Part shown: in pieces, positions 1-29,073 of the stretch | Layout of the letters: each line of letters begins with the position of its first letter | How positions within the stretch are numbered: position 1 is the stretch's first letter | Source of the DNA: a virus | Lineage: Duplodnaviria > Heunggongvirae > Uroviricota > Caudoviricetes | DNA length: 29,073 nt | IMG/VR virus record: IMGVR_UViG_2778261396_000002 | Reading direction: 5' to 3' (one strand) | Program-made: the position numbers and the translations under genes | Notes under the pieces: generated by a model | Databases searched by the model: none | What the model was told of the DNA's origin: nothing | Seen by the model: only the letters and a program-made list of their open reading frames with translations

Positions 1-107
1 GGCAGCACCTGGCACGGCTGGGACGGAAGTCGCTGTCGTTCTCAAAATCGGTGGAGCTGCATGACAAAGTCATCGGGCATTATCTGAACATAAAACACTA
101 TCAATAA
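1..107 (+). CDS. insB: IS1 InsB transposase, C-terminal fragment (5' end outside window)
   Basis: In-frame translation from position 3 gives [34 protein letters not shown] then TAA at 105-107, the recalled InsB C-terminus. Confidence 0.75.
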
Positions 108-122
108 GTTGGAGTCATTACC
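1..122 (+). mobile_element. IS1 right end (partial; element continues beyond window start); terminal inverted repeat GGTAATGACTCCAACTTATTGAT present as its reverse complement at 100-122
   Basis: Positions 1-122 match the 3'-terminal ~120 bp of IS1 as I recall it (…CAGCACCTGGCACGGCTGGGACGGAAGTCGCTGTCGTTCTCAAAATCGGTGGAGCTGCATGACAAAGTCATCGGGCATTATCTGAACATAAAACACTATCAATAAGTTGGAGTCATTACC); from memory, not database-verified. Confidence 0.85.
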
Positions 123-1571
123 GATGTCAGAATGCTGATTAACCAGGGTATTTCCCGCGTAGTTCCAGATGAACTTAATGGGCACATCCAGTTTATCTTT
201 GCCGCGGACGCCGTCGCGGATTGCCGTCATTTGCGGACCATGATCGATAGCATCTGTCCAGCTGAAGCAGGAGATTGACGTTTTGACCGGATTATCCAGC
301 ACCGGCAGGCGCTCTATGGTAATGGTATAGGTCGACTCACGCGCGCCACTATTTCCGCCGCTGATGCCGACATTGCCCGTCAAAATAGGCAACATAGCAA
401 TAGCGCGTGCAGTCAGCTCGCCGTTTGCCTGGCGTTGCGGCCCCCAGCCCTGGCAGATATAAGCGGGTTTTGCTGTGCCAATTTCACGCGCCAGTTTGAT
501 GATACGGTCTACCGGGATACCGGTAATTTGCGAAGCCCACTGCGGCGTTTTCGCTGTTTTATCGTCACCTTCACCAAGAATATAGGCTTTATAGTGACCA
601 TTTTTTGGTGCATCTGCGGGTAAGGTTTTTTCGTCATAGCCGACGCAGTATTTATCGAGAAAAGGTTGATCAACGAGATTTTCGTTAATCAATACCCAGG
701 CAATCCCCGCAACCAGCGCGGCATCGGTGCCCGGGCGAATAGGAAGCCATTCATCTTCACGACCAGCAGCCGTATCGGTATATCGCGGATCGATAACAAT
801 CATTTTGGCGTTCGATTTCTCGCGCGCTTTTTCAAGAAGATAAGTGATGCCACCGCCGCTCATGCGGGTTTCTGCCGGGTTGTTACCAAACATCACGACC
901 AGCTTGCTGTTTTCAATATCCGTGGTGCTGTTGCCATCATTACTGCCGTAGGTGTAGGGCATGGCACAGGAAATTTGCGCGGTGCTGTAGGAGCCATACT
1001 GATTGAGTGAACCGCCGTAGCAGTTCATCAGGCGTTTGACCGCCGAGGCTGATGGCGAAGAGCGGGTCATATTGCCGCCAACAATCCCCGAAGAGTACTG
1101 AATATATACAGCCTCATTGCCATATTGTTCGACGGTTTTTTTCAGGCTACTGGCGATAGTATCCAGGGCTTCATCCCAGCTAATCCGTTCGAATTTGCCT
1201 TCACCGCGTTTACCCACGCGTTTCATTGGGTAATTCAAGCGATCGGGATGATTAATACGCCGGCGGATGGAGCGACCGCGCAAACAGGCGCGTACCTGAT
1301 GGTTGCCGTACTCATCGCTGCCGGTATTGTCAGTTTCCACCCAGGTCACTTCATTATCTTTAACATGTAGACGAAGTGCACAGCGGCTACCACAGTTGAC
1401 GGAACAGGCACCCCAGACCACTTTTTCGCGGGCCTGTTGTACCGCTGCTGCTGCACTGCGCAGGGTAAACGGCAAAGAAAAACCGCCTGCAGCCAGCGCC
1501 AGAGAACCTATCGCGGTAGATTTAACGAGTGTTCTGCGGCTGATGCCCACCATTCGTTCATATTTGGACAT
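123..1571 (-). pseudogene. ynfE: DMSO-reductase-family molybdopterin oxidoreductase catalytic subunit (YnfE-like), N-terminal 483 codons, interrupted by IS1 at position 122/123
   Basis: ORF 42..1571(-) starts MSKYERMVGISRRTLVKS… with twin-arginine (SRRTLVK) signal and Cys-rich N-terminal cluster; family members are ~800 aa; frame runs into IS1 sequence after …TLVNQHSDI; position next to ynfD. Confidence 0.8.
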
Positions 1572-1769
1572 AACTCACTCCCTGTTCTTTATCGTTATAT
1601 AAAAGTTTATATATTGAATATTTAGCGCGCTAACAATAGAGTGAGTCTACCCATTTTGGGTTAAGAATTATTAATCCATATCAATAGAAGGGTATGAGTA
1701 ATAAGGTGGGATTATGTTGTATGTTCAAATCGCCGGATGTGTCGTATCCGGCGTTCAGTCGATAATGTA

Positions 1770-2075
1770 TTACTGCGGTTCGGCAGGCGCGCCATCCTGG
1801 GTAGACTGCGCGGGAGCAGAGACGTTACCGCTGGTGGTGCGGGTGTAGAGAATTTTATGCGTATCATTAGCACAATGCCCGACGACCTGGGAATCAGGCT
1901 GATCAACCTGGTCATTGGGTACAATACTTAATGTGAAGCTGCTTTCGGGTACGCCATTATTGATAATGCGCTGTGATATATCGCTCTGTATGCGCTCACA
2001 GGATCCCGGCGCGGCGAGTACTGCGGGTGAGGCGAGGGCGAGCAGAAGCGCGGCACAGCAGGTTGAGAGTTTCAT
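1770..2075 (-). CDS. ynfD: DUF1161-type small secreted protein YnfD (101 aa)
   Basis: ORF translation MKLSTCCAALLLALASPAVLAAPGSCERIQ… with signal peptide; start at second Met, preceded by AAGGAG; ORF track 1770..2117. Confidence 0.8.
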   Translation of the reverse strand: MKLSTCCAALLLALASPAVLAAPGSCERIQSDISQRIINNGVPESSFTLSIVPNDQVDQPDSQVVGHCANDTHKILYTRTTSGNVSAPAQSTQDGAPAEPQ

Positions 2076-2182
2076 CATAAGCTCCTTACGCGAAGATAAC
2101 TTCTTTAAGCATAGCATTTAACGTGTAAAGTACTGTATTTGCTACTATGATTGAGAATCATCTCTACTCTCTGGTGACTGTT

Positions 2183-2893
2183 GTGAAATACAAATTACTA
2201 CCATGCTTACTCGCGATATTCCTCACAGGATGTGACCGCACAGAGGTAACACTTTCATTTACCCCTGAGATGGCCAGTTTCTCTAATGAATTCGATTTTG
2301 ATCCGCTGCGTGGTCCGGTAAAAGATTTCACTCAGACATTAATGGATGAGCAAGGTGAAGTGACGAAACGTGTTTCTGGGACTTTGTCGCAAGAAGGCTG
2401 TTTTGATTCACTCGAATTACTGGATCTGGAAAATAATACCGTGGTCGCTCTGGTACTGGACGCCAATTATTACCGTGATGCCGAGACGCTGGAGAAGAGA
2501 GTACGTTTACAGGGAAAATGCCAGCTAGCAGAATTACCTTCTGCCGGGGTGAGTTGGGAAACCGATGATAATGGCTTCGTGATTAAAGCCAGCAGCAAAC
2601 AAATGCAGATGGAATATCGCTATGATGATCAGGGTTATCCACTGGGTAAAACCACGAAAAGTAACGACAAAACATTATCTGTCAGCGCCACGCCATCAAC
2701 GGACCCGATCAAAAAATTAGATTACACAGCGGTTACTTTACTGAATAATCAACGAGTTGGTAATGTAAAACAGAGCTGTGAATATGACAGTCACGCCAAT
2801 CCGGTGGACTGTCAGCTGATCATTGTTGATGAAGGAGTAAAACCCGCCGTCGAACGGGTTTACACCATCAAAAATACAATCGATTATTATTAA
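2183..2893 (+). CDS. ynfC: Lipoprotein YnfC (UPF0257), 236 aa from GTG start
   Basis: ORF 2147..2893; canonical lipoprotein signal (V/M)KYKLLPCLLAIFLTGC begins at GTG 2183; upstream ATG 2147 is an alternative start. Confidence 0.75.
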   Translation: MKYKLLPCLLAIFLTGCDRTEVTLSFTPEMASFSNEFDFDPLRGPVKDFTQTLMDEQGEVTKRVSGTLSQEGCFDSLELLDLENNTVVALVLDANYYRDAETLEKRVRLQGKCQLAELPSAGVSWETDDNGFVIKASSKQMQMEYRYDDQGYPLGKTTKSNDKTLSVSATPSTDPIKKLDYTAVTLLNNQRVGNVKQSCEYDSHANPVDCQLIIVDEGVKPAVERVYTIKNTIDYY

Positions 2894-2895
2894 TG

Positions 2896-3456
2896 CTATT
2901 GTGCGGTCGGCTTCAGGAGAGTCTGACCCGGTGTTTTGTGCTCTGCCAGATACTGATGCTGGAATATACACATGCGAATGGCATTACGATATTGACCATT
3001 AATAAAAAACTCATGCATCAATTCACCTTCAACCGTAAAGCCAAGCTTGCGGTAAATGTGAATCGCTTTTTCATTCTCTTTATCGACGATCAGATACAAC
3101 TTATAGAGATTGAGAACGGTGAAGCCATAGTCCATTGCTAATTTGGCGGCACGGGTTGCCAGACCTTTCCCCTGATACTCCGGGGAGATAATTATCTGAA
3201 ATTCTGCGCGGCGATGTACATGGTTAATTTCCACCAGCTCCACCAGACCGGCTTTTTCGCCGTCACATTCCACCACAAAGCGCCGTTCGCTCTGATCGTG
3301 AATATGCTTATCATACAGATCAGAGAGTTCAACAAAGGCTTCGTAGGGTTCCTCAAACCAGTAACGCATCACACTGGCGTTATTGTCGAGTTGATGTACA
3401 TAGCGTAAATCTTCACGCTCCAGCGGGCGTAGCTTAACACTGTGGGCGCTTGGCAT
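2896..3456 (-). CDS. speG: Spermidine N1-acetyltransferase SpeG (186 aa)
   Basis: ORF translation [41 protein letters not shown]… GNAT fold, matches recalled SpeG. Confidence 0.95.
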
Positions 3457-3490
3457 AACGTGTCCTTACATTCCTTAAATCAATAACAGG

Positions 3491-3832
3491 TTAGGGGGTA
3501 ATAACGCGGCCAGTTCGACGGTCCAGGCAGCGCAAAGTATTTGGCTCCCAGTAGGCATTGATGTTGGCGCTTTGCTCACATTTATCTCGGTTATCAAAAG
3601 CGGCGTCGGCTTTATCCCACTCTTTTTCAGTGCGTTTATTCACTTTCTGGCGCAGATTGCGCGTGTCATTCCATTGCTCTTTTTCCATAGCGGCGTGCTG
3701 GCGGCTTTGTGCACTGTCGCCAGACTCAATCACCAGTTTGTTAGTTTCGGCATGAACAGTTGTGCTCAATGCCAGTGCGCAAGGCAGCAGAAAAGCGAGC
3801 AGGCCGATTCGTTTGCTGAGAGTGATTTTCAT
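3491..3832 (-). CDS. ynfB: UPF0482 secreted protein YnfB (113 aa)
   Basis: ORF translation with N-terminal signal peptide [28 protein letters not shown]; synteny upstream of speG. Confidence 0.85.
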
Positions 3833-3966
3833 AATTCATTCCCTGTATGAATGATTAAAGGTGATTCTACACCATCCACTGCGAACGCAAAACGTACCAG
3901 GAGGGTGTTTATATTGATGATATTATGTCGCCCTATAACTATACATGATGTCAATAAGTGACAAAG

Positions 3967-4293
3967 ATGATTAAAACAACGTTACTATTTTTTGCTACTG
4001 CGCTGTGTGAAATTATTGGATGCTTTCTGCCCTGGTTGTGGTTAAAACGAAACGCCAGTATCTGGCTGTTGCTTCCGGCGGGGATTTCACTGGCGCTGTT
4101 TGTTTGGTTGTTAACGTTGCATCCTGCGGCGAGTGGGCGTGTTTACGCGGCTTATGGTGGCGTTTATGTCTGCACGGCGTTGATGTGGCTGCGCGTTGTG
4201 GATGGCGTGAAACTAAGTCTTTATGACTGGACGGGGGCGTTGATTGCGCTTTGCGGCATGTTGATCATTGTTGCGGGCTGGGGGCGCACGTAG
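3967..4293 (+). CDS. ynfA: UPF0060 inner-membrane protein YnfA (108 aa)
   Basis: ORF 3958..4293 (GTG) contains [26 protein letters not shown]… hydrophobic 4-TM protein; ATG at 3967. Confidence 0.85.
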
Positions 4294-4498
4294 GAACATA
4301 AATCCATTTTATCAATAAGATACGAGGAAGTGTCAGCTGACAAAAGGTATTCTATTTCATCTTTTGTCAACCATTCACAGCGCAAATATACGCCTTTTTT
4401 TGTGATCACTCCGGCTTTTTTCGATCTTCATACTTGTATGGTAGTAGTTCAGCTGCGTAGATTTCATGCATCACGACAAGCGATGCAAGGAATCGAAC

Positions 4499-5713
4499 AT
4501 GAAGATCGTAAAGGCTGAAGTTTTTGTTACCTGTCCGGGGCGTAATTTCGTCACGTTAAAAATCACCACTGAGGACGGTATTACGGGCCTTGGGGATGCC
4601 ACCCTCAATGGACGTGAGCTTTCCGTGGCCTCTTATTTGCAGGATCACCTTTGTCCGCAGCTTATTGGTCGCGATGCGCACCGTATCGAAGATATCTGGC
4701 AGTTTTTCTATAAAGGTGCTTACTGGCGTCGCGGTCCGGTTACGATGTCGGCCATTTCAGCGGTTGATATGGCGCTGTGGGATATTAAAGCCAAAGCTGC
4801 CAACATGCCGCTTTACCAGTTACTCGGCGGCGCGTCTCGTGAAGGGGTGATGGTTTATTGCCATACCACCGGTCACAGTATTGATGAAGCTCTGGATGAT
4901 TATGCCCGTCATCAGGAGCTGGGATTCAAAGCCATCCGCGTGCAGTGCGGAATCCCTGGTATGAAAACCACCTACGGCATGTCGAAAGGTAAAGGTCTGG
5001 CTTATGAACCCGCAACCAAAGGACAGTGGCCGGAAGAGCAGCTGTGGTCGACGGAGAAATACCTCGATTTCATGCCGAAATTGTTTGACGCGGTACGTAA
5101 CAAGTTTGGTTTTAATGAACATTTGCTGCATGACATGCACCATCGCTTAACGCCTATTGAAGCGGCGCGCTTTGGTAAAAGCATTGAAGATTATCGCATG
5201 TTCTGGATGGAAGACCCGACGCCTGCGGAAAACCAGGAATGCTTCCGTCTCATTCGCCAACATACCGTCACACCCATCGCAGTGGGTGAAGTCTTCAACA
5301 GCATCTGGGACTGCAAACAACTGATTGAAGAGCAACTCATCGATTATATCCGCACCACGCTGACCCATGCAGGCGGAATTACCGGTATGCGCCGGATTGC
5401 CGATTTTGCTTCGCTGTATCAGGTACGTACTGGCTCACACGGTCCTTCCGATTTGTCACCAGTCTGCATGGCTGCGGCGCTGCACTTTGATCTGTGGGTC
5501 CCCAATTTCGGTGTCCAGGAATACATGGGTTATTCCGAACAAATGCTCGAAGTCTTCCCGCACAACTGGACTTTCGATAACGGCTATATGCATCCGGGAG
5601 ACAAACCGGGTCTTGGTATCGAATTCGATGAAAAGCTGGCGGCGAAATATCCCTATGAACCTGCTTATCTACCAGTCGCACGTCTGGAAGATGGCACGCT
5701 GTGGAACTGGTAA
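4499..5713 (+). CDS. rspA: Starvation-sensing protein RspA, enolase-superfamily mannonate dehydratase-like (404 aa)
   Basis: ORF 4466..5713; internal ATG 4499 with AAGGAA SD gives [40 protein letters not shown]…. Confidence 0.9.
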
Positions 5714-5724
5714 GGAGTAAGATA

Positions 5725-6744
5725 ATGAAAAGCATATTAATTGAAAAACCGAATCAACTGGCGATTGTCGAACGTGAAATACCCACCCCGTCAGCGGGTG
5801 AAGTACGAGTAAAAGTGAAACTTGCCGGAATTTGTGGTTCAGATAGCCATATTTATCGTGGGCATAATCCTTTTGCGAAATATCCGCGCGTCATTGGTCA
5901 TGAATTCTTTGGCGTCATTGATGCAGTGGGTGACGGCGTGGAAAGCGCCAGAGTCGGTGAACGTGTTGCTGTCGATCCGGTGGTCAGCTGTGGGCATTGC
6001 TATCCGTGCTCTATAGGTAAACCGAACGTTTGTACGACACTTGCTGTATTAGGTGTGCACGCTGACGGTGGTTTCAGTGAATATGCCGTGGTTCCGGCAA
6101 AAAATGCGTGGAAAATTCCTGAAGCAGTGGCCGATCAATATGCGGTGATGATCGAACCTTTTACCATTGCGGCTAACGTTACCGGTCATGGTCAACCGAC
6201 TGAAAATGATACCGTTCTGGTTTATGGTGCCGGTCCAATCGGCCTGACGATCGTTCAGGTATTAAAAGGCGTCTATAACGTTAAAAATGTGATTGTTGCC
6301 GATCGCATTGATGAACGACTGGAAAAAGCGAAAGAGAGCGGGGCTGACTGGGCGATTAATAACAGCCAGACACCGCTTGGCGAGATTTTCACTGAAAAAG
6401 GCATCAAGCCGACATTAATTATCGATGCGGCTTGTCATCCTTCTATCCTGAAAGAGGCCGTAACGCTGGCTTCTCCAGCGGCACGTATTGTATTGATGGG
6501 CTTCTCCAGTGAACCGTCTGAAGTGATTCAGCAAGGAATTACCGGAAAAGAACTCTCTATTTTCTCTTCACGCTTAAATGCAAATAAATTCCCGGTCGTT
6601 ATCGACTGGTTAAGTAAAGGGTTAATTAAACCAGAAAAATTAATTACCCATACGTTTGATTTCCAGCATGTTGCTGATGCCATTAGTTTATTTGAACAGG
6701 ATCAAAAACATTGCTGCAAAGTCTTACTCACTTTTTCTGAATAA
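5725..6744 (+). CDS. rspB: Zn-dependent alcohol dehydrogenase-family protein RspB (339 aa)
   Basis: ORF 5701..6744; ATG 5725 after TAAGGAG gives MKSILIEKPNQLAIVEREIP…; GHEFFGV and GAGPIGL Rossmann motifs. Confidence 0.9.
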   Translation: MKSILIEKPNQLAIVEREIPTPSAGEVRVKVKLAGICGSDSHIYRGHNPFAKYPRVIGHEFFGVIDAVGDGVESARVGERVAVDPVVSCGHCYPCSIGKPNVCTTLAVLGVHADGGFSEYAVVPAKNAWKIPEAVADQYAVMIEPFTIAANVTGHGQPTENDTVLVYGAGPIGLTIVQVLKGVYNVKNVIVADRIDERLEKAKESGADWAINNSQTPLGEIFTEKGIKPTLIIDAACHPSILKEAVTLASPAARIVLMGFSSEPSEVIQQGITGKELSIFSSRLNANKFPVVIDWLSKGLIKPEKLITHTFDFQHVADAISLFEQDQKHCCKVLLTFSE

Positions 6745-6801
6745 TACCAATAACGGCGAGTAAGTAGTACGCATCTTACCTCTTTTTTAGAGATAACCAT
6801 T

Positions 6802-6912
6802 ATGACAATAGAAAAACACGAAAGAAGCACTAAGGATTTGGTGAAAGCAGCAGTATCGGGATGGCTGGGCACTGCGCTTGAATTTATGGATTTCAAGAGT
6901 CATGCGTGTTAA
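6802..6912 (+). pseudogene. ydfJ: 5' fragment of an MFS transporter gene (ydfJ-like) truncated at the prophage junction
   Basis: ATG 6802: MTIEKHERSTKDLVKAAVSGWLGTALEFMDFKSHAC* – MFS N-terminal signature ends 36 codons in, immediately before the integrase gene. Confidence 0.5.
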
Positions 6913-6931
6913 CTATTTGATAAATATTAAA

Positions 6932-8227
6932 TTAATTTTTCATTGCTTCGTTATGGGGCATGGTTGGGGCAAACTCGCTTAACTGTGTATTTAACAAAGC
7001 TACCTGTGCATTATTGTTTTCAGACATCCATTTTCCGTATACCTGAAATACCATTTGCGCATCTGCATGGCCCATCTGGTTTGCTATAAATGCCGGGTTA
7101 GCACCAGCTGTCAGCGACCAGCAGGCATAAGTATGTCTCGACTGATATGATTTTCGATGGCGGAGTCCGGCACGTTTTATCGCTGCGTCCCACATCTGCC
7201 TTATTGAGTCAACGGTAAAATGGTCACCATAATTTTTTACTCTCGCTGACACTTCAGGTTGAAAAACAAAGGTGCATTTTTGTTTTTCTGTTCTGCCATA
7301 CTCTCTGAGGTGAACATCAATGATATGCTCTTTGCTCAGTCTCGTTAATGTCATCTGACTCCGGAGAGCGTCGATTGCTGGCTTAATAAGATGAATGACC
7401 CGATTGGTTCCCGCCTGTGTTTTTGGTACCGTGAAACGGTCTTTTGCTAAATTTCTCCTGATCATCATTGTTCCATTTTTCAGATCTATGTCCTCCCATC
7501 CAAGTGCACACAGCTCACCAGGGCGAACTCCAGTATAAACAGAAACACACCATAAATTTTTTGCTTGCTGATTTCTGCACGCATCGATAAGACGGATAAA
7601 TTCTTCCCGCGAAAGAGGATCCGGAATGGTTCTTGATTCCTTTAATGGCGAGATCCCCTTAAACGGATTATCTGCCAGGTAACCGTTATCAACACCAAAC
7701 TGGAACACGGCGTTAAGATTTGTCATGTAATTATTTACAGTTACAGCCGATCTCCCTGGTTGTGTAACAATATAGTTACTTTTGGGGATCTGGTATCCAG
7801 TCAGTAACTCTTTACGAACCTCCAGTAATTTTTCTTTATTAATCGATGAGGCAAGATTTTTTTCACCGATTATGCTCAGGATATTTTTGATGACGGCACG
7901 GTATGTGTTGAGTGATGTTTTGGCGACTTCAGTTTCTTTCAGTGCCAGAAATTTTTCAGCCAGTTCTTTTATGGTTAAATCTTGTCGGGCCTCACCAAAT
8001 TTTTCCAGATTGCGTGAGGAGGGAAACTGTTTTGCATAGTCGAAAACACCAGTTTTTATTGCGTAACAAACAGAGGAGCGTAGTTCACCTGCAACGCGCC
8101 TGTTTTTTGCTGTGTCAGGAACCCCCAGATTTTCCCTGACTCTTACGTCTTTATAAACAAACCAGATACGTAATTTCCCTCCATGGTTTTCCACGCCTGT
8201 CGGATATTTCATTTCAACTTCTCTCAT
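6932..8227 (-). CDS. intQ: Prophage tyrosine integrase (lambda-type), apparently intact, 431 aa
   Basis: ORF translation; C-terminal catalytic region …RHTYACWSLTAGANPAFIANQMGHADAQMVFQVYGKW… (R..H..Y); alternative start at Met6 (MKYPTG) with better SD. Confidence 0.88.
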   Translation of the reverse strand: MREVEMKYPTGVENHGGKLRIWFVYKDVRVRENLGVPDTAKNRRVAGELRSSVCYAIKTGVFDYAKQFPSSRNLEKFGEARQDLTIKELAEKFLALKETEVAKTSLNTYRAVIKNILSIIGEKNLASSINKEKLLEVRKELLTGYQIPKSNYIVTQPGRSAVTVNNYMTNLNAVFQFGVDNGYLADNPFKGISPLKESRTIPDPLSREEFIRLIDACRNQQAKNLWCVSVYTGVRPGELCALGWEDIDLKNGTMMIRRNLAKDRFTVPKTQAGTNRVIHLIKPAIDALRSQMTLTRLSKEHIIDVHLREYGRTEKQKCTFVFQPEVSARVKNYGDHFTVDSIRQMWDAAIKRAGLRHRKSYQSRHTYACWSLTAGANPAFIANQMGHADAQMVFQVYGKWMSENNNAQVALLNTQLSEFAPTMPHNEAMKN

Positions 8228-8246
8228 TAGTTAGTGTGGTTTTTAG

Positions 8247-8498
8247 TCAAGTAAGATGACGTCTTGGTCTCGCTGATGCCTGGCGCTCAATCCAGCGATC
8301 AATTTCTTCCAGGTTGTAAAAGCATGGACTGTTATCCCATGGCATACCGTCATGAGCGACATGCTTATATTCCCTTCCTTCCATAAACGATTTTTCCCGG
8401 GCCTTTTTTAACGTACCTTTTTTTATTCCTTTCAGCGCAATTAACTGCTCTTCGGATACCCATTTGCCGGGAGAGACAATCATGATTACTTCGCTCAT
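8247..8498 (-). CDS. Putative excisionase/Xis-like small protein (83 aa)
   Basis: Small basic ORF immediately upstream of int on same strand; position only, no recognised motif. Confidence 0.5.
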   Translation of the reverse strand: MSEVIMIVSPGKWVSEEQLIALKGIKKGTLKKAREKSFMEGREYKHVAHDGMPWDNSPCFYNLEEIDRWIERQASARPRRHLT

Positions 8499-8570
8499 CG
8501 ATTTCTTTATCTCTTACATCAGACGAGCGCCGGTTGCAGAATACCAGTCACAACCGGCGACAGTTGAACA

Positions 8571-11042
8571 TTAAGAATCAGCCTGACTCGGGATCAGTTT
8601 TTGCCAGATAACTGAAACGTATTTTGCCTGGTAACGGGCGTCATCAAGTGCATTATGGCGCTCACCTTCGAATGGAATAGCCGTTCTGGCATCGAAGTCT
8701 ATGGCTTTCCCCAGCTCAACGATTGTGCGTACATCGCGATCGTTGTAGTAACGCCACGGGCAGGGGATCCCCTGCCGTTCGTATGAACGGCGCAAAATCG
8801 TGTTGTCGAAGTTGGCTCCATTTCCCCAAACCTGAACAAAAAATTCACCGGAGTTTTCGTCGATAAATTCTCGCAATTGTAACAGTGCATCATCTAACGG
8901 GATTTCATCGGTCATAATGGCAGATTGCGCTTCGCGTGATTGCTTAAGCCACCATTTAATGGTGTCCCGATCAATGACTCCGCCAGCAGTTTCCAGATCG
9001 ATAGTCTTACTAAATTCCGGTCCCATATCTCCGGTTTGCGGATCGAAAAATATTGCACCTATTGAGATGATCGGGGCATCAGGATTTTTTCCCATGGTTT
9101 CAAGGTCGATCATTAGATGGTCACACGTCCTGCTGGTGGATGTGATTTCGTGATGACCGTTCACCTTAATTGGGTGATCTGCCGTCTCGCCAGTTTCATT
9201 ATCGCTATTGTGATGCTGATTGCCGCCAGTGTTCTCCTTGTGTGGATGTTCAGCGCCTTCCATTTCCTCCGGATCATCTTCCTGAACTTCAACCTGATAC
9301 TCTTCATCGAATGTTTCTTGGTATGTTGCGTCGCCCATCACCGCGCCACAATCAGGGCAGTTGCCGCCGCCGGTCTGACCGCAGGCGGTGCAGACTTTTT
9401 CCACTTCCTGTTGCGCTACTGGTTCAGGCTGTTTCGTTTCTGGCTCGTTTTGTAACGCATTTGGACTGTTTTGTTCCGCTTTTTGGTAGTTCCGTTCCGA
9501 TTCATGCTGGTTCTGGTTCACAGAATCGCGGGTCTGGAGCCCCTTAACCCATTTCGGATCATTCGGGTCACTAATCCCTTCAACAAATTCACCACGTGAT
9601 GCAGCAAGCAACTTATCGGCGTCAGGCTGGCTGATATTGGCTGCCTGCATAATTTTGTTTACTTCGTCAGCGGTAACTTTTATCGGCTCTGGTTGTTCTG
9701 AATCTTCAGCGGTATCTACATTTTGCGGTAAGCCCGTGTATGTGCCATTTTTTCGGGCAAAATATTCTTCTTTTGTGATTTCAGTGGCGCCAGCAGCCAG
9801 TGCCTTATCCAGACCAGAGAGTTTGTTTGCGCGACCGTATTTTTCTCCGTCCTTATCTGCGAAGAGGAAATAGAACGGCCCCTCACGCTCTACAGATGGT
9901 TCAGCTTCCGGCGCGGTTTCATTTTTTGGGATATCAGATACCTCAGTTTCCACTGCATCAGTTTGTGTTTCTGATGACTGGAGAACATCAACAGTGCCCA
10001 GGTCTGTTTCTTCATTCTCAAACACGCCCTTTGTCGTCAGGTATTCGCAGATATATTTGTTCAGTGCTACGGGATCTTTGTGAATGTCGATCGGACGCTC
10101 ACGGACAAGGCCAAAAATAGTTTGGCGGTCGTAGCGAAGGGCATCAGGCTGTTTGCGCATTGATGCCGAGATACGCTTCCAGTCTTCGCGGTCGTTGTCG
10201 ATAACTTCTTTTTTTGCCCAGCGATGGATGCTGCCGTCAATGTTTCCGGCATCCACATCACTAGGCCAGAGAGCGTAGGCCAGTTCGTCATCCAGTGTTT
10301 TCCATGTCTGCTTGTATTCGCGATGAATGGCAGCAATGACCGGGCTGATTTTTCCTGTTGAATTTTCAGTGTACTGTTGATTGGCTCTGGCGCGGGCGAG
10401 ATCAACAACAGACGTGTATTTTCCGGTTTCCTTGCGTTCACCTTCGCGACGTTTTTTCCAGATGCGCATCTCTGCCTGAATTTCGGGCCATTTAGCACCA
10501 GGAATACATTTATGCTTAACCCACCCAATGGCGTGCAACTTAAGCTCCGGATACATGGCGTTAACTTCTGGCATTTTCATCAACGCTTCAACGATATGTC
10601 CGTCGAATGTTGCCATGTCTTCCTGCAACAATTCCTGTGCGCTAATAACCATATCAACGGTGATGTTTTCACATGTGTCGAACTTAACCATGACAGCGTT
10701 CTGTACTTCAGGGGCCAGCTTGTCAAAAGTGACGTTCATCGGATCGGATTCAGTCTCAACCGGGACAAAAGAAGCAGACTCCTCATCCCAGCGGTTTTCC
10801 TGCATATATTCAGCATCCCATGAATCGAGGGCAGGGCGGGGTATGCCAGGTTTATCCTCGCAGACAATAAATTTATAAGCGCAGTCCTGAGCAGCCGGAT
10901 AATGTTCCAGGAATTGCCAGTGAAATTTTGCTCGAGCACGGCGTTCGTCGCCAGCTTCAATGGCTGTGGCTACAGCCACAGCGCCTTCTTCCCTTGTTGC
11001 CAGTTCGTCAGGAATAGCGGCGCAAATAAAGACTTTACTCAT
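8571..11042 (-). CDS. ydfE: Large prophage exonuclease: N-terminal domain, acidic linker, CxxC…CxxC zinc ribbon, C-terminal DnaQ-like DEDDh 3'-5' exonuclease (823 aa); full-length counterpart of the K-12 ydfE fragment
   Basis: ORF 8571..11078; start ATG 11042 (MSKVFICAAIPDE…) with GAGG SD; C-terminus has Exo I (MIDLETMG), Exo II (WGNGANFD), Exo III (HNALDDARYQ) motifs. Confidence 0.7.
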   Translation of the reverse strand: MSKVFICAAIPDELATREEGAVAVATAIEAGDERRARAKFHWQFLEHYPAAQDCAYKFIVCEDKPGIPRPALDSWDAEYMQENRWDEESASFVPVETESDPMNVTFDKLAPEVQNAVMVKFDTCENITVDMVISAQELLQEDMATFDGHIVEALMKMPEVNAMYPELKLHAIGWVKHKCIPGAKWPEIQAEMRIWKKRREGERKETGKYTSVVDLARARANQQYTENSTGKISPVIAAIHREYKQTWKTLDDELAYALWPSDVDAGNIDGSIHRWAKKEVIDNDREDWKRISASMRKQPDALRYDRQTIFGLVRERPIDIHKDPVALNKYICEYLTTKGVFENEETDLGTVDVLQSSETQTDAVETEVSDIPKNETAPEAEPSVEREGPFYFLFADKDGEKYGRANKLSGLDKALAAGATEITKEEYFARKNGTYTGLPQNVDTAEDSEQPEPIKVTADEVNKIMQAANISQPDADKLLAASRGEFVEGISDPNDPKWVKGLQTRDSVNQNQHESERNYQKAEQNSPNALQNEPETKQPEPVAQQEVEKVCTACGQTGGGNCPDCGAVMGDATYQETFDEEYQVEVQEDDPEEMEGAEHPHKENTGGNQHHNSDNETGETADHPIKVNGHHEITSTSRTCDHLMIDLETMGKNPDAPIISIGAIFFDPQTGDMGPEFSKTIDLETAGGVIDRDTIKWWLKQSREAQSAIMTDEIPLDDALLQLREFIDENSGEFFVQVWGNGANFDNTILRRSYERQGIPCPWRYYNDRDVRTIVELGKAIDFDARTAIPFEGERHNALDDARYQAKYVSVIWQKLIPSQADS

Positions 11043-11134
11043 TTGTTTTAACCTCATGACAGATTTAAGGATGAACAAATCCCTGCCATTGCTGGCATAT
11101 AAGAATGAAACCGGATATTTATTACGGAACTGTT

Positions 11135-11326
11135 TTAAAGACCTGCCGGGATTTCGATATTATCCTGGTGAATAACTTTATCGACCGGGTAACAGTTACC
11201 GGGAATTTTCTGTTCGGTTGCTGCAGTCATACACTCCTGCATTGTCCTGTGAACACTGACTGCAATATCAACTGGCTCTCCGGAAACAAGAAAAACTGTC
11301 AGAACAAGCACAAATGCTGAATTCAT
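11135..11326 (-). CDS. ydfD: Small prophage protein YdfD (63 aa)
   Basis: Translation MNSAFVLVLTVFLVSGEPVDIAVSVHRTMQECMTAATEQKIPGNCYPVDKVIHQDNIEIPAGL; start overlaps dicB stop (ATGA). Confidence 0.8.
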   Translation of the reverse strand: MNSAFVLVLTVFLVSGEPVDIAVSVHRTMQECMTAATEQKIPGNCYPVDKVIHQDNIEIPAGL

Positions 11327-11511
11327 TGTGCACATCCTTTTGGCATCAGACGTAAACGAGCCAGCATTGAAACAATGCATATTTTATTTAATAGCTCCCG
11401 TTCTTGTTTTCTCTTGTTAATGGCATCTTCAGTAAATACTGGGTTACTGATAGTGACACCAATTTCAAAACAACCTTCAGACGTATTAACGTTTGGTAAT
11501 AACGTTTTCAT
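11323..11511 (-). CDS. dicB: Cell-division inhibitor DicB (62 aa)
   Basis: Translation MKTLLPNVNTSEGCFEIGVTISNPVFTEDAINKRKQERELLNKICIVSMLARLRLMPKGCAQ matches recalled DicB. Confidence 0.9.
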   Translation of the reverse strand: MKTLLPNVNTSEGCFEIGVTISNPVFTEDAINKRKQERELLNKICIVSMLARLRLMPKGCAQ

Positions 11512-11685
11512 TATCGCGTCCTCAACAATGAATTTTGTGATGCAGTGCCTGGTGCCTCCAGGTGACGTTAACCAGTTAACAATTAACGCCGGATACAGAG
11601 AATCCACCCATAACACTGTTTTTGGTTTTAACTGTTCCGCGTGCGCTCAGCCGCATTCACCACATCACAAAATTCACTTTAAAAA

Positions 11686-11738
11686 GGGCGGCAGAGCAGT
11701 CACGGAGTAAAACTGATACCGCCAAACGTCACCAGAAA
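11686..11738 (-). ncRNA. dicF: DicF small RNA (53 nt; ftsZ-targeting)
   Basis: Reverse complement reads TTTCTGGTGACGTTTGGCGGTATCAGTTTTACTCCGTGACTGCTCTGCCGCCC followed by T-run, matching recalled DicF; lies between ydfC and dicB. Confidence 0.85.
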
Positions 11739-12078
11739 ATTGATAACAGAGGGCGTTGCAGCGGGGTTGTCACTTAAGCGTATGGTCAACCTGACAACCC
11801 GGTGTCCTCAACGGGGAAGGAATAACCCCGCCATACTTACCGCCGCGCCATTTCGCGGGTTGCCACAACCGGAAGCGCACGGTCGACGAAAATTTAACGA
11901 CAGGCTATCTATGAACCAGCTACCTCGCCGTGCGCTTTCGCGTTATGGTCTGACTTTTCAGGGAAATATCCTTTCAGTAAACTGTCAGTTCCGGATGCGC
12001 ACCCGTGTCCGGCGCACGCACTCCACCTCACCCGTGGAGAACTCCTTAATTACTAACCTTAGCTTTGTTGATTAGCTA

Positions 12079-12297
12079 CTAACGCGGGTATGTAATCATT
12101 CTGGCAATGCTTAATGCCGCTGCTTTTTCCAGATTGGTGATATCCTGCTCCAGAGCGGACAGATTTTCAGCCTGCTTAGCCCTGGCTTCAGTAGCCCATT
12201 TCAGATCCTGCGCTGCATTAATTTTCTGGCGCATCCACTCATAAAGTTCATCATCGGTATAGTCTGGCGCGATGATGACGGGTTCTCGTTTCTGCAT
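12079..12297 (-). CDS. ydfC: dicB-operon small protein YdfC (72 aa)
   Basis: ORF translation MQKREPVIIAPDYTDDELYEWMRQKINAAQDLKW…; synteny ydfA-ydfB-ydfC-dicF-dicB. Confidence 0.7.
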   Translation of the reverse strand: MQKREPVIIAPDYTDDELYEWMRQKINAAQDLKWATEARAKQAENLSALEQDITNLEKAAALSIARMITYPR

Positions 12298-12326
12298 ACT
12301 GATTCCTCGCGGTGCTGTTTCGCTTA

Positions 12327-12455
12327 TCAGCCGTTAGATTTTGCCGAACTGGAAAGCGCCTGTTTAAATTCGCTGAAGCTGAGAGCTTCTTCGCCTTCGG
12401 CAAGGCCTTCGAAGTATTCTTCGTAAGCCTTTTCCATGATTGTGTCGAAATCCAT
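12327..12455 (-). CDS. ydfB: dicB-operon small protein YdfB (42 aa)
   Basis: Manual translation of minus strand: MDFDTIMEKAYEEYFEGLAEGEEALSFSEFKQALSSSAKSNG*; ATG follows GGTGGGTGAT. Confidence 0.7.
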   Translation of the reverse strand: MDFDTIMEKAYEEYFEGLAEGEEALSFSEFKQALSSSAKSNG

Positions 12456-12456
12456 A

Positions 12457-12612
12457 TCACCCACCTGAATTTCTTTCCAGCCAGCGACGCGCTCCAGATT
12501 CGGTTTTAAACGTTTTGCTTTTGGTATACGTCATTTCGGTGAACGTGCCGTCCTGGTTTGGAAACACGCCACATACCAGAGATTCGTTGTTGCCAAGATC
12601 GATAGTATCCAT
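12457..12612 (-). CDS. ydfA: dicB-operon small protein YdfA (51 aa)
   Basis: Internal Met of ORF 12457..12666: MDTIDLGNNESLVCGVFPNQDGTFTEMTYTKSKTFKTESGARRWLERNSGG. Confidence 0.75.
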   Translation of the reverse strand: MDTIDLGNNESLVCGVFPNQDGTFTEMTYTKSKTFKTESGARRWLERNSGG

Positions 12613-12726
12613 GCTGACCTCATTTCCCCTTAACGCCGGGGTAGCGGAACTGTTTGCTGAGAACACCGTGCGGTGTCTTGATGGAAAATAATTTAGAATA
12701 ACCTAACATGAGAGGCAAGTGTTTTT

Positions 12727-12746
12727 TGTTAGATTGATCTAACAAA
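12727..12746. promoter_or_regulatory. Palindromic operator TTGTTAGAT-TG-ATCTAACAA in dicB-operon promoter region (putative DicA site)
   Basis: Perfect 9+9 inverted repeat between ydfA start and dicA stop; shares TGTTAG…CTAACA half-sites with second site at 13238-13255. Confidence 0.5.
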
Positions 12747-12780
12747 AAGGGTGGGCGCAACTAATCACTTGAAAAGAATG

Positions 12781-13188
12781 TTATTTTATTGATTTATTTT
12801 TACGCGCTTTAAGCATTTCTTCGAAGAGTTTGTTGAAGTTTTCTACTCTTGCGCGCATTTCAGACAGCAAGGCTTCCTGCTCGGAAGATGGAAGAGCATC
12901 GAATAATTCGATCAATTCTTTGTGGTTGGGAGTTAGCTCTGTTTCCACATGAAGTTCTTGTGCAGGCACTGGTGCCTTGTCTTCGTCACCAAACATTAGC
13001 CATGTAGGTGAGCACTTCAGAGCATCCGCTAAAGCAAACAATCGTTTTCCGACTGGCTGGGTTTCGTCTCTTTCCCATTGTGAAATTGTGACGTGAGCAA
13101 CTCCAGCGAGGCGCGCGGCTTCTCGTTGTGTTAAGCGTAATTCTTTTCGTCGCGCCAGAACTCGCTGGCCCAGGGTTCTTGTATCCAT
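12781..13188 (-). CDS. dicA: HTH (Xre/cI-like) repressor DicA homolog (135 aa)
   Basis: ORF translation; HTH LTQREAARLAGVAHVTISQWE; C-terminal …LKCSPTWLMFGDEDK…EMRARVENFNKLFEEMLKAR resembles DicA; N-terminus diverged from K-12 as recalled. Confidence 0.8.
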   Translation of the reverse strand: MDTRTLGQRVLARRKELRLTQREAARLAGVAHVTISQWERDETQPVGKRLFALADALKCSPTWLMFGDEDKAPVPAQELHVETELTPNHKELIELFDALPSSEQEALLSEMRARVENFNKLFEEMLKARKNKSIK

Positions 13189-13210
13189 AGTTAGGTAATT
13201 CTAATTTTTC

Positions 13211-13255
13211 TTGACTTAGGTATCCCGCGCACAATAATGTTAGAAAAATCTAACA
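13211..13255 (+). promoter_or_regulatory. dicC promoter (-35 TTGACT, 17-bp spacer, -10 ATAATG) overlapped by operator TGTTAGAAAAATCTAACA (13238-13255)
   Basis: Sigma70-like hexamers read directly; palindrome immediately downstream of -10; located in divergent dicA/dicC intergenic region. Confidence 0.5.
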
Positions 13256-13269
13256 AGAGGGGGGCTTTG

Positions 13270-13497
13270 ATGCTTAAAGTTGACGCAATTACTTTTTTTG
13301 GCAGCAAAACAAAGCTTGCCAATGCCGCAGGAGTGAGGCTGGCAAGTGTTGCTGCTTGGGGGATACTGGTTCCTGAAGGTCGCGCGATGCGTCTACAGGA
13401 GGCATCTGGCGGGGAGCTTCAGTATGATCCCAAAGTTTATGATGAATATCGTAAGACGAAGCGGGCGGGGCGGTTGAACAATGAAAATCACTCCTGA
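13270..13497 (+). CDS. dicC: Cro-like regulator DicC (75 aa)
   Basis: Internal ATG of ORF 13237..13497: MLKVDAITFFGSKTKLANAAGVRLASVAAWG…EGRAMRLQEASGGELQYDPKVYDEYRKTKRAGRLNNENHS. Confidence 0.85.
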   Translation: MLKVDAITFFGSKTKLANAAGVRLASVAAWGILVPEGRAMRLQEASGGELQYDPKVYDEYRKTKRAGRLNNENHS

Positions 13498-14002
13498 ACA
13501 GGCTCGTGAGGCTCTGGATGCCTGGATATGTCGACCAGGAATGACACAGGAGCAGGCGACGATATTAATCACTGAAGCATTCTGGGCTTTGAAAGAGCGC
13601 CCGAACATCGATGTTCAGCGTGTCACAGATGAAGGTGGCGCGGTTGATCAGCGAGCGCTTGGTGTTAATCGAGTGAAGATATTCGAACGCTGGAAGGCTA
13701 TCGATACCAGGGATAAGCGTGAAAAGTTCACGGCGCTAGTGCCTGCGATTATGGAGGCTATCCGGATTAGTGATTTCAGGTTGTATCGTGAAATTACTGA
13801 CGGAAAAAGCATCACGTGCATGATCGCCGGGTTAAACAAAGAATATGGCGATGTGGTGGAGTCCGGACTGCTTTTTGCTGATCCTGCCGTAGTGGATCGT
13901 GAAACTGACGAACTTATAGAAAAAGCAATTGCTTTCAAGCTTGCGTATCGACAGCAATACCAACAAAAAGCTGGATGGAATTATGAGCCTTCTTTTTGCT
14001 GA
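13481..14002 (+). CDS. YdaT-like prophage protein (cII-position gene), 173 aa
   Basis: ORF translation MKITPEQAREALDAWICRPGMTQEQA…; position directly after cro-like gene; family assignment from memory only. Confidence 0.45.
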   Translation: MKITPEQAREALDAWICRPGMTQEQATILITEAFWALKERPNIDVQRVTDEGGAVDQRALGVNRVKIFERWKAIDTRDKREKFTALVPAIMEAIRISDFRLYREITDGKSITCMIAGLNKEYGDVVESGLLFADPAVVDRETDELIEKAIAFKLAYRQQYQQKAGWNYEPSFC

Positions 14003-14948
14003 ACGCCCACTGGTTATAAACACGCAGCTGGCAATGAAAATTGGCTTAAACGAAGCCATTGTTTTGCAACAACTGCACTACTGGTTGAGAGATACCAACT
14101 CCGGCATGGAATGTGATGGTGTTCGCTGGATTTATAACACAACGGAACAATGGCTGGAACAGTTCCCATTCTGGTCAGAGTCAACGTTAAAGCGCGCGTT
14201 TGCAAGTCTGAAAACGCTGGGGCTTTTGCGTTGTGAAAAGCTCAATAAATCAAAGCGCGATATGACCAATTTCTACACGATCAACTATGGGAGCGAGCTT
14301 TTAGATGGTGGCAAATTGAGCGAATCCATCGGTTCAAAATGCGCCGCTCCATCAGGTCAAAATGACACGATGGAAGAGGTCAAAATGAAACGCTCCATTG
14401 GTTCAAAACGACCCAATGTCATCGGGTCAAAATGGCCTGATGATCTTACAGAGAATACAACAGAGATTACTACAGAGAATAAAAACACTTTTCGTCCGGA
14501 AGCTTCGCAACCGGACCCGCAGACGACTGAACAGGATTTTTTAACCCGGAACTCCGACGCGGTTGTGTTTAGTGCGAAAAAACGCCAGTGGGGTAGCAGG
14601 GAGGATTTGGCGTGTGCGCAGTGGATCTGGGGGCGGATCGTGGGTCTCTACGAACAGGCAGCCAGTGATGATGGCGAGATCATGCGACCAAAAGAGCCTA
14701 ACTGGACTGCCTGGGCCAATGACGTGCGCACAATGCGGATGCTGGATGGCAGAAGCCACAGACAAATTTGCGAAATGTTTGGTCGGGTTCAGCGAGATCC
14801 ATTCTGGGTAAAAAACATCATGAGCCCGTCAAAGCTCCGCGAAAAATGGGACGAACTGGTCATCCGCCTGGGACGTTCACCTGTACAGCGTTGTGTTAAT
14901 CATATTTCTGAACCGGATACAGAAATTCCGCCTGGTTTCAGAGGATAA
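13983..14948 (+). CDS. Phage replication initiation protein (lambda O-like, HTH N-domain), 321 aa
   Basis: ORF 13929..14948; ATG 13983 MSLLFAERPLVINTQLAMKIGLNEAIVLQQLHYWL…; repeated SIGSK peptide motifs encoded by DNA iterons. Confidence 0.7.
   Translation: MSLLFAERPLVINTQLAMKIGLNEAIVLQQLHYWLRDTNSGMECDGVRWIYNTTEQWLEQFPFWSESTLKRAFASLKTLGLLRCEKLNKSKRDMTNFYTINYGSELLDGGKLSESIGSKCAAPSGQNDTMEEVKMKRSIGSKRPNVIGSKWPDDLTENTTEITTENKNTFRPEASQPDPQTTEQDFLTRNSDAVVFSAKKRQWGSREDLACAQWIWGRIVGLYEQAASDDGEIMRPKEPNWTAWANDVRTMRMLDGRSHRQICEMFGRVQRDPFWVKNIMSPSKLREKWDELVIRLGRSPVQRCVNHISEPDTEIPPGFRG
14327..14436 (+). repeat. Five direct iteron-like repeats (core GGT(T)CAAAA(T/C)G, ~23-bp spacing) inside the replication gene – candidate prophage origin
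   Basis: Cores at about 14331, 14355, 14378, 14400, 14424 read directly from sequence. Confidence 0.55.
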
Positions 14949-14988
14949 GTGTTGATTTCAGGTCATGAGGTAATTTTAAGGGGGACTT

Positions 14989-15411
14989 GTGGCAAAAGTT
15001 TTTACACAAGAAGAGCGGGAAAAAATTAAATGGCAGGTGGTGGAACTCGTGCGCCAGAGCGGCCGTGAGACGTTACGGCAACTGGAAGCTAAAACAGGTG
15101 CGACTAGATATCTGATGAGCGTTCTTGCCAGAGAGCTGGTAGCCAGTGGCGATGTATACAACTCCGGCTACGGGTTATTCCCCTCTGAACAGGCGCGTAA
15201 GGACTGGCAAAACGCCCGCAAAAAACTCTCGAGGGCAAAGGTGAAGAAACCTGCTGTGGTTGATCCGGACCTTATCTGGTCATCACCTGACGGAGAAATA
15301 CGTCGCTACGACAGTCGCCTAAACATAATCTGTCGCGAGTGCCGGAAGAGCGAAGTTATGCAGCGCATACTGGCTTTCTATCAGGGTAATTTTCAGGACG
15401 TGGCGCAGTGA
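14989..15411 (+). CDS. Hypothetical prophage protein (140 aa, GTG start)
   Basis: ORF with AGGGGGA SD 4-5 nt upstream of GTG; stop overlaps next gene start (GTGA). Confidence 0.45.
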   Translation: MAKVFTQEEREKIKWQVVELVRQSGRETLRQLEAKTGATRYLMSVLARELVASGDVYNSGYGLFPSEQARKDWQNARKKLSRAKVKKPAVVDPDLIWSSPDGEIRRYDSRLNIICRECRKSEVMQRILAFYQGNFQDVAQ

Positions 15412-15854
15412 GTGCACCGGCAACCATTCTTGATATGTGCTGTGGCAGCCGCATGTTCTGGTTCGATAAGTCTGACGAACGGGCGATATTCAGCGATATC
15501 AGAAAAGAAGGATACACATTACGCAATGGGAGACGCTTGATTATCAGCCCTGACATTATCGCAGATTTTCGTGCATTATCATTTGCAGACGCATCTTTTT
15601 CGATGGTTGTATTAGACCCTCCGCATCTTGAGAGTGTTGGTGATAACGCCTGGATGGGAAAGAAATATGGACGGCTGAATAAAGATGCCTGGCGTGATGA
15701 TTCGCGACAGAGATTTAAAGAAGCCTTTCGGGTGTTGAGGCCGCACGGCGTTCTGATTTTTTAATGGAATGAAACGCAAATACCGGTAAGCCAGATTCTG
15801 GCACTGACAGACAGAAAACCTGTTATCTGTCAACGAACAGGGAAAAAACGATAA
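15408..15854 (+). pseudogene. SAM-dependent (gamma-class-like amino-) methyltransferase remnant with in-frame TAA at 15762-15764
   Basis: Motif I-like LDMCCGSRMF and motif IV-like VVLDPPH; same frame continues after the TAA for 29 more codons; total still short for a DNA MTase. Confidence 0.4.
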
Positions 15855-16026
15855 AACCCACTGGATTATTTTTATGAAAGAGGCATCCAGTGAGTAGATT
15901 CGTAAGGCTACAGATACGTATATCTGAATAATTAAATTCAGTTCTGTAAATAAAATTTAATCCTTAACCGGATGGATTTCTGCACCCTCAGAACATCAGG
16001 AGGCCGCCCGAAAGGGCGGTAGTGAA

Positions 16027-16137
16027 ATGCGAAAGTTCAAAATTATTATTGAAACGGGAATAGCTGGTGGAGATTTTGAGGATGTATTCGAAGTGGACGA
16101 TGACGCAACACCTGAGGAAATTCATGACGGAGCATAA
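16027..16137 (+). CDS. Small acidic ORF (36 aa) preceded by AGGAGG and a GAAA-tetraloop hairpin
   Basis: ATG 16027 … MRKFKIIIETGIAGGDFEDVFEVDDDATPEEIHDGA*; below ORF-track size cutoff; manual translation. Confidence 0.3.
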   Translation: MRKFKIIIETGIAGGDFEDVFEVDDDATPEEIHDGA

Positions 16138-16186
16138 GAAATTTTCTTTAACTACTGCAATTACTCATACCACGAAATAAAAGACG

Positions 16187-16378
16187 ATGAGGAAGAACAA
16201 AGTGGCTGATTTTTGTTCAGCTAAATATAACATCAGTTTTGAAGAGCGGGATGAACTATTAATGGACTATGGTGAGTTACGCGGTGGAAGTGCTGCTGAT
16301 GTCGAATCCTAGCGTGATGACTATGAAGCGGGAAAAACTCCGGTCGAAGCATATTGTGATGAGTGGGGCGATGAATGA
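16187..16378 (+). pseudogene. Small ORF (63 codons) with in-frame amber TAG at 16310-16312
   Basis: MRKNKVADFCSAKYNISFEERDELLMDYGELRGGSAADVES*RDDYEAGKTPVEAYCDEWGDE*; stop overlaps next ORF start (ATGA). Confidence 0.35.
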
Positions 16379-16662
16379 GCGAGATTAATTATCAGGAAGG
16401 GCATGAAACGGCGGGGCAAGCAAAACCAGTGGCATGGCGATATCGCTACGTGAAAAAAGGCGTTACGGACTTTCAGGGGAAGTAGTGGTCTGGTGACTGG
16501 AAATATGTACCGAAAAAAGAGGATTGTAACGACAGGCCGAACTATCAAATTCAGGCCTTATTCACTGCCTCACCAGTCCCAGTTACATCAGAAGAACTGG
16601 TTAAAGCTGTGCACTTTTATGAACAACTAAAACGCGAAAATCCACCAACATCCGGCAACTAG
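16375..16662 (+). pseudogene. Small ORF (95 codons) with in-frame amber TAG at 16483-16485
   Basis: MSEINYQEGHETAGQAKPVAWRYRYVKKGVTDFQGK*WSGDWKYVPKKEDCNDRPNYQIQALFTASPVPVTSEELVKAVHFYEQLKRENPPTSGN*. Confidence 0.35.
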
Positions 16663-16916
16663 ATTAATGGATTAACTATGTCGGTTAAACGACCAGCCAA
16701 CTGAAAAAGCGGAAACCTGATTACAGGTTGCCAGATAAGGCAATGAGCTACCTGGCGCGGAACGGACTGATAAGTATGGGGAATGTTTTACGATGAACCT
16801 TTAGACTAAAGAGTTTGTAACGCTATGTAAGTGATTTTTTCTGGTTTAGATATTTATATGTCCGGCCAAATTGAGGTGTGTTTAAATGTAATTGCACATT
16901 GATTGTAGGAGGAATA

Positions 16917-17096
16917 ATGAAAAACGCATTGCAGTTTTTGTTTGTTGCGTTCTGGTTGTTCGCATCATGTATGCCCATCATCTTCACAGCAAGGTATATG
17001 GAAAAAGTTGATGTTTTGATATTAATATTTGGATATATAAATGCCCTTTTTTTAGGGGTGTTCATGGCGGTCATGTGCATTGAATACTGGCGGTAA
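16917..17096 (+). CDS. Small two-TM membrane protein (59 aa)
   Basis: AGGAGG SD at 16907-16912 then ATG 16917: MKNALQFLFVAFWLFASCMPIIFTARYMEKVDVLILIFGYINALFLGVFMAVMCIEYWR. Confidence 0.45.
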   Translation: MKNALQFLFVAFWLFASCMPIIFTARYMEKVDVLILIFGYINALFLGVFMAVMCIEYWR

Positions 17097-17430
17097 ATAC
17101 AGCGAACTCCATTGGTTTAGTTGGATATTTACTGTGCTGGACAAAAACGGTTTGCGGGGAAATCTTAGTTAAGTAGAATGACTGCGGGTGCTTGAGGCTA
17201 TCTGCCTCGGGCATGGACACCAACGGCAGATAGAGAAAAGCCCCAGTTAACATTACGCGTCCTGCAAGACGCTTAACATTAATCTGAGGCCAATTTCATG
17301 CTAGACACATGTAGGTTAGCCTCTTACGTGCCGAAAGGCACGGAGAAGCAGGCTATTGTTAACACCAAGCTGTAATGTCCCCTTTGAACCATTCTAAAAT
17401 GTCCCCAGACAATTCTCTGGGGGATTTTTC

Positions 17431-18744
17431 ATGATCAAAGAGACTGTTACGATGAGTCATAAGGAACTCCACCGACTTCAGATTATTCAGGAACAAGCTG
17501 CGGCACGCATTGGCATTTCTATTCGGCAGGTTAAACGTCTGGTGCAACGGTATAGAAATGAAGGGCCTTCTGGTCTGGTTTCCCACCGACGTGGAAAGCG
17601 TCCTAATAATTCCTTTTCTACTGAATTCAGAGCAACAGTAATTTCACTCCTCAAAGGCCGTTACGCTGATTTTGGACCTACGTTTGCGTGCGAAAAATTG
17701 CGCGAGATACACGGTTTATCTTTATCCGTTGAAACTCTCAGAAAGTGGATGATAGAAGAGGGGTTATGGCGTGAACGCCGTCGTAAAATTGCCCGTATAT
17801 ATCAACGCCGCATGCGACGACCATCTTACGGTGAACTGATCCAGATTGATGGCTCACCTCATGACTGGTTTGAAAATCGAGGCCCCAGATGTACACTGAT
17901 CGTTTTCATTGATGATGCCACCAGTGCGTTGATGGCGTTGCGTTTTGTGCCTGCTGAAACAACCCGGGCTTACATGGAAACCCTCCGGGGTTACCTTAAT
18001 GATCATGGCGTACCGCTCGCTCTCTACTCTGATAGACACAGTATATTCAGGGTAAATAACCCAGAGCGGGAAGGTGAGCTGACCCAGTTCACTCGTGCGA
18101 TAAAGACACTGGGCATCGAGCCAATCCATGCCAACAGCCCGCAGGCAAAAGGGCGGGTAGAGCGCGCCAATCAGACACTACAGGACAGGCTGGTCAAAGA
18201 AATGCGGCTTCAGAATATCAGTGATATTGAAACAGCAAATGCATGGTTGCCGACCTTTATTGAAGCCTATAACAACCGGTTCGCTACGTCGCCTCGTACT
18301 ACTGATAATGCTCATCTTGATGTGCACCATTCTGAAGAGGAACTGGGTTATATCTTCAGCCTACAGGCGAAGCGCGTTCTGTCTAAAAATCTCACTTTCC
18401 AGTACAAAAGCAGTGCGTTTCAGGTACGCAGTGAGGGCCGGGGATATCGACTTAGGCATTCGGTTGTTACTGTATGCGAGAACTTTGACGGTGAAATTAA
18501 CGTTCTGTATGACGGGAAAGCGCTGGGCTGGGAAAAGTATGTTGATGGCCCGGAGCCTATACCACTGGATGATGAAAAGAGTGTCCATGAACGAGTGGAT
18601 AATGCCCGTATTGATTTACGCTCAAAATACTATGTTAAACCTAAAGCTGACCATCCCTGGCTTACGCGCCGAACGCAAAGTCATCAGCAAGTTAAGCCCC
18701 CGAAGTTACCTAAAAAGAAGCCTGATCCCGATAAAAAAGATTGA
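17431..18744 (+). CDS. DDE transposase, integrase-core (rve) type with N-terminal HTH; ISNCY(IS1202/ISPlu15-group)- or IS481-like (437 aa)
   Basis: ORF translation: HTH (GISIRQVKRLVQRY), DDE-type core (…IQIDGSPHDW…ALYSDRHSIF…ANSPQAKGRVERANQTLQ…); family from memory. Confidence 0.8.
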   Translation: MIKETVTMSHKELHRLQIIQEQAAARIGISIRQVKRLVQRYRNEGPSGLVSHRRGKRPNNSFSTEFRATVISLLKGRYADFGPTFACEKLREIHGLSLSVETLRKWMIEEGLWRERRRKIARIYQRRMRRPSYGELIQIDGSPHDWFENRGPRCTLIVFIDDATSALMALRFVPAETTRAYMETLRGYLNDHGVPLALYSDRHSIFRVNNPEREGELTQFTRAIKTLGIEPIHANSPQAKGRVERANQTLQDRLVKEMRLQNISDIETANAWLPTFIEAYNNRFATSPRTTDNAHLDVHHSEEELGYIFSLQAKRVLSKNLTFQYKSSAFQVRSEGRGYRLRHSVVTVCENFDGEINVLYDGKALGWEKYVDGPEPIPLDDEKSVHERVDNARIDLRSKYYVKPKADHPWLTRRTQSHQQVKPPKLPKKKPDPDKKD

Positions 18745-19140
18745 AACCAAGATCGATTCGGTTGAGTGCATATCCATTCATAGGGTAGATTCTTAAGTCG
18801 CGTTTCTGGTGTTCATTTTCGGGTGGTTTGTTACTTGTTTTACCGGGGATATGCCAGAAACGCGCTGAGTCAGTCTGGGCGGTGCGCGTAATGAGGCGTT
18901 ATGGTAAATAGCCTATGCTAATGTCCGCTAAGAGCAAGAAGCGGAAGTTGGCAGTTTTGTGGACTGTCCCCACAAAAGTGACTACAGAAATAGTTGCAAT
19001 TCATAATTGATCATGGGTTGTCAGTTAAACTCGTGGCGATTTAAATAGACTAATTGGGAGTGCGTCCATTACTTATATCTTGTAATGTTAACTATCAGAA
19101 ATGATACAAAGATAATATGTCTTTAAAGAAAAGGCTGATG

Positions 19141-19166
19141 GCGAAAAGTGGCCCGATGAGGGCCAC
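19141..19166 (-). terminator. Rho-independent terminator downstream of flxA
   Basis: GTGGCCC-GATGA-GGGCCAC hairpin followed by T-run on minus strand. Confidence 0.5.
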
Positions 19167-19180
19167 AATACGGCTGTCAC

Positions 19181-19513
19181 TTAGACGTAAATATCAATGG
19201 TGCCAGCGGTATTTGTATCGTCTTTTTTCTCTTCTTTTTTATCAGGCTGAACTGTCGCGTCTTCATTCTTTTTCTCTGCCTGCTGCCTTAACAACTGCTC
19301 CAGTTGAGCCCAGAGGCTTTCAATTTGCTTCTGTACCAATGCAGCCATTTCTTTTTTCTGCTGTGTCGTCATCCCCTCTTCCGATGAGATTTTCCCAAGC
19401 TTTTCAGTCAGCACCTGAATTTGTCTTGTGATTTTGGCTATTTCTGATGTTCCTTCCGGGGCGGAGTTGTTTGAAATAACGGTTGAGGTATTTCCCTGAA
19501 TTGTGACAGACAT
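19181..19513 (-). CDS. flxA: FliA-regulated protein FlxA (110 aa)
   Basis: ORF translation MSVTIQGNTSTVISNNSAPEGTSEIAKITRQIQVLTEKLGKI… coiled-coil, Lys/Glu-rich C-terminus. Confidence 0.9.
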   Translation of the reverse strand: MSVTIQGNTSTVISNNSAPEGTSEIAKITRQIQVLTEKLGKISSEEGMTTQQKKEMAALVQKQIESLWAQLEQLLRQQAEKKNEDATVQPDKKEEKKDDTNTAGTIDIYV

Positions 19514-19536
19514 AGATTTCTCCTTTTAAAAAAGCA

Positions 19537-19564
19537 CTATCGGCATGCACAAAAAAATCTTTAA
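19537..19564 (-). promoter_or_regulatory. Sigma-28 (FliA) promoter of flxA: TAAA-N15-GCCGATAG
   Basis: Minus-strand sequence TAAAGATTTTTTTGTGCATGCCGATAG immediately upstream of flxA start. Confidence 0.6.
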
Positions 19565-19715
19565 TCGTATTTCTTGTGTCATTAATTGTTTGATGTTCAG
19601 ATTGTTTTCCTCGCGGGCTGGCGCGCCTCAGAAAGTAAAGCTTGTTGACAGGGGTAAACGTTCGGCAATAATTTTCTGCCGCATGCGGGTGTTGCATAAA
19701 ACGTGTTACGTTCCT

Positions 19716-20021
19716 TTATCGACAGGTCAGGTCACCGCTCACCAGCCGACGAGAAAGCAACACTGACATGCTAAAGCAAAAAATAGATGAATAAGTTGAG
19801 TTGTGCATATGTAGCCTGACCGTCACAAAGTATATGGTGTCTGTACCAGTAAGATGATGGCCGGACTCTTTAAAAACGAGCTGACCTGCACAATACAGGA
19901 TGGACTTAGCAATGGCTGCTCCTGGCACAAAGCGGACAGTGATCACCGTTCTTACGACTACTTTCTGACTTCCTTCGTGACTTGCCCTAAGCATGTTGTA
20001 GTGCGATACTTGTAATGACAT
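19716..20021 (-). CDS. ydfV: Hypothetical prophage protein YdfV-like (101 aa)
   Basis: ORF of the recalled YdfV length, divergent from relB; start lies inside relBE operator region. Confidence 0.45.
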   Translation of the reverse strand: MSLQVSHYNMLRASHEGSQKVVVRTVITVRFVPGAAIAKSILYCAGQLVFKESGHHLTGTDTIYFVTVRLHMHNSTYSSIFCFSMSVLLSRRLVSGDLTCR

Positions 20022-20033
20022 TTGTAATTACAA
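20010..20033. promoter_or_regulatory. relBE operator/promoter inverted repeats (TTGTAATGACATTTGTAATTACAA)
   Basis: Inverted TTGTAAT/ATTACAA elements directly upstream of relB start codon. Confidence 0.5.
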
Positions 20034-20045
20034 GAGGTGTAAGAC

Positions 20046-20285
20046 ATGGGTAGCATTAACCTGCGTATTGACGATGAACTTAAAGCGCGTTCTTACGCCG
20101 CGCTTGAAAAAATGGGTGTAACTCCTTCTGAAGCGCTTCGTCTCATGCTCGAGTATATCGCTGACAATGAACGCTTGCCGTTCAAACAGACACTCCTGAG
20201 TGATGAAGATGCTGAACTTGTGGAGATAGTGAAAGAACGGCTTCGTAATCCTAAGCCAGTACGTGTGACGCTGGATGAACTCTGA
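20046..20285 (+). CDS. relB: Antitoxin RelB (79 aa)
   Basis: ORF translation MGSINLRIDDELKARSYAALEKMGVTPSEALRLMLEYIADNERLPF…. Confidence 0.95.
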   Translation: MGSINLRIDDELKARSYAALEKMGVTPSEALRLMLEYIADNERLPFKQTLLSDEDAELVEIVKERLRNPKPVRVTLDEL

Positions 20286-20572
20286 TGGCGTATTTTCTGG
20301 ATTTTGACGAGCGGGCACTAAAGGAATGGCGAAAGCTGGGCTCGACGGTACGTGAACAGTTGAAAAAGAAGCTGGTTGAAGTACTTGAGTCACCCCGGAT
20401 TGAAGCAAACAAGCTCCGTGGTATGCCTGATTGTTACAAGATTAAGCTCCGGTCTTCAGGCTATCGCCTTGTATACCAGGTTATAGACGAGAAAGTTGTC
20501 GTTTTCGTGATTTCTGTTGGGAAAAGAGAACGCTCGGAAGTATATAGCGAGGCGGTCAAACGCATTCTCTGA
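20285..20572 (+). CDS. relE: mRNA interferase toxin RelE (95 aa)
   Basis: ORF translation MAYFLDFDERALKEWRKLGSTVREQLKKKLVEVLESPRIEANKLRGMPDCYKIKLRSSGYRLVYQVIDEKVVVFVISVGKRERSEVY…; 1-nt overlap with relB. Confidence 0.95.
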   Translation: MAYFLDFDERALKEWRKLGSTVREQLKKKLVEVLESPRIEANKLRGMPDCYKIKLRSSGYRLVYQVIDEKVVVFVISVGKRERSEVYSEAVKRIL

Positions 20573-20643
20573 ACCAAAGCATGACATCTCTGTTTCGCAC
20601 CGAAGGTGACACTTCTGCTTTGCGTTGACAGGAGAAGCAGGCT

Positions 20644-20799
20644 ATGAAGCAGCAAAAGGCGATGTTAATCGCCCTGATCGTCATCTGTTTAACCGTCATA
20701 GTGACGGCACTGGTAACGAGGAAAGACCTCTGCGAGGTACGAATCCGAACCGGCCAGACGGAGGTCGCTGTCTTCACAGCTTACGAACCTGAGGAGTAA
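20644..20799 (+). CDS. hokD: Hok-family type I toxin HokD/RelF (51 aa)
   Basis: Manual translation MKQQKAMLIALIVICLTVIVTALVTRKDLCEVRIRTGQTEVAVFTAYEPEE*. Confidence 0.9.
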   Translation: MKQQKAMLIALIVICLTVIVTALVTRKDLCEVRIRTGQTEVAVFTAYEPEE

Positions 20800-20867
20800 G
20801 AGACCCGGCGGGGGAGAAATCCCTCGCCACCTCTGATGTGGCAGGCATCCTCAACGCACCCGCACTT

Positions 20868-20898
20868 AACCCGCTTCGGCGGGTTTTTGTTTTTATTT
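20868..20898 (+). terminator. Rho-independent terminator after hokD
   Basis: ACCCGC-TTCG-GCGGGT hairpin followed by TTTTTGTTTTTATTTT. Confidence 0.7.
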
Positions 20899-21015
20899 TC
20901 AACGCGTTTGAAGTTCTGGACGGTGCCGGAATAGAATCAAAAATACTTAAGTAGCGCGCAGGGATAAGAGGGATGGTCCCTTAAAGGGGAGAGCTAATTA
21001 TCCGGAAGGATTCTG

Positions 21016-21267
21016 ATGATGAACATCGAAGAACTGCGTAAAATTTTTTGTGAAGATGGCCTCTATGCTGTGTGCGTTGAAAATGGAAATCTTGTTAGTC
21101 ATTACCGCATTATGTGTTTGCGAAAGAATGGGGCTGCGTTAATTAATTTTGTGGATGCTCGGGTCACGGACGGATTTATCTTGCGCGAAGGTGAGTTTGT
21201 CACTTCATTACAGGCATTGAAAGAGATCGGAATAAAAGCTGGCTTTTCTGCTTTTTCAGGAGAATAA
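21016..21267 (+). CDS. rem: Prophage protein Rem (83 aa)
   Basis: ORF translation MMNIEELRKIFCEDGLYAVCVENGNLVSHYRIMCLRKNGAALINF…. Confidence 0.8.
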   Translation: MMNIEELRKIFCEDGLYAVCVENGNLVSHYRIMCLRKNGAALINFVDARVTDGFILREGEFVTSLQALKEIGIKAGFSAFSGE

Positions 21268-21333
21268 ACTCATCTACAATCTTGCGCGGGGCTGAACTCC
21301 CGCTGAGTAACACCGTGCCACCGGAGAAAACCG

Positions 21334-21612
21334 ATGGCACGCAACGCAAAATATTACAATTCTGATAATTCGCCCGTTCTTGCCTGCACGCACGGGCGGT
21401 ATTCTCACGCATTCAAGTCTGAATGGTTCCAGCACCCTCCATGCACTGCAGAACAGGCCGAATGGCTGATTCATTCTTACCGCAGGCGCGGGTTCGAGGT
21501 TAAGAAAGCTCTCAGTCTCGACTATCGGCACTGGATAATCTCTGTCAGGCTGCCTTATTCCGAACACCCACCACGTGCGTCCCGCACTTTCCAGCAACGG
21601 ATCTGGAGGTAA
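21334..21612 (+). CDS. Hypothetical prophage protein (92 aa), translationally coupled to ydfU
   Basis: ATG 21334 with GGAG SD; stop TAA 21610-21612 two nt before GTG start of ydfU. Confidence 0.5.
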   Translation: MARNAKYYNSDNSPVLACTHGRYSHAFKSEWFQHPPCTAEQAEWLIHSYRRRGFEVKKALSLDYRHWIISVRLPYSEHPPRASRTFQQRIWR

Positions 21613-21613
21613 C

Positions 21614-22663
21614 GTGCGGGTATTACTTAGACCTGTTCTGGTGCCTGAGCTTGGGCTGGTGGTCCTTAAGCCGGGCCGTGAATCCATACAGATATTTCAT
21701 AATCCTCGAGTGCTGGTGGAACCGGAACCAAAAAGCATGCGTAATCTGCCATCCGGAGTCGTTCCTGCCGTTCGCCAGCCGCTGGCGGAAGACAAAACAT
21801 TGCTGCCGTTTTTTAGTAACGAACGGGTGATTCGTGCTGCTGGCGGCGTTGGCGCATTGTCCGACTGGCTATTACGTCATGTTACATCCTGCCAGTGGCC
21901 TAATGGCGATTACCATCACACTGAAACAGTCATTCACCGTTATGGTACCGGCGCAATGGTGTTGTGCTGGCACTGCGACAACCAACTGCGTGACCAGACA
22001 TCGGAATCACTGGAGCTGCTTGCTCAACAAAATCTGACAGCATGGGTGATTGACGTCATCCGTCACGCAATAAGCGGTACGCAGGAGCGGGAATTATCTT
22101 TGGCTGAATTATCCTGGTGGGCGGTCTGCAATCAGGTGGTGGATGCACTACCTGAGGCTGTATCGCGTCGTTCGCTGGGATTACCAGCGGAAAAAATCTG
22201 CTCGGTGTACCGCGAAAGCGACATCGTACCGGGAGAGCAGACCGCCACCAGCATATTGAAACAACGCACAAAAAATCTTGCACCGTTGCCTTACGCCCAC
22301 CAGCAACAAAAATCACCACAGGAAAAGACGGTGGTAAGCATCACCGTTGATCCAGAGTCTCCGGAATCTTTCATGAAGCTGCCTAAACGTCGCCGCTGGG
22401 TTAAGGAGAAATACACACGTTGGGTTAAGACACAGCCGTGTGCTTGCTGCGGTATGCCAGCCGACGATCCGCATCATCTGATTGGTCACGGGCAGGGCGG
22501 AATGGGAACAAAAGCACATGATCTCTTTGTGTTGCCTTTGTGCAGAAAGCATCACAACGAGCTGCATACGGATACAGTGGCATTTGAAGATAAGTATGGC
22601 TCCCAACTGGAGCTGATATTTCGTTTTATCGATCGCGCGCTGGCAATTGGCGTACTGGCGTAA
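21614..22663 (+). CDS. ydfU: DUF968-family prophage protein YdfU (349 aa from GTG)
   Basis: ORF 21575..22663; GTG 21614 after GGAGG gives recalled length; C-terminal Cys/His cluster (CACCGMPADDPHHLIGHG…CRKHHNELH). Confidence 0.75.
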   Translation: MRVLLRPVLVPELGLVVLKPGRESIQIFHNPRVLVEPEPKSMRNLPSGVVPAVRQPLAEDKTLLPFFSNERVIRAAGGVGALSDWLLRHVTSCQWPNGDYHHTETVIHRYGTGAMVLCWHCDNQLRDQTSESLELLAQQNLTAWVIDVIRHAISGTQERELSLAELSWWAVCNQVVDALPEAVSRRSLGLPAEKICSVYRESDIVPGEQTATSILKQRTKNLAPLPYAHQQQKSPQEKTVVSITVDPESPESFMKLPKRRRWVKEKYTRWVKTQPCACCGMPADDPHHLIGHGQGGMGTKAHDLFVLPLCRKHHNELHTDTVAFEDKYGSQLELIFRFIDRALAIGVLA

Positions 22664-22676
22664 GTGGAGAACGAGC

Positions 22677-23429
22677 ATGAACCTTGAAGCCTTACCAAAA
22701 TATTACTCCCCAAAATCTCCAAAATTGAGCGATGACGCTCCAGCGACAGGCACCGGTTGTTTAACAATTACGGATGTAATGGCAGCGCAGGGGATGGTGC
22801 AGTCGAAAGCACCACTTGGGTTGGCCTTATTTCTGGCAAAAGTTGGTGTTCAGGACCCTCAGTTTGCGATTGAAGGCCTGCTAAATTACGCGATGGCACT
22901 GGATAACCCGACATTGAACAAATTGAGTGAAGAAATCCGGTTACAGATTATTCCTTTCCTCGTGAGTTTTGCCTTTGCTGATTACTCCAGGTCTGCGGCA
23001 AGTAAGGCTCGCTGTGAGCATTGTTCAGGTACGGGATTTTATAATGTATTGCGCGAAGTGGTGAAACACTACAGACGCGGGGAATCTGTAATCAAGGAAG
23101 AATGGGTGAAGGAACTATGTCAGCATTGCCATGGTAAGGGCGAAGCCAGCACAGCGTGCAGAGGGTGTAAGGGTAAAGGGATTGTTCTGGATGAAAAAAG
23201 AACCCGGTTTCATGGCGTACCGGTATATAAGATTTGTGGGCGTTGTAATGGAAACCGGTTTAGTCGTTTACCGACCACGCTGGCACGACGTCATGTCCAG
23301 AAGCTGGTACCAGACCTGACCGATTATCAGTGGTATAAGGGGTATGCGGACGTCATTGGTAAACTGGTAACAAAGTGCTGGCAGGAAGAAGCATACGCGG
23401 AAGCGCAATTGAGGAAGGTGACGAGATAA
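22677..23429 (+). CDS. quuQ: Late-gene antiterminator Q (QuuQ-like, 250 aa)
   Basis: Internal ATG 22677 of ORF 22647..23429: MNLEALPKYYSPKSPKLSDD…; Cys-rich zinc-binding region; position upstream of late promoter/terminator. Confidence 0.85.
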   Translation: MNLEALPKYYSPKSPKLSDDAPATGTGCLTITDVMAAQGMVQSKAPLGLALFLAKVGVQDPQFAIEGLLNYAMALDNPTLNKLSEEIRLQIIPFLVSFAFADYSRSAASKARCEHCSGTGFYNVLREVVKHYRRGESVIKEEWVKELCQHCHGKGEASTACRGCKGKGIVLDEKRTRFHGVPVYKICGRCNGNRFSRLPTTLARRHVQKLVPDLTDYQWYKGYADVIGKLVTKCWQEEAYAEAQLRKVTR

Positions 23430-23460
23430 ATGATTTTTGCTGAAGATGGCGACATGATGT

Positions 23461-23489
23461 TTGCATTTTTCAAAAAATATGGATAAAAT
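23461..23489 (+). promoter_or_regulatory. Candidate late promoter pR'-like (-35 TTGCAT, 17 bp, -10 TAAAAT)
   Basis: Hexamers read directly; lies between Q gene and strong terminator as in lambda pR'/tR'. Confidence 0.45.
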
Positions 23490-23535
23490 TTTTTCAACGA
23501 TGGGCTTTGTATACCCGACGTTAAGAAAAAGTAGA

Positions 23536-23560
23536 AAACCCGCTGATGAGCGGGTTTTGT
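23536..23560 (+). terminator. Rho-independent terminator (tR'-like)
   Basis: AAACCCGCT-GATG-AGCGGGTTTTGTGCTTT hairpin plus T-run. Confidence 0.7.
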
Positions 23561-23706
23561 GCTTTAAATGGGGCAATGGTAATGTTGAATCTCATCCCGG
23601 GACTCATGTCTGTTAACTTATTATTTAGCTGGTGACTTGGTTATTTGCCTGATGTTTAAAATGTTTTCTTCCAGTACAATGTCCCTAAACACAATGAGTC
23701 TGCTTA

Positions 23707-23796
23707 TTATATTATTAGCAGAGCTATTACGGCCAAAGTACAGCATAAGCTTTTAAAGCCAATCAACCAGTCATCAAGACAGACGGGGTTATTCAT
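23707..23796 (-). CDS. Small hydrophobic peptide ORF (29 aa) directly downstream of cspF
   Basis: Minus-strand GGAGAG SD then ATG: [29 protein letters not shown]; manual translation, below ORF-track cutoff. Confidence 0.3.
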
Positions 23797-23850
23797 AAAA
23801 ACTCTCCATGTGTGATCCGATGGGGCCTGAAATTAAAGCTTTAATATAGC

Positions 23851-24063
23851 TCATGAAAGGTAAACATTGGCAGCTGAAGGGCCACGCAGACCATTTATCC
23901 GGCAAAATTCCACGCGTAATCCGGTGGTAATTTCTTCTGCATCGCGGAGATTGAGCGCTGAAACATGAAGCTGGACATCGATACGACCATCGGATGGGGT
24001 GATAAGACCCTTGCCGCTTTTGCCGTCAAAGGTTTTGACAATTCCTGTCATTTTACGGGACAA
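23851..24063 (-). CDS. cspF: Cold-shock-domain protein CspF-like (70 aa)
   Basis: ORF translation [70 protein letters not shown]. Confidence 0.88.
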
Positions 24064-24363
24064 AAAAATTCCTTAATACTGATAACTTGGCGCACTATAC
24101 ACACGTTCCTGAAGAAAGCTATAGTTTTTTGATGGGGTTGAAGATGGCTGGATGTCTAAAATAAACATTGCTTCATATGTTCAACTATGCGTTAATGATT
24201 GCGTCGGTTTGAAGAACAGACGATATACGAAGTAGTTTACTAAAGCAGTTCTCATTTCAGGTGTTATTCACTTATTCCTTCTTTGAGTCTCTCCAATTAA
24301 GTACGAAGTCGTTTCTGTTATGCAAACCATTTATGCCGAAAGGCTCAAGTTAAGGAATGTAGA

Positions 24364-24579
24364 ATGTCAAATAAAATGACTGGTTTAGTAAAATGGTTTA
24401 ACGCTGATAAAGGTTTCGGCTTTATTTCTCCTGTTGATGGTAGTAAAGATGTGTTTGTGCATTTTTCTGCGATTCAGAATGATAATTATCGAACCTTATT
24501 TGAAGGTCAAAAGGTTACCTTCTCTATAGAGAGTGGTCCTAAAGGTCCTGCAGCAGCAAATGTCATCATTACTGATTAA
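24364..24579 (+). CDS. cspB: Cold-shock protein CspB (71 aa)
   Basis: ORF translation [71 protein letters not shown]. Confidence 0.93.
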
Positions 24580-24861
24580 AATTCATCGCTCGTCTGTATA
24601 CGATAACGAAGAAGGCTGATGCCTGAGTAGAGATACGGACAGAGTAGTGAATATTGGATCTCTTTAATAAAAAGTAAGGAGGTCCAATACATGAAACAAT
24701 GGCTAGCATATTTGGCAAAATCTTAATCAGGAAAAGTATGCTAACCATTGTGGTGAAGTGCAGGTTTGCTGCATGAATAGTTTTACAGCAGAAGCTAACT
24801 GCTGGCATGGCAAAACAAAGTGCGTAAGTGGATGACTCCCACAAAAAGCACCACAATCTCA

Positions 24862-24886
24862 AACCCGCTCAGGCGGGTTTTTTATT
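24862..24886 (+). terminator. Rho-independent terminator ~280 nt downstream of cspB
   Basis: AAACCCGC-TCAG-GCGGGTTTTTTATT. Confidence 0.7.
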
Positions 24887-24942
24887 ATCTGCTTTAAATA
24901 TATTATTAAAATATAAAAAATACTTGTTACTAATAAAATCAA

Positions 24943-25113
24943 TCAGGCTACAGCTTTAAGATTTGTCTGGAATACTTTGTTGCAATGAGGGCAGATCAAA
25001 AGGGCACCTTTTTGTACTCTTGAAAAACTGTGTTCTGACTCTTGGGTGCAGTTTGGGCAGGAACATTTAACGAGATAATTACGGCGTGATTTTGAGTTTT
25101 TACGTTCTGACAT
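24943..25113 (-). CDS. Small zinc-ribbon protein (56 aa from ATG 25113; CxCxxC…CxxC)
   Basis: ORF 24943..25164; MSERKNSKSRRNYLVKCSCPNCTQESEHSFSRVQKGALLICPHCNKVFQTNLKAVA. Confidence 0.5.
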   Translation of the reverse strand: MSERKNSKSRRNYLVKCSCPNCTQESEHSFSRVQKGALLICPHCNKVFQTNLKAVA

Positions 25114-25332
25114 AGGCTTTTCCTGTATAAATGGCCGTATACAGTACACTAAATATGAAAACATTTCTCGTATTATTATTTTATATATGACTTTCTTTCA
25201 AAATAATTACCCACATTTTTAATGTGTATGTTTTTTTAGCGCCGTTGAGAACAACGTGTGCTGTCAAAACTACCCCGTAGACTCCGATCTTTTCAAACAT
25301 ATTGCACCATCCGTGTACATCGGGGTGAGGAT

Positions 25333-25548
25333 ATGAAATCAATGGATAAGTTAACAACAGGTGTTGCCTATGGCACATCGGCGGGTAATGCTGGTTTCTG
25401 GGCATTGCAGTTACTCGATAAAGTAACTCCGTCACAGTGGGCTGCAATCGGTGTGCTGGGTAGCCTGGTTTTTGGCCTGCTGACGTATCTGACAAATCTT
25501 TATTTCAAGATTAAAGAAGACAGGCGTAAGGCTGCGAGAGGAGAGTAA
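25333..25548 (+). CDS. essQ: Class II holin EssQ (S21-like, 71 aa)
   Basis: Internal ATG of ORF 25258..25548: [71 protein letters not shown]. Confidence 0.85.
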
Positions 25549-25552
25549 TCCA

Positions 25553-25860
25553 ATGACTCAAGACTATGAACTGGTTGTGAAAGGAGTCCGTAATTTTGAG
25601 AATAAAGTTACGGTAACTGTAGCCTTACAGGACAAAGAACGCTTTGACGGTGAAATTTTTGACCTGGATGTCGCCATGGACCGTGTTGAAGGAGCTGCGC
25701 TGGAGTTTTATGAGGCAGCAGCCAGAAGGAGCGTCCGGCAAGTCTTCCTGGAAGTAGCAGAAAAATTGTCAGAAAAAGTTGAGTCTTATCTGCAGCATCA
25801 GTACTCCTTTAAGATTGAAAATCCTGCCAATAAGCACGAGCGTCCTCATCATAAATATCT

Positions 25861-25864
<4 letters not shown>
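25553..25864 (+). CDS. ydfR: Prophage protein YdfR (103 aa)
   Basis: ORF translation MTQDYELVVKGVRNFENKVTVTVALQDKERFDGEIFDLDV…; between holin and lysozyme. Confidence 0.75.
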
Positions 25865-26888
<1,024 letters not shown>

Positions 26889-27250
26889 GGTAATATTAAA
26901 TCGGAACATTTACATCGCGGAATGTAAAATTTAAATAAAAAGGACTCTTCCATGAGCCAAAATTCCTGAAATCTTAAGGGTAAGATAAAAGGTCTTAATC
27001 AGAATGACACGTTTTATTAATAAATAAAGCTATTCTTTCATTGCTGTGTTTTTCTTTACAAAAGTAATCCTTGCTATGGGTGGTTAATCATGCGTTAATG
27101 GTGTTCTGGTTTGTTACAAATTTATCTGAAGCAGTCATTGTTATAATTTTATTATTTGTACCTCTTGAGATTTCCTTGTTGGTTTTTCTCTCTGATATTT
27201 TTTTTCGGACCATTCTGCCCAAGGGCTAATTTCTTCAAAAGGTAATAATT

Positions 27251-27463
27251 ATGTCTAACAAAATGACTGGTTTAGTGAAATGGTTTAACCCTGAAAAAGG
27301 TTTTGGTTTCATCACGCCGAAAGATGGCAGCAAAGATGTGTTTGTCCATTTCTCAGCAATTCAGAGCAACGATTTCAAAACATTAACTGAGAATCAGGAA
27401 GTTGAATTTGGTATTGAGAACGGACCTAAAGGTCCTGCCGCTGTTCATGTAGTGGCGCTTTGA
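27251..27463 (+). CDS. cspI: Cold-shock protein CspI (70 aa)
   Basis: ORF translation [70 protein letters not shown]. Confidence 0.93.
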
Positions 27464-27662
27464 GGTAGACAATATTACAAACCATATTCACTTTAGATGC
27501 CCGTGTTGTCATGGTTCCCAGTATAGAACATCATCTTTTGATGTTTCTGACATGAATCCTTTCGGGGCAAAATGTATCTTTTGTAAATCAATGATGATTA
27601 CATTTGATAATATTTCACAATACTTAAATGCCAGCCGTCTGTCGTTGGATTTAAAAAAGTGA
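27453..27662 (+). pseudogene. Zinc-ribbon ORF (paralog of 24943-25113) lacking canonical start; open frame begins inside cspI 3' end
   Basis: Frame open from TAG at 27450-27452: …HFRCPCCHGSQYRTSSFDVSDMNPFGAKCIFCKSMMITFDNISQYLNASRLSLDLKK*; first in-frame ATG (27552) lies after first Cys pair. Confidence 0.35.
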
Positions 27663-27668
27663 AAATGA

Positions 27669-27690
27669 AGGCTCCTTCGGGAGCTTTTTT
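27669..27690 (+). terminator. Rho-independent terminator of the cspI transcript
   Basis: GCTCC-TTCG-GGAGC followed by TTTTTT. Confidence 0.7.
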
Positions 27691-27734
27691 GCTTGGTGTC
27701 TATTCGATGGATACTCACATACTACGGTAACATC

Positions 27735-27965
27735 ATGAAAAAAATCATAGTTTTTTTTAACTCTGAACCAGCAGTGGTAGTGCCAGCGATGACTGGAGTT
27801 AACACCATCATGCGTGAATATCCAAATGGCGAAAAAACACACCTTACTGTAATGGCCGCAGGGTTTCCATCTCTGACCGGAGATCATAAAGTCATTTATG
27901 TAGCCGCGGATCGACATGTTACTTCAGAAGAAATTCTGGAAGCAGCAATAAGGCTCTTGAGTTGA
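27735..27965 (+). CDS. Hypothetical small prophage protein (76 aa from ATG)
   Basis: ORF 27693..27965 (TTG); internal ATG 27735: MKKIIVFFNSEPAVVVPAMTGVNTIMREYPNGEK…. Confidence 0.45.
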   Translation: MKKIIVFFNSEPAVVVPAMTGVNTIMREYPNGEKTHLTVMAAGFPSLTGDHKVIYVAADRHVTSEEILEAAIRLLS

Positions 27966-28136
27966 TTTGATGCTATTGCATTGATAATTCAGGAAAATTC
28001 TCTTTGTCTGTTTGTGTAAAATTTAGACTATCGTATGTTGATTATTGCGATGTTTCATCTTATCTTTTACACGTTTGCACCATATAATCGACTTACTGTG
28101 TAACTGGAAAGTCATAACAGACTAAAAGAGGAAATG

Positions 28137-28310
28137 ATGAATATTGAAAACTTAAAAACAAAAGCAGAAGCAGATATTTCTGAATATATAACAAAAAAAA
28201 TTATTGAACTTAAGAAAAAGACCGGGAAAGAAGTTACCAGTATTCAGTTTACCGCACGGGAAAAAATGACGGGTCTTGAAAGCTATGATGTCAAGATTAA
28301 TTTAATCTGA
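28137..28310 (+). CDS. gnsB: GnsB-like protein (Gns family, 57 aa)
   Basis: Manual translation MNIENLKTKAEADISEYITKKIIELKKKTGKEVTSIQFTAREKMTGLESYDVKINLI*; alternative ATG at 28134. Confidence 0.8.
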   Translation: MNIENLKTKAEADISEYITKKIIELKKKTGKEVTSIQFTAREKMTGLESYDVKINLI

Positions 28311-28338
28311 TGTATTCAATAATAAAATTTATCCATAA

Positions 28339-28360
28339 ACCTCGTTTTTACGGGGTTTTG
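28339..28360 (+). terminator. Rho-independent terminator after gnsB
   Basis: CCTCGT-TTTT-ACGGGG hairpin (one G-U pair) followed by TTTTGTT. Confidence 0.5.
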
Positions 28361-28461
28361 TTATATTTGAATGGTTCCGAATATCTAAATCACAATTGTT
28401 GATGGTTTTTATTAAACCAATGCAGTCCGGCTCAGGAGTGAGAGAAGCCGGACGTTATGGT

Positions 28462-28872
28462 TTAGCGTGGTAAGATCTGTGTAGTTTTCTGGATGCTTTC
28501 AGTAAATAGTAATGAATTATCAAAGGTATAGTAATATCTTTTTTGTTCGTGGATATTTGTAACCCACCGAAAAACTCCTGCTTTAGCAAGGTTTCTTCTG
28601 TATTCCTGAAATGTGATCTCTCTGGATTTCAGCTTATTAGAGGTCGTTTCTATAAGATGCCTATCCTTTGAAAATTTGACAGACACAATGTTTTTTAGGC
28701 CCTTTAATAACACTGTATTATCATTTTTTAATACAATATGAACATTCTCTGTGGCTAAATAGTAAATGTAATGTGAGACATTGTGACGTTTTAGCTCAGA
28801 ATAAAACCATTGATAGTTTAAATCGTTTCGAACTTTATCAAATATTTGTTTAAAAATGACTACCTGATCCAT
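28462..28872 (-). CDS. ydfO: DUF1398-family prophage protein YdfO (136 aa)
   Basis: ORF 28462..28887; internal Met gives [65 protein letters not shown]…. Confidence 0.8.
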
Positions 28873-28929
28873 AGATAAACCTTCCATGTGATATGAGGGG
28901 GCGTAGTCTGCACGATTATCTAAATTGCT

Positions 28930-29073
28930 TCAATCTGGTCTGACCTGTTTTCTGAGCAATTCAGTAATGTCACTCTTTTCTTTGTTTGCTTCAGAAGAAA
29001 CTCTTTTTTCTGAGCACAGTCTCCGGCGGCAGGCTTCAATGACCCAGGCTGAGAAATTCCCGGACCCTTTTTG
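28930..29073 (-). CDS. 3' part of a prophage ORF (YnfO-like); start lies beyond window end
   Basis: Minus-strand frame open from window edge: …KGSGNFSAWVIEACRRRLCSEKRVSSEANKEKSDITELLRKQVRPD*. Confidence 0.4.
   Translation of the reverse strand, partial: QKGSGNFSAWVIEACRRRLCSEKRVSSEANKEKSDITELLRKQVRPD

Follow-up and report, generated by a model that had tools for sequence, protein, structure and literature searches.

Insertions of the transposable element IS1 are classically polar. In the classical cases, within the gal and lac operons, the gene that is hit is lost, expression of the distal genes is reduced and 9 bp of target DNA are duplicated. In E. coli, YnfEF is a selenate/tellurate reductase, and dmsD, located downstream of ynfEFGH, is required for the maturation of DmsABC (PMC12096835). 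The ynfEFGH-dmsD genes form one operon, and in Salmonella YnfE is the main selenate-reductase catalytic subunit with YnfF a minor contributor (PMC5203670). The stretch of DNA analysed here (29,073 bp, referred to below as the window) was identified by exact-protein look-up as the entire draft contig NMFK01000050.1 of assembly GCA_002543285.1, and at its left end IS1 abuts a truncated ynfE. As in gal and lac, it is the first gene of an operon that has been hit; by analogy, a polar effect on ynfFGH-dmsD would be expected here also.

For comparison, complete genomes provide four further, independent cases of IS1 in ynfE, all in this orientation. In the K-12 strain TG1 (NZ_CP128218.1, NZ_CP196935.1) the same gene carries the same IS1 isoform, as judged over the 122 bp present in the window, with the transposase likewise antisense to ynfE, which is annotated as two pseudogene pieces. 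However, the right terminal inverted repeat (IRR) follows codon 538 in TG1 and codon 483 in the window, and TG1 shows both IS1 ends, flanked by a 9-bp duplication (ATCCCATGT). Strain 1368KP has IS1 near codon 295, again with a 9-bp duplication (ATCAATACC), and in both strains the element is 768 bp long. In YZ22MPE6 (NZ_CP139339.1) the IRR follows codon 494, in the same orientation and 33 bp further along ynfE than in the window, but the element is of another isoform, and a 501-bp deletion adjoins it on the side of the left repeat (IRL), with no duplication. LF4-1 gave a query match identical to that of YZ22MPE6 and probably carries the same type of IS1 and deletion. Finally, in WP5-S17-ESBL-10 the element lies between a 3′ fragment of ynfE and a truncated ynfC, a 1,925-bp deletion having removed the ynfE 5′ end, ynfD and part of ynfC. 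As a separate observation, 1368KP carries a pair of IS1A copies separated by 2.2 kb (4075–4842 and about 7060–7830). One of them lies in ynfE and the other between ynfC and speG, and together they bracket the ynfE 5′ end, ynfD and ynfC; lying in opposite orientation, the pair forms an arrangement prone to inversion.

The initial annotation of this DNA had identified positions 1–122 as the exact 3′ end of IS1, including the InsB C-terminus and the terminal repeat, and a direct comparison bears this out. The element at 1..122 (+ strand) is IS1, represented by the right-hand 122 bp of an IS1A-type isoform (element positions 647–768). The match to the annotated 768-bp IS1A of TG1 extends over 122/122 bases (blastn E = 5e-60), and both IS1A copies of 1368KP are identical at every base; the second isoform, carried by YZ22MPE6 and WP5-S17-ESBL-10, shows 115/122 identity. 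Within this segment, 3..107 (+) encodes the last 34 codons of the transposase frame (InsB/InsAB′) and its TAA stop at 105–107, window position 107 being equivalent to the end of the annotated transposase CDS in TG1 (locus position 4107). In IS1, a programmed −1 frameshift between the InsA and InsB frames gives the InsAB′ transposase; of these frames the window covers just the last codons of insB. The 34-residue InsB fragment gave no NCBIfam match, for which it is too short. The 23-bp IRR occupies 100..122 (+) and is the same as that of the TG1 element, in which 18/23 bases of IRR and IRL pair. Of the two terminal repeats the IRR alone is present, and no further IS1 copy or other IS1-like sequence was found elsewhere in the window. 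Moreover, the IS1 terminus (...GGAGTCATTACC) ends where it does in three to four of the other independent ynfE insertions, which change to their own flanks at the identical last base.

The ynfE homology starts at base 123, and mapping onto the intact gene put the junction precisely where codon 483 of 808 meets codon 484, in agreement with the original reading that the ynfE frame enters IS1 after 483 codons. It follows that the 509-aa ORF at 42..1571 (− strand) is composed of 483 YnfE residues (123..1571, −), ending ...NQHSDI, and 26 residues read from DNA antisense to insB, followed by a TGA stop (42..122, −). The tail is thus IS1-encoded read-through, as had been proposed, and the length of about 800 residues suggested for a full-length homologue compares well with the 808 aa of intact YnfE. 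The gene order in the window, ynfE-ynfD-ynfC-speG-ynfB-ynfA-rspAB, is the same as in annotated E. coli genomes. The interrupted gene is ynfE, cut after codon 483 to 60% of its full length.

The domain content of the ORF was assessed with NCBIfam and Pfam models. The best NCBIfam model was selenate_YnfE (NF041885) with 1053 bits, followed over the same 480 residues by YnfF (872 bits) and DmsA (836 bits). Positions 2–486 of the 805 in the NF041885 profile were matched and 487–805 were unmatched, leaving the score below the cutoff of 1675 for a full-length YnfE. The ORF shows a twin-arginine motif, GISRRTLVK, as its Tat signal (SRRTLVK). Intact YnfE has an Fe4S4 domain at residues 49–108, a Molybdopterin domain at 111–566 and a Molydop_binding domain at 687–800. 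In the truncated ORF, PF04879 was found at 49–108 and PF00384 at 111–485, covering about the first 278 of its 353 positions, and PF01568 was absent, so that the product has lost the final quarter of PF00384 together with the entire MGD-binding domain. On these grounds the 509-aa ORF is best regarded as the product of a ynfE pseudogene and not as a functional member of the YnfE family. A naturally short YnfE of about 483–509 residues with an incidental resemblance to IS1 was considered and rejected. An open frame of 509 codons does exist, and nothing further speaks for this reading; against it stand the partial profile match, the score below the cutoff and the missing PF01568, together with a tail that is 100% IS1 DNA. 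Furthermore, the exact chimeric protein was found on one contig (this one) among ~15 billion proteins, with 808-aa forms on thousands, and YnfE homologues ending naturally near residue 483 do not account for it.

The site as it would have been before insertion can be seen in the closest complete genome, that of the pig isolate HCP6S3_I1, which shares 99.9% identity with the window across 11.9 kb and in which the 808-aa ynfE is uninterrupted. The empty site reads ...GCGTTTTGTT directly followed by GATGTCAGAATG... (also ...TTTTGTT followed by GATGTCAGA...). Across 123–1571 a single base differs between HCP6S3_I1 and the window, giving YnfE sequences identical at 482/483 residues (N4Y), and 123–700 is 100% identical to many E. 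coli genomes. The 9 bp beside the IRR, GATGTCAGA at 123..131, comprise ynfE codons 481–483 (S-D-I); a simple insertion would be expected to have duplicated them as its target site. The window contains this sequence as one copy, namely these codons. The G+C content of the local target is 41%, compared with 50.5% for ynfE, and a site A+T-richer than the gene overall fits the preference of IS1 for A+T-rich targets.

The ynfD-ynfE intergenic region (1572..1769, −) is intact by genome comparison, differing by one base from HCP6S3_I1 and by four from K-12 TG1. An FNR-like box, TTAATccatATCAA at 1671–1684, is invariant among them and constitutes a putative FNR site through its resemblance to the TTGAT-N4-ATCAA consensus. 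As the region is intact, the broken ynfE probably keeps its promoter. Two bases at the 5′ end of the interrupted ynfE, within 81 bp of each other, are shared with neither HCP6S3_I1 nor K-12 TG1: an AAT to TAT change at 1562, which is the N4Y substitution in the n-region of YnfE's signal peptide, and a C to A change at 1642 in the promoter region. The pair may reflect sequencing error, chance, or a relaxation of constraint once the gene had been inactivated.

Transposition of IS1 (IS1A-type) into the chromosomal ynfE of an E. coli isolate is the best explanation for this locus, with a probability of roughly 0.93. The proposed event is that an IS1A-type copy transposed into ynfE such that the IRR came to abut codon 483 and the transposase to read opposite to ynfE. 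With the promoter region intact, transcription and translation of ynfE would start normally, continue for 26 codons into IS1 antisense and end at the TGA. Under anaerobiosis, the gene would still be transcribed and would yield a 509-aa Tat-signal protein that retains the 4Fe-4S domain and about three-quarters of the molybdopterin domain and is without residues 484–808. As the missing residues include the MGD-binding domain, no molybdenum cofactor would be held and the selenate/tellurate-reductase subunit would be dead; the product, presumably unable to fold around the bis-MGD cofactor, would be retained and degraded, not exported. Loss of YnfE activity in this isolate is therefore what we infer, and the inactivation of the catalytic subunit claimed in the initial annotation is soundly inferred from the absence of PF01568 and of the last quarter of PF00384.

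The consequences may extend beyond ynfE itself. Transcription from the ynfE promoter would largely end in IS1, with a fall in the expression of ynfF, ynfG, ynfH and dmsD. Given the classical polarity of IS1, these four genes are probably expressed at a lower level from the ynfE promoter, and a polar effect on ynfFGH-dmsD is likely by analogy with the insertions described above. The original statement that inactivation leaves only the downstream paralog may accordingly be optimistic, because it ignores this probable polarity and the need for dmsD in the maturation of DmsABC.

The distribution of the junction was examined in several collections. None of 5,426 complete E. coli genomes has the IS1-ynfE junction (0/5,426). 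Neither the exact 33-mer spanning the right junction nor the predicted left-junction 31-mer (duplication plus IS1 IRL) had a match in the GTDB representative genomes and JGI metagenomes; the source assembly is in neither collection, and the two negatives accordingly indicate no more than the rarity of the allele. With the junction absent elsewhere and relatives intact, the insertion seems to be confined to this isolate and is probably recent. No account of IS1 in ynfE was found in the literature, some co-mentions having been judged incidental by title only.

Window base 1 is the end of the contig and lies inside IS1, such that just one IS1 junction, that on the IRR side, can be seen. The leftward extension of the contig proposed in the initial annotation is consequently impossible. 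E. coli genomes matching a 700-base query did so at a median of 10 places, mostly IS1 copies; a multi-copy repeat of this kind could not be crossed by the short-read assembler, and the contig therefore breaks off after 122 bp of IS1. Misjoins concentrate at such extreme ends of draft contigs, and conceivably the junction arose in assembly or belongs to a minority variant, IS1 reads having been joined wrongly to ynfE and the ynfE of the strain being in fact intact. We regard this as highly improbable. The homology switches from ynfE to IS1 exactly at the terminal base of the IRR, with no overlap and no filler, which is a signature of transposition and unlike a chimeric assembly join. Moreover, dominant reads from an intact ynfE would be expected to extend the contig through unique ynfE sequence and not into a repeat.

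A transposed IS1 can have either of two kinds of left side. In the probable case of a simple insertion, the unseen side would hold a second GATGTCAGA followed by ynfE codons 481–808 and ynfF, and the predicted left junction would read ...GCGTTTTGTTGATGTCAGA then GGTGATGCTGCCAAC, the left end of IS1, whose terminus is GGTGATGCTGCCAACTTACTG. Alternatively, the IS1 at codon 483 is tied to a deletion, an inversion or IS1–IS1 recombination; there would then be no duplication of GATGTCAGA, and the remainder of ynfE, ynfF, ynfG, ynfH or dmsD would be wholly or partly missing or displaced. Such an outcome has precedents in the 501-bp deletion adjacent to IS1 in YZ22MPE6, again without a duplication, and in the 1,925-bp deletion of WP5-S17-ESBL-10. 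IS-adjacent deletion and IS–IS recombination are common causes of missing duplications (PMC11708052), the many IS1 copies per genome are possible recombination partners, and the window shows the right side alone. With two of the four comparable events being deletions, a deletion here is a live alternative, albeit an unlikely one. The other two of the four are clean, and in long-term evolution data all five of five IS1 movements were simple and accompanied by duplications (PMC11708052). Furthermore, an event private to one isolate is recent and has left little time for secondary deletions, and it is this recency that favours a simple insertion.

Under the simple-insertion model, an in-frame TAA located 18 nt inside the IRL closes the frame, and the leftover part of ynfE would consequently be called as an N-terminally truncated YnfE without IS1-specific residues, with modelled lengths of 311, 309, 303, 288 or 272 aa. 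An exact look-up found 9/10 candidate leftover sequences, the missing one being the 309-aa form of one allele. The 311-aa form occurs on 165 contigs and one of the two 288-aa forms on 361; the ten places listed of the 165 for the 311-aa form are in other samples with unrelated lesions, none of them with this junction. The YnfF allele of HCP6S3_I1 occurs on at least 1,000 contigs.

Loss of ynfE has recurred in E. coli and Shigella. C-terminal YnfE fragments of 142–311 aa were found on hundreds of contigs, including those of S. flexneri, S. dysenteriae, S. boydii and S. sonnei, and the other lesions comprise frameshifts, deletions, a 123-bp duplication, an integrase-bearing element, a Mu-like prophage and the nonsense codon E631*. 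These pseudogenes resemble the window in the repeated inactivation of the gene, but they arose by other mutations or at other sites, and none has the junction of the window. The variety of lesions fits a dispensable gene. From the five IS1 events at different sites, the frameshifts, deletions and prophage or integrative elements, and the Shigella lineages, one could propose that some niches select for recurrent ynfE loss or for lower ynfFGH-dmsD expression caused by IS1. We think this very doubtful; equally, with hundreds of thousands of genomes sequenced, a dispensable gene of 2.4 kb may gather lesions in no smaller number.

Several of these loci merit description in their own right. E. coli 2013C-4991 (NZ_CP027355.1; locus L004, 538–5449) is 100% identical to window 123–700, and both of its paralogs are annotated as pseudogenes, ynfE through the internal stop E631* and ynfF through a frameshift. 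Six loci (L012, L017, L013, L016, L009 and L011) show other ynfE lesions just upstream of codon 498. In two unrelated samples (L012 and L017) an element encoding a tyrosine integrase of ~450 aa abuts ynfE at the same base, near position 2906; in L013 a Mu-like prophage with GemA and Mor genes adjoins the gene 3 bp from that site (junction near 2909); and the group of L016, L009 and L011 shows the 123-bp tandem duplication and internal deletions in ynfE. At least part of the clustering of lesions near codon 498 stems from the way the loci were selected, with the 311-aa fragment as query. In Shigella, YnfE fragments have been fixed in several lineages, with a 190-aa form on 138 contigs in S. dysenteriae and a 142-aa form on 100 in S. 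flexneri, and further fragments from S. boydii and S. sonnei; they fit pseudogenisation of the operon.

The event in the window is a standard, already known kind of insertional inactivation by IS1, with nothing mechanistically new, and the same IS has hit ynfE in other strains, including the widely used laboratory strain TG1. For annotation, the ynfE of this isolate should be labelled a pseudogene, and it would be wrong to take the 509-aa ORF for a new short molybdoenzyme. Metabolic and pangenome models should give this strain no credit for YnfE activity, and should treat the expression of ynfF, ynfG, ynfH and dmsD as uncertain, because dmsD is needed also for the maturation of DmsABC (PMC12096835). 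More generally, an IS stub at the edge of a window can be a mere break in a draft assembly, and one visible IS junction is insufficient to establish a simple insertion.

The opposite end of the contig (29073) lies in a lambdoid prophage, of which the left ~22 kb occupy 6900–29073 beside rspB, the site of Qin in K-12. Over 98% of its length the prophage matches Escherichia phage PhiR42_1 (PV340562.1, 48.7 kb; recorded host ECOR13) with 99.6% identity. It has an intact integrase (6932–8212, −), an excisionase and a 3′–5′ exonuclease, and therefore looks far less decayed than K-12 Qin. At Rfam gathering scores, the prophage also contains the DicF sRNA (11686–11737, −), a sok antitoxin RNA (17186–17357, +), which implies a toxin locus of the hok/sok type, and two cspA-type thermoregulator leaders (24203–24595 and 27105–27490, +) upstream of prophage cold-shock genes.

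Follow-up and report, generated by a model that had tools for sequence, protein, structure and literature searches.

The locus examined here raises the question of whether a prophage seated in ydfJ has kept a left end complete enough to let it leave the chromosome. The stretch of DNA analysed, called the window below, comprises 29,073 nucleotides. Its end falls within ynfO (29073), and the attR and the late genes of the source strain lie beyond it. A first-pass annotation had described the element as Qin-like, with an integrase gene, an Xis-like gene and an exonuclease gene of the ydfE class, all uninterrupted. The element is Qin itself, window 18560-29073 being 99.94% identical to K-12 Qin, and the three ORFs are present and unbroken. 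We are confident that window 6802-11078 represents the undamaged, wild-type attL end of prophage Qin, created by Campbell-type integration in ydfJ. Behind the host/phage junction, int, xis and the exonuclease gene follow each other on the minus strand without interruption (Table 1).

Table 1. Features of the attL end of Qin and the adjoining early region (window coordinates).
Feature	Position	Strand	Basis
ynfP, hybrid ORF at attL	6802-6912	+	ORF list; identical to K-12 ynfP b4534
att core TTATGGATTTC	6884-6894		11 bp identical in attB, attL, attR and attP
P' arm of attL	6895-6975		first 60 nt identical to PhiR42_1 attP right arm
int, lambda-type tyrosine integrase, 426 aa	6932-8212	-	Pfam Arm-DNA-bind_2 and Phage_integrase
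xis, excisionase, 83 aa	8247-8498	-	Pfam DUF1233 putative excisionase, E=1.6e-31; phrog_539 excisionase
Early-left exonuclease, 823 aa	8571-11042	-	Pfam Rv2179c-like, aa 642-813, E=2.4e-67; phrog_2082
ydfD	11135-11326	-	Pfam DUF1482 + DicB set; tblastn of PhiR42_1 genes
dicB	11323-11511	-	Pfam DUF1482 + DicB set; tblastn of PhiR42_1 genes
DicF sRNA	11686-11737	-	Rfam DicF, 76.7 bits
ydfC/ydfB/ydfA	12079-12666	-	tblastn of PhiR42_1 genes
DicA-type repressor, 135 aa, HTH only	12781-13188	-	Pfam HTH_3
DicC/Cro-type gene	13270-13497	+	Pfam P22_Cro
cII-like/YdaT	13481-14002	+	phrog_163 cII-like
O-like replication initiator	13983-14948	+	phrog_391 replication initiation O-like, E=1e-91
DUF977	14989-15411	+	full-length tblastn match, PhiR42_1
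Methyltransferase	15408-15764	+	full-length tblastn match, PhiR42_1

The att Site and the Host/Phage Junction

The att core was set by a four-way comparison of attL (window), attR (K-12 and UC4224), attP (PhiR42_1) and attB. It spans the YdfJ codons Met29-Asp30-Phe31. The exact block is 11 bp; allowing a single indel and a single mismatch lengthens it to ~17-20 bp. The host/phage junction is found at 6894/6895, with which the boundaries of the K-12 Qin feature concur; the earlier estimate of 6890-6930 contains this position, but at its left edge. When attB was rebuilt by joining window 6500-6894 to the K-12 ydfJ sequence downstream of the core, the resulting 873 nt were 100% identical to natural intact rspB-ydfJ loci. 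The proposed integration in ydfJ is thus borne out by the rebuilt gene and the att comparison.

The 455-aa protein encoded by the rebuilt gene matches Pfam MFS_1, in agreement with the short ORF having been read as the N-terminus of an MFS transporter. The 36-codon ORF with its abrupt stop is present as described, except that the gap to the integrase stop codon is 19 bases (6913-6931) and not 20. Codons 1-31 stem from the ydfJ N-terminus (MTIEK...EFMDF), while codons 32-36 (KSHAC) and the stop codon stem from the phage P' arm.

The motif TGGGGCA occurs three times in the window, and two of these copies (6954-6960 and 6965-6971, spacing 11 bp) lie in the P' arm, within the 3' coding end of int. 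Related copies are found in the P arm of attP, and a TGYCCCA N4 TGCCCCA pair is conserved in the int genes of yehV- and yecE-type Stx phages. Judged from position and conservation, the copies in the P and P' arms are probably arm-type Int sites.

Integrase, Excisionase, and Exonuclease

The integrase was initially given as 431 aa, which is correct when the ORF is read from its first ATG (6932-8227, minus strand). The RefSeq start is at 8212 (MKYPTG), giving 426 aa, and a Shine-Dalgarno-like stretch, GAGAGAAG, is located upstream of it. An arm-binding domain at the N-terminus is followed by a catalytic domain. The protein is 100% identical to the integrase of PhiR42_1 and 99.1-99.5% identical to those of Tritos (422/426), HannyBb, and mEp460_ev081.

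Alignment to Tn1549 Int (6EMY) identifies R230, K264, Y356 (at the His-II position), R359, H382, and Y392 as the catalytic set. HAMR in the Tn1549 enzyme aligns with YQSR in Qin Int; where the HxxR box has its conserved histidine (His-II of the RHRY tetrad), Qin Int has Tyr, and the enzyme could on this ground be suspected to be catalytically dead. This is very improbable. Both arginines, the lysine, His-III, and the tyrosine nucleophile are all kept, and RKSYQSRHTYACW is unchanged in the integrases of BP-4795, VT1-Sakai, and Stx2_112808 (an Stx2d phage), which are found integrated at other sites with defined att duplications. All six catalytic positions are unchanged in these three enzymes, and RKSYQSRHTYACW is likewise found in the integrases of Tritos, HannyBb, and PhiR42_1. 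Since it is invariant across related integrases, Tyr at His-II is a trait of the integrase subfamily and not a lesion. The check for a disrupted tetrad therefore found the catalytic set in its family-typical state, with Tyr at His-II and the rest present.

Xis is 100% identical to the Xis proteins of PhiR42_1 and Tritos. The exonuclease ORF (8571-11078, minus strand) encodes 835 aa if read from a TTG, and 823 aa from the ATG at 11042; the protein is 100% identical to its PhiR42_1 counterpart. The 823-aa exonuclease is the full-length form of the K-12 pseudogene ydfE. By its sequence, the middle region is RecE-like, while the C-terminal domain is classified as a DEDDh-type 3'-5' exonuclease and not as a RecE nuclease.

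The Damage in K-12 Qin and the Frequency of the Intact State

Qin of K-12 MG1655 (b1543-b1579, ynfP b4534) has the same insertion site, att core, attL sequence and gene order as the window, and ynfP is identical. The identity is 97-99% over the int C-terminal part and over ydfE through ydfA, and 99.9% over window 18560-29073. However, K-12 lacks window 8092-10275 and carries a 706-bp IS2E remnant in its place. The IS2 replacement removed the int start, and with it the N-terminus, all of xis, which falls inside the deletion, and the C-terminus of the exonuclease, of which only window 10276-11042 is kept. Because of this remnant, intQ and ydfE are pseudogenes in K-12 and xis is absent. The contrast drawn earlier with a decayed K-12 Qin end accordingly holds, the IS2E remnant being specific to the K-12 side. 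K-12 Qin also lacks window 13761-18559 (O-like initiator, DUF977, methyltransferase, ISNCY remnant), and it has another dicA/dicC allele and a truncated late region. Excision of K-12 Qin was undetectable, which the authors attributed to the inactive intQ (PMC3105296).

In a sample of 5,426 complete E. coli genomes, the attL junction was found in 2,716 and an empty ydfJ site in 2,010, and at least 80% of the 4.4-kb segment was found in one place in 2,379. The rarity that the first-pass annotation implied for the intact state is not supported by these counts; intact is the majority state among E. coli genomes, the segment being contiguous in 2,379 of the 2,716 genomes with the attL junction (~88%). 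The Qin end in ydfJ is thus ordinary, since its undamaged state is common to half of the E. coli strains and some living phages.

The Early Region and the State of the Prophage

The ydfD-ydfA region (11135-12666, minus strand) forms the upstream part of the int-xis leftward operon, and its gene order is that of K-12 and Tritos. The immunity allele is unlike those of K-12 and PhiR42_1; window 12862-13358 aligns to neither, and the DicA-type repressor is 57% identical to PhiR42_1 cI. The replication region had been described as decayed, but the sequence does not support this. The O-like initiator, the cII-like protein, DUF977, and the methyltransferase are all full-length and 98-100% identical to their PhiR42_1 counterparts. 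The O-like protein is identical to that of PhiR42_1 (100%), and shares 99.4% with HannyBb and 98.1% with mEp460_ev081. According to tblastn, the PhiR42_1 genes from int to ynfO, 34 in number, all have full-length counterparts here, except that the window end cuts ynfO.

PhiR42_1 (PV340562.1, host ECOR13) is colinear with window 6879-29073 at 98.7-99.9% identity except in the immunity region (cI 57%, cro 86% identical), and the two agree at 100% or nearly so in Int, Xis, exonuclease, O, DUF977, Q, and the lysis genes. PhiR42_1 differs in being recorded as a free, circularly permuted phage genome (48.7 kb) with a contiguous attP and a full lambda-like head and tail set. From the GenBank host field and the phage-panel naming of Brenes and Laub, we infer that it forms plaques. 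The source strain might harbor a temperate phage that is complete and forms plaques, a "living Qin" that corresponds to PhiR42_1 except for its immunity allele. The colinearity and the intact genes, O, Q, holin, lysozyme, and an Rz-like gene among them, agree with this; however, the window does not cover the late half of the prophage, and all the closest chromosomal relatives (UC4224, KL53, K-12) have lesions or deletions in the late region. A complete phage thus seems possible, if rather short of probable.

UC4224 is the closest complete genome (99.6-99.7% identical). Its attR is correct, but portal, protease, and tape-measure genes are frameshifted and an IS3 is inserted in tfa, so defects elsewhere do occur in relatives. 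In KL53, the stretch from dicA through O is gone and IS elements are present, and many mutated intQ copies are found among Qin hits according to a review (PMC6379469). Such cases might mean that the prophage is grounded in spite of an intact recombination module, either because attR, which is not within the window, or other essential outside parts are damaged, or because the early-left operon is insufficiently derepressed; int and xis would then have stayed intact only for want of time to decay. The repressor, being of the DicA type, lacks a RecA-cleavage domain, and mitomycin C is reported not to induce dicBp, the early-left promoter of K-12 Qin; both would fit insufficient derepression. Against this, late-gene defects stop virion production but leave excision unaffected, UC4224 and K-12 each have an intact attR, all genes visible in the 22 kb are full-length compared to PhiR42_1, most genomes with the attL junction keep the segment contiguous, and dicBp of K-12 is switched on spontaneously in a subpopulation of the cells. 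We consider a grounded prophage unlikely, though by no means far-fetched.

Proposed History and Excision

At the level of sequence, the comparisons demonstrate what the element is, where its att core and junction lie, that its genes are intact, and that these are identical to genes in phage genome records. Qin would have entered by Campbell-type recombination between the attP core and the identical 11 bp at ydfJ codons 29-31. This would have split ydfJ into the promoter-proximal stub ynfP (31 ydfJ and five phage codons), adjoining int, and a promoterless remainder from Met29 onward at the far prophage end. The recombination module appears to be lambda-type, with an integrase using Tyr392 as nucleophile, an 83-aa excisionase, and the probable TGGGGCA arm sites. 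The leftward early operon, in the order ydfA-B-C, DicF, dicB, ydfD, exonuclease, xis and int, has xis and int as its last genes and is presumably kept off by the DicA-type repressor. If the module is active, as we infer for the source strain, derepression would allow Int and Xis, aided by the host factors IHF and Fis, to recombine attL and attR, thereby restoring ydfJ and releasing a circular phage genome.

Excision competence of Qin in the source strain is plausible, since the window shares Int and Xis with PhiR42_1 at 100% identity and the attP of this phage is contiguous and matching. Over 131 nt, this attP agrees at every base with the left arm of the K-12/UC4224 attR, followed by the core and then by the right arm of attL from the window, which makes it the precise reciprocal of the two prophage junctions. 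Mitomycin C, the inducer proposed earlier, is possibly the wrong one, given the reported behavior of dicBp in K-12. The repressor allele in the source strain differs from the K-12 DicA that has been studied.

Relationship to Known Systems

Qin is a member of the mEp460/PhiR42_1/Tritos type of lambdoid phages. Tritos (OV696610), HannyBb (PP925841), and mEp460_ev081 (LR597641) have the same early-left module of DicF, dicB, ydfD, exonuclease, xis, int, and attP. The module of Tritos is 98.7% identical to window 6879-12650 and its attP core has one mismatch (TTATGCATTTC), while its O allele and immunity region are different.

The ydfJ att site of Qin and the detection of attP by PCR are already known, having been published in 2021. 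According to Nakamura et al. (2021; PMC8112680), the PPydfJ prophages of STEC are lambda-like and inserted in ydfJ like Qin, and the attP of a ydfJ prophage was PCR-amplified from the O26:H11 strain 11368. The att sequence derived there from an alignment of attB, attL, attR, and attP is 18-19 bp, compared to the 11-bp exact block measured here. Unlike Qin, the PPydfJ prophages as described carry T3SS effector loci and often occur in tandem clusters.

The exonuclease occupies the same early-left operon position as RecE (exonuclease VIII) of prophage Rac. In a BLASTP comparison with K-12 RecE, its residues 262-627 align to RecE 278-592 with 39% identity overall and far higher at 470-620, a CxxC...CxxC stretch included. 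However, the 5'-3' C-terminal nuclease domain of RecE is missing and replaced by the DEDDh Rv2179c-like 3'-5' domain, and in contrast to RecE no recT/bet-like partner stands beside it in the window ORF list.

Compared with lambda, the arm-binding fold of Qin Int belongs to the family Arm-DNA-bind_2 and Xis to DUF1233, Int has Tyr at His-II, the P' arm sites overlap the int coding end, and the repressor is of the short DicA/Gifsy type without a RecA-cleavage domain. Lambda and Qin are alike in pairing a small excisionase with a heterobivalent tyrosine integrase whose N-domain binds the arms, in the arrangement attP, int, xis where the leftward early operon ends, and in the candidate arm sites at ~+60/+71 (P') and ~-137/-113 (P) from the core.

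Qin in ydfJ, less damaged than in K-12

Before the prophage, the gene order in the window is IS1 end, ynfE', ynfD, ynfC, speG, ynfB, ynfA, rspA and rspB, and downstream of rspB follow a short ORF, an integrase, an 83-aa ORF and an exonuclease ORF. The stop codons of the short ORF and the integrase are separated by 19 bases, and all three minus-strand ORFs are uninterrupted, so the first-pass annotation described these ORFs correctly. Positions 1-122 at the left edge are an IS1 end that is 100% identical to IS1A/IS1B copies, a type of sequence found at a median of 10 places per genome. The ynfE gene is interrupted by IS1, and an ORF of 509 aa (window 42-1571) is found, compared with 808 aa for the K-12 protein.

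The order in E. coli K-12 MG1655 is rspB, ynfP, intQ (pseudogene), insD7/IS2E, ydfE (pseudogene), ydfD, dicB, DicF and onward, and this neighbourhood is annotated as the cryptic prophage Qin. When the window and the K-12 Qin locus were compared by BLAST, four aligned blocks were obtained. K-12 Qin lacks window 8092-10275 and has a 706-bp IS2E remnant in its place, in agreement with the first-pass annotation, which described this end as decayed in K-12. With these 2.18 kb, int loses its first ~40 codons, the exonuclease its C-terminal ~567 codons, and xis is lost entirely. Window 13761-18559 is likewise missing from K-12 Qin, and at 12862-13358 the two have different immunity alleles.

Features at the left prophage end and blocks aligned with the K-12 Qin locus
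Feature	Window position	Strand	Size	Identity	Source
Short ORF	6802-6912	+	36 codons		
Integrase ORF	6932-8212/8227	-	426/431 aa		
83-aa ORF (xis)	8247-8498	-			ORF list
Exonuclease ORF	8571-11042/11078	-	823/835 aa		
K-12 block 1	123-8091			99.1%	BLAST
K-12 block 2	10276-12861			97.2%	BLAST
K-12 block 3	13359-13760			97.5%	BLAST
K-12 block 4	18560-29073			99.94%	BLAST

The insertion in ydfJ adjoins rspB, and synteny with K-12 Qin extends to dicB/DicF, relBE, hokD, cspB/F/I, ydfT and the lysis genes. Judged by position and synteny, the element is Qin itself, less damaged than in K-12. Two matches to the cspA-type thermoregulator RNA are found at window 24203-24595 and 27105-27490, upstream of and overlapping cspB and cspI, the cold-shock genes of the prophage.

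The window ends at ynfO, corresponding to position 11847 of the K-12 Qin locus, and a search within it for attR and the 3' part of ydfJ found neither. As the window stops before the far end of the prophage, attR was taken from K-12 and from E. coli UC4224, which is the best match (99.7% identical) among 5,426 complete E. coli genomes. The Qin of UC4224 (NZ_CP104472.1 330844-379860) is ~49 kb long and has a full lambda-like set of head and tail genes, with frameshifts in the portal, protease and tape-measure genes and an IS3 in tfa. It stands between phage PhiR42_1 (PV340562.1) and the 20-kb K-12 remnant as an intermediate stage.

The attachment site

The attL of the window reads ...GCGCTTGAAT-TTATGGATTTC-AAGAGTCATGCG... 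and the attR of K-12 ...ACACCTGTGAA-TTATGGATTTC-CAGTTATATTCGC..., and the two share an exactly identical block of 11 bp, TTATGGATTTC (window 6884-6894). The boundaries of the annotated K-12 Qin feature coincide exactly with the edges of this block. The junction that had been estimated at 6890-6930 is found at 6894/6895, at the left edge of that range.

An attB was rebuilt in silico by joining window 6500-6894 to the K-12 sequence that follows the core. The resulting 873 nt are 100% identical to natural loci next to rspB in which ydfJ is uninterrupted and annotated 'MHS family MFS transporter YdfJ', and the encoded 455-aa YdfJ matches Pfam MFS_1. The 36-codon ORF (ynfP in K-12) had been suggested to be the N-terminus of an MFS transporter, and it does continue in frame into full-length ydfJ at the empty site. 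Since the rebuilt locus equals a natural intact ydfJ and matches MFS_1, ynfP consists of ydfJ codons 1-31 followed by five phage codons (KSHAC). In YdfJ the core spans Met29-Asp30-Phe31, which explains why a 427-aa YdfJ starting at Met29 is annotated in lysogens, and which agrees with the 28 codons published as lost from ydfJ (PMC6379469).

PhiR42_1 has a contiguous attP that over 131 nt is, base for base, the left arm of K-12 attR, the core and the right arm of the window attL. The attR of UC4224, the closest chromosomal relative, is identical to that of K-12. The core is therefore common to attL (window), attR (K-12 and UC4224), attB (natural empty sites) and attP (PhiR42_1), and attP is the reciprocal recombinant, as in a Campbell-type prophage. 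For the source strain the expected attR is ...AACACCTGTGAA-TTATGGATTTC-CAGTTATATTCGCTCGG, adjoining ydfJ codon 29, and the expected junction sequences are GTGAATTATGGATTTCAAGAGTCATGCG for attP and GAATTTATGGATTTCCAGTTATATTCG for attB. In the study of Nakamura et al. (2021; PMC8112680), the attP of a ydfJ prophage was amplified by PCR from the O26:H11 strain 11368, and an att sequence of 18-19 bp was defined by the same four-way comparison.

The attP of phage Tritos is of the PhiR42_1 type but has a one-base variant of the core, and the exact 11-bp core was not found in that phage. The Tritos attP (7300-7345 of its locus, L004) has the core TTATGCATTTC, with one mismatch to the ydfJ attB core and two more changes just beyond it. 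The integration site or efficiency of Tritos may differ.

Integrase and candidate arm sites

The integrase has the features of a tyrosine recombinase. Its Pfam Phage_integrase domain scores 66 bits (cutoff 27), and a separate N-terminal arm-type DNA-binding domain (Arm-DNA-bind_2, aa 4-67, full model, E=3.7e-22) places it among the heterobivalent, lambda-type enzymes. Alignment with Tn1549 Int (PDB 6EMY) identifies the catalytic residues as R230 (Arg-I), K264 (Lys-beta), R359 (Arg-II), H382 (His-III) and the nucleophile Y392; the disrupted tetrad that would have spoken against the first-pass reading is not seen. The His-II position is occupied by Y356. This could be regarded as an inactivating lesion, but the tyrosine is invariant in five integrases of the subfamily, with BP-4795 and VT1-Sakai among their phages, and the explanation was rejected. 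The stretch RKSYQSRHTYACW is likewise unchanged in the enzymes of BP-4795, VT1-Sakai and an Stx2d phage, which are 61-62% identical overall; an att duplication is annotated in two of these three records. Among closer relatives, the integrase of PhiR42_1 is 100% identical at the protein level, that of Tritos is identical at 422 of 426 positions, and those of HannyBb and mEp460_ev081 are 99.5% and 99.1% identical.

The window has three copies of the motif TGGGGCA. Two of them, at 6954 and 6965, are 11 bp apart and lie at +60 and +71 from the core, within the last int codons. In attP the P arm has a copy ~137 bp and a near-copy ~113 bp from the core. The tandem pair, which on the int strand reads TGYCCCA N4 TGCCCCA, is kept in yehV- and yecE-type phages, and the arm-binding domains of their integrases are almost the same as that of the window enzyme. 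These copies are probably arm-type Int sites, and their geometry resembles that of lambda. The pair (window 6954-6971; also the int 3' ends of the compared loci L008, L009 and L010, and 880-910 of L006) is conserved across the core specificities ydfJ, yehV and yecE. As a constraint at the DNA level, P' arm sites may explain the invariant P.MPH/P..MPH tail of these integrases.

Excisionase and exonuclease

The 83-aa protein encoded directly upstream of int matches Pfam DUF1233 over positions 1-69 of 70 (E=1.6e-31) and phrog_539 over positions 1-79 of 80, and is 100% identical to the Xis of Tritos and PhiR42_1. By these matches it belongs to the DUF1233/phrog_539 family of putative excisionases.

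The exonuclease gene is K-12 ydfE in full-length form, and the protein is 100% identical to its PhiR42_1 counterpart. Its C-terminus matches Pfam PF16473 (Rv2179c-like/RNase_T-type) over positions 2-177 of 177 with 226 bits, and the motifs IDLET, NFDNT and HNALDD are seen in the translation; it is thus predicted to be a DEDDh 3'-5' exonuclease domain of the Rv2179c-like family. The middle of the protein (aa 262-627) is RecE-like, and membership of the RecE/ExoVIII group was also considered. In BLASTP against K-12 RecE only this middle region aligns, and the C-terminal RecE 5'-3' dsDNA exonuclease domain is absent; for the nuclease domain this assignment was rejected, and the label 'exodeoxyribonuclease VIII' in several phage records is unjustified as far as that domain is concerned. 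No recT/bet-like gene is found next to the exonuclease. The first ~260 residues (window 8571-11042 ORF) match no Pfam family.

Leftward operon, immunity and replication

All genes from ydfA to int are on the minus strand with short gaps, in the leftward order ydfA/B/C, DicF (Rfam), dicB, ydfD, exonuclease, xis and int, which is the same as in the K-12 dicBF operon and in Tritos. Upstream are a gene for a 135-aa HTH-only repressor and, opposite to it, a P22-Cro-like gene. A simple promoter and terminator scan of window 6700-13400 gave fewer promoter-like matches than shuffled controls and no interpretable pI-like promoter.

The immunity region (12781-13497) is a third allele, unlike those of K-12 Qin and PhiR42_1; compared with cI and cro of the latter, the DicA-type repressor is 57% and the DicC/Cro-type protein 86% identical. 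This implies a different immunity specificity on a phage backbone that is otherwise nearly identical. The DicA-type switch of K-12 is bistable, lacks a RecA-cleavage site, is relieved by the antirepressor Rem, and is induced by urea and heat and not by mitomycin C (bioRxiv 10.1101/2023.04.14.536235). The rem gene of the window is identical to that of PhiR42_1, and the repressor allele differs from that of K-12. As the K-12 switch does not respond to mitomycin C, the excision test with this agent that was proposed earlier may be uninformative, and tests should derepress the DicA-type switch instead.

The first-pass annotation had combined Qin in ydfJ and an intact int, xis and exonuclease with a decayed replication region. 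The former holds, while the latter was mistaken: full-length copies of the cII-like gene, the O-like initiator, DUF977 and the methyltransferase are present, at 98-100% identity to PhiR42_1. The O-like initiator matches phrog_391 (E=1e-91) and is 99.4% and 98.1% identical to the proteins of HannyBb and mEp460_ev081; in Tritos an initiator is paired with DUF977 as in the window, but it is another allele. Each of the 34 PhiR42_1 genes from int to ynfO has a full-length counterpart in the window, except that ynfO is cut by the window end, and only cI and cro differ. Decay is limited to about 15.8-18.7 kb, where DUF7167 and hypothetical pseudogenes and an ISNCY transposase remnant are found, all of them common to PhiR42_1. 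The 437-aa ISNCY-type transposase ORF (17431-18744; HTH and rve_3 domains) is marked incomplete by RefSeq in relatives, and just upstream of it is an Rfam match to sok antitoxin RNA (17186-17357, 104 bits). Both are also present in PhiR42_1, and K-12 lacks the region.

The PhiR42_1 record is circularly permuted, includes attP and gives ECOR13 as host. PhiRnn.n names are described, in a part of PMC13190303 that cites Brenes and Laub (2025), for a set of temperate phages related to lambda that served in plaquing assays, and Brenes and Laub (2025) is likely the source of the PhiR phages. We infer that PhiR42_1 is a live phage; a literature search for 'PhiR42' found nothing.

Distribution and comparison with known Qin prophages

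In the set of 5,426 complete E. coli genomes, a 120-nt probe for the attL junction is matched over at least 80% of its length in 2,716, and the ydfJ site is empty in 2,010. At least 80% of window 6700-11100 is found in one place in 2,379, nearly always at 99% identity or more; this number counts presence of the segment, in which individual ORFs may be broken, and some matches contain IS elements. Half of the complete genomes thus carry the junction, most of them with int, xis and exonuclease contiguous.

It is plausible that the prophage can excise in the source strain, where excision could restore ydfJ. The cargo genes of Qin (dicB, DicF, relBE, hokD and the csp genes) may then be mobile. Beyond correct annotation the significance is small. 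Qin in ydfJ, the att site, excision of a ydfJ prophage and phages with an identical module are all known already. It is conceivable, though we would stop short of calling it probable, that Qin in most E. coli is a circulating temperate phage and not a fossil, with its recombination module kept functional. Int sites of the P' arm embedded in the last int codons might then account for the invariant integrase tail, DicB, DicF, RelBE, HokD and CspB/F/I might be morons of a live phage, and induction might proceed by a non-SOS route, through an antirepressor or bistable switch. The 'cryptic' state of K-12 might then have come about through an IS2 accident in its lineage.

K-12 Qin does not excise, which has been attributed to an inactive intQ (PMC3105296), and this fits the IS2-associated deletion mapped here. 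Taken together with the GenBank phages that carry an identical module, the genome counts show the undamaged arrangement as the norm, and the K-12 picture of Qin, with a dead integrase and no xis, as the exception.

What the first reader, a model, noticed from the sequence alone, without database searches (positions are those of the whole stretch)
8571..11042. 823-aa multi-domain DEDDh exonuclease occupying the recombination-gene position
The C-terminal ~200 aa carry clear DnaQ-like Exo I/II/III motifs (DLET, WGNGANFD, HNALDDARYQ), i.e. a 3'-5' exonuclease rather than a RecE/lambda-Exo type PD-(D/E)XK enzyme. It is fused to a long N-terminal region with an acidic low-complexity linker and a CxxC-N7-CxxC zinc ribbon (CTACGQTGGGNCPDCG). 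No recT/bet-like annealase gene is adjacent. The function (recombination, host-DNA attack, anti-defence) is not evident from sequence.
Basis: partly seen in the sequence, partly recalled or inferred. Interest (0 to 1): 0.55.

Follow-up and report, generated by a model that had tools for sequence, protein, structure and literature searches.

The report
RecE-like prophage protein with swapped exonuclease
This is the intact form of the E. coli prophage gene ydfE: a RecE-type scaffold protein whose usual 5'-3' nuclease (and its partner RecT) has been replaced by a T4 DexA-like 3'-5' exonuclease; it is very common and already annotated, but its biological role has not been tested.

Summary
Window 8571-11042 (-) is one 823-aa ORF with a good ribosome-binding site. 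Its C-terminus (aa 642-813) is a DEDDh exonuclease (Pfam Rv2179c-like, E 2e-67) with all five catalytic residues. A 4-Cys ribbon lies at aa 551-566, flanked by acidic linkers. No annealase gene is nearby.

The first 256 aa are identical to the K-12 pseudogene ydfE, so this is intact YdfE of a Qin-type prophage at rspB. Residues 262-627 are homologous to the non-nuclease part of Rac RecE. The same scaffold, at 97% identity, also occurs with a RecE PD-(D/E)XK head followed by recT, and more distant relatives carry a Rad52-like head.

The closest characterised relatives of the DEDDh head are DNases: T4 DexA, and E. coli EcD, which blocks T4 when expressed from a plasmid. A standalone homologue sits between a Rad52-like annealase, SSB and an Abc2-like gene in a P22-like phage.

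All folded domains are under purifying selection. The DEDDh head occurs in 75% of complete E. coli genomes, against 32% for the RecE head.

Most likely this is a DicA-repressed early phage DNA-end 3'-5' exonuclease acting without its own annealase. A defence role remains open. Verdict: a new variant of a known kind, of moderate interest.

The parts
8571..11042 (-). Whole gene: intact ydfE, 823 aa plus stop codon
   Evidence: ORF. GAGG lies 8 nt upstream of the ATG at 11042. The first 256 aa are 100% identical to K-12 pseudogene ydfE b1577, which is cut by IS2E. Full-length match to phrog_2082.
10428..11042 (-). YdfE_N folded domain, aa 1-205 (alpha/beta plus helices)
10023..10325 (-). Helical domain, aa 240-340; the similarity to RecE begins within it (RecE about 278-350)
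   Evidence: pLDDT above 90. BLASTP alignment to RecE begins at aa 262. The NCBIfam RecE profile matches aa 246-623. dN/dS 0.11.
9882..10022 (-). Acidic disordered linker, aa 341-387
   Evidence: pLDDT below 50 over aa 345-382. 32% D+E. dN/dS 0.6-0.67.
9747..9881 (-). Small beta/alpha domain, aa 388-432 (GPFYFLFADKDG...)
   Evidence: pLDDT 92-96. dN/dS 0.03-0.05, the most constrained segment.
9177..9620 (-). Segment shared with RecE, aa 475-622; mosaic junctions lie at both ends
   Evidence: DNA is 78% identical to K-12 recE only over gene nt 1425-1867. Identity to the 900-aa RecE-headed variant stops at nt 1867. Protein is about 85% identical to RecE 455-592. Relatives carry Pfam PF27432 YdfE_C; the output gives no coordinates, so placing that family on this segment is my inference.
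9345..9392 (-). Four-cysteine zinc ribbon, aa 551-566 (CTACGQTGGGNCPDCG)
   Evidence: Motif position. Conserved in RecE as CNACGQTGGDNCPDCG. The same motif ends Dam methyltransferases of P2-like phages. Metal binding is inferred, not tested.
9162..9344 (-). Acidic tail/linker, aa 567-627, ending at the head-swap breakpoint
   Evidence: 30% D+E. Protein homology to the RecE-headed variant and to RecE ends at aa 627.
8604..9119 (-). DEDDh 3'-5' exonuclease domain, aa 642-813; catalytic residues D646, E648, D746, H796, D801
   Evidence: PF16473 at E 2.4e-67. PDB sequence hit to 8kel/8ken, identified as T4 DexA. Catalytic residues invariant. Identity: 37% to EcD, 60% to the mEp460_4F5 standalone gene, 56% to phiKp_30. 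dN/dS 0.09-0.16.
9132..9139 (+). Chi octamer GCTGGTGG, 37 nt beyond the head-swap breakpoint
   Evidence: Possibly relevant to how the swap arose, possibly coincidence. It is the only Chi site in the gene.
11135..11737 (-). Upstream genes of the operon: DicF sRNA (11686-11737), a dicB-like ORF (11323-11616 as listed, about 62 aa in annotations) and ydfD (11135-11380 as listed)
   Evidence: Rfam DicF at 76.7 bits. Annotation of identical DNA. According to RegulonDB, as cited in PMC11430063, the dicB promoter transcribes dicB-ydfD-ydfE and is repressed by DicA.

Best explanation
The gene encodes a modular DNA-end-processing enzyme of a Qin-type lambdoid prophage. It is expressed from the DicA-repressed early-left (dicB) operon when the prophage is derepressed.

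Shown:
- The protein is a string of folded modules joined by acidic, disordered linkers: aa 1-205, 240-340, 388-432, a 4-Cys ribbon at aa 551-566, and a DEDDh domain at aa 642-813.
- Residues 262-627 are homologous to the non-nuclease part of Rac RecE.
- The C-terminal head belongs to the Rv2179c/DexA family and keeps all five catalytic residues.
- The same scaffold exists with a RecE PD-(D/E)XK head followed by recT, or with a Rad52-fold head.
- The DEDDh version is followed directly by xis-int, with no annealase gene.

Inferred:
- The head removes nucleotides from 3'-OH ends by two-metal catalysis. D646, E648, D746 and D801 would hold the Mg2+ ions and H796 would act as general base.
- The substrate is DNA rather than RNA, because the closest characterised relatives (T4 DexA, E. 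coli EcD) are DNases.
- The N-terminal scaffold supplies whatever is common to all head types. That is most likely recruitment to linear DNA ends or recombination intermediates, or oligomerisation.
- Having no annealase of its own, the enzyme works alone or with host proteins (SSB, RecA, RecBCD). It would trim or degrade 3' ends of linear DNA during lytic growth, rather than run a RecET-type single-strand-annealing reaction.
For: Domain identity and active site.

Homology to RecE, and its precise end where the RecE nuclease domain begins.

The scaffold is a platform for interchangeable recombination heads:
- A 900-aa variant is 97% identical over aa 1-627. It carries PF12684 and is followed by RecT, Lar, DUF1187, xis and int.
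- All four N-terminus/head combinations occur among the family representatives.
- The variant with the RecE N-terminus and a DEDDh head also lacks recT.

The DEDDh head keeps company with recombination genes. In the P22-like phage phiKp_30 the order is Rad52-like annealase, SSB, DEDDh, Abc2-like gene. Zheng et al. 2025 (PMC12315714) report DnaQ-like nucleases in lambdoid Rec modules and near int.

The closest characterised relatives are DNases (PMC12153337).

The protein is functional rather than decaying: dN/dS 0.03-0.16 in all folded modules.

Operon and repression. No terminator-like site with a strong stem and T-run lies between ydfD and the gene.
Against: - No activity, substrate or phenotype has been measured for this protein.
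- The Pfam family is named for an exoribonuclease, and NCBI often labels the gene '3'-5' exoribonuclease'.
- 3'-5' exonucleases usually inhibit rather than promote homologous recombination, as PMC12315714 notes.
- With no annealase present, a constructive recombination role is hard to picture.
- The function of the scaffold is unknown even in RecE (PMC11611040). The N-terminal scaffold (aa 1-470) has no informative structural relative.
- The fold of aa 470-823 was not modelled.
Confidence: 0.5

Rival explanations
1. Prophage-encoded anti-phage nuclease (superinfection exclusion, HREX-like). The DEDDh head degrades the DNA of incoming phages, for example modified T-even DNA, as reported for the E. 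coli DexA homologue EcD. The scaffold would only target or regulate it.
For: - EcD digests 5hmC-containing T4 DNA but not unmodified dsDNA, and protects cells against T4 when plasmid-borne (PMC12153337).
- I rebuilt EcD from the paper's primers and an IMG/VR scan. It is 37% identical to aa 636-823, with the same catalytic residues.
- The head is present in 75% of complete E. coli genomes, often in several copies. That fits a benefit to the host.
- From my own knowledge, not checked here: DicB from the same operon has been reported to protect against some phages.
Against: - The paper's own criteria for 5hmC recognition are only half met. W152 aligns with Y766, but the key acidic D169 aligns with K779.
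- D90, the tetramer residue that EcD has lost, is retained here as D718.
- The operon is repressed by DicA in lysogens, so the enzyme should be absent when a superinfecting phage arrives.
- PADLOC gives only a weak generic DEDDh hit at E 1.8e-5.
- EcD itself sits in the early operon of what looks like a P2-like prophage (inferred from gene order), so its defence role may be a side effect of expression from a plasmid.
- The scaffold is shared with RecE and with Rad52-like annealase fusions.
Confidence: 0.22
2. An exoribonuclease, as the Pfam family name suggests. It would trim 3' ends of RNA, for example processing or degrading the dicF/dicB transcript, host RNAs or short oligoribonucleotides.
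For: The Pfam family PF16473 is named for Rv2179c, a 3'-5' exoribonuclease; that the activity was measured in vitro is my own knowledge. A weak RNase_T hit at E 4e-4. NCBI names the protein '3'-5' exoribonuclease'. The gene lies in an operon whose RNA is processed to give DicF (the processing itself is from my own knowledge).
Against: - The only solved structure found by sequence is T4 DexA, a DNA exonuclease. Rv2179c is not retrieved even with a profile.
- The E. coli and phage relatives that have been characterised are DNases.
- The domain is mounted on a RecE scaffold in place of a DNA nuclease.
- Its standalone homologue sits next to an annealase, SSB and an Abc2-like gene.
Confidence: 0.1
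3. A true recombination exonuclease that feeds a host pathway or an unrecognised annealase. It would resect 3' strands to give 5' overhangs for annealing, a mirror-image RecE.
For: It occupies the same slot and has the same scaffold as RecE. Related scaffolds are fused to a Rad52-like annealase. Full-length RecE, scaffold included, enhances linear-linear recombination (PMC11611040 citing Fu et al. 2012).
Against: No annealase gene is annotated in the whole phage or next to either DEDDh-headed scaffold type. Every RecE-headed copy examined has recT immediately downstream. RecA-dependent invasion needs 3' tails, which this enzyme would remove (textbook knowledge).
Confidence: 0.13
4. A decaying remnant or an accidental fusion with no function of its own.
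For: K-12 carries only a fragment truncated by IS2. Some copies are interrupted by IS elements or frameshifted (H26, H138, PPompW_EH1846). Many truncated clusters appear in protein databases.
Against: dN/dS is 0.03-0.16 in every folded module, against 0.5-0.9 in the linkers. Thousands of full-length copies exist. The gene is intact in inducible or isolated phages (PhiR42_1, HannyBb, Tritos, mEp460, Evi).
Confidence: 0.03

Closest known systems
RecE (exodeoxyribonuclease VIII) of the Rac prophage
   Same: Same position in the early-left operon, just before xis-int. Homologous central region: aa 262-627 against RecE 278-592, about 85% identical over the last 150 aa, including the 4-Cys ribbon and the acidic tail. 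Same overall plan: a long non-catalytic N-terminal part followed by a C-terminal nuclease.
   Different: The first about 260 aa are a different domain (YdfE_N rather than Pfam Exonuc_VIII PF06630). The PD-(D/E)XK 5'-3' nuclease domain is absent and a DEDDh 3'-5' domain stands in its place. No recT follows. The score is far below the RecE equivalog cut-off, 281.6 against 1269 bits.
T4 DexA (exonuclease A; PDB 8kel/8ken)
   Same: It is the only solved structure retrieved by sequence, E 1.5e-6. All five catalytic residues align. It is a phage-encoded 3'-5' DNA exonuclease (T4 annotation; PMC12153337).
   Different: Only 25% identical. DexA is a free-standing 227-aa protein with extra loops. The residue proposed to read 5hmC, D169, is K779 here.
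EcD, the E. coli DexA homologue of the proposed 'HREX' defence (Kang et al. 2025, PMC12153337)
   Same: Same family, 37% identical over 180 aa, with the same catalytic residues. Also carried by a prophage and encoded in an early operon.
   Different: EcD is a standalone 189-aa protein in what looks like a P2-like element (inferred from gene order). It has W132/E145 at the proposed 5hmC-reading positions and A78 at the tetramer position, where this protein has Y766, K779 and D718. EcD has measured activity and a phenotype; this protein has neither.
DnaQ-like 3'-5' nucleases of lambdoid Rec modules, and 'RecE-2' proteins (Zheng et al. 2025, PMC12315714)
   Same: That paper reports DnaQ-type nuclease genes in lambdoid early-left operons, some near int and outside a recognisable Rec module. 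It also reports RecE-related proteins without a nuclease domain. This gene fits the first class by position and domain.
   Different: The main text does not describe the fusion of a DnaQ-like head to a RecE/YdfE scaffold, and it leaves these genes unstudied. Its supplementary tables were not available to me.
Rv2179c of Mycobacterium tuberculosis, founder of Pfam PF16473
   Same: Same Pfam family at E 2.4e-67, covering the whole profile.
   Different: According to the family description, Rv2179c is a small standalone exoribonuclease. It is not retrieved from the PDB by sequence or by profile with this domain. The context here points to DNA.

Membership tests
DEDDh (DnaQ-like) exonucleases, Pfam PF16473 Rv2179c-like | Score above the Pfam gathering threshold over the whole domain | tested here: met
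   226.5 bits against a cut-off of 27. aa 642-813 match profile positions 2-177 of 177.
DEDDh (DnaQ-like) exonucleases, Pfam PF16473 Rv2179c-like | Exo I (DxE), Exo II (D) and Exo III (Hx4D) catalytic residues | tested here: met
   D646, E648, D746, H796 and D801 are invariant in alignments with T4 DexA, EcD and three phage homologues.
DEDDh (DnaQ-like) exonucleases, Pfam PF16473 Rv2179c-like | Metal-dependent 3'-5' exonuclease activity | not testable with these tools
   Needs a biochemical assay.
RecE / exodeoxyribonuclease VIII (NCBIfam NF007259 equivalog) | Whole-protein score above the equivalog cut-off | tested here: not met
   281.6 bits against a cut-off of 1269. Only profile positions 271-600 of 877 are matched.
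RecE / exodeoxyribonuclease VIII (NCBIfam NF007259 equivalog) | C-terminal PD-(D/E)XK nuclease domain (Pfam PF12684/DUF3799) | tested here: not met
   No such Pfam hit. Alignment to RecE stops at RecE residue 592. DNA identity to the RecE-headed variant stops at gene nt 1867.
RecE / exodeoxyribonuclease VIII (NCBIfam NF007259 equivalog) | Shared central region with the zinc ribbon | tested here: met
   aa 262-627 align to RecE 278-592, E 2e-61.
Two-component phage recombinases (exonuclease plus annealase, e.g. RecET, lambda Red) | An annealase gene (RecT/Bet/Erf/Rad52-like/Sak4) adjacent or in the same operon | tested here: not met
   None lies between dicA and int. None is annotated in the identical phage PhiR42_1. 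The small unannotated ORFs of that phage were not scanned with profiles.
Two-component phage recombinases (exonuclease plus annealase, e.g. RecET, lambda Red) | 5'-3' polarity, giving 3' overhangs | tested here: not met
   The catalytic domain is of the DEDDh type, whose characterised members all act 3'-5'. The polarity of this protein itself has not been measured.
YdfE family (Pfam PF27430 YdfE_N plus PF27432 YdfE_C) | Carries both domains | tested here: met
   The first 256 aa are identical to K-12 YdfE. Relatives of the N-terminal 640 aa at 92-97% identity carry precomputed PF27430 and PF27432 hits. The local Pfam copy predates these models, so the window protein was not scored against them directly.
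HREX / EcD-type modification-dependent defence exonuclease (Kang et al. 2025) | DexA homologue with an intact active site | tested here: met
   37% identical to EcD with all catalytic residues conserved.
HREX / EcD-type modification-dependent defence exonuclease (Kang et al. 2025) | Aromatic residue and acidic residue at the positions of DexA W152 and D169 (5hmC recognition) | tested here: not met
   Y766 aligns with W152, so the aromatic is kept. K779 aligns with D169, so the acid is lost. The alignment in this loop is of moderate confidence.
HREX / EcD-type modification-dependent defence exonuclease (Kang et al. 2025) | Loss of the tetramer-forming D90 (A78 in EcD) | tested here: not met
   D718 aligns with DexA D90.
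HREX / EcD-type modification-dependent defence exonuclease (Kang et al. 2025) | Selective cleavage of 5hmC DNA and protection against T4 | not testable with these tools
   Needs enzyme assays and plaque assays.

The most novel reading that the evidence does not exclude
The RecE/YdfE N-terminal scaffold could be a general delivery platform for interchangeable DNA-processing heads. Three kinds are seen: a 5'-3' PD-(D/E)XK exonuclease, a 3'-5' DEDDh exonuclease and a Rad52-like annealase.

The DEDDh version is the commonest of these in E. coli. It might carry out an annealase-independent job not yet described for lambdoid phages. One possibility is destroying the DNA ends of competing or superinfecting phages. 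Another is removing 3' tails to blunt host RecBCD/RecA processing of phage DNA.

The 4-Cys ribbon is shared with phage Dam methyltransferases. On this reading it would be the common docking or DNA-binding element.
Probability: 0.25. Interest if true: 0.65.

Novelty: new variant of a known kind. Interest (0 to 1): 0.4.

Why it matters
RecE is a workhorse of recombineering, yet the role of its N-terminal 600 residues is still unknown.

This gene shows that the same scaffold is used in nature with at least three different catalytic heads. The textbook RecE head is the minority form in E. coli: 32% of complete genomes carry it, against 75% for the DEDDh head.

That gives a natural head-swap series for asking what the scaffold does. 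It also singles out one of the most widespread prophage genes of E. coli as having no tested function.

Its closest characterised relative, EcD, was recently proposed as an anti-T4 defence. Testing the fused form would therefore show whether lambdoid prophages carry a common nuclease-based exclusion function, or whether these enzymes are ordinary early genes of phage DNA metabolism.

In practice, 'exodeoxyribonuclease VIII' and '3'-5' exoribonuclease' are both doubtful labels for this gene.

Tried and rejected
- **PADLOC.** Only a weak generic DEDDh hit at E 1.8e-5, with no defence-system model matched.
- **Chi abundance.** I asked whether the phage belongs to the 'no Rec module, Chi-rich' class of Zheng et al. 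PhiR42_1 has 6 Chi sites in 48.7 kb, which I do not regard as rich, so I dropped the idea.
- **Sequence tests of the Rad52-like head.** A profile search of the PDB found nothing. The case therefore rests on weak Pfam hits and on the fold search.
- **Is EcD the same protein?** No. Its primers define a standalone 189-aa gene in what looks like a P2-like element.
- **Literature.** One search was wasted when 'RecE' matched 'receptor'. Searches for PF16473, DUF5051, and ydfE with exonuclease returned nothing.
- **Promoter/terminator scan.** Uninformative: counts were at or below those of shuffled sequence.
- **Not modelled.** Residues 470-823 of this protein.
Full report
**Observation**

The minus strand of the window carries a single open reading frame from the ATG at 11042 to the stop at 8571-8573, 823 codons. 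GAGG lies 8 nt upstream of the ATG. A longer TTG start at 11078 is possible but unsupported. There are also two acidic stretches, aa 341-387 and 567-627, each about 30% Asp+Glu.

Pfam places aa 642-813 in PF16473 (Rv2179c-like 3'-5' exoribonuclease) at E 2.4e-67, and gives a weak RNase_T hit. The only solved structure found by sequence is 8kel/8ken at E 1.5e-6. The literature identifies it as phage T4 exonuclease DexA. D646, E648, D746, H796 and D801 are invariant in alignments with DexA and with phage and E. coli homologues.

**Where the gene sits**

The window is host DNA (ynfE to rspB) followed by a lambdoid prophage integrated next to rspB. Identical DNA in E. coli CFSAN061762 and in phage PhiR42_1 is annotated in this order: dicA (cI-like), ydfA, ydfB, ydfC, dicB, ydfD, this gene, xis, int, rspB. 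Rfam finds the DicF sRNA at 11686-11737.

This is the layout of the K-12 cryptic prophage Qin. There the corresponding gene is the pseudogene ydfE, cut by IS2E. The first 256 residues of the window protein are 100% identical to K-12 YdfE, so the finding is the intact form of ydfE. According to RegulonDB, as cited in PMC11430063, the dicB promoter transcribes dicB, ydfD and ydfE and is repressed by DicA. I found no terminator-like site with a strong stem and T-run between ydfD and the gene.

**Relation to RecE**

The NCBIfam RecE equivalog matches aa 246-623 against profile positions 271-600 of 877, far below its cut-off. BLASTP against K-12 RecE aligns aa 262-627 with RecE 278-592 at E 2e-61. 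The last 150 residues are about 85% identical, including the ribbon (CNACGQTGGDNCPDCG in RecE) and the acidic tail. The alignment stops just where the RecE nuclease domain begins. The protein is therefore not an unrelated enzyme occupying the recE slot. It is a RecE-family scaffold with a different head and a different first domain.

**The head is an exchangeable cassette**

A search with aa 1-640 found two architectures sharing this scaffold almost exactly. One is the 812-826-aa form with PF16473. The other is a 900-aa form with PF12684 (the RecE-type PD-(D/E)XK domain), 97% identical over aa 1-627. In two contigs the 900-aa gene is followed by RecT, then in one a Lar/RalR-like gene, then DUF1187, xis and int, at the Rac site by ttcA.

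At the DNA level, identity between the two forms is 98.4% up to gene nt 1867 and then ends. K-12 recE matches the window gene only over nt 1425-1867, but matches the 900-aa form from nt 1425 to the end at 93.6%. So aa 475-622 is a shared segment flanked by two mosaic junctions. The swap exchanges the DEDDh head for a block comprising the nuclease head and recT, with ral and rcbA homologues where these are present.

Among representatives at the 50% cluster level the family is small: 247 clusters out of 1.84 billion. Every combination of N-terminal domain (YdfE_N or the Pfam Exonuc_VIII domain of RecE) with head (DEDDh or PD-(D/E)XK) occurs. A form with the RecE N-terminus and a DEDDh head sits in a Rac-like operon, sieB-kilR-ydaE-gene-xis-int, again without recT.

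**A third head**

Eighteen of the representatives analysed, most of them 680-815 aa long, have no Pfam hit for their last roughly 260 residues. PHROGs calls them 'exonuclease' (phrog_2489 and 7838). Seven of ten give sub-threshold hits to Rad52_Rad22 at the motif KKSLTDAxKKALSxLGF.

**The scaffold itself**

Comparison with phages Evi and mEp460_ev081 gives dN/dS of 0.06 for aa 1-205, 0.11 for aa 240-340, 0.03-0.05 for aa 388-432 and 0.09-0.16 for the DEDDh domain. The linkers give 0.5-0.9. All folded parts are therefore maintained by selection, which rules out a decaying or accidental fusion.

**What the DEDDh head probably does**

The domain is common in phages: 1292 of 50,697 phage records. 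Standalone homologues include a 190-aa gene near int in mEp460_4F5 (60% identical). Another is a gene in the P22-like Klebsiella phage phiKp_30 (56% identical) that lies between a Rad52_Rad22 annealase (E 5e-26), an SSB gene and a weak Abc2-like gene. Zheng et al. 2025 independently report DnaQ-like 3'-5' nucleases in lambdoid Rec modules and sporadically near int, and leave them unstudied.

Kang et al. 2025 solved the DexA structure. They also showed that an E. coli homologue, EcD, does not cut unmodified dsDNA but digests 5hmC-containing T4 DNA, and protects cells against T4 when expressed from a plasmid. I rebuilt EcD from their primer sequences and an IMG/VR scan. Its A78 aligns with DexA D90, as the paper states. 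EcD is a standalone 189-aa protein in the early operon of what looks like a P2-like prophage. It is 37% identical to aa 636-823 here.

Two of the paper's criteria for the 5hmC-specific, dimer-only state are not met in the window protein. The D169 position is K779, and the D90 position is kept as D718. W152 is replaced by Y766. The nearest characterised relatives are thus DNases, which favours DNA over RNA as substrate. A specific HREX-type activity is not predicted.

**Prevalence**

Counts are for the 5426 complete E. coli genomes.

| Segment | Genomes with at least 80% coverage | Places in all |
|---|---|---|
| DEDDh head | 4048 (75%) | 8098 |
| RecE nuclease head | 1730 (32%) | 1827 |
| YdfE_N domain | 3870 (71%) | 6847 |
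| Full-length gene | 3537 (65%) | 10640 |

In RefSeq the gene is annotated as 'exonuclease', '3'-5' exonuclease' or '3'-5' exoribonuclease domain-containing protein'. In phage records it is labelled 'exodeoxyribonuclease VIII'. Some copies are interrupted by IS elements or frameshifted.

**Most likely mechanism**

When DicA repression is lifted, the early-left transcript produces a multi-module protein. Its C-terminal DEDDh domain removes nucleotides from DNA 3' ends by two-metal catalysis. Its RecE-type scaffold supplies whatever all head types share, probably recruitment to linear DNA ends or recombination intermediates, or oligomerisation.

Neither DEDDh-headed scaffold type has an annealase partner, whereas every RecE-headed copy examined has recT. 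The enzyme therefore probably works without single-strand annealing. It would trim or degrade 3' ends either alone or with host proteins.

The architecture, the homologies, the context and the selection pattern are shown. The substrate, the polarity, the scaffold function and the biological role are inferred. I put 0.5 on this statement.

The rivals are:
- a defence or exclusion nuclease of the EcD kind (0.22)
- a true recombination exonuclease feeding a host or unrecognised annealase (0.13)
- an RNase (0.10)
- a functionless remnant (0.03)

**Novelty and verdict**

The gene family is catalogued (PHROG 2082, Pfam YdfE_N and YdfE_C, thousands of RefSeq entries). Its two nearest functional reference points were published in 2025. 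I could find no description of the fusion of a DexA-type head to a RecE scaffold, of the three-way head exchange, or of the numerical dominance of the DEDDh form. No experimental work on the protein appeared in the searchable literature either.

I class it as a new variant of a known kind. The interest is moderate. It is unsurprising as phage mosaicism, but it gives a natural handle on the unexplained RecE N-terminal region, and it is one of the commonest untested prophage genes in E. coli.

Noticed in passing
window 9132-9139 (+): A Chi octamer (GCTGGTGG) lies inside the gene, 37 nt beyond the point where DNA identity to the RecE-headed variant ends. It is the only Chi site in the 2.5-kb gene. 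About 0.08 would be expected by chance in the whole gene. It could mark a recombination hotspot that favoured the head swap, or it could be coincidence.
   Followed up: partly
window 9345-9392 (-); L035 5187-6167 (-); L045 2658-3629 (+): The 4-Cys ribbon motif C-x-A-C-G-x2-G-G-x-x-C-P-D-C-G-x-V-x-G-D-A-T-Y is not confined to RecE/YdfE proteins. It also forms the C-terminus of Dam methyltransferases: one in P2-like phage phiT5282H, one in a Klebsiella record, and the one next to EcD. It occurs too in hypothetical proteins of Aeromonas phages. It looks like a portable module attached to DNA-acting enzymes. Its partner or ligand is unknown.
   Followed up: partly
[not shown]
   Followed up: yes
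L035 6401-6991 (-), also L014, L019, L029, L032: EcD, published as a bacterial anti-T4 defence exonuclease, lies in the early operon of an integrase-bearing prophage that looks P2-like by gene order. It sits immediately upstream of a Dam methyltransferase. The natural ORF may start 7 codons upstream of the Met used for cloning (MRIMNHLMIDTET...).
   Followed up: partly
P0201 (703 aa): A protein with the RecE N-terminus and the start of the shared ribbon-region segment (its aa 453-527 match) fused directly to a RecT domain (Pfam RecT, E 1e-42). The nuclease head has been deleted in frame.
   Followed up: no
window 11686-11737 (-): DicF sRNA (Rfam RF00039, 76.7 bits) lies upstream in the same operon, as in K-12 Qin.
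   Followed up: yes
window 17186-17357 (+); 24203-24595 (+); 27105-27490 (+): A sok antitoxin RNA of a hok/sok-type locus, and two cspA-type thermoregulator leaders in front of prophage cold-shock genes.
   Followed up: no
E. coli complete genomes: The DEDDh head occurs at about 4.4 times as many places as the RecE PD-(D/E)XK head (8098 against 1827). The textbook RecE architecture is therefore the minority form of this gene family in E. coli.
   Followed up: yes
L039 1601-4068; H26 (NZ_CP128581.1); H138 (NZ_CP195454.1): Some copies are inactivated. The PPompW_EH1846 copy is annotated as frameshifted, and others are interrupted by IS3 or IS1 elements, as K-12 ydfE is by IS2.
   Followed up: no
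L038 3001-5481 compared with window 8571-11042: Phage Evi carries the same scaffold (97% aa identity in the N-terminal domains) but a divergent DEDDh head (73% aa identity, dS about 1.1). Alleles of the DEDDh head are therefore also shuffled among scaffolds.
   Followed up: partly

What the first reader, a model, noticed from the sequence alone, without database searches (positions are those of the whole stretch)
11135..13500. Complete dicB-operon (ydfA-ydfB-ydfC-DicF-dicB-ydfD) under a divergent DicA homolog with TGTTAG/CTAACA operators
The cell-division-inhibition module (DicF sRNA plus DicB) is intact. The repressor is a DicA homolog with a diverged N-terminal HTH region. Two palindromes sharing TGTTAG…CTAACA half-sites sit in the dicB-operon promoter region (12727-12746) and over the dicC promoter (13238-13255). 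The ~340 bp between ydfC and DicF contains strong inverted repeats (e.g. GGTTGTCA…TGACAACC) consistent with the RNase III/E processing needed to release DicF.
Basis: partly seen in the sequence, partly recalled or inferred. Interest (0 to 1): 0.4.

Follow-up and report, generated by a model that had tools for sequence, protein, structure and literature searches.

The report
Qin dicBF operon, variant DicA repressor
This is the well-known Qin-prophage cell-division-inhibition operon (DicF small RNA plus DicB), almost base-for-base the same as in E. coli K-12, controlled by a common alternative version of the DicA/DicC switch that keeps the same operator half-sites, so it is ordinary.

Summary
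Window 11135-12680 is the K-12 Qin dicBF operon. dicB and ydfD are 100% identical, and the 53-nt DicF is identical at 11686-11738(-), with an Rfam score of 76.7 bits. Only about 700 bp (12684-13374) differs from K-12. That stretch is a swapped immunity cassette holding the dicB promoter, a DicA homolog (55% aa), the dicA/dicC intergenic region and the 5' half of dicC.

Both proteins pass NCBI's DicA and DicC family cut-offs. The two exact TGTTAG-N6-CTAACA palindromes exist (none expected by chance). They sit where K-12 has its operators and share half-sites with K-12 Oc, which is experimentally DicA-bound. Two weaker sites were missed: 12691-12708 inside the dicB core promoter and 13189-13206 over the dicA start.

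The recognition helix is conserved, which fits the unchanged half-sites. The cited hairpin (11764-11800) is real but is probably not the RNase III site. A 23-bp helix (11863-11948) contains the inferred cut that yields the published 190-nt precursor.

The allele occurs in about 10% of complete E. coli genomes, including BL21(DE3). Verdict: already known, low interest.

The parts
11084..11097 (-). Terminator-like hairpin after ydfD, with a T-rich tail running to about 11074
   Evidence: Consensus scan. With the inferred TSS at 12682, the published 1,608-nt ydfABC-dicFB-ydfD transcript would end near 11075.
11135..11326 (-). ydfD (lysis protein, DUF1482), 63 aa
   Evidence: 100% nt identity to MG1655 ydfD. 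Pfam DUF1482, 91 bits.
11323..11511 (-). dicB (cell-division inhibitor), 62 aa
   Evidence: 100% nt identity to MG1655 dicB. Pfam DicB, 136.8 bits.
11686..11738 (-). DicF sRNA, the 53-nt mature form including its terminator hairpin
   Evidence: Rfam RF00039, 76.7 bits against a gathering score of 48, full length. Exact match to the annotated MG1655 dicF.
11764..11800 (-). It lies inside the 190-nt precursor, 26-62 nt upstream of the DicF 5' end.
   Evidence: Nearly invariant in 73 unique dicF loci, 98.5% canonical pairs, no compensatory changes.
11863..11948 (-). 23-bp helix (arms 11948-11923 and 11888-11863) with a variable apical region. Proposed RNase III substrate; the inferred cut is near 11870/11869.
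   Evidence: MFE fold, z = -3.3. Position +813/814 and the 190-nt species come from PMC10448788. The arms are conserved (9-13 of 26 columns vary) while the apical region is hypervariable (25 of 34 columns vary).
12079..12297 (-). ydfC, 72 aa
   Evidence: 218/219 nt identical to MG1655, with one aa change, T36 against N.
12327..12455 (-). ydfB, 42 aa
   Evidence: Protein identical to MG1655.
12457..12612 (-). ydfA (DUF1391), 51 aa
   Evidence: 47/51 aa identical to MG1655. Pfam DUF1391, 96.9 bits.
12613..12682 (-). Conserved 5' leader of the dicB-operon transcript. It has a 5'-proximal hairpin (ACACC GCAC GGUGU) and a hairpin just upstream of the Shine-Dalgarno sequence (CCCC...GGGG).
   Evidence: The same leader follows many different immunity alleles. 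The hairpin is kept with four different stem sequences. The TSS near 12682 is inferred.
12690..12718 (-). dicB-operon promoter (dicBp): -35 TTGCCT at 12718-12713, 17-nt spacer, -10 TAAATT at 12695-12690
   Evidence: Read from the sequence. The -35/17/-10/CATCAA scaffold is the same in K-12 (TTGACC/TAATCT) and in other alleles. It is too weak for the consensus scan threshold.
12691..12708 (.). Promoter-proximal operator-like site ATTTAGAATAACCTAACA, overlapping the -10 element and the spacer of dicBp
   Evidence: 2 mismatches to TGTTAG-N6-CTAACA. Positionally equivalent to K-12 GATTAGCCATGACTAACA.
12727..12744 (.). Promoter-distal operator TGTTAGATTGATCTAACA, exact and just upstream of the -35 element; the palindrome extends to 12723-12748
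   Evidence: Equivalent to K-12 TGTATGCTATAGCTAACA. Conserved in Rac-type L006 as TGTTAGATCAACCTAACA.
12684..13374 (.). Swapped immunity cassette, the only stretch that differs markedly from K-12 Qin
   Evidence: In the pairwise alignment, identity falls to roughly 40-80% per 60 columns (24-49 matches) here and is 90-100% on both sides.
12781..13188 (-). DicA-family repressor, 135 aa: an N-terminal HTH_3 domain plus a short conserved C-terminal domain, with no peptidase S24 domain
   Evidence: NCBIfam NF007257 'transcriptional repressor DicA', 224.7 bits against a cut-off of 101. Pfam HTH_3 only. The N-terminal domain aligns with the P22 C2 N-terminal domain, E = 1e-18.
13189..13206 (.). Weak operator-like site AGTTAGGTAATTCTAATT, abutting the dicA start codon (Oa-like)
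   Evidence: 3 mismatches. The same position holds AGTTAGCTAATGCTAAAT in K-12. K-12 Oa was not bound by DicA in an in-vivo assay (PMC3441716).
13211..13238 (+). dicC promoter: TTGACT, 16 nt, AATAAT
   Evidence: Promoter scan, 10 of 12 matches. Same layout as K-12.
13238..13255 (.). Oc-equivalent operator TGTTAGAAAAATCTAACA, covering the end of the -10 element and the start region of dicC
   Evidence: Exact match. Aligned to K-12 Oc. Across alleles the half-sites are invariant and the spacer varies.
13270..13497 (+). DicC (Cro-like) homolog, 75 aa
   Evidence: NCBIfam NF007282 DicC, 165.8 bits against a cut-off of 130. Pfam P22_Cro. 87% identical to K-12 DicC; the 3' half is identical at the DNA level.
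8571..11042 (-). Full-length exonuclease gene, the intact counterpart of the K-12 pseudogene ydfE. It is probably a downstream part of the same early-left transcription unit, followed by xis (8247-8498) and int (6932-8227).
   Evidence: KE58 annotation. K-12 has only IS2-truncated remnants. Co-transcription is inferred, and the terminator-like site at 11084-11097 may limit it.
21016..21267 (+). rem, the antirepressor of K-12 DicA
   Evidence: 100% nt identity to MG1655 rem. Its role in K-12 comes from PMC10448788. Action on this DicA allele is untested.

Best explanation
What it is. The region is the early-left (PL-like) operon of a Qin-type lambdoid prophage together with its immunity switch.

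Repression. The DicA-family repressor (12781-13188) is inferred to bind as a dimer to 18-bp TGTTAG-N6-CTAACA operators. Binding at 12691-12708 and 12727-12744 would occlude dicBp. That keeps ydfABC-dicF-dicB-ydfD silent. Binding at 13238-13255 would block the divergent dicC promoter. By analogy with K-12 it would also stimulate dicA.

Derepression. The repressor has no RecA-cleavable domain. Derepression is therefore expected through an antirepressor (Rem, present and identical to K-12) or through the DicC/Cro side of a bistable switch.

After derepression. One polycistronic RNA is inferred to start near 12682. RNase III would cut the 23-bp helix at about 11870 to give the roughly 190-nt precursor. 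RNase E would cut in the A/U-rich stretch at 11738/11739 to give the 53-nt DicF. DicF represses ftsZ translation, DicB blocks division through MinC, and YdfD is a lysis protein.

Difference from K-12. The only difference is a roughly 700-bp allelic replacement of the immunity cassette. It keeps the operator half-sites and the recognition helix.

Shown here: the sequence identities, family memberships, operator positions and their conservation, and the predicted helices.
Inferred: the binding, the TSS, the cleavage positions and the action of Rem.
For: Operon identity with K-12:
- ydfD, dicB and DicF are 100% identical and the spacer matches at 566/567 positions.
- DicF scores 76.7 bits in Rfam.

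Repressor and partner protein:
- The DicA and DicC family models are passed.
- Only an HTH_3 domain is found and the protein is 135 aa.

Operators:
- The exact palindromes are non-random, 2 observed against 0 in all shuffles.
- The same four-site layout occurs in K-12 and in Rac-type loci.
- K-12 Oc has the same half-sites, is DicA-dependent in vivo and is killed by a half-site point mutation.
- Across IMG/VR alleles the half-sites are invariant while the 6-bp spacers vary.

Promoter:
- The promoter scaffold and the CATCAA leader are conserved across many immunity alleles.

RNA processing:
- The published processing scheme and transcript sizes (190 nt, +813/814, 1,608 nt) fit a TSS at 12682, the 23-bp helix and the terminator-like site.
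- The helix arms are conserved and the apex is variable.

Antirepressor:
- rem is identical to K-12.
Against: - No binding, transcript or processing data exist for this allele. Everything functional is carried over from K-12.
- No compensatory base-pair changes support either RNA helix, only conservation and wobble-compatible changes.
- The K-12 equivalents of the weak sites (Oa, Om) were not bound by DicA in an in-vivo assay, so 13189-13206 may not be a DicA site.
- The dicBp hexamers are weak, 8 of 12 matches, below the scan threshold.
- The published 1,146-nt ydfABC-dicF transcript would end near 11537 with my TSS, not at the DicF terminator.
- Rem was paired with K-12 DicA, which is only 55% identical to this repressor.
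Confidence: 0.88

Rival explanations
1. The cassette is heteroimmune. Despite the shared TGTTAG/CTAACA half-sites, this DicA allele and K-12 DicA would discriminate their own operators. They would do so through the central 6 bp by indirect readout, as in 434 and P22, or through flanking bases. On this view the swap creates a new immunity specificity.
For: Spacers are allele-typical. K-12-type sites have self-complementary YYATRR spacers (TCATAA, TTATGA, CCATGG, TTATAA). Window-type sites have A/T-rich, non-palindromic spacers (ATTTTT, ACTTTT, ATATTC, ATCAAT). The whole HTH domain, the operators and the DicC N-terminus were exchanged as one block, as expected for a coherent specificity unit. 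Outside the recognition helix the N-terminal domain is only 51% identical.
Against: The recognition-helix positions H, V, S/T and Q, and the helix-2 TQR motif, are the same in both alleles. Spacers also vary within a single allele type. A genuinely different half-site (CCTTAG/CTAAGG) exists in the PPompW allele, which shows what a specificity change looks like in this family.
Confidence: 0.35
2. The hairpin GGGUUGUCA...UGACAACCC (11764-11800) is the RNase III processing site that releases DicF.
For: It is a perfect 9-bp stem plus a 4-bp extension directly upstream of DicF. It is almost invariant in 73 loci.
Against: A cut there would give a species of roughly 80-115 nt, not the 190-nt RNase III product mapped in K-12 for a sequence that differs at a single base outside this hairpin. 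The stem is much shorter than the 23-bp helix at 11863-11948, whose 3' arm contains the position expected for a 190-nt product.
Confidence: 0.07
3. The palindromes are not repressor operators. They could be chance A/T-rich palindromes, DicC-only sites, or a weak terminator for dicA (12723-12748 lies 33 nt past the dicA stop codon).
For: 12723-12748 could fold as an A/U-rich hairpin in the dicA transcript. DicC proteins are 84-92% identical across alleles and could read the shared TTAG/CTAA core.
Against: Exact 12-base matches occur twice within 530 bp and nowhere else in 29 kb, with 0 in shuffles. They lie at the positions of the K-12 operators. K-12 Oc binding depends on DicA. The hairpin lacks G+C pairs and a downstream U-run.
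Confidence: 0.05

Closest known systems
E. coli K-12 Qin prophage dicA-dicC / dicBF operon (ydfABC-dicF-dicB-ydfDE)
   Same: The gene order and orientation are the same. DicF, DicB and YdfD are identical and the ydfC-dicB spacer is near-identical. The promoter geometry, the four operator positions and the TTGTTAG half-site are shared, and rem is identical.
   Different: A roughly 700-bp immunity cassette is replaced (DicA 55% aa, DicC 87% aa, different operator spacers). The distal dicBp operator is a perfect palindrome here and imperfect in K-12. The left arm (exonuclease, xis, int) and the ydaT-family gene are intact here but decayed in K-12, which also lacks window 13760-18560.
Same immunity allele in other E. 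coli, including the BL21(DE3) Qin-like prophage, and 'Escherichia phage Rac' from strain 442/2 (MN652886)
   Same: The immunity region is 99% identical at the DNA level in BL21(DE3) and is found in 566 of 5426 complete genomes. The 442/2 DicA is 94% identical in protein sequence and has TGTTAG-N6-CTAACA sites.
   Different: In Rac-type prophages (QML220601, L006) the same cassette controls a different early-left operon carrying kilR and sieB rather than dicB and dicF.
Phage P22 C2 repressor / Cro immunity region
   Same: The N-terminal HTH domain is about 45% identical to the P22 C2 N-terminal domain, with Val33, Gln37 and the WER motif conserved. The operator is an 18-bp two-fold site (ATTTAAGATATCTTAAAT in P22). 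DicC matches Pfam P22_Cro.
   Different: The half-site sequence differs. There is no C-terminal S24 autoproteolysis domain, so RecA-mediated cleavage is not expected. There are two clear sites per side rather than three.
PPompW / O157-type DicA allele
   Same: The architecture is the same, and the recognition helix is identical to the window's repressor (VAHVTISQWERDETQP). Overall identity is 66%.
   Different: The operators are CCTTAG-N6-CTAAGG. Helix 2 reads SQA instead of TQR, which is a candidate specificity determinant (inference).
Gifsy-type short repressors with antirepressors (GfoR/GfoA)
   Same: It is a short, non-cleavable repressor with an antirepressor gene (rem) on the same prophage (PMC10448788).
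   Different: Rem action has been shown only for K-12 DicA. No test was made here for this allele.

Membership tests
DicF RNA (Rfam RF00039) | Covariance-model score at or above the gathering threshold, over the full length | tested here: met
   76.7 bits against 48, model positions 1-52 of 52.
DicF RNA (Rfam RF00039) | Sequence of the ftsZ-pairing region and the terminator hairpin as in K-12 | tested here: met
   The 53-nt MG1655 dicF is found exactly at 11686-11738(-).
DicF RNA (Rfam RF00039) | [quoted passage not shown] | not testable with these tools
   The precursor matches K-12 at 566/567 positions, and K-12 processing is published. The helix and the A/U-rich site are predicted only.
DicA repressor family (NCBIfam NF007257) | Profile score above the curated cut-off | tested here: met
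   224.7 bits against 101, profile positions 1-134 of 135.
DicA repressor family (NCBIfam NF007257) | Short HTH repressor without an S24 peptidase domain, divergent from a Cro-like dicC | tested here: met
   135 aa, and only HTH-type domain families match in Pfam. dicC is divergent at 13270-13497.
DicA repressor family (NCBIfam NF007257) | Binds TTGTTAG-type inverted-repeat operators and represses dicBp and dicCp | not testable with these tools
   Sites with the K-12 Oc half-sites are present at the equivalent positions. Binding itself was not tested.
DicC (NCBIfam NF007282 / Pfam P22_Cro) | Profile score above the curated cut-off | tested here: met
   165.8 bits against 130. P22_Cro scores 45.9 bits against 30.2.
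DicB (Pfam PF05358) | Profile match, and identity to the K-12 protein | tested here: met
   136.8 bits. 62 of 62 aa identical.
Lambdoid cI/cro immunity region | Divergent repressor and cro genes with shared operators overlapping both promoters, plus a second operator set at the early-left promoter | tested here: met
Lambdoid cI/cro immunity region | Tripartite operators (three sites per side) | tested here: inconclusive
   Only two TTAG/CTAA-type sites per side were found at up to 3 mismatches. The literature speaks of three in K-12.
Lambdoid cI/cro immunity region | RecA-stimulated autocleavage of the repressor | tested here: not met
   No S24 domain, and the protein is 135 aa. K-12 dicBp is not induced by mitomycin C.

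The most novel reading that the evidence does not exclude
Two DicA alleles that are only 55% identical read the same TTGTTAG half-site. Qin-type and Rac-type prophages carrying either allele would then cross-repress one another, forming one shared immunity group, and Rem would act on both. Operator specificity in this family would be set outside the recognition helix, by helix-2 residue 22: Arg with TG-TTAG operators, Ala with CC-TTAG operators in the PPompW allele. Separately, the conserved roughly 70-nt PL leader, whose 5' hairpin is kept through four different stem sequences, could be an undescribed nut/put-like or stabilising RNA module shared by many lambdoid prophages.
Probability: 0.3. 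Interest if true: 0.35.

Novelty: already known. Interest (0 to 1): 0.1.

Why it matters
It matters little beyond annotation. The dicBF module and its DicA/DicC switch are well characterised in K-12. This allele is common and is even present in BL21(DE3). The useful by-products are:
- a precise operator and promoter map for the second major DicA allele;
- the observation that the half-sites are shared between alleles, so cross-talk between co-resident prophages is plausible;
- a candidate specificity residue;
- the placement of the published RNase III cut in a specific 23-bp helix.

Tried and rejected
- Covariation test of the two RNA helices. 121 dicF loci gave 73 unique sequences and 9 representatives below 96% identity. 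The region is too conserved: there are no compensatory changes, so the structure is supported only by conservation and wobble-compatible substitutions.
- Rfam scan at E<=1 over 10900-13700. Nothing was found for the ydfC-dicF spacer or the leader, only DicF and a sub-threshold STnc100 match.
- Small ORFs in the ydfC-dicF spacer: 36 aa and 40 aa on the - strand and 111 aa on the + strand. I considered them and rejected them as coding. They use GTG or TTG starts with no evident Shine-Dalgarno sequence, and they lie inside the processed RNA precursor.
- Consensus promoter scan. It misses dicBp because each hexamer matches 4 of 6, 8 of 12 in all against a scan threshold of 9. The promoter was placed by comparison across alleles instead.
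- Exact nucleotide of the RNase III cut from the paper's supplement. The colour marking is lost in the text copy, so the position rests on the +813/814 numbering and the 190-nt length.
- Cronobacter phage phiES15 (52% aa) and the MNEKTLGQR-type allele have no TTAG-N6-CTAA sites. The motif is therefore not universal in the wider family.
- The large protein databases, structure prediction and fold search were not used, because curated family models already settle membership.

Full report
**What is in the sequence**

On the - strand the ORF list and the sequence give these genes:
- ydfD, 11135-11326
- dicB, 11323-11511
- ydfC, 12079-12297
- ydfB, 12327-12455
- ydfA, 12457-12612
- a 135-aa HTH protein, 12781-13188

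A divergent 75-aa ORF lies at 13270-13497 on the + strand. Rfam places a full-length DicF at 11686-11737(-), scoring 76.7 bits against a gathering score of 48. Pfam recognises DicB, DUF1482 (YdfD), DUF1391 (YdfA), HTH_3 and P22_Cro. NCBIfam places the two regulators in the DicA family (224.7 bits against 101) and the DicC family (165.8 bits against 130).

**Comparison with K-12**

I aligned window 11000-13600 with a K-12-type Qin locus and compared each feature with MG1655.
- dicB, ydfD and the 53-nt DicF are identical. DicF lies at window 11686-11738.
- ydfB is identical in protein sequence. ydfC has one amino-acid change and ydfA has four.
- The 567-nt ydfC-dicB spacer differs at one base, 11930.
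- Only 12684-13374 is diverged. Identity resumes abruptly on both sides, at the start of the operon leader on the left and in the middle of dicC on the right.

This is a classic lambdoid immunity-cassette exchange. It carries the dicB promoter and operators, dicA, the dicA/dicC intergenic region and the 5' half of dicC.

**Genomic context**

The window is colinear with the Qin prophage of E. coli KE58 next to rspB, at 99.5% identity over 25.5 kb. This copy is less decayed than K-12 Qin.
- int, xis and the full-length exonuclease are intact. The exonuclease is the K-12 pseudogene ydfE.
- The ydaT-family gene is intact. In K-12 it survives as ydfX.
- K-12 lacks window 13760-18560.

The dicB operon matches in 4762 of 5426 complete E. 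coli genomes. This particular immunity allele occurs in 566 of them, including BL21(DE3) at 99.3%. An 88%-identical copy sits in a Rac-type prophage, where it controls a kilR/sieB operon instead. A GenBank record for a Rac phage of strain 442/2 already labels the 94%-identical protein as dicA.

**Operators**

TGTTAG-N6-CTAACA occurs exactly twice in the window, at 12727-12744 and 13238-13255. None of 100 shuffles contained a match. Allowing mismatches adds 12691-12708 (2 mismatches) and 13189-13206 (3 mismatches).

K-12 has sites at the four equivalent positions. Its exact site is Oc, TTGTTAGTCATAACTAACAA. Yun et al. showed in vivo that DicA acts through Oc and that a single A->C change in CTAACA abolishes this. 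The weaker Om and Oa sites were not bound (PMC3441716).

I extracted the DicA homologs and their flanks from the K-12, phage and IMG/VR loci that contain dicF.
- K-12-type alleles keep TGTTAG/CTAACA.
- Window-type alleles keep it too.
- The central 6 bp varies in both types.
- The PPompW/O157 allele instead has CCTTAG-N6-CTAAGG.
- A more distant allele has unrelated inverted repeats in the same promoter scaffold.

Invariant half-sites with drifting spacers are the expected signature of functional operators.

**Promoters**

For dicC the scan finds TTGACT, 16 nt, AATAAT at 13211-13238. The Oc-like operator therefore covers the end of the -10 element and the start site, as in K-12.

For the dicB operon I read -35 TTGCCT at 12718-12713, a 17-nt spacer, and -10 TAAATT at 12695-12690. 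The start would be near the A of CATCAA at 12682. This is an inference, supported by two observations.
- The same scaffold, TTGAC-like, 17 nt, TAAATT or TAATCT, then CATCAA, recurs downstream of many different immunity alleles.
- The numbers in Ragunathan et al. fit it. Position +813/814 maps to 11870/11869. That gives a species of about 187 nt to the DicF terminator, against the published 190 nt. A transcript of 1,608 nt ends near 11075, at the terminator-like hairpin 11097-11084.

The weaker 12691-12708 is the site inside the core promoter.

**The repressor**

Overall identity to K-12 DicA is 55%: 51% in residues 1-70 and 67% in residues 91-135. The recognition helix is nearly conserved, VAHVTISQWERD against ISHVSVSQWERG, as is the helix-2 TQR motif.

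The N-terminal domain aligns with the P22 C2 DNA-binding domain (E = 1e-18). The P22 operator is likewise an 18-bp two-fold site read by Val33 and Gln37, and both residues are conserved here.

The PPompW allele has the window's recognition helix but SQA in place of TQR, and it has CC instead of TG at the outer operator positions. I infer that residue 22 may read the outer bases. This is a hypothesis only.

The protein has no S24 domain. As for K-12 DicA, control by an antirepressor is expected. rem in this window is 100% identical to K-12 rem. Whether it acts on this allele is unknown.

**RNA processing**

The 340-nt ydfC-DicF spacer folds more stably than shuffled versions, z = -3.3. It lies 26-62 nt upstream of DicF, inside the 190-nt RNase III product described for K-12.

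The fold also contains a 23-bp helix with arms at 11948-11923 and 11888-11863. The inferred RNase III cut, about 11870, falls in its 3' arm.

I examined 73 unique precursor sequences.
- In the arms, 9-13 of 26 columns vary, mostly through wobble-compatible changes.
- 95% of cells in the long helix form canonical pairs.
- The apical region is hypervariable, with 25 of 34 columns varying.
- No compensatory double changes were seen, so this is conservation and not covariation.

The single difference from K-12, at 11930, turns a U-G pair into a C-G pair in this helix. The DicF 5' end lies in an A/U-rich stretch, AUCAA|UUUUCUGG, which suits RNase E. This last point is an inference.

**Verdict**

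The finding is correct and is already explained by published work on K-12 Qin. What is specific to this window is a common alternative DicA/DicC allele with the same operator half-sites. The open question is whether the two alleles are homo- or heteroimmune, which I rate at about 0.35 for heteroimmune. The interest is low.

Noticed in passing
window 12613-12682 (- strand): The roughly 70-nt leader of the early-left transcript (CAUCAAGACACCGCACGGUGUUCUCAGCAAACAGUUCCGCUACCCCGGCGUUAAGGGG...) is conserved downstream of many unrelated immunity alleles. It also lies upstream of different first genes. Its 5'-proximal hairpin is kept with four different stem sequences: ACACC/GGUGU, CAACGA/UCGUUG, GCAC/GUGC and AUCAC/GUGAU. 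It has no Rfam match. It may be a stabilising or nut/put-like element.
   Followed up: partly
window 11479-11688 (- strand): There is a sub-threshold but full-length match to Rfam STnc100 (RF02076): 34.4 bits against a gathering score of 47, E = 4e-5. It covers the stretch from the DicF terminator to the dicB start, that is, the dicB 5' UTR.
   Followed up: no
window 17186-17357 (+) and 17431-18744 (+): A sok antitoxin/hok-leader match (RF01794, 104 bits) is followed directly by a 437-aa ORF lying where KE58 annotates a partial ISNCY-family transposase. No intact hok ORF lies between them. This looks like a second hok/sok locus cut by an IS, separate from hokD further right.
   Followed up: partly
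window 13481-14002 (+) and 13760-18560: An intact YdaT-family (CII-like) gene follows dicC. K-12 Qin lacks 13760-18560, which makes K-12 ydfX the truncated remnant of this gene. The extra 4.8 kb holds a gene of unknown function, a DUF977 gene, a SAM-dependent methyltransferase gene and decayed ORFs.
   Followed up: partly
window 21016-21267 (+): rem, the antirepressor of K-12 DicA, is 100% identical to K-12 although the repressor is only 55% identical. BL21(DE3), with the same repressor allele, carries a different Rem protein accession.
   Followed up: no
window 24203-24595 (+) and 27105-27490 (+): There are two cspA-thermoregulator matches (154 and 113 bits). The first covers the prophage cold-shock gene cspB. 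The second probably covers cspI, judging by K-12 gene order, but this was not mapped. Both are part of the known Qin late region.
   Followed up: no
L006 (E. coli QML220601) 2385-3306; L004 (PPompW) 3197-4472: The same immunity cassette, 88% identical at the DNA level, drives a kilR/sieB early-left operon in a Rac-type prophage. The PPompW allele has CCTTAG/CTAAGG operators with an identical recognition helix. This suggests that helix-2 residue 22 is a specificity determinant.
   Followed up: partly
window 6932-11042 (- strand): int (6932-8227), xis (8247-8498) and a full-length 823-aa exonuclease (8571-11042) are intact here. In K-12 intQ and ydfE are IS2-disrupted pseudogenes. The exonuclease matches RecE (exodeoxyribonuclease VIII) only partially, 282 bits against a cut-off of 1269.
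   Followed up: partly

Follow-up and report, generated by a model that had tools for sequence, protein, structure and literature searches.

A probable ori-lambda-like origin inside the initiator gene of a Qin/mEp460-type prophage of E. coli

Genes and repeats at the locus

We analyzed a stretch of 29,073 nucleotides, hereafter the window (the whole stretch at its full length), which belongs to a Qin/mEp460-type lambdoid prophage of E. coli. From position 13359 onward it matches ATCC 8739 and PhiR42_1 at 99.7-99.8% identity, and upstream of 12861 at 98.5-98.8%; identity to either does not extend throughout, since 12862-13358 (the immunity region) does not align. The features discussed here are the following.

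13211..13238, + strand: pR-like promoter (TTGACT-16-AATAAT) upstream of dicC/cro, from a consensus scan only
13983..14948, + strand: initiator gene, 321 aa, 'replication initiation O-like' (phrog_391; PHROG E 1.1e-91)
13983..14306, + strand: predicted winged-helix N-domain (aa 1-108), presumed to bind the iterons
14304..14326, no strand: iteron 0, degenerate and upstream; core TGGCAAATTG (7/10), a 67% copy in the repeat search
14327..14349, no strand: iteron 1, CATCGGTTCAAAATGCGCCGCTC (repeat search, pattern match, dyad analysis)
14350..14372, no strand: iteron 2, CATCAGGTCAAAATGACACGATG (16/23 self-complementary)
14373..14395, no strand: iteron 3, GAAGAGGTCAAAATGAAACGCTC (repeat search, pattern match, dyad analysis)
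14396..14418, no strand: iteron 4, CATTGGTTCAAAACGACCCAATG (16/23 self-complementary)
14420..14442, no strand: iteron 5, CATCGGGTCAAAATGGCCTGATG (16/23 self-complementary)
14442..14489, no strand: AT-rich, purine-skewed block; GATC, then three 12-bp tandem repeats WACAGAGAWTAM, then AAAAACAC
14494..14516, no strand: palindrome GTCCGG-N11-CCGGAC with AAGCTT at its center, directly right of the AT-rich block
14529..14873, + strand: helical C-domain (aa 183-297), a homologue of the lambda O C-terminal half
14883..14945, + strand: 21-aa C-terminal tail VQRCVNHISEPDTEIPPGFRG, matching residues 159-179 at the very end of E. coli DnaT
14989..15411, + strand: DUF977 / 'Ren-like' gene (Pfam PF06163, E 5e-29; phrog_142), directly 3' of the initiator gene

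The match to PHROG 391 is near full length (residues 17-321 against 11-298 of a 298-position profile). Among deposited phage genomes, the initiator gene and the DNA within it are shared with PhiR42_1 (100%), HannyBb (98%) and mEp460_ev081 (96.7%), and the identical PhiR42_1 gene is annotated 'DNA replication protein O'. RefSeq mostly names initiators of the Qin/mEp460 type 'hypothetical protein', and one phage record has 'transcriptional regulator'.

An earlier reading made from the sequence alone had placed five direct repeats, about 23 bp apart, at 14327-14436, and both the repeat search and shuffled sequences confirm that they are real and correctly located. The search of the window returns a five-copy family with start-to-start distances of 23, 23, 23 and 24 bp, and exact matches to GKTCAAAAYG start on the + strand at 14332, 14355, 14378, 14401 and 14425 (array span 14332-14434). 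The pattern occurs elsewhere in the window at one unrelated site on the - strand (279), and dinucleotide-preserving shuffles yield a mean of 0.40 and a maximum of two matches per 29-kb window. Complete units span 14327-14442, each a 23-bp near-palindrome of the form CATCnGGTCA-AAA-TGACnnGATG; units 2, 4 and 5 are self-complementary at 16 of 23 positions, where the mean for the gene is 5.5 +/- 2.9. Unit 0 keeps the register, starting 23 bp before unit 1, and is present as a good copy (GAGGTCAAAGTGACC) in divergent homologues. With a period of 23 bp, all three reading frames are represented among the cores (1, 0, 2, 1 and 1 for cores 1-5), and the repeat thus belongs to the DNA and not to the peptide. 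The SIGSK peptide repeat reported by the sequence-only reading holds for copies 1, 4 and 5, which share a frame and encode SIGSK, SIGSK and VIGSK, and fails for copies 2 and 3, which encode PSGQN and EEVKM in the other two.

That reading also proposed looking for an AT-rich region just downstream, and one is present: GC content is 0.30-0.35 in 40-nt windows across 14430-14489, with a 40-nt minimum of 0.28 from gene nucleotide 463 (window 14445), and AT skew reaches 0.57. The 12-bp repeats in this block have the consensus ACAGAGAWTAC, and we presume 14442-14489 to be a DNA-unwinding element. The palindrome to its right has 16 of 23 self-complementary positions, against the same gene mean as above. 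No DnaA box was found at one mismatch or fewer within 13000-15500. Transcription from the pR-like promoter would cross the cII-like gene, the initiator gene and the origin proposed below.

A two-part initiator that ends like DnaT and is not followed by a loader gene

The label 'O-like' fits the C-terminal half of the protein, which has 34% identity to lambda O over 148 aa (BLASTP, E 1e-26), but not the N-terminal DNA-binding domain, which is not that of lambda O: BLASTP finds no N-terminal similarity, and PF04492 (Phage_rep_O) gives no match even at E<=1 in a run that scores lambda O itself at 5.7e-36. The N-domain is a predicted RepA_N/DnaD-like winged helix, with no match to Pfam RepA_N (PF06970) at E<=1. 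It belongs to a family without a Pfam model that comprises over 10,000 clusters at 50% identity, and no Pfam match covers this domain in ten diverse members. The linker (aa 109-175), encoded by the repeat-bearing DNA, is predicted to be disordered and joins the N-domain to the lambda-O-type C-domain. The C-domain is modeled by AF2 with pLDDT 70-83, within structural models built from a shallow alignment and of moderate confidence overall (mean pLDDT 61 and 69); we found no solved structural relative of it.

The final 21 residues have nearly the same pattern as those of E. coli DnaT (K-12 sequence), with (V/D)N..SEPD..IPPGFRG at the very C-terminus, and the initiator ends in SEPDxxIPPGFRG-COOH. 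Using phmmer, the tail aligns to PDB chains 2ru8, 6aep and 9zbt_D over 21 residues that reach both C-termini, while the NCBIfam DnaT model PRK02854 is matched at positions 160-179 only (16.2 bits against a 201-bit cut-off). Beyond the tail the two proteins have nothing in common, and we rejected a description of the C-domain as DnaT-like or DnaD-like. A profile of seven C-domains with the tail removed retrieved no DnaT chain from the PDB, only noise (hmmsearch), its hhalign probability against DnaT is 0.3%, and the three-helix ssDNA-binding domain of DnaT is absent from the initiator. Two unrelated C-terminal domains, of lambda-O type and of Phg_2220_C type, carry this same tail. No function is defined for the last ~25 residues of DnaT in PMC4132743, PMC12871339 or PMC13377028, and our literature search returned nothing specific on the role of this tail or on DnaT-like phage proteins, and nothing usable on mEp460 or a 'solo initiator' class.

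The sequence-only reading stated that no P- or DnaC-like gene comes next, which is borne out: the following gene encodes DUF977, at the position where lambda carries P, then ren. Searches by tblastn with lambda P, DnaC, DnaC-like and DnaB-like proteins found no loader past the initiator gene, either in the window or in its phage relatives, and the same four queries returned nothing from the entire HannyBb genome; neither HannyBb nor Pantoea phage AH07 has a loader, helicase or primase anywhere in its genome. DUF977 itself was rejected as a substitute loader, since the O157:H7 allele has both it and a DnaC-like gene; it is also missing from other loader-less relatives.

The further remark that the module 'looks incomplete' finds no support here. 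The order O-like gene, then DUF977 is common to the deposited phages PhiR42_1, HannyBb and mEp460_ev081, the second of which lacks a loader genome-wide, as described above. In mEp460_4F5 and in Klebsiella and Pantoea phages the initiator gene is followed by unrelated genes (PerC-like, Dam), again without a loader. Loci with a DnaT-like tail have the loader-less order in 67/68 cases in IMG/VR and in 30/31 genome and phage loci, and doing without a loader is the rule for this initiator type. The tail types distinguished here are DnaT-like; W-rich and associated with P; and SGFSEQDYG..DCNW, associated with DnaC-like and DnaB-like genes. Where the same C-domain carries the tail HWNSPEAWENTL instead, a lambda-P-like gene comes next. 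After dereplication at 90%, a loader accompanies 1/21 GFRG-tailed clusters and 22/46 with other tails (p 6e-4); at 70% the association is weaker (0/7 versus 15/35, p 0.04), and these p-values are nominal because the sequences compared are related and non-independent.

This distribution bears on a rival account in which the origin is of a genuine type but its module is defective or dependent here, a deletion having removed a DnaC-like and DUF1627 pair that lay after the initiator gene and before DUF977, and the loader coming in trans from another prophage. Two counter-examples to the rule give it substance: E. coli ST130 (L007, with an 87% identical initiator gene) and the O157:H7 allele (L009, with the same C-domain) combine a GFRG tail with a DnaC-like ATPase and DUF1627 before DUF977. 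These and the modules with Rac-type ydaV-like loaders resemble the window in C-domain and DnaT-like tail (86-87% DNA identity) and in operon position, and differ in the DnaC paralogue (PRK12377, E 3e-152) and DUF1627 that follow the initiator gene; L009 further differs in an HTH_36 N-domain and in its repeats, TTGACCCGT at 15-bp spacing. The window prophage also carries a truncated methyltransferase and an ISNCY transposase downstream. With the loader-less order in the great majority of loci, in deposited phages and next to unrelated downstream genes, we nevertheless regard this account as improbable.

Conservation of the array and comparison with known origins

In eight divergent homologues, identity to the window is 0.905 in the iteron cores, 0.78 in the spacers between them and 0.916 in the 12-mer block, against 0.71 for N-domain DNA and 0.45 for N-domain third codon positions; these statistics come from related, non-independent sequences. 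The comparison indicates that the stretch holding the array and the 12-mer block is under stronger constraint as DNA than the flanking coding sequence. Some 80 homologues, at 100-45% amino acid identity, carry an array of four to six copies with 22-24 bp spacing at gene nucleotides ~325-450, built on lineage-specific palindromic cores (GGTCAAAATGACC, GGGCAAATTGCCC, GGACAATTTGTCC, GGATCAAAATGATCC, ACGACAAATTGTCGT) that co-vary with the initiator lineage. Since core DNA is better conserved than its surroundings and co-varies in this way, the repeats are not mere protein repeats with synonymous drift, the outcome that the sequence-only reading had named as telling against it.

From Enterobacterales to Bacillaceae, members of the N-domain family, much of which is proteobacterial, share a single design of iteron array within the gene, and the 12-mer block recurs in relatives as distant as Bacillaceae. 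Over 40 bp, the 12-mer region has 97.5% identity with Stx-phage 'O' genes bearing an unrelated N-domain. The block is mostly not a cassette of many initiator families, as 110/116 IMG/VR matches have the same N-domain family; the few other N-termini are those of loci L228 and L285, and also of one Stx 'O' gene. Together, iterons and 12-mers move with the initiator gene through mosaic exchanges.

Two families of origins offer points of comparison. RepA_N origins contain semi-palindromic direct repeats with inverted arms converging on a poly-A tract (PMC7145576), a definition that the GGTCA-AAA-TGACC type cores of the window fit. RepA_N initiators (pSK41/pTZ2162 RepA, PDB 4pta; Vibrio cholerae PLE RepA, PMC7145576) are also modular like the window protein, in that a conserved N-domain and a host-specific C-terminal part flank a variable middle. 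Unlike them, the window initiator is without a sequence-level match to Pfam RepA_N, has a lambda-O-type C-domain, sits in a phage rather than a plasmid context and belongs to a largely proteobacterial family.

In lambda and Stx phages, four or six iterons and an AT-rich tract lie in the middle of gene O (PMC7466680). The window likewise has its array inside the initiator gene and at the same offset (lambda iterons at gene nucleotides 349-433, window cores at 350-452), with dyad-symmetric iterons that contain an A-tract at 20-24 bp spacing, and an AT-rich tract then a palindrome to the right, where lambda has a palindromic stretch at the analogous position. In both, the ori DNA encodes an inter-domain linker, the C-terminal domains are homologous, and the initiator gene follows cro and a cII-like gene and is read from a pR-like promoter. 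The differences lie in the N-domain, which is not PF04492, the iteron sequence (GGTCAAAATGACC in the window, TCCCTCAAAACGAGGGA in lambda), the unit number (five to six in the window), the AT-rich part (a conserved 3 x 12-bp repeat), the lack of a P gene in the window module and the C-terminus, which is DnaT-like where lambda O ends in ...TNTDWIYGVDL. The lambdoid arrangement of iterons embedded in the initiator gene, first suggested from the sequence, is thus upheld by the shared offset, the dyad symmetry, the AT-rich block and palindrome that follow, and the DNA conservation. From these sequence comparisons, the five repeats almost certainly serve as binding sites for the initiator at a lambda-style origin, and we consider it highly probable that 14304-14516 is the vegetative origin of this Qin/mEp460-type lambdoid prophage, ori-lambda-like and inside its own initiator gene.

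The repeats could instead be initiator or regulator sites for copy control, autoregulation or incompatibility, with replication starting elsewhere in the phage. Plasmid iterons also mediate handcuffing and autorepression, the subject of the RepA_N handcuffing literature. Here, though, the array is joined directly to conserved AT-rich repeats and a palindrome in ori-lambda order, the iteron and 12-mer cassette travels with the initiator gene, and no second iteron/AT-rich candidate was seen near the early-right operon, which makes a purely regulatory role very unlikely. We dismiss the idea that the repeats are a protein feature, with selection on a SIGSK-type peptide and DNA periodicity as a by-product: three of five cores do give S/V-I-G-S-K in one frame, but the 23-bp period puts cores in all three frames, homologues change the encoded residues (G to R, S to L) while the DNA stays within the core consensus, the region is predicted to be disordered, and identity in the cores is double the value at synonymous-type positions of the folded domain.

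Proposed mechanism and significance

If 14304-14516 is the origin, lambda O and RepA_N initiators suggest how it would fire: initiator dimers would use the N-domain to bind the iterons and would wrap the DNA; the neighboring 12-mer block would melt, aided by rightward transcription from the pR-like promoter; and the C-terminal part would then bring in the host replicative helicase. The DnaT-like tail is associated with the absence of a phage loader, suggesting direct recruitment of the host helicase-loading machinery. Given that there is no phage loader and that the initiator copies the DnaT tail, host DnaB-DnaC/primosome machinery, and not a P-type protein, probably delivers the helicase through this tail. 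Against this, laboratory hosts may provide DnaC-like proteins from cryptic prophages such as Rac. More tentatively, SEPDxxIPPGFRG may be a portable recruitment motif, copied from or common to host DnaT, by which 'solo' initiators pass the origin to host DnaB-DnaC or PriA-primosome loading and need no P, DnaC or DnaB gene of their own. Were this so, tail type would predict the helicase-delivery route of a phage, and the uncharacterized last ~20 residues of DnaT would gain a function.

The in-gene iteron array is in itself a textbook, ordinary arrangement; what departs from the ordinary is a phage family normally without a helicase-loader gene and an initiator whose last residues copy the DnaT tail. 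The gain is mainly one of correct annotation, for the origin of Qin/mEp460-type prophages, and the common design of in-gene arrays across the N-domain family provides a simple rule to locate origins in many prophages. Taken together, our findings suggest that phages of this type replicate with a single phage-encoded replication protein, whose DnaT-like tail offers a testable handle on host helicase recruitment and on the role of the unstudied end of DnaT.

Iterons and an AT-rich tract within the initiator gene

The O-like initiator gene carries a single family of direct repeats, in five copies spaced 23, 23, 23 and 24 bp start to start, as the sequence-only reading had described. Exact matches to the core GKTCAAAAYG lie at 14332, 14355, 14378, 14401 and 14425, always on the + strand, with a lone unrelated match at 279; shuffled versions of the 29-kb window hold a mean of 0.40 matches and a maximum of 2. 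The units are 23-bp near-palindromes (CATCnGGTCA-AAA-TGACnnGATG), with 16 of 23 positions self-complementary in units 2, 4 and 5, compared with 5.5 +/- 2.9 over all 23-mers of the gene. A degenerate sixth copy (unit 0) lies one period upstream and is well formed in more distant homologues. The AT-rich tract expected directly downstream is present as well, with a GC content of 0.30-0.35 in 40-nt windows over 14430-14489, a strong A-over-T skew and a minimum of 0.28 in the 40 nt starting at 14445.

Features of the window (coordinates, strand where assigned, description)
11686-11737, -, DicF sRNA (Rfam, above gathering score)
12781-13188, -, cI-like repressor gene
13211-13238, pR-like promoter match
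13237-13497, P22-Cro-like gene
13481-14002, cII-like/YdaT gene
13983-14948, +, initiator gene, 321 aa
14304-14326, unit 0
14442-14489, 12-mer block: GATC, three tandem 12-mers TACAGAGAATAC, AACAGAGATTAC, TACAGAGAATAA, then AAAAACAC
14494-14516, palindrome GTCCGG-N11-CCGGAC with AAGCTT central, directly right of the 12-mer block
14989-15411, DUF977 gene, adjoining the initiator gene downstream
15408-15764, methyltransferase gene, truncated after 118 codons
15800-18744, AT-rich broken ORFs and an ISNCY-family transposase (ORF of 437 aa, 17431-18744)
17186-17357, +, sok antitoxin RNA (Rfam, above gathering score)
24203-24595 and 27105-27490, +, two cspA-type thermoregulator leaders (prophage cspB, cspI; Rfam, above gathering score)

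The 12-mer block is presumably the unwinding element. Its 12-bp repeat ACAGAGAWTAC, encoding the peptide TENTTEITTE, is found in 3-5 copies across loci, and its DNA is kept far beyond the surrounding sequence (window; Stx1 phage 'O' gene, L010:2500-2560; Pantoea phage AH07, L011; loci L109, L141 and L128). Stx-phage 'O' genes with an unrelated N-domain and iterons share forty bp of the block at 97.5% identity, and the repeat is still recognisable in Bacillaceae relatives; in IMG/VR, 110 of 116 occurrences fall within this one N-domain family.

This layout matches ori-lambda in its order of iterons, AT-rich tract and palindrome, and in its place within the gene (lambda iterons annotated at gene nt 349-433, window cores at 350-452), in line with the earlier proposal of lambdoid-style origin iterons inside an initiator gene. 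The lambda iteron TCCCTC-AAAAC-GAGGGA has the same design of inverted arms and A-tract, and the palindrome mirrors that to the right of lambda's AT-rich tract. The design is also that of RepA_N iterons, whose inverted arms converge on a poly-A tract (PMC7145576).

The initiator matches phrog_391, 'replication initiation O-like' (PHROGs, E 1e-91), and no Pfam model. An AlphaFold model (mean pLDDT 61) predicts an N-domain of winged-helix type (aa 1-108), a C-domain made of helices (aa 183-297) and disorder for aa 109-175 between them (pLDDT below 30); it is exactly this disordered part that the iterons and AT-rich block (gene nt 325-525) encode. Homology to lambda O extends over the C-terminal half (34% identity over 148 aa, E 1e-26). 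The N-domain is a different one from that of lambda O: PF04492, the lambda O domain, finds no match in the initiator and scores lambda O itself at 5.7e-36. The N-domain (coding 13983-14306) belongs to a family of 10,312 clusters at 50% identity (E<=1e-3) that lacks a Pfam model, and ten diverse members gave no Pfam match over the domain. Within this family (proteins P0121-P0269), some members 400-880 aa long have the domain twice, in tandem. Because its N-domain differs and P is missing, the window element does not strictly belong to the lambda O/P family.

A replication module without a phage helicase loader

The prophage is a Qin-type lambdoid element at the rspB/ynfE locus of E. coli, with the gene order int, xis, large exonuclease, ydfD, dicB, DicF RNA, ydfABC and then the cI-like repressor. 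It is 98.8% identical to E. coli ATCC 8739 upstream of 12861 and 99.7% identical from 13359 on. The intervening 12862-13358, which takes in the operators, part of the repressor gene and the beginning of cro, does not align with ATCC 8739 or PhiR42_1, whose flanks align at 98.5-99.8%, and is a swapped immunity allele. There is a 20-nt overlap between the cII-like/YdaT gene and the start of the initiator gene. Certain database proteins of 448 aa that carry PF06254, the YdaT family (P0001, P0002, P0004), appear to have been called as YdaT-initiator fusions, since they cover 99% of the initiator with 99-100% identity.

No helicase loader gene follows the initiator gene, as had been noted, but the suggestion that the module is therefore incomplete does not hold: the initiator-DUF977 order recurs in the deposited phages PhiR42_1 (gene 100% identical), HannyBb (98%) and mEp460_ev081 (96.7%). 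In the complete 45-kb HannyBb genome no helicase, loader or primase is annotated, and tblastn searches with lambda P, E. coli DnaC, a DnaC paralogue from a prophage and a DnaB-like phage protein found no match there. The outcome is the same for Pantoea phage AH07, whose initiator combines a different C-domain (Phg_2220_C) with the same C-terminal tail. The broken ORFs and ISNCY element are also found in the deposited PhiR42_1 genome.

Loader-bearing relatives exist in an ST130 prophage (gene 87% identical) and an O157:H7 allele with a different N-domain, where a DnaC paralogue and DUF1627 sit between the initiator gene and DUF977, so the present order may have arisen by deletion. It is possible that the module is defective in this prophage and needs a loader in trans, but this is not the general state, and the loader-less form is the common one and evidently viable. 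The O157:H7 allele (L009:2832-2906) joins an HTH_36 N-domain to the same C-domain and tail, and its repeats differ (TTGACCCGT at 15-bp spacing) while occupying the same gene position. The recombination joint between initiator alleles lies at the AT-rich block and palindrome (query position ~460-500).

Constraint on the repeats as DNA

A role of the repeats in regulation only is unlikely, because the AT-rich block and palindrome are attached to them. That they are purely a peptide feature is excluded by the frames and conservation of the cores. The 23-bp period shifts the cores through reading frames 1, 0, 2, 1 and 1, so that the proposed SIGSK repeat appears as xIGSK in only three of five copies and is not a repeat at the peptide level. 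Rather than protein kept with synonymous drift, we observed the opposite. Across eight homologues (an E. coli prophage with a 78% identical gene, a Klebsiella phage, and loci of Citrobacter, Raoultella, Enterobacter and Izhakiella), DNA identity to the window is 0.905 in the cores, 0.78 in the spacers between them and 0.916 in the 12-mer block, against 0.71 over all N-domain positions and 0.45 at its third codon positions, a contrast whose significance is nominal since the sequences are related. Residue changes such as G to R leave the DNA inside the core consensus (GGTTCA to AGGTCA).

Arrays of 4-6 copies at 22-24 bp spacing recur at the same gene position in ~80 homologues, down to 45% identity, from hosts including Pantoea, Xenorhabdus, Providencia, Pseudomonas, Acinetobacter, Psychrobacter, Bacillaceae, Lactobacillaceae and Staphylococcus. 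Their palindromic cores vary by lineage (GGGCAAATTGCCC, GGACAATTTGTCC, GGATCAAAATGATCC, ACGACAAATTGTCGT, TACCCAAAATGGGTA), the signature expected of an initiator co-evolving with its sites.

A DnaT-like tail and the proposed mechanism

The last 21 initiator residues, VQRCVNHISEPDTEIPPGFRG (14883-14945), align end to end with E. coli DnaT residues 159-179, and the rest of the protein shows no DnaT resemblance. The motif ..[IV]P.GFRG also terminates homologues whose C-domain is unrelated (in Klebsiella, Raoultella, Citrobacter, Enterobacter and Pantoea), and thus has the character of a portable short linear motif. Family members are often labeled 'transcriptional regulator', 'hypothetical protein' or 'Primosomal protein I' (L294, Pantoea phage AH07, 29018-29911; RefSeq E. 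coli records), the last presumably on account of this tail.

Within the N-domain family, tail type tracks the neighboring genes. A loader or helicase gene lies within ~2 kb of GFRG-tailed initiators at 1 of 31 genome and phage loci and 1 of 68 IMG/VR loci, and beside initiators with other tails at 25 of 49. After dereplication the figures are 1/21 versus 22/46 at 90% identity (p 6e-4) and 0/7 versus 15/35 at 70% (p 0.04). Other tails go with other partners (L100 and L102, from Izhakiella and Trabulsiella; L107, L108, L110, L124 and L125): SGFSEQDYG..DCNW accompanies DnaC-like and DnaB-like genes, and HWNSPEAWENTL, on the same lambda-O-type C-domain, accompanies a lambda-P-like gene. In Firmicute members the protein has an acidic/aromatic end (EEDFRFDDET, ..KDDLPF) that recalls the SSB C-terminus.

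DnaT lacking residues 154-179 shows lowered cooperative ssDNA binding (PMC4132743). Preprimosome structures from 2026 treat only the DnaT NTD, linker and CTD core, and the route of DnaB/DnaC recruitment is stated there as unknown (PMC12871339, PMC13377028); none of the three papers gives a role for the last ~25 residues.

To judge from lambda O and RepA_N initiators, the protein would occupy the five to six phased sites as dimers of its winged-helix domain, bending the DNA; the neighboring 12-mer block would open, aided by rightward transcription, and the C-terminal part of the initiator would recruit the host helicase. More speculatively, the DnaT-like tail may recruit DnaB-DnaC (with host DnaC, or the phage DnaC paralogue where present) or PriA. 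The element would work like ori-lambda, and is best described as a variant in which a RepA_N-like DNA-binding domain with iterons is joined to a lambda-O-type C-domain with a DnaT-like tail, forming a single-gene replication module. The assignment of an origin is in itself ordinary; what is noteworthy is the pattern linking tail and loader.

What the first reader, a model, noticed from the sequence alone, without database searches (positions are those of the whole stretch)
14989..15894. Translationally coupled 140-aa protein and methyltransferase-like gene carrying an in-frame ochre codon
The GTG start of the methyltransferase-like ORF overlaps the stop of the preceding 140-aa ORF (GTGA). The MTase-like product has motif I-like DMCCGSRMF and motif IV-like DPPH but is cut by TAA at 15762-15764. 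The same frame continues for 29 codons (WNETQIPVSQILALTDRKPVICQRTGKKR), then hits a second TAA. This looks like a recently inactivated nin-region methylase, and what the 140-aa partner does is unknown.
Basis: partly seen in the sequence, partly recalled or inferred. Interest (0 to 1): 0.5.

Follow-up and report, generated by a model that had tools for sequence, protein, structure and literature searches.

The report
Dead methyltransferase gene in Qin prophage
This is an ordinary decayed gene: a small phage methyltransferase in an E. coli Qin-type cryptic prophage, knocked out by a stop codon plus a one-base insertion, next to an intact Ren-like gene.

Summary
GTG at 15408 overlaps the TGA of the 140-aa ORF. 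The 118-codon methyltransferase ORF ends at TAA 15762-15764, and the same frame runs 29 more codons to TAA 15852-15854.

Homologues show this is a pseudogene. Intact relatives are 160-164 aa and read through with Lys, which is 98% conserved, so the change was AAA to TAA. The "second TAA" is not a second nonsense mutation. An extra G at 15840-15842 shifts the frame, and the real C-terminus (GKNDKTHWIIFMKEASSE, stop TAG 15895-15897) lies in the +1 frame.

The allele also has substitutions at five columns conserved at 89-98%. Both lesions are present in about 472-475 of 5,426 complete E. coli genomes, so the inactivation is not recent. RefSeq already marks the same allele "frameshifted; internal stop" in another strain. 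An O157:H7-lineage copy carries an independent W95* in 202 genomes.

The intact family (PHROG 954) is a minimal class I SAM methyltransferase with a DPPH motif. It has no target-recognition domain and no known substrate.

The 140-aa partner is DUF977/LygF. It has an N-terminal winged helix and a C-terminal motif shared with lambda Ren, and sits where ren sits. It is not an obligate partner of the methyltransferase.

Interest is low.

The parts
14989..15411 (+). Intact DUF977 / LygF / Ren-like gene (140 aa): N-terminal winged helix-turn-helix, low-confidence middle, C-terminal helix motif shared with lambda Ren
   Evidence: Pfam PF06163 E=5.1e-29, 101.5 bits against a cut-off of 22.1. PHROG 142 'Ren-like exclusion protein' E=1.6e-47. 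BLASTP to lambda Ren matches residues 112-131 to 73-92 with E=2e-6; hhalign probability 72%. AF2 residues 11-80 have pLDDT of about 87-94 in a helix / helix-turn-helix / wing / helix arrangement. Foldseek finds only generic winged-helix hits, E>=5.6e-3.
15408..15411 (+). GTGA: start codon of the methyltransferase ORF overlapping the stop codon of the DUF977 gene
   Evidence: Read directly from the sequence. The same 4-nt overlap is annotated in O104:H4 and CAU16175 prophages.
15408..15897 (+). Whole methyltransferase pseudogene. It would encode 162 aa if codon 119 were AAA and one G were removed.
   Evidence: Six-frame translation and DNA alignment to intact copies. RefSeq annotates the same allele in strain 13E0767 as 'SAM-dependent methyltransferase, frameshifted; internal stop'.
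15408..15764 (+). Remaining 118-codon ORF (RefSeq WP_001310834.1, called 'class I SAM-dependent methyltransferase' in ATCC 8739). It contains motif I (ILDMCCGSRMF) and motif IV (DPPH).
   Evidence: Family-invariant D9, D30, R32, P48, DPPH70-73, W95, E105 and R108 are all present.
15762..15764 (+). Nonsense mutation at codon 119: TAA where intact copies have AAA (AAC in the O104:H4 copy). The A-to-T change is at 15762.
   Evidence: DNA alignment. The column is Lys in 65 of 66 family members. The exact 47-mer occurs in 475 of 5,426 genomes.
15765..15839 (+). Codons 120-144 in the original frame. They are homologous to the conserved C-terminal third of the family, including invariant W120 and P138.
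15840..15842 (+). GGG run carrying a +1 insertion (intact copies have GG). This is the frameshift lesion.
   Evidence: DNA alignment. A 47-mer spanning it occurs in 472 genomes, 467 of them exact.
15852..15854 (+). The 'second TAA': an out-of-frame stop exposed by the frameshift (GAT AAA in the true frame)
15843..15897 (+). True C-terminal codons in the +1 frame (KNDKTHWIIFMKEASSE) and the original stop TAG 15895-15897. They include near-invariant F155 and K157.
13211..13238 (+). pR-like sigma-70 promoter candidate (TTGACT-16-AATAAT) upstream of the cro/dicC-like gene. It is the probable source of transcription for the rightward operon containing both genes.
   Evidence: Consensus scan only, 10 of 12 matches. 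Operon structure comes from annotation. Function is inferred, not shown.

Best explanation
The 15408-15897 stretch is a dead orphan methyltransferase gene in the early rightward (cro - ydaT-like - O-like - ren-like) operon of a Qin-type cryptic lambdoid prophage of E. coli.

Shown: the ancestral gene encoded a protein of about 162 aa. It belongs to a large phage family of minimal class I SAM-dependent methyltransferases with a DPPH motif IV and no target-recognition domain. Two lesions disable it. One is AAA to TAA at the near-invariant Lys119. The other is a +1 G insertion at 15840-15842 that puts the last 17 codons out of frame. Substitutions have also accumulated at conserved positions. The 118-aa remnant lacks the end of the strand at residues 110-121, the helix at 127-131 and the last two strands of the sheet.

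Inferred: the remnant cannot fold into an active enzyme, and the locus does nothing now. The intact enzyme is inferred to methylate an exocyclic amino group of a nucleic-acid base, most likely phage DNA after induction, possibly as protection from restriction. Its substrate has never been demonstrated.

The upstream 140-aa gene is an intact DUF977/LygF protein, a winged-helix protein related to lambda Ren at its C-terminus. It sits at the ren position. Its 4-nt overlap with the methyltransferase is ordinary phage operon packing, not evidence of a two-component system.
For: - Homologues read through. 244 of 254 phage tblastn hits cover at least 80% of the read-through product. Intact copies are 160-164 aa in O104:H4, O111, a Klebsiella phage and an Stx2c phage.
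- Lesions are defined by DNA alignment.
- K119 is Lys in 65 of 66 diverse members. W120 and P138 are invariant, and G141, F155 and K157 are near-invariant; all lie downstream of the stop.
- Extra substitutions: P58S, F69L, L99S, G102R, G141C at columns conserved 89-98%.
- In a 1.84-billion-protein library the matched core spans residues 6-158 in most full-length relatives.
- The TAA allele is in 475 complete E. coli genomes and the frameshift allele in 472, always single-copy and chromosomal. No restored Qin-type allele was found.
- RefSeq labels the same allele a pseudogene in strain 13E0767.
- The flanking nin-like region is also decayed: a DUF7167 gene with an internal stop, a frameshifted ORF and an IS.
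- Between two Qin alleles, the pseudogene plus the decayed region differ at 18 of 2,023 nt, against 3 of 1,911 nt in the intact upstream genes (p=0.0016).
- An independent W95* occurs in the O157:H7 lineage, in 202 genomes.
- DUF977/Ren evidence.
Against: - Pairwise dN/dS of the repaired allele against intact copies (0.15-0.27) is only slightly above intact-versus-intact values (0.13-0.21).
- The Qin-branch excess of non-synonymous changes (15 to 11, against 15 to 24 pooled) is not significant (p=0.14). Most divergence therefore pre-dates the loss of constraint.
- The two post-lesion Qin alleles differ by 4 synonymous and 2 non-synonymous sites. That is not the ratio expected for free drift, but the numbers are tiny.
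- RefSeq still calls the 118-aa ORF a protein in many genomes.
- The higher divergence of the decayed region could reflect a recombination boundary rather than relaxed selection.
- No expression or methylome data were available.
- The 'DNA' substrate of the family rests only on the DPPH motif and a PHROG label.
Confidence: 0.93

Rival explanations
1. The inactivation was selected rather than neutral. An orphan, possibly low-specificity methyltransferase on a resident prophage is harmful to the lysogen, for example through conflict with methylation-dependent restriction (Mrr/McrBC-type) or epigenetic disturbance. Knock-outs would therefore be repeatedly fixed in E. coli.
For: - Two independent knock-outs in different prophage lineages are each widespread: K119* plus frameshift in about 475 genomes and W95* in 202 genomes. 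Together that is at least 677 of 969 E. coli places.
- HannyBb carries only a 57-aa remnant.
- Copies in sequenced phages and the Stx2c phage are mostly intact.
- Upstream genes of the same operon remain intact.
Against: - Each allele's count may reflect one event inherited clonally or spread with the prophage, so there are only 2-3 independent events.
- Neighbouring nin-region genes are decayed too, as expected for neutral erosion of a cryptic prophage.
- The operon is presumably repressed in lysogens, which limits any cost.
- No toxicity data exist.
Confidence: 0.15
2. The 118-aa truncated product is a functional protein in its own right, for example a SAM-binding or regulatory fragment.
For: - The ORF keeps its start, the Shine-Dalgarno-like AGGA and the overlap with the upstream gene.
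- All N-terminal invariant residues are retained.
- It is identical in hundreds of genomes and is annotated as a CDS by RefSeq.
Against: - It lacks part of the strand at 110-121 and all of the last two strands and the helix of the Rossmann-like sheet, including invariant W120 and P138.
- It has non-conservative changes at conserved core positions: F69L next to DPPH, G102R and P58S.
- The O157 lineage is cut at a different place, residue 95, so no common truncated form is preserved.
- Identity across genomes reflects shared ancestry, not constraint.
Confidence: 0.03
3. Programmed recoding, meaning TAA read-through plus +1 ribosomal slippage on GGG-AAA-AAA-C before the rare CGA and the stop, yields low levels of full-length enzyme.
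For: A +1 slip of tRNA-Lys on the A6 run before CGA-TAA would restore exactly the homologous GKNDKTHW frame. This is read directly from the sequence.
Against: - It requires two rare events in series, and TAA is the least leaky stop codon.
- Intact relatives have neither feature, so these are derived lesions, not conserved signals.
- Conserved catalytic-core residues are also mutated.
- RefSeq treats the allele as a pseudogene.
Confidence: 0.01
4. Sequencing or assembly error creates an apparent stop and frameshift in a gene that is really intact.
For: Both changes lie in or next to homopolymer runs (T6, G3/A6), which are error-prone.
Against: The same 47-mers occur in 475 and 472 independently sequenced complete genomes and in phage record PhiR42_1.
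Confidence: 0.005

Closest known systems
PHROG phrog_954 'DNA methyltransferase': small (about 157-170 aa) phage and prophage class I SAM-dependent methyltransferases (RefSeq name 'class I SAM-dependent methyltransferase', e.g. WP_001275731.1 of E. coli O104:H4, QBP07693.1 of Klebsiella phage ST846-OXA48phi9.2)
   Same: - 81-83% amino-acid identity across the whole repaired length to the Stx2c-phage and Klebsiella-phage copies.
- Same motif order (ILDxCCG ... D30 ... PD ... DPPH ... FKW ... KTHW).
- Same position after early replication genes, with a 4-nt overlap to the upstream gene.
   Different: The window copy has TAA at codon 119, a +1 frameshift at codon 145 and five substitutions at conserved columns, so it is a pseudogene. 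The family itself has no experimentally defined substrate that I could find. It is absent from REBASE-based methyltransferase inventories of O104/O111 STEC (PMC6602927), although those serogroups carry intact copies.
Amino-methyltransferases with a (D/N/S)PP(Y/F/W/H) motif IV: M.TaqI (N6-adenine DNA), Trm11/TrmN/Trm14 (m2G tRNA), RsmC, TrmM
M.EcoGII, the non-specific adenine DNA methyltransferase on a cryptic prophage of O104:H4 (PMC5778455)
   Same: An orphan methyltransferase carried silently on an E. coli cryptic prophage. It is the conceptual precedent for prophage methyltransferases that are not active in the lysogen.
   Different: M.EcoGII is a beta-class enzyme (motif IV before motif I), much larger, intact but unexpressed, and unrelated in sequence. 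No such relationship was detected here.
Lambda Ren (NP_040633.1), for the 140-aa neighbour
   Same: - Same PHROG (phrog_142, E=1.6e-47).
- Same gene position directly after the replication genes, with a 4-nt overlap.
- Shared C-terminal motif N-x4-ECR-x-S-x2-M-x-R-x-LA-x-Y (BLASTP E=2e-6).
- From my own knowledge, not from a paper retrieved here: Ren is known genetically to let lambda escape Rex exclusion (Toothman and Herskowitz 1980).
   Different: Direct pairwise similarity is limited to about 20-23 residues (hhalign probability 72%). DUF977 is 44 aa longer, with a different middle part. Lambda Ren does not hit Pfam DUF977. No Rex-related phenotype is known for DUF977/LygF.

Membership tests
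Class I SAM-dependent methyltransferase fold | Glycine-containing SAM-binding loop after strand 1 (motif I) and an acidic residue at the end of strand 2 | tested here: met
   ILDMCCGSRMF is present at codons 7-17. D9 and D30 are invariant and G13 is conserved at 90% or more in 66 family members, and all are present in the window copy.
Class I SAM-dependent methyltransferase fold | Complete seven-stranded Rossmann-like sheet | tested here: not met
Amino-methyltransferases (N6-A / N4-C / N2-G type) | (D/N/S)PP(Y/F/W/H) catalytic motif IV | tested here: met
   DPPH at codons 70-73 is invariant in 66 of 66 members. There is a faint PF01555 N6_N4_Mtase similarity around it in one relative (E=0.003).
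Sequence-specific DNA methyltransferases | Target-recognition domain | tested here: not met
   The intact family is only about 160 aa, and the whole length is taken up by the catalytic fold. N- or C-terminal extensions in some relatives have no Pfam domain.
Sequence-specific DNA methyltransferases | Demonstrated methylation of DNA | not testable with these tools
   No methylome or biochemical data were available. The family is not among the named methyltransferases in the STEC methylome study.
PHROG phrog_954 | Significant full-length HMM match | tested here: met
   The intact O104:H4 relative, at about 83% identity to the repaired window product, gives E=5.3e-86 over residues 5-162. The window copy aligns to that relative over its whole length.
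Pseudogene (disabled copy of a coding gene) | Premature stop and/or frameshift relative to intact homologues, at positions homologues translate | tested here: met
   TAA replaces a Lys conserved at 98%, and there is a +1 G insertion with the C-terminus recoverable in the other frame. RefSeq labels the same allele 'frameshifted; internal stop'.
Pseudogene (disabled copy of a coding gene) | Signs of relaxed selection | tested here: inconclusive
   For relaxed selection: five substitutions at columns conserved 89-98%, and a roughly 5.7-fold higher divergence than the intact neighbours (p=0.0016). Against: dN/dS of 0.15-0.27 is barely raised, and the branch N:S test gives p=0.14.
Pfam DUF977 (PF06163), for the 140-aa ORF | HMM score above the gathering threshold over the full profile | tested here: met
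   101.5 bits against a cut-off of 22.1; residues 1-136 match profile positions 1-134 of 134.
Lambda Ren family, for the 140-aa ORF | Sequence homology to lambda Ren | tested here: inconclusive
   Same PHROG, 142. Direct similarity covers only the C-terminal 20-23 residues (E=2e-6; hhalign probability 72%).
Lambda Ren family, for the 140-aa ORF | Position immediately downstream of the replication genes in the pR operon | tested here: met
   Here the order is O-like gene then DUF977. In lambda it is O, P, ren with a 4-nt P/ren overlap.
Lambda Ren family, for the 140-aa ORF | Protection from Rex exclusion | not testable with these tools
   This is a genetic phenotype and needs plating assays.

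The most novel reading that the evidence does not exclude
The minimal DPPH methyltransferase family has no target-recognition domain. It comprises about 2,000 clusters at 50% identity and occurs in phages of Proteobacteria, Firmicutes, Actinobacteria and Bacteroidetes. It may be an uncharacterised low-specificity or non-DNA methyltransferase (ssDNA, RNA or a small molecule) used by phages early after induction. Its repeated knock-out in resident E. coli prophages, at least 677 of 969 chromosomal copies through two independent lesions, may reflect selection against it in lysogens rather than neutral decay.
Probability: 0.12. Interest if true: 0.45.

Novelty: already known. Interest (0 to 1): 0.1.

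Why it matters
It matters little for biology. It is one more eroded accessory gene in the well-known Qin cryptic prophage, and RefSeq already flags it as a pseudogene in sibling genomes.

There are two practical points. First, many RefSeq genomes still carry the 118-aa fragment (WP_001310834.1) as a 'class I SAM-dependent methyltransferase' protein, which could mislead methyltransferase inventories and methylome interpretation. Second, the intact family is widespread and experimentally untouched, has no target-recognition domain and is missing from REBASE-style lists. It would be a reasonable target for a simple clone-and-sequence methylome test.

Tried and rejected
- **Pfam, NCBIfam and PDB sequence searches for the methyltransferase.** These gave only marginal generic hits: Methyltransf_11/25 near threshold, nothing in NCBIfam, and no PDB relative with E below 1. 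No curated family could be assigned.
- **Fused domains in longer relatives.** Their extensions have no Pfam hits, apart from one relative (P0290) with an N-terminal Polysacc_synt match just below the gathering threshold (27.2 bits against 28.2, E=3.3e-6), which looks like a gene-call artefact.
- **dN/dS and branch-specific N:S counts to date the loss of constraint.** Not significant.
- **Literature.** 'LygF' is only a gene label from Salmonella Sdf-region and Rac annotations, and 'DUF977' appears in one unrelated paper. No paper links Qin to this methyltransferase. There was no hit for a phage 'DPPH motif' methyltransferase. The STEC methylome paper does not list this enzyme.
- **DUF977 structure.** Only the N-terminal winged helix is confident, and Foldseek hits are all weak (E>=5.6e-3). 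No specific functional assignment follows.
- **An obligate DUF977-methyltransferase pair.** Rejected. Of 24 phage records with DUF977, only PhiR42_1 has the methyltransferase next to it, plus a remnant in HannyBb. The methyltransferase follows unrelated genes in Klebsiella and O157/O111 elements, and most of the family is in taxa that lack DUF977.
- **An internal restart after the TAA.** The overlapping ATG at 15764 opens only a 2-codon ORF (sequence).

Full report
**Where this is.** The window is a Qin-type lambdoid cryptic prophage of E. coli, inserted next to rspB. It carries dicB, DicF, a cI/cro-type immunity region, relBE, hokD, the cspB/F/I genes and the essD-rrrQ lysis genes. Positions 15408-15900 are 100% identical to many E. 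coli chromosomes, for example ATCC 8739. Positions 14900-16000 are 99.9% identical to Escherichia phage PhiR42_1 from ECOR13.

The finding lies in the rightward early operon: a cro/dicC-like gene, a ydaT/cII-like gene, an O-like replication gene, the 140-aa ORF and the methyltransferase ORF. A pR-like promoter candidate lies at 13211-13238 (consensus match only).

**Check of the observation.**
- The 140-aa ORF runs 14989-15411.
- GTG 15408 overlaps its TGA, giving GTGA.
- The 118-codon ORF carries DMCCGSRMF and DPPH and ends at TAA 15762-15764.
- The same frame continues with WNETQIPVSQILALTDRKPVICQRTGKKR to TAA 15852-15854.

**What the homologues show.** I ran tblastn with the read-through product against 50,697 phage records. 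It hit 254 records, and 244 aligned over at least 80% of the query, running straight across the TAA to residue 146-147. Intact relatives are 160-164 aa. They include E. coli O104:H4 WP_001275731.1, O111 WP_000145667.1, Klebsiella phage QBP07693.1 and an unannotated Stx2c-phage copy.

A DNA alignment defines two lesions.
- ATT TTT AAA TGG has become ATT TTT TAA TGG, an A-to-T change at 15762.
- ACA GGA AAA AAC GAT AAA has become ACA GGG AAA AAA CGA TAA, through one extra G at 15840-15842.

So the "second ochre codon" is an out-of-frame stop created by a +1 frameshift. In the +1 frame the sequence reads GKNDKTHWIIFMKEASSE and ends at TAG 15895-15897, which matches the C-terminus of intact proteins. 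With both lesions repaired the gene would encode 162 aa.

**How damaging the lesions are.** A search of 1.84 billion representative proteins found 2,008 relatives (E<=1e-3). In most full-length relatives the matched core spans residues 6-158. I aligned 66 diverse members, 40-79% identical to the reference.
- Invariant columns: D9, D30, R32, P48, D70-P-P-H73, W95, E105, R108, W120, P138.
- Lys119, the mutated codon, is Lys in 65 of 66 members.
- G141, F155 and K157 are conserved at 90% or more.

All residues from 119 onward are lost from the 118-aa product. The AlphaFold2 model of an intact relative (pLDDT 94.4, pTM 0.89) places a strand at 110-121, a helix at 127-131 and strands at 138-144 and 150-156. 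The remnant therefore lacks roughly the last third of the sheet.

The window allele also carries P58S, F69L (next to DPPH), L99S, G102R and G141C, at columns conserved 89-98%.

**How old the inactivation is.**
- The exact 47-mer around the TAA occurs in 475 of 5,426 complete E. coli genomes.
- The 47-mer around the frameshift occurs in 472 genomes, 467 of them exact.
- Both are always single-copy and chromosomal.
- A Qin-type 47-mer with AAA restored has no exact full-length match.
- A second Qin allele (strain 13E0767, 98.8% identical) shares both lesions. RefSeq annotates it as [quoted passage not shown].

The lesions therefore pre-date the spread and diversification of this prophage segment. 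"Recently inactivated" is not apt at the strain level, and the pseudogene status is already on record.

Several measures suggest the loss is young relative to the age of the family, but none of them gives a date.
- Pairwise dN/dS of the repaired allele against intact E. coli copies is 0.15-0.27, against 0.13-0.21 among intact copies.
- Qin-branch-specific changes are 11 synonymous to 15 non-synonymous, against 24 to 15 pooled on the other branches (p=0.14).
- Between the two Qin alleles, the pseudogene and the decayed region downstream differ at 18 of 2,023 nt. The intact ydaT-like, O-like and DUF977 genes differ at 3 of 1,911 nt (p=0.0016). This fits relaxed constraint but could also mark a recombination boundary.

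**Context of decay.** Directly downstream lie a DUF7167 gene with an internal stop (16027-16209), a frameshifted ORF (16375-16796), a sok-like RNA (17186-17357) and an ISNCY-type IS (17431-18744). The whole nin-like region is eroding.

A different prophage-like element in the O157:H7 lineage carries the same methyltransferase with an independent TGG-to-TAG change at the invariant W95. That exact 47-mer is in 202 genomes. Phage HannyBb keeps only a 57-aa remnant. At least 677 of the 969 E. coli places are thus visibly dead, from at least two independent events. I regard neutral decay in cryptic prophages as the default. Selection against a resident orphan methyltransferase is a possible but untested alternative.

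**What the intact enzyme is.**
- It matches PHROG 954 "DNA methyltransferase" (E=5.3e-86).
- It matches no specific Pfam or NCBIfam family and no PDB sequence.
- Motif I precedes an invariant DPPH motif IV, which is typical of enzymes that methylate exocyclic amino groups. This is established knowledge of the (D/N/S)PP(Y/F/W/H) motif.
- There is no room for a target-recognition domain in 160 aa, and extensions in longer relatives have no recognisable domain.
- A REBASE-based inventory of STEC methyltransferases does not list it (PMC6602927).

So "DNA methyltransferase" is a label, not a tested function. My inference is an early-expressed nucleic-acid amino-methyltransferase of low or unknown specificity.

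**The 140-aa neighbour.**
- It is Pfam DUF977 (101.5 bits against a cut-off of 22.1). Phage records annotate it as "LygF", a name that carries no functional study I could find.
- It falls in PHROG 142 "Ren-like exclusion protein" (E=1.6e-47).
- It shares a C-terminal motif with lambda Ren: NIICRECRKSEVMQRILAFY against NLVFKECRQSAAMKRVLAVY (BLASTP E=2e-6; hhalign probability 72%).
- It occupies the ren position, immediately after the replication genes. In lambda, P and ren overlap by the same 4 nt.
- AlphaFold2 gives a confident N-terminal winged helix-turn-helix (pLDDT about 87-94 for residues 11-80) and a low-confidence C-terminal part. Structural hits are generic winged-helix proteins only.

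The DUF977-methyltransferase junction recurs in some E. coli prophages: Qin-type, O104:H4 and CAU16175. The two genes are not an obligate pair, however.
- Of 24 phage records with DUF977, only PhiR42_1 has the methyltransferase beside it, plus a remnant in HannyBb.
- The methyltransferase follows unrelated genes, with the same overlap, in a Klebsiella phage and in the O157 element.
- Most of the methyltransferase family occurs in phages of Gram-positive and other hosts that lack DUF977.

The GTGA overlap is ordinary phage operon packing. Real translational coupling was not tested.

**Rivals.**
- A functional 118-aa fragment is unlikely, given the missing core strands, the mutated conserved residues and a different truncation point in O157.
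- Recoding is formally conceivable at the frameshift, through a +1 slip on the A6 run before the rare CGA codon. It would also require TAA read-through, and neither feature is conserved in relatives.
- Sequencing error is excluded by the hundreds of independent genomes.

**Verdict.** This is an inactivated nin-region methyltransferase with one nonsense mutation plus one frameshift. It is old and fixed in the Qin lineage rather than recent, and RefSeq already flags it. The partner gene is an intact Ren-like DUF977 protein. The finding is ordinary. Its only wider interest is that the intact family, which has no target-recognition domain, is widespread and uncharacterised.

Noticed in passing
window 12781-13497 compared with L008/L009: The cI-like repressor and cro-like genes of the window differ strongly from DicA/DicC of ATCC 8739 and 13E0767. 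From the ydaT-like gene to the IS the sequences are about 99-100% identical. This is a mosaic immunity swap within Qin-type prophages, and the best overall match is PhiR42_1 of ECOR13.
   Followed up: partly
window 13481-15411 compared with 15408-17430 (against L009): Two Qin alleles differ at 3 of 1,911 nt in the intact ydaT-like, O-like and DUF977 genes, but at 18 of 2,023 nt in the methyltransferase pseudogene and the decayed region downstream (Fisher p=0.0016). This is either relaxed constraint or a recombination boundary exactly at the DUF977/methyltransferase junction.
   Followed up: partly
L006:2501-2974 (E. coli O157:H7, element next to a dusA fragment): An independent inactivation of the same methyltransferase family: TGG to TAG at the invariant W95. 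The exact 47-mer is present in 202 complete genomes. The Stx2c-phage copy (L003) is intact at 164 aa.
   Followed up: yes
window 17186-17357 (+): An Rfam sok antitoxin RNA match (104 bits against a gathering score of 59) lies immediately upstream of the IS insertion. This suggests a hok/sok-type locus or remnant in the nin-like region, separate from the annotated hokD at about 20.7 kb.
   Followed up: no
window 17431-18744 (+): A continuous 437-aa ISNCY/IS1202-like transposase ORF. The gene annotated as 'ydfW' (18595-18744) is simply its last 49 codons. RefSeq records for ATCC 8739 split this into a partial transposase pseudogene plus ydfW.
   Followed up: partly
window 13929-14948 (+): The last 20 or so residues of the O-like replication protein resemble the C-terminus of primosomal protein DnaT (NCBIfam NF002770, E=0.006, far below its cut-off). 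No P/DnaC-like helicase-loader gene lies between it and the Ren-like gene, unlike in lambda or the CAU16175 prophage.
   Followed up: no
window 16027-16209 and 16375-16796 (+): Two more decayed genes sit directly after the methyltransferase: a DUF7167-family ORF with an internal stop, and a frameshifted ORF with an internal stop.
   Followed up: partly
window 15999-16018 (+): A perfect GC-rich hairpin, GGCCGCCC-GAAA-GGGCGG(T), lies just upstream of the DUF7167 pseudogene start. It has no T-run, so it is not a canonical terminator.
   Followed up: no
L002:3536-3742 (Escherichia phage HannyBb): The feature annotated 'DNA methyltransferase' (68 aa) is only the first 57 or so codons of this family, fused to unrelated sequence. 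It is another remnant, annotated as a protein.
   Followed up: partly

What the first reader, a model, noticed from the sequence alone, without database searches (positions are those of the whole stretch)
15998..16662. Cluster of small, translationally coupled ORFs in which two carry in-frame amber codons and three end with TAG
A 63-codon ORF (16187-16378) and the overlapping 95-codon ORF (16375-16662, ATGA junction) keep a clean protein-like frame but are each interrupted by a single TAG (16310, 16483). Adjacent ORFs also terminate with TAG, which is the rarest stop in E. coli. These may be simple nonsense pseudogenes in a decaying prophage. The clustering of amber codons without frameshifts is nonetheless unusual and would also fit genes once expressed in an amber-suppressing background. 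The first ORF (16027) is preceded by AGGAGG plus a perfect CCGCCC-GAAA-GGGCGG hairpin between SD and ATG.
Basis: seen in the sequence. Interest (0 to 1): 0.6.

Follow-up and report, generated by a model that had tools for sequence, protein, structure and literature searches.

The report
Nonsense-mutated pseudogenes in cryptic prophage Qin
The in-frame amber codons are real, but they are ordinary nonsense mutations in a row of dead genes of unknown function inside the old cryptic prophage Qin of E. coli, and nothing points to suppression or recoding.

Summary
The window is the cryptic lambdoid prophage Qin in a non-K-12 E. coli. Positions 15408-16796 hold four consecutive decayed early genes:
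- a small SAM methyltransferase;
- a DUF7167 gene, 16027-16209;
- a 58-codon gene, 16202-16378;
- a gene that was once 171 codons, 16375-16796.

The ORF ends were misread:
- The first ORF stops at a premature TAA (16135), not a TAG.
- The "terminal" TAG at 16660 is also premature.
- ORF3 also carries a 90-nt deletion and a 4-nt frameshift deletion.

In intact relatives these sites read AAA, TGG, CAG and CAG, each one step from a stop. On the window's branch, ORF1 and ORF2 carry 19 private substitutions: 5 synonymous, 12 missense, 2 nonsense. That matches neutral drift. A simulation gives P(at least 2 stops) = 0.22 and P(at least 3 of 4 stops being TAG) = 0.11.

About 500 of 5,426 complete E. 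coli genomes carry the same stops, and RefSeq already marks two of the genes as pseudogenes. The window has no tRNA gene. supE-type tRNA was seen only in K-12 laboratory lineages, whose Qin lacks this region.

The conserved SD-hairpin-AUG resembles the T4 gene 38/25 split ribosome-binding site. That is a minor, untested side point.

The parts
15408..15897 (+). Small class I SAM-dependent methyltransferase pseudogene. It has an in-frame TAA at 15762-15764 (AAA Lys in intact homologues) and a +1 G at 15840-15842.
   Evidence: The intact homologues L049 and L126 read GVLIFKWNETQ...GKNDKTHWIIF. PGAP calls it a pseudogene in IAI1. Pfam gives weak Methyltransf_11/25 matches.
15998..16003 (+). Shine-Dalgarno-like AGGAGG, 23 nt upstream of the ORF1 ATG.
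   Evidence: It was held fixed in the search pattern, so its conservation among the loci is not an independent observation.
16004..16019 (+). Perfect 6-bp G+C hairpin with a GAAA tetraloop between the SD and the ATG. It leaves 7 nt before the ATG.
   Evidence: The hairpin alone folds at -12.4 kcal/mol; the surrounding region is folded. It is conserved in about 118 viral contigs. Most variants are C-to-U changes that keep a U-G pair, one is an A-U compensation, and the loop change GAAA to GGCA stays GNRA. Covariation is not significant.
16027..16209 (+). DUF7167 (phrog_1997) pseudogene of 60 codons, with a premature TAA at 16135-16137 (AAA Lys in intact alleles).
   Evidence: PGAP annotates 'DUF7167 family protein, internal stop'. 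The exact 61-mer around the stop occurs in 383 genomes.
16202..16378 (+). Pseudogene of a 58-codon phage gene (phrog_519, WP_000753060-like). The start changed from ATG to GTG, there are 9 missense changes, and a premature TAG lies at 16310-16312 (TGG Trp in intact alleles). PGAP does not annotate it.
   Evidence: The exact TAG 61-mer is in 496 of 5,426 genomes. This allele with TGG is in 0 genomes.
16375..16796 (+). Pseudogene of a 171-codon phage gene (phrog_660, WP_001289996-like). It has TAG at 16483-16485 (CAG Gln in the nearest intact allele), a 90-nt in-frame deletion near 16636-16650, TAG at 16660-16662 (CAG Gln), a 4-nt deletion near 16694, and the ancestral TGA at 16794-16796.
   Evidence: PGAP annotates 'frameshifted; internal stop'. 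The 61-mer around TAG 16483 is exact in 880 genomes, and that around TAG 16660 in 463.
16453..16458 (+). A6 run in ORF3. Sister pseudogene alleles have A8 (+2 frameshift) or lose the following G (-1).

Best explanation
The segment is a block of four adjacent early-region accessory genes of the cryptic lambdoid prophage Qin: a methyltransferase, a DUF7167 gene, a 58-codon gene and a 171-codon gene.

These genes stopped being selected and are drifting as pseudogenes. Single-base changes turned sense codons that lie one step from a stop into TAA or TAG:
- AAA to TAA, twice.
- TGG to TAG, once.
- CAG to TAG, twice.

Small indels and a 90-nt repeat-mediated deletion accumulated alongside. The frames still look 'clean' only because the genes are short and the decay is recent relative to their length.

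The ORF3 pseudogene allele is older. Recombination has spread it among several lambdoid prophage backgrounds. The ORF1 and ORF2 stops are confined to the Qin-type lineage, which about 9% of complete E. coli genomes carry.

Shown here:
- The stops and the ancestral codons.
- The neutral substitution pattern.
- The population distribution.

Inferred:
- Relaxed selection is the cause.
- Recombination is the route by which the ORF3 allele spread.
For: Context:
- The window carries dicB, dicF, dicC, relBE, hokD, cspB/F/I, essD and rrrQ next to rspB. That is Qin.
- An ISNCY transposase remnant lies just downstream.
- PGAP flags pseudogenes at 16027-16209 and 16375-16796 in identical genomes.

Intact homologues:
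- All three ORFs are intact in strain H2.
- 88 viral-contig loci, with 40 distinct alleles, have ORF1 and ORF2 intact.
- Intact ORF3 occurs in 171-aa and 119-aa classes.

Ancestral codons are AAA, TGG, CAG and CAG.

Neutral evolution:
- The window's branch has 19 private substitutions in 352 nt: 5 synonymous, 12 missense, 2 nonsense. The synonymous fraction is 0.26, against about 0.21-0.22 expected under neutrality.
- Intact alleles segregate 37 synonymous, 40 missense and 0 nonsense variants.
- Simulation gives a mean of 0.89 stops, P(at least 2) = 0.22, and P(at least 3 of 4 being TAG) = 0.11.

Further lesions:
- The ORF2 start changed from ATG to GTG.
- ORF3 has the 90-nt and 4-nt deletions.
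- Sister alleles add an A6-to-A8 change, a lost G, or a 62-nt deletion.
- 8 of 26 window-type loci carry an extra indel.
- The methyltransferase gene has a TAA and a +1 G.

No suppressor:
- The window has no tRNA gene.
- supE-type glnV occurs in 155 of 5,426 genomes, and the 40 listed are all K-12 laboratory lineages.
- K-12 Qin lacks the region.
Against: - The ORF1/ORF2 allele differs from its closest intact allele at 24 of 352 sites, and no intermediates were found. That is more than in-situ drift within E. coli would easily give. Part of the branch probably predates the present host lineage, or the allele came in by recombination.
- Flanking genes (DUF977, replication O, YdaT-like, dicC) keep intact ORFs, so decay is local rather than uniform.
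- A 48.7-kb version with a full structural module is deposited as 'phage PhiR42_1'. The prophage as a whole is therefore not everywhere badly degraded.
- Expression and read-through were not measured.
Confidence: 0.93

Rival explanations
1. The genes are, or were, expressed by amber suppression or TAG recoding. A host or phage suppressor tRNA would read TAG as an amino acid, so the ORFs would still be functional.
For: - Three of the four stops in ORF1-3 are TAG.
- Two of them derive from CAG (Gln), which a supE-type suppressor would restore exactly.
- The TAG at 16483 is kept in over 1,100 genomes.
Against: - Three TAGs among four stops is within chance, P = 0.11.
- CAG-to-TAG and TGG-to-TAG are simply the two transition routes to TAG.
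- ORF1 and the methyltransferase gene carry TAA, which an amber suppressor does not read.
- ORF3 is also frameshifted downstream, and sister alleles are frameshifted upstream of the TAG.
- Substitutions on the branch are neutral, including W16R, H17D and the changed start codon.
- The window has no tRNA gene.
- Intact prophage genes use TAG as a stop at the usual low rate, 2 of 39.
- supE-type glnV was seen only in K-12 laboratory lineages.
Confidence: 0.02
2. The inactivation was selected, not neutral. The methyltransferase and ORF1-3 block would be harmful to the host (toxic early genes), and knock-outs would have been fixed as part of prophage domestication.
For: - Four adjacent genes are all knocked out while the flanking regulatory and replication ORFs stay open.
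- ORF3 is inactivated in several independent ways in different prophage backgrounds.
- Other alleles of ORF1 carry independent stops, Y46* and Q58*.
Against: - The number of stops fits neutral expectation.
- There is no evidence of toxicity.
- Many prophages and phages keep all three genes intact (88 loci).
- The shared TAG at 16483 indicates one old event that spread, not repeated selection.
Confidence: 0.05

Closest known systems
Cryptic prophage Qin (Kim) of E. coli K-12 and its pseudogenes
   Same: Same chromosomal element next to rspB, with the same gene set: dicB, dicF, dicC, ydfA-D, relBE-hokD, cspB/F/I, essD, rrrQ and ydfU/T. Same mode of decay by IS insertions, deletions and point mutations.
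   Different: K-12 Qin has lost the whole segment. It goes from dicC to ydfX to ydfW, so these pseudogenes are not part of the K-12 reference. The window's version is the longer form found in strains such as W, IAI1, ATCC 8739 and ECOR13.
Intact DUF7167 / phrog_519 / phrog_660 gene trio of Rac-like and other lambdoid prophages (for example strain H2: WP_001224945, WP_000753060, WP_001289996)
   Same: Same order, the same overlapping junctions (an 8-nt overlap and ATGA), and the same upstream SD-hairpin. Nucleotide identity is 89-94%.
   Different: The window's copies carry TAA, TAG, TAG and TAG plus deletions. None of the three families has a known function.
TAG-recoded phages and laboratory amber mutants grown in supE or supF hosts
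   Same: In-frame TAG codons in phage genes.
   Different: There is no suppressor tRNA and TAG is not enriched across the genome. TAA stops and frameshifts occur in the same genes, and the substitution pattern is neutral.
Split translation-initiation regions of T4 genes 38 and 25 (SD-hairpin-AUG)
   Same: A strong SD lies too far from the AUG (23 nt). A stable hairpin in between would reduce the effective spacing to 7 nt. In T4 the spacing drops from 22 to 5 nt and from 27 to 11 nt (PMC3014915).
   Different: Function is untested here and covariation is not significant. The gene it serves is dead in this window.

Membership tests
Pseudogene (nonsense or frameshift) of a conserved phage gene | Intact homologues exist with a sense codon at the stop position. 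| tested here: met
   The sense codons are AAA, TGG, CAG and CAG in intact alleles. 88 loci have intact ORF1 and ORF2. Intact ORF3 of 171 aa is seen.
Pseudogene (nonsense or frameshift) of a conserved phage gene | Substitution pattern on the lineage is consistent with relaxed (neutral) selection. | tested here: met
   The window's branch has 5 synonymous, 12 missense and 2 nonsense changes. Intact alleles segregate 37, 40 and 0. The neutral synonymous fraction is about 0.21-0.22.
Pseudogene (nonsense or frameshift) of a conserved phage gene | No full-length product is made. | not testable with these tools
   This needs proteomics or Ribo-seq in a carrier strain.
Cryptic prophage Qin | Integrated next to rspB with the dicB-dicF-dicC, relBE-hokD and cspB/F/I gene set. 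| tested here: met
   Annotation of the 99.8% identical UC4224 region. Rfam finds DicF and the cspA elements. The K-12 Qin feature is shown.
Amber-suppressed or TAG-recoded phage genes | A suppressor tRNA (CUA anticodon) is encoded by the element or host. | tested here: not met
   The window has no tRNA gene. supE-type glnV is in 155 of 5,426 genomes, and the 40 listed are all K-12 laboratory lineages that lack this region. Other suppressor genes and whole carrier genomes were not scanned.
Amber-suppressed or TAG-recoded phage genes | In-frame stops are TAG only, and the frames are otherwise intact and under purifying selection. | tested here: not met
   TAA occurs at 15762 and 16135. ORF3 has a 4-nt frameshift. 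The substitution pattern is neutral.
Split translation-initiation region (T4 gene 38/25 type) | The SD is more than 15 nt from the AUG, and an intervening stable hairpin restores a spacing of 5-11 nt. | tested here: met
   AGGAGG at 15998-16003, a hairpin at 16004-16019 (-12.4 kcal/mol), then 7 nt before the ATG at 16027. The T4 definition comes from PMC3014915.
Split translation-initiation region (T4 gene 38/25 type) | The hairpin is maintained by selection (covariation) and enhances translation. | tested here: inconclusive
   90.5% of cells are paired, and one pair changes from G-C to A-U, but this is no better than the shuffles. The effect on translation cannot be tested here.

The most novel reading that the evidence does not exclude
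The AGGAGG-hairpin-7 nt-AUG arrangement upstream of the DUF7167 gene may be a functional 'split' ribosome-binding site of the T4 gene 38/25 type. It is conserved in about 118 lambdoid phage and prophage contigs. If functional, it would be a lambdoid example of structure-assisted initiation. The amber codons themselves stay ordinary under this reading.
Probability: 0.3. Interest if true: 0.25.

Novelty: already known. Interest (0 to 1): 0.08.

Why it matters
It matters little. The result removes a candidate for stop-codon recoding or suppression. It also documents that Qin, in about 9% of complete E. coli genomes, keeps a segment missing from K-12, with four adjacent dead genes.

Small practical points:
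- PGAP leaves the ORF2 pseudogene (16202-16378) unannotated.
- PGAP calls the 118-aa methyltransferase stump an intact CDS in some genomes.
- The three ancestral gene families (DUF7167, phrog_519, phrog_660) are widespread lambdoid early genes with no known function.

Tried and rejected
- **Suppressor or recoding reading.** Rejected. The window has no tRNA gene. TAA stops and frameshifts are mixed in. TAG is used at the normal low rate as a stop. supE was found only in K-12 laboratory lineages.
- **Hidden structured RNA.** An Rfam scan of the window gives nothing in 15400-17180. The only hits are sok, DicF and the cspA elements elsewhere.
- **Promoters and terminators.** The scan of 15400-17450 found promoter-like sites at the shuffled rate. 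It found 5 terminator-like sites against 1.9 ± 1.3 in shuffles. One of the five lies just upstream of the finding (15730-15753, +). Two lie inside the region on the minus strand (16221-16205 in ORF2, 16729-16714 in ORF3). None were followed up.
- **Dcm (CCWGG) deamination hot spots as the source of the TAGs.** Rejected by reading the sequence. The contexts are TCCTAGCG, AAGTAGTG and AACTAGAT, and none derives from CCAGG.
- **Mutator or DGR-like signature.** The 19 private changes are 10 transitions and 9 transversions with no base bias.
- **Window-type ORF2 allele with TGG.** 0 of 5,426 genomes carry it.
- **Hairpin covariation.** Not significant.
- **Scan of genome contigs for the hairpin pattern.** It returned mostly chance matches, plus one Shigella flexneri locus.
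- **Function of the ancestral proteins.** Pfam, NCBIfam, PHROGs and PDB sequence searches give only DUF and 'unknown function' labels.
- **Literature.** No paper mentions DUF7167.
- **Not done.** Structure prediction and the large protein searches were skipped, because the verdict does not depend on the ancestral function.

Full report
**1. What is in the sequence**

- TAG at 16310-16312 and at 16483-16485.
- The ATGA junction at 16375-16378.
- AGGAGG at 15998-16003.
- The perfect hairpin CCGCCC-GAAA-GGGCGG at 16004-16019.
- The ATG at 16027.

The description of the ORF ends is wrong:
- The first ORF stops at TAA (16135-16137).
- The second ends with TGA.
- Only the third ends with TAG (16660-16662).

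The ORF list shows the frames broken into pieces of 36-45 codons.

**2. Context**

The window is the cryptic lambdoid prophage Qin in a non-K-12 E. coli. The best complete-genome match is strain UC4224, at 99.8% identity over 23 kb. Its annotation runs as follows:
- rspAB, integrase, excisionase, a RecE-like exonuclease;
- ydfD, dicB, ydfC/B/A, dicA-like, dicC;
- YdaT-like, replication O, DUF977, methyltransferase;
- the finding;
- an ISNCY transposase remnant, ydfW, flxA, ydfV, relBE, hokD, rem, ydfU;
- Q, cspF/B, essD, rrrQ, rzpQ, cspI and onward.

Rfam finds DicF, two cspA thermoregulators and a sok RNA.

K-12 MG1655 Qin goes straight from dicC to ydfX and ydfW, so it lacks the segment. A 48.7-kb version with a full lambda-like structural module is deposited as 'Escherichia phage PhiR42_1' from ECOR13. 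It is 100% identical over 15990-16800.

In identical genomes, PGAP already annotates two pseudogenes:
- 16027-16209 as 'DUF7167 family protein, internal stop'.
- 16375-16796 as 'hypothetical protein, frameshifted; internal stop'.

ORF2 is not annotated at all.

**3. Intact relatives and ancestral codons**

Strain H2 carries all three genes intact, at 60, 58 and 171 codons. A pattern scan for the SD-hairpin-ATG motif brought in 120 viral contigs. Of these, 88 loci (40 distinct alleles) have ORF1 and ORF2 intact. ORF3 occurs intact in 171-aa and 119-aa classes.

| Stop | Position | Ancestral codon | Source |
|---|---|---|---|
| TAA | 16135 | AAA (Lys) | |
| TAG | 16310 | TGG (Trp) | |
| TAG | 16483 | CAG (Gln) in the nearest intact allele | |
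| TAG | 16660 | CAG (Gln) | |

The residue at 16483 is variable among intact alleles: CAG (Gln), CCG (Pro), ATG (Met) or CTG (Leu). The nearest intact allele reads AAG CAG TGG, one transition away from TAG.

Relative to the 171-codon allele, ORF3 of the window also has two deletions:
- A 90-nt in-frame deletion between CCACCA repeats.
- A 4-nt deletion near 16694.

The ancestral stop is the TGA at 16794-16796.

The methyltransferase gene upstream is a fourth casualty:
- TAA at 15762, where intact homologues read ...GVLIFKWNETQ...
- An extra G at 15840-15842.

**4. Is the pattern more than chance?**

Against the 40 intact alleles, the window has 19 private substitutions in the 352 nt of ORF1 and ORF2:
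- 5 are synonymous, 12 missense and 2 nonsense.
- The missense changes include the ORF2 start (ATG to GTG), W16R and H17D.

The synonymous fraction is 0.26. Random mutation of these sequences would give about 0.21-0.22. Variants among intact alleles split 37 synonymous, 40 missense and 0 nonsense.

Placing 19 random substitutions on the ancestral sequence gives:
- 0.89 stops on average.
- At least 2 stops in 22% of trials.
- A stop in both ORFs in 13% of trials.

TAG accounts for 34% of the one-step routes to a stop in the three genes. Three or more TAGs among four stops therefore has P = 0.11.

The 39 intact CDS of the prophage end with TGA 19 times, TAA 18 times and TAG 2 times. The clustering of ambers is what neutral decay predicts.

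**5. Population picture**

| 61-mer | Exact matches among 5,426 complete genomes | Other matches |
|---|---|---|
| Around TAG 16310 | 496 | 506 genomes carry this allele |
| Same allele with TGG | 0 | - |
| Around TAA 16135 | 383 | an IAI1-type variant keeps the TAA |
| Around TAG 16483 | 880 | 1,161 matched in all |
| Around TAG 16660 | 463 | 574 matched in all |

The three variant 61-mers I read around TAG 16483 all keep the TAG. That TAG-bearing ORF3 allele also sits in other prophage backgrounds, such as EC958 and Ecol_545, where ORF1 and ORF2 are intact. Each of those adds its own lesion:
- A6 to A8.
- Loss of a G.
- A 62-nt deletion.

Of 26 window-type loci, 8 have a further indel.

The ORF3 pseudogene is therefore old and has been carried around by recombination. 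The ORF1 and ORF2 stops mark the Qin-type lineage, which includes W, IAI1 and ATCC 8739.

**6. Suppression or recoding**

The evidence is against suppression or recoding:
- ARAGORN finds no tRNA in the window.
- A supE-type glnV query (anticodon CTA) is matched exactly in 155 of 5,426 genomes. The 40 listed are all K-12 laboratory lineages such as C600, DH5alpha, DH1 and J53.
- K-12 lacks the region.
- An amber suppressor would not read the two TAA codons or repair the frameshifts.

Whole carrier genomes and other suppressor loci could not be scanned here.

**7. The hairpin**

The 16-nt hairpin folds at -12.4 kcal/mol and sits exactly between AGGAGG and the ATG. The linear spacing is 23 nt. 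With the hairpin formed, the effective spacing is 7 nt.

T4 genes 38 and 25 have the same layout. There the structure reduces 22 nt to 5 nt and 27 nt to 11 nt, and it enhances initiation (PMC3014915).

Among about 118 viral contigs:
- The stem is nearly always kept.
- Most changes are C-to-U in the 5' arm, which keeps a U-G pair.
- One variant shows a G-C to A-U compensation.
- One loop change (GAAA to GGCA) stays GNRA.

Pair counts do not exceed the shuffles, however. A structural role is plausible but not shown.

**8. Ancestral function**

| Gene | Family match | Other libraries |
|---|---|---|
| ORF1 | DUF7167, phrog_1997 | - |
| ORF2 | phrog_519 | - |
| ORF3 | phrog_660 | no NCBIfam match; no informative PDB match |

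No paper mentions DUF7167. All three are small, acidic early-region accessory proteins of lambdoid phages, and their function is unknown.

**9. Verdict**

These are real in-frame stops with an ordinary cause: nonsense, frameshift and deletion pseudogenes in a cryptic prophage, already partly flagged in RefSeq. Interest is low.

Noticed in passing
window 15408-15897: The methyltransferase gene upstream of the finding is also a pseudogene. It has an in-frame TAA at 15762-15764 (AAA in intact homologues) and an extra G at 15840-15842. PGAP calls the 118-aa stump an intact CDS in UC4224 and 300709, but a pseudogene in IAI1 and ET745.
   Followed up: yes
window 16793-17356 and 20630-20886: A hok/sok locus is split in two. 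The uninterrupted locus of strain Ecol_545 matches window 16793-17356, which includes the sok RNA (Rfam RF01794 at 17186-17357). It then matches 20630-20886 (hokD), and 16 nt are present at both junctions. The 3.27 kb in between carries the ISNCY transposase remnant, ydfW, flxA, ydfV and relBE. This would explain why hokD (relF) sits behind relBE without its own sok and mok.
   Followed up: partly
window 15998-16029: SD (AGGAGG), then a 16-nt GNRA hairpin, then 7 nt, then the ATG. The layout matches the T4 gene 38/25 split translation-initiation region. It is conserved across about 118 lambdoid viral contigs, but covariation is not significant.
   Followed up: partly
window 16202-16378: The ORF2 pseudogene (phrog_519 homologue) is not annotated by PGAP in any window-type genome examined. 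The 61-mer hits list 'none' as the feature under the match.
   Followed up: yes
window 16453-16458; L002 and L003 (EC958, Ecol_545): The A-run in ORF3 is A6 in the window, A8 in the EC958 and Ecol_545 alleles (+2 frameshift), and A6 with loss of the next G in another allele group (L012, L029). It is a mutable homopolymer inside an already dead gene.
   Followed up: partly
window 16918-17096 (+): A small hydrophobic ORF (MKNALQFLFVAFWLFASCMPIIF...) is preceded by GGAGG and lies between the ORF3 remnant and the sok region. The DNA is conserved in relatives. RefSeq does not annotate it on this strand, and PhiR42_1 annotates a minus-strand ORF there instead.
   Followed up: no
L161 (PV340562.1, Escherichia phage PhiR42_1): A GenBank 'complete phage genome' from ECOR13 is the Qin-type prophage. 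It has the same pseudogenes, the ISNCY remnant and the relBE-hokD insertion, together with a full lambda-like head and tail module. I did not establish whether it is inducible.
   Followed up: no
window 11686-11737 (-), 24203-24595 (+), 27105-27490 (+): Rfam finds DicF sRNA and two cspA-type thermoregulator leaders, upstream of cspB and cspI. All are known Qin features.
   Followed up: no

Follow-up and report, generated by a model that had tools for sequence, protein, structure and literature searches.

Analysis of a Qin-type lambdoid prophage of Escherichia coli revealed a reading frame of 59 codons, here called ORF59, which is very probably a real but unannotated protein-coding gene with a tiny two-helix inner-membrane product. 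The window, that is the whole stretch of 29,073 nucleotides that was analyzed, comprises this prophage together with flanking chromosome. The explanation that best accounts for all of the observations, and which we regard as moderately probable, is that ORF59 is a real gene encoding an inner-membrane helical hairpin, and that it belongs to an E. coli and Shigella prophage family of two clades (A, represented in the window, and B) that is linked to hok. The ORF59 family is new, while its kind, the small accessory membrane proteins of prophages, is known. The features discussed below are collected in Table 1.

Table 1. Positions in the window of ORF59 and of the features surrounding it.
Feature	Position	Strand	Remarks
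Conserved non-coding patch	16781-16832	+	85-135 nt before the ATG; alignment of clades A and B, z = 5.7 versus shuffles
Antisense ORF, 85 aa	16823-17080	-	'hypothetical protein' or 'hornerin' in phage records; not a gene
Shine-Dalgarno AGGAGG	16907-16912	+	4 nt (AATA) before the ATG; read in the sequence
CDS of the 59-aa protein with two predicted TM segments (ORF59), clade A	16917-17096	+	ATG 16917, TAA 17094-17096
hok promoter (inferred), TTGCGG, 16-nt spacer, TAGAAT	17152-17179	+	ends 6 nt before the leader start; read in the sequence
hok/sok 5' leader (sok target, mok ATG 17298)	17186-17357	+	Rfam RF01794, 104.1 bits, E = 7e-23
15-nt direct repeat GGAGAAGCAGGCTAT, target-site duplication, left copy	17342-17356	+	right copy 20631-20645
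Transposon-like insertion, 3,274 bp (3.27 kb)	17357-20630	+	splits the hok locus; 28-nt imperfect terminal inverted repeats
hokD CDS	20644-20799	+	3' half of this hok locus, now separated

The first-pass annotation, which was made from the sequence alone, had described a strong ribosome-binding site followed by a frame of 59 codons, and the sequence reads exactly as described, with a polymorphism at 16910 that changes the Shine-Dalgarno to AGGGGG in 14 of 43 clade A haplotypes. The clade A product of 59 residues is MKNALQFLFVAFWLFASCMPIIFTARYMEKVDVLILIFGYINALFLGVFMAVMCIEYWR. The two transmembrane segments that had been claimed were also recovered, both as hydrophobic stretches in a Kyte-Doolittle profile (19-residue window maxima of 2.1 and 2.4; GRAVY 1.27) and as helices in a single-sequence AlphaFold model (residues 3-24 and 31-58, separated by a six-residue break; mean pLDDT 82.6), two methods that call helices readily in any hydrophobic sequence. 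Within the frame, T occupies 31 of the 59 second codon positions as compared with 14 of the 59 third positions. When the frame was shuffled with its mononucleotide composition preserved, 1.7% of the shuffles stayed open; two hydrophobic segments were found in 3% of these open shuffles, and the observed GRAVY was reached in 1.6% of them. The skew of T to codon position 2 and the rarity of comparable shuffles indicate that the features of ORF59 exceed the expectation from base composition. Different readings of the locus were considered and rejected. A 72-aa version that starts at GTG 16878 was set aside, since the extension is not kept in clade B, whose frame opens at ATG. The antisense ORF, whose third codon positions coincide with those of ORF59, is split into pieces of 27 and 33 aa in clade B, lacks a Shine-Dalgarno sequence and has no PHROG match.

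The DNA carrying this frame is widespread. A 251-nt stretch around ORF59 is present at 95-100% identity in 1,568 of 5,426 complete E. coli genomes (clade A, approximately 29%), so that a lack of conservation among related prophages, which the first-pass annotation had named as grounds for abandoning the gene, was not observed. Clade B DNA is present in 1,045 of the same 5,426 genomes (approximately 19%). Members of the family were found only in E. coli and Shigella, where they are carried by lambdoid prophages and prophage remnants. The RefSeq annotation produced by PGAP is absent at the locus in all 100 rows sampled (60 of 60 for clade A and 40 of 40 for clade B), and older or non-RefSeq annotations list a 'hypothetical' or 'membrane' protein, often of 72 aa from an upstream GTG or TTG. 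Three phage records carry ORF59, and the two whose annotation was inspected call the opposite strand. Scans against Pfam, NCBIfam, PHROGs and PADLOC at E <= 10 returned zero matches, as did a profile search of the PDB, and the protein accordingly keeps the unassigned status that it had been given. Foldseek comparison with viral models returned generic helical hairpins only, at E >= 0.9. Literature searches with the ORF59 peptide sequences and UniRef identifiers found neither reports nor expression data, and the literature on ribosome profiling in strain LF82 yielded nothing on the ORF59 gene.

A single-sequence, word-indexed search for homologues returned only relatives with at least 74% identity and truncated fusions. 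Clade B came to light when 1.84 billion representative proteins were scanned in full with HMMER, where it was found as P0037, a protein of 59 aa that aligns without gaps over residues 1-59 at 41% identity and has the same start and stop; the commonest clade B form, P0042, is MRKILMYLCISIWIVISCVPIILTSEYLTEASIMALMFGHANALCIGVFISIIYIECWR. The existence of this second clade of 59-aa proteins means that ORF59 is not, strictly, the orphan it had been called. Searching with a profile built from both clades did not add a third. The clade B gene is located in a prophage remnant that lies between ttcA with an integrase fragment on one side and uspF-ompN on the other, in strains that include LF82 and ATCC 11775, the latter a type strain. 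The integrase and hok of this remnant are fragments and ORF59 is its sole intact ORF, and the clade B copy may therefore be kept for the benefit of the host.

Comparison of the two clades provided the evidence on which the coding assignment chiefly depends. At 59% nucleotide identity overall, 35, 43 and 29 of 60 positions are identical at codon positions 1, 2 and 3, respectively, and pN is 0.34 and pS 0.72, giving a dN/dS of approximately 0.2 that is imprecise, with pS near saturation. No indels separate the clades within ORF59, as compared with at least eight gaps needed in the aligned flanks, and the z-score of the between-clade alignment is 15 in ORF59, 5.7 upstream and 3.6 downstream. Furthermore, the ORF59 frame alone is open in both clades; all others, including the annotated antisense frame, are stopped in at least one of them. 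Frame, start and stop are thus kept in a diverged homologue in which pN is well below pS, which is the pattern by which a coding gene is recognized. This comparison shows long-term purifying selection on the ORF59 protein. There are two clades only, and the conservation of the protein and its linkage to hok each rest on one deep comparison.

Variation within clade A was investigated with 240 loci gathered from viral, metagenome and genome collections. The frame is intact in all 162 clade A loci that span the whole segment, an observation that says little at 2-5% divergence. Among 71 IS-free haplotypes, ORF59 contains nine variable sites, of which eight are nonsynonymous and one is synonymous (the common variants are A16V, V31I, I37M and Y40H), and the synonymous excess among close relatives that is looked for in a coding gene was therefore not seen. 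The adjacent hok gene, in the same comparison, has 18 nonsynonymous and 11 synonymous sites. These data suggest that the recent evolution of ORF59 in clade A has been neutral or relaxed, with no sign of purifying selection. Variable sites make up 9 of 180 nt (5%) in ORF59 versus roughly 8-9% in the immediate flanks as estimated from 30-nt bins, a modest difference, and the zone of low variation extends from approximately 16800 to 17190 and is wider than the gene. A conserved block coinciding exactly with ORF59 had been considered and was dropped when more haplotypes revealed this wider zone. Likewise, locus L086, a candidate '53% identical homologue', proved to be the same locus in a frameshift-ridden assembly and not a diverged copy.

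We then asked what the conserved residues imply for the protein. TM1 is predicted at approximately residues 4-24 and TM2 at residues 33-55, with a loop at residues 25-32 and a C-terminus that reads E-Y-W-R. The N-terminus is basic (MK in clade A, MRK in clade B), and the clade A loop, ARYMEKVD, is neutral, its clade B counterpart, SEYLTEAS, being acidic; from the positive-inside rule we infer that both termini are cytoplasmic and that the loop of approximately eight residues is periplasmic. Across 58% replacement between the clades, M1, L5, L8, W13, S17, C18, P20, I21, I22, T24, L36, F38, G39, N42, A43, L44, V48, F49, E56, W58 and R59 are invariant, and G47 is present in all variants except one. 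The constant residues that are small or polar and lie on the TM helices are S17, C18, P20 and T24 in the first and G39, N42, A43 and G47 in the second, where G39xxxA43xxxG47 forms a glycine-zipper-like face with N42 alongside; to these is added the C-terminal E56-x-W58-R59. The conserved face suggests a role in helix-helix packing, self-association or partner binding. Judging from this residue pattern, ORF59 would act within the membrane by means of helix-helix contacts. The constant small and polar TM residues and the C-terminal motif make self-association or binding to a membrane partner the most likely mode of action, which would in turn alter membrane permeability or passage across the membrane.

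The region upstream of ORF59 contains a second conserved element, the non-coding patch listed in Table 1. A palindrome within it, at 16800-16812, is CTTTAGaCTAAAG in clade A and CTTCAGtCTGAAG in clade B, such that both arms have changed and the symmetry has been kept. Within clade A the patch is also the stretch with the least variation (one variable site per 30 nt). Structure prediction places a small hairpin in the patch in both clades, and folding of the upstream region is no stabler than that of shuffles (z of +0.2 and -0.8). The patch is a candidate regulatory element, either an operator or a 5'-UTR hairpin, and as such it hints at regulation of ORF59's own; transcription of the codirectional early-right operon may also continue through the gene. 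A consensus promoter scan of both strands over 16300-17500 found no site and also missed the evident hok promoter, and it is hence uninformative. The minus strand has one terminator-like hairpin, at 16729-16714, which is no more than chance would give, and the region around ORF59 has no Rfam match besides the sok/hok leader.

The genomic setting of ORF59 was established by a RefSeq genome match of 100% identity, from which the gene order of the prophage was taken. The order is exonuclease, ydfD, dicB, ydfC/B/A, dicA, dicC, a YdaT-like gene and a replication gene, followed by DUF977, a methyltransferase, two decayed ORFs, the ISNCY transposase, ydfW, flxA, ydfV and relBE, and finally hokD, rem, ydfU, the Q antiterminator and cspF/cspB. 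The window also contains DicF and two cspA-type leaders. This order puts ORF59 into the early-right (nin-like) region, after the replication genes and before Q, and its strand is that of the early-right operon. Local GC is 35-37% at ORF59 versus roughly 42-56% in the neighboring prophage genes, a difference that counts in favor of our preferred reading. The first-pass annotation had placed it alone between decayed ORFs and a hairpin-rich segment. The decayed ORFs are indeed there; the hairpin-rich segment is the hok/sok leader, and the cassette with hok/sok had thus been missed. The match to the leader covers the whole model (positions 1-157) with 104.1 bits, as compared with a gathering score of 59 for the family, and ends at the hok start codon. 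The same promoter element that precedes this leader is conserved in the hok loci of VT2-Sakai, mEp460 and PPompW.

In the window, the hok locus is interrupted by the transposon-like insertion (Table 1). Its cargo consists of an ISNCY or IS1202-like (ISEsa1-like) transposase (17431-18744), flxA, ydfV, relB and relE; the transposase matches NF033594 with 456 bits, and in one genome the element is named IS1202-like ISEsa1. Of the 28 positions in the inverted repeats (17357-17384 and 20603-20630), 21 agree, which is the best match in the region, and the exact 15-nt direct repeat is a second copy of the final bases of the hok leader. The left junction of the insertion was detected in 776 genomes. 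Based on the inverted repeats and the exact direct repeat that flanks them, an IS1202-like transposon carrying relBE appears to have inserted into the hok start codon and thereby to have produced the relBE-hokD 'operon' of Qin. The region from ydfX to ydfW was subsequently deleted from K-12 MG1655, together with ORF59 and the orphaned leader; surveys of small proteins in K-12 missed ORF59 for this reason, which also makes K-12 data unusable for this gene.

In the absence of the insertion, leader, mok and hok are contiguous and mok and hok are intact, as seen in 134 IS-free loci that include phage vB_EcoS-640R1 (51-aa Hok), and all full-length clade A loci run on into the sok/hok leader. In clade B, the 3' half of a hok gene begins approximately 45 nt after ORF59, with no leader left. 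Since both clades of ORF59 sit directly upstream of hok, gene order indicates that the two genes have been adjacent since before the clades split and that they form a cassette. The left boundary of this module, at approximately 16710, is common to otherwise different prophages. Other hok loci (those of Stx phages, mEp460 and P1-like elements) are without the ORF59 gene, and hok therefore does not need ORF59.

These observations can be set against the alternative that ORF59 is an open frame by chance within non-coding DNA that is AT-rich and T-rich, for instance a spacer or regulatory region before the hok promoter, in which case its hydrophobicity would be a by-product of composition and its conservation would act on DNA or RNA. 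Such a frame would agree with the blank left by PGAP in all of the sampled clade A genomes, with the preference of phage annotators for the opposite strand and with the occurrence of the sequence in E. coli and Shigella only, but it would not be expected to retain its start, stop and 59 codons without a single indel at the distance of clade B, while every other frame acquired stops in at least one clade. The 8:1 ratio of nonsynonymous to synonymous polymorphism within clade A and the equal invariance of the non-coding stretch 16800-16860 also favor a chance ORF; between the clades, however, identity peaks at codon position 2 and is lowest at position 3, and pN falls well below pS. Composition is likewise a poor explanation, given that so few shuffles stay open, that so few of these have two TM segments and that T is concentrated at codon position 2. 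In our judgment the between-clade signature outweighs the ambiguous recent polymorphism of clade A, and we consider a chance ORF improbable. Taking ORF59 instead as a gene for a membrane protein, we ranked its potential roles. Exclusion or defense at the membrane is placed first, as a possible but tentative assignment; a membrane-damaging toxin is placed second and is rather unlikely; a modulator or partner of Hok is placed third and is less likely again; and the remaining probability falls to something else. Among the closest known systems are small inner-membrane superinfection-exclusion proteins of prophages, such as T4 Imm and HK97 gp15. Like these, ORF59 is prophage-borne and very small, is predicted to form a two-TM hairpin with no soluble domain, and belongs to the accessory genes, lying apart from the core modules in DNA of low GC content. 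It differs from them in lacking PHROG, Pfam or PADLOC similarity and in its early-right (nin-like) location, away from the immunity or tail genes; homology to a described exclusion protein was not found in PHROGs, PADLOC, Pfam or the viral fold search, and the exclusion role is putative. Morons are accessory genes that phages carry between their core genes and express independently, and ORF59 resembles them in its GC content relative to its neighbors, in the shared boundary near 16710 and in its conserved upstream element. The scan of its surroundings gave no consensus promoter or terminator, and its early-right operon orientation makes read-through possible. A toxin could take the form of a type I toxin paired with an antisense RNA of its own, or of a holin- or pinholin-like pore former that acts in lysis or abortive infection; we regard this proposal as unlikely. 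The protein is small and very hydrophobic, falls under the generic type I size limit of 60 aa and adjoins another membrane toxin, hok, with which it is physically linked in one mobile cassette. Both it and the Hok/Gef toxins are small hydrophobic membrane peptides of prophages or plasmids, yet Hok has a single TM with a Cys-containing tail in the periplasm and is under the control of the RNA elements sok, mok and fbi, whereas ORF59 has two TMs, no Pfam or NCBIfam Hok match at E <= 10, no detected antisense RNA and an hhalign probability of 1.3% against HokD. Type I antitoxin RNAs often map approximately 100 nt upstream of the toxin ATG, where ORF59 has its conserved patch, and the minus-strand hairpin could serve as a terminator; however, a promoter-like site was found on neither strand, no Rfam family but sok was detected, and by our own reading of both clades the terminator stem is polymorphic (site 16727) and without a clade B counterpart. 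It would also be odd for an expressed toxin to remain intact in the approximately 1,045 clade B genomes with no recognizable antitoxin beside it. The pore-forming version would draw on the glycine-zipper-like face of TM2 with its conserved N42. Class II holins and pinholins (the S21 family and EssQ) also have two TMs and approximately 60-70 aa, and by eye EssQ has a similar small-xxx-small-xxx-small TM2 face (GxxxSxxxG, as compared with G39xxxA43xxxG47 in ORF59). Nevertheless, the holin-like reading offered by the first-pass annotation did not hold up. As that annotation had noted, essQ is elsewhere (near 25.3-25.6 kb, ending near 25555), followed by an endolysin ORF (25861-26394) and a further ORF (26406-26888), so that ORF59 lies approximately 8.4 kb outside the lysis cassette of a prophage that already has EssQ. 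ORF59 also has no charged C-terminal tail, a class II holin feature, as the protein ends with E-Y-W-R four residues past TM2; its TM1 is strongly hydrophobic instead of being weakly hydrophobic and SAR-like; and the family alignment compared with EssQ of the same window gave an hhalign probability of 0.2%.

It may also be proposed that ORF59 is a functional partner of Hok, such as an immunity protein, potentiator or membrane chaperone, within a three-part system of ORF59, hok and Sok. The adjacency of the two genes in both deeply diverged clades, despite the mosaicism of phages, is the principal argument for this proposal, which we nonetheless consider quite unlikely. ORF59 is still intact in about half of the clade A genomes (776), where hok has been uncoupled from its leader, and in clade B, which has lost the 5' half of hok. 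Unrelated small hydrophobic ORFs end 16-46 nt from the hok leader in three of six other phage or plasmid hok loci, namely VT2-Sakai (27 aa), mEp460 (30 aa) and a P1-like plasmid (up to 108 aa). On the other hand, some hok loci, for example those of 666R9 and PPompW, are without any such ORF, the VT2-type ORF is stopped in phiSTEC1589, and 673R5 has a frameshift in the P1-type ORF. A term search of a recent survey of Hok diversity and genomic localization gave no passage about a small protein or a neighbor gene. More generally, a small hydrophobic gene just upstream of hok could be a functional third component of prophage hok/sok cassettes, a membrane partner that gates, potentiates or neutralizes Hok or couples killing to phage infection. 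We see this generalization as a long shot.

Our preferred reading, in which ORF59 is a real gene of a two-clade prophage family linked to hok, bears on several aspects of these elements. ORF59 is a concrete case of the small-protein blind spot, being blank in RefSeq and placed on the wrong strand in phage records. The apparent transposon origin of the relBE-hokD arrangement bears on how two textbook loci arose. The fixed place of ORF59 upstream of hok/sok ties it, in a way open to experiment, to a classic toxin-antitoxin system, and if the third-component proposal were true, a 'small TM ORF + hok' arrangement would recur among these elements and have been overlooked, with ORF59 as its best-conserved case.

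In the GenBank phage records, the small two-transmembrane gene ORF59, although conserved, has been passed over on the plus strand, and the annotation falls instead on an antisense 85-aa ORF labelled "hypothetical protein" or "hornerin". Clade B, which carries the diverged homologue of the 59-aa protein, does not keep that antisense frame intact. In the prophage remnant that houses the clade B copy, the 59-aa ORF is the sole intact reading frame; with it lie AT-rich DNA, part of an integrase gene, the 3' half of hok and pieces of an ABC-3 type permease gene. Conservation across both clades extends 5' of the gene to a non-coding patch, within which lies a palindrome, CTTTAGaCTAAAG (window 16800-16812). 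The clade B form, CTTCAGtCTGAAG, differs from it by a symmetric double change, and the patch is possibly an operator or a small hairpin.

A further apparent homologue, in the genome-collection record L086 (CP178302.1, "E. coli strain ECMA0423"), was rejected as a diverged relative. The match was misleadingly scored as "53% identical" because many single-base indels across the locus frameshift a copy that is otherwise 89% identical. These indels look like assembly error rather than divergence.

Small hydrophobic ORFs unrelated to ORF59 were also found at other hok loci, where they end 16-46 nt 5' of the hok leader. In phiSTEC1589 the VT2-type ORF is interrupted by a stop codon, and 673R5 has a frameshift in the P1-type ORF; in two of the other hok loci inspected no small hydrophobic ORF was present upstream of hok.

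Features of the hok region and of related loci (window coordinates unless a collected locus, L, is named)
Feature	Coordinates	Details
Non-coding patch 5' of ORF59	16781-16832; L243 about 4855-4912	Kept in both clades
Antisense ORF, 85 aa	16823-17080; L002 5907-6158; L003 5907-6158	Minus strand in window
Orphaned sok/hok leader	17186-17357	Rfam RF01794, 104 bits
Transposon-like unit, 3,274 bp	within 17342-20645	Cargo: ISNCY/IS1202-like (ISEsa1-like) transposase, flxA, ydfV, relB, relE
Direct repeat GGAGAAGCAGGCTAT, 15 nt, exact	17342-17356 + 20631-20645	On both sides of the unit
Terminal inverted repeats, 28 nt, imperfect	17357-17384 + 20603-20630	21/28 positions identical
ISNCY transposase ORF, intact, 437 aa	17431-18744	
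Clade B prophage remnant, roughly 2.3 kb	L243 3984-6260	Lies between ttcA and uspF on a B2-type E. coli chromosome
VT2-Sakai small ORF, 27 aa, MTWPEAFANVGTVMAVVLVVYSICRWR	L241 1422-1505	ATG overlaps orf75 stop
mEp460 small ORF, 30 aa	L242 1386-1478	SD = CAGGAGG
P1-like element ORF, up to 108 aa	L253 365-691	Multi-TM

In Qin, the relBE-hokD arrangement appears to stem from a transposon insertion. The relBE-bearing unit lies within the hok start codon, and its left junction was found in 776 of the 5,426 complete E. coli genomes searched. Within it, the K-12 "protein YdfW" (49 aa; window 18595-18744) matches, in frame, the 3'-terminal 49 codons of the intact transposase ORF; YdfW is a piece of the transposase, not a separate gene.

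A distance of 3.27 kb separates the upstream sok/hok leader from the hokD coding sequence (20644-20799). In K-12 MG1655 the leader is deleted, along with all sequence between ydfX and ydfW. The leader retained in the window is the regulatory half that hokD is missing.
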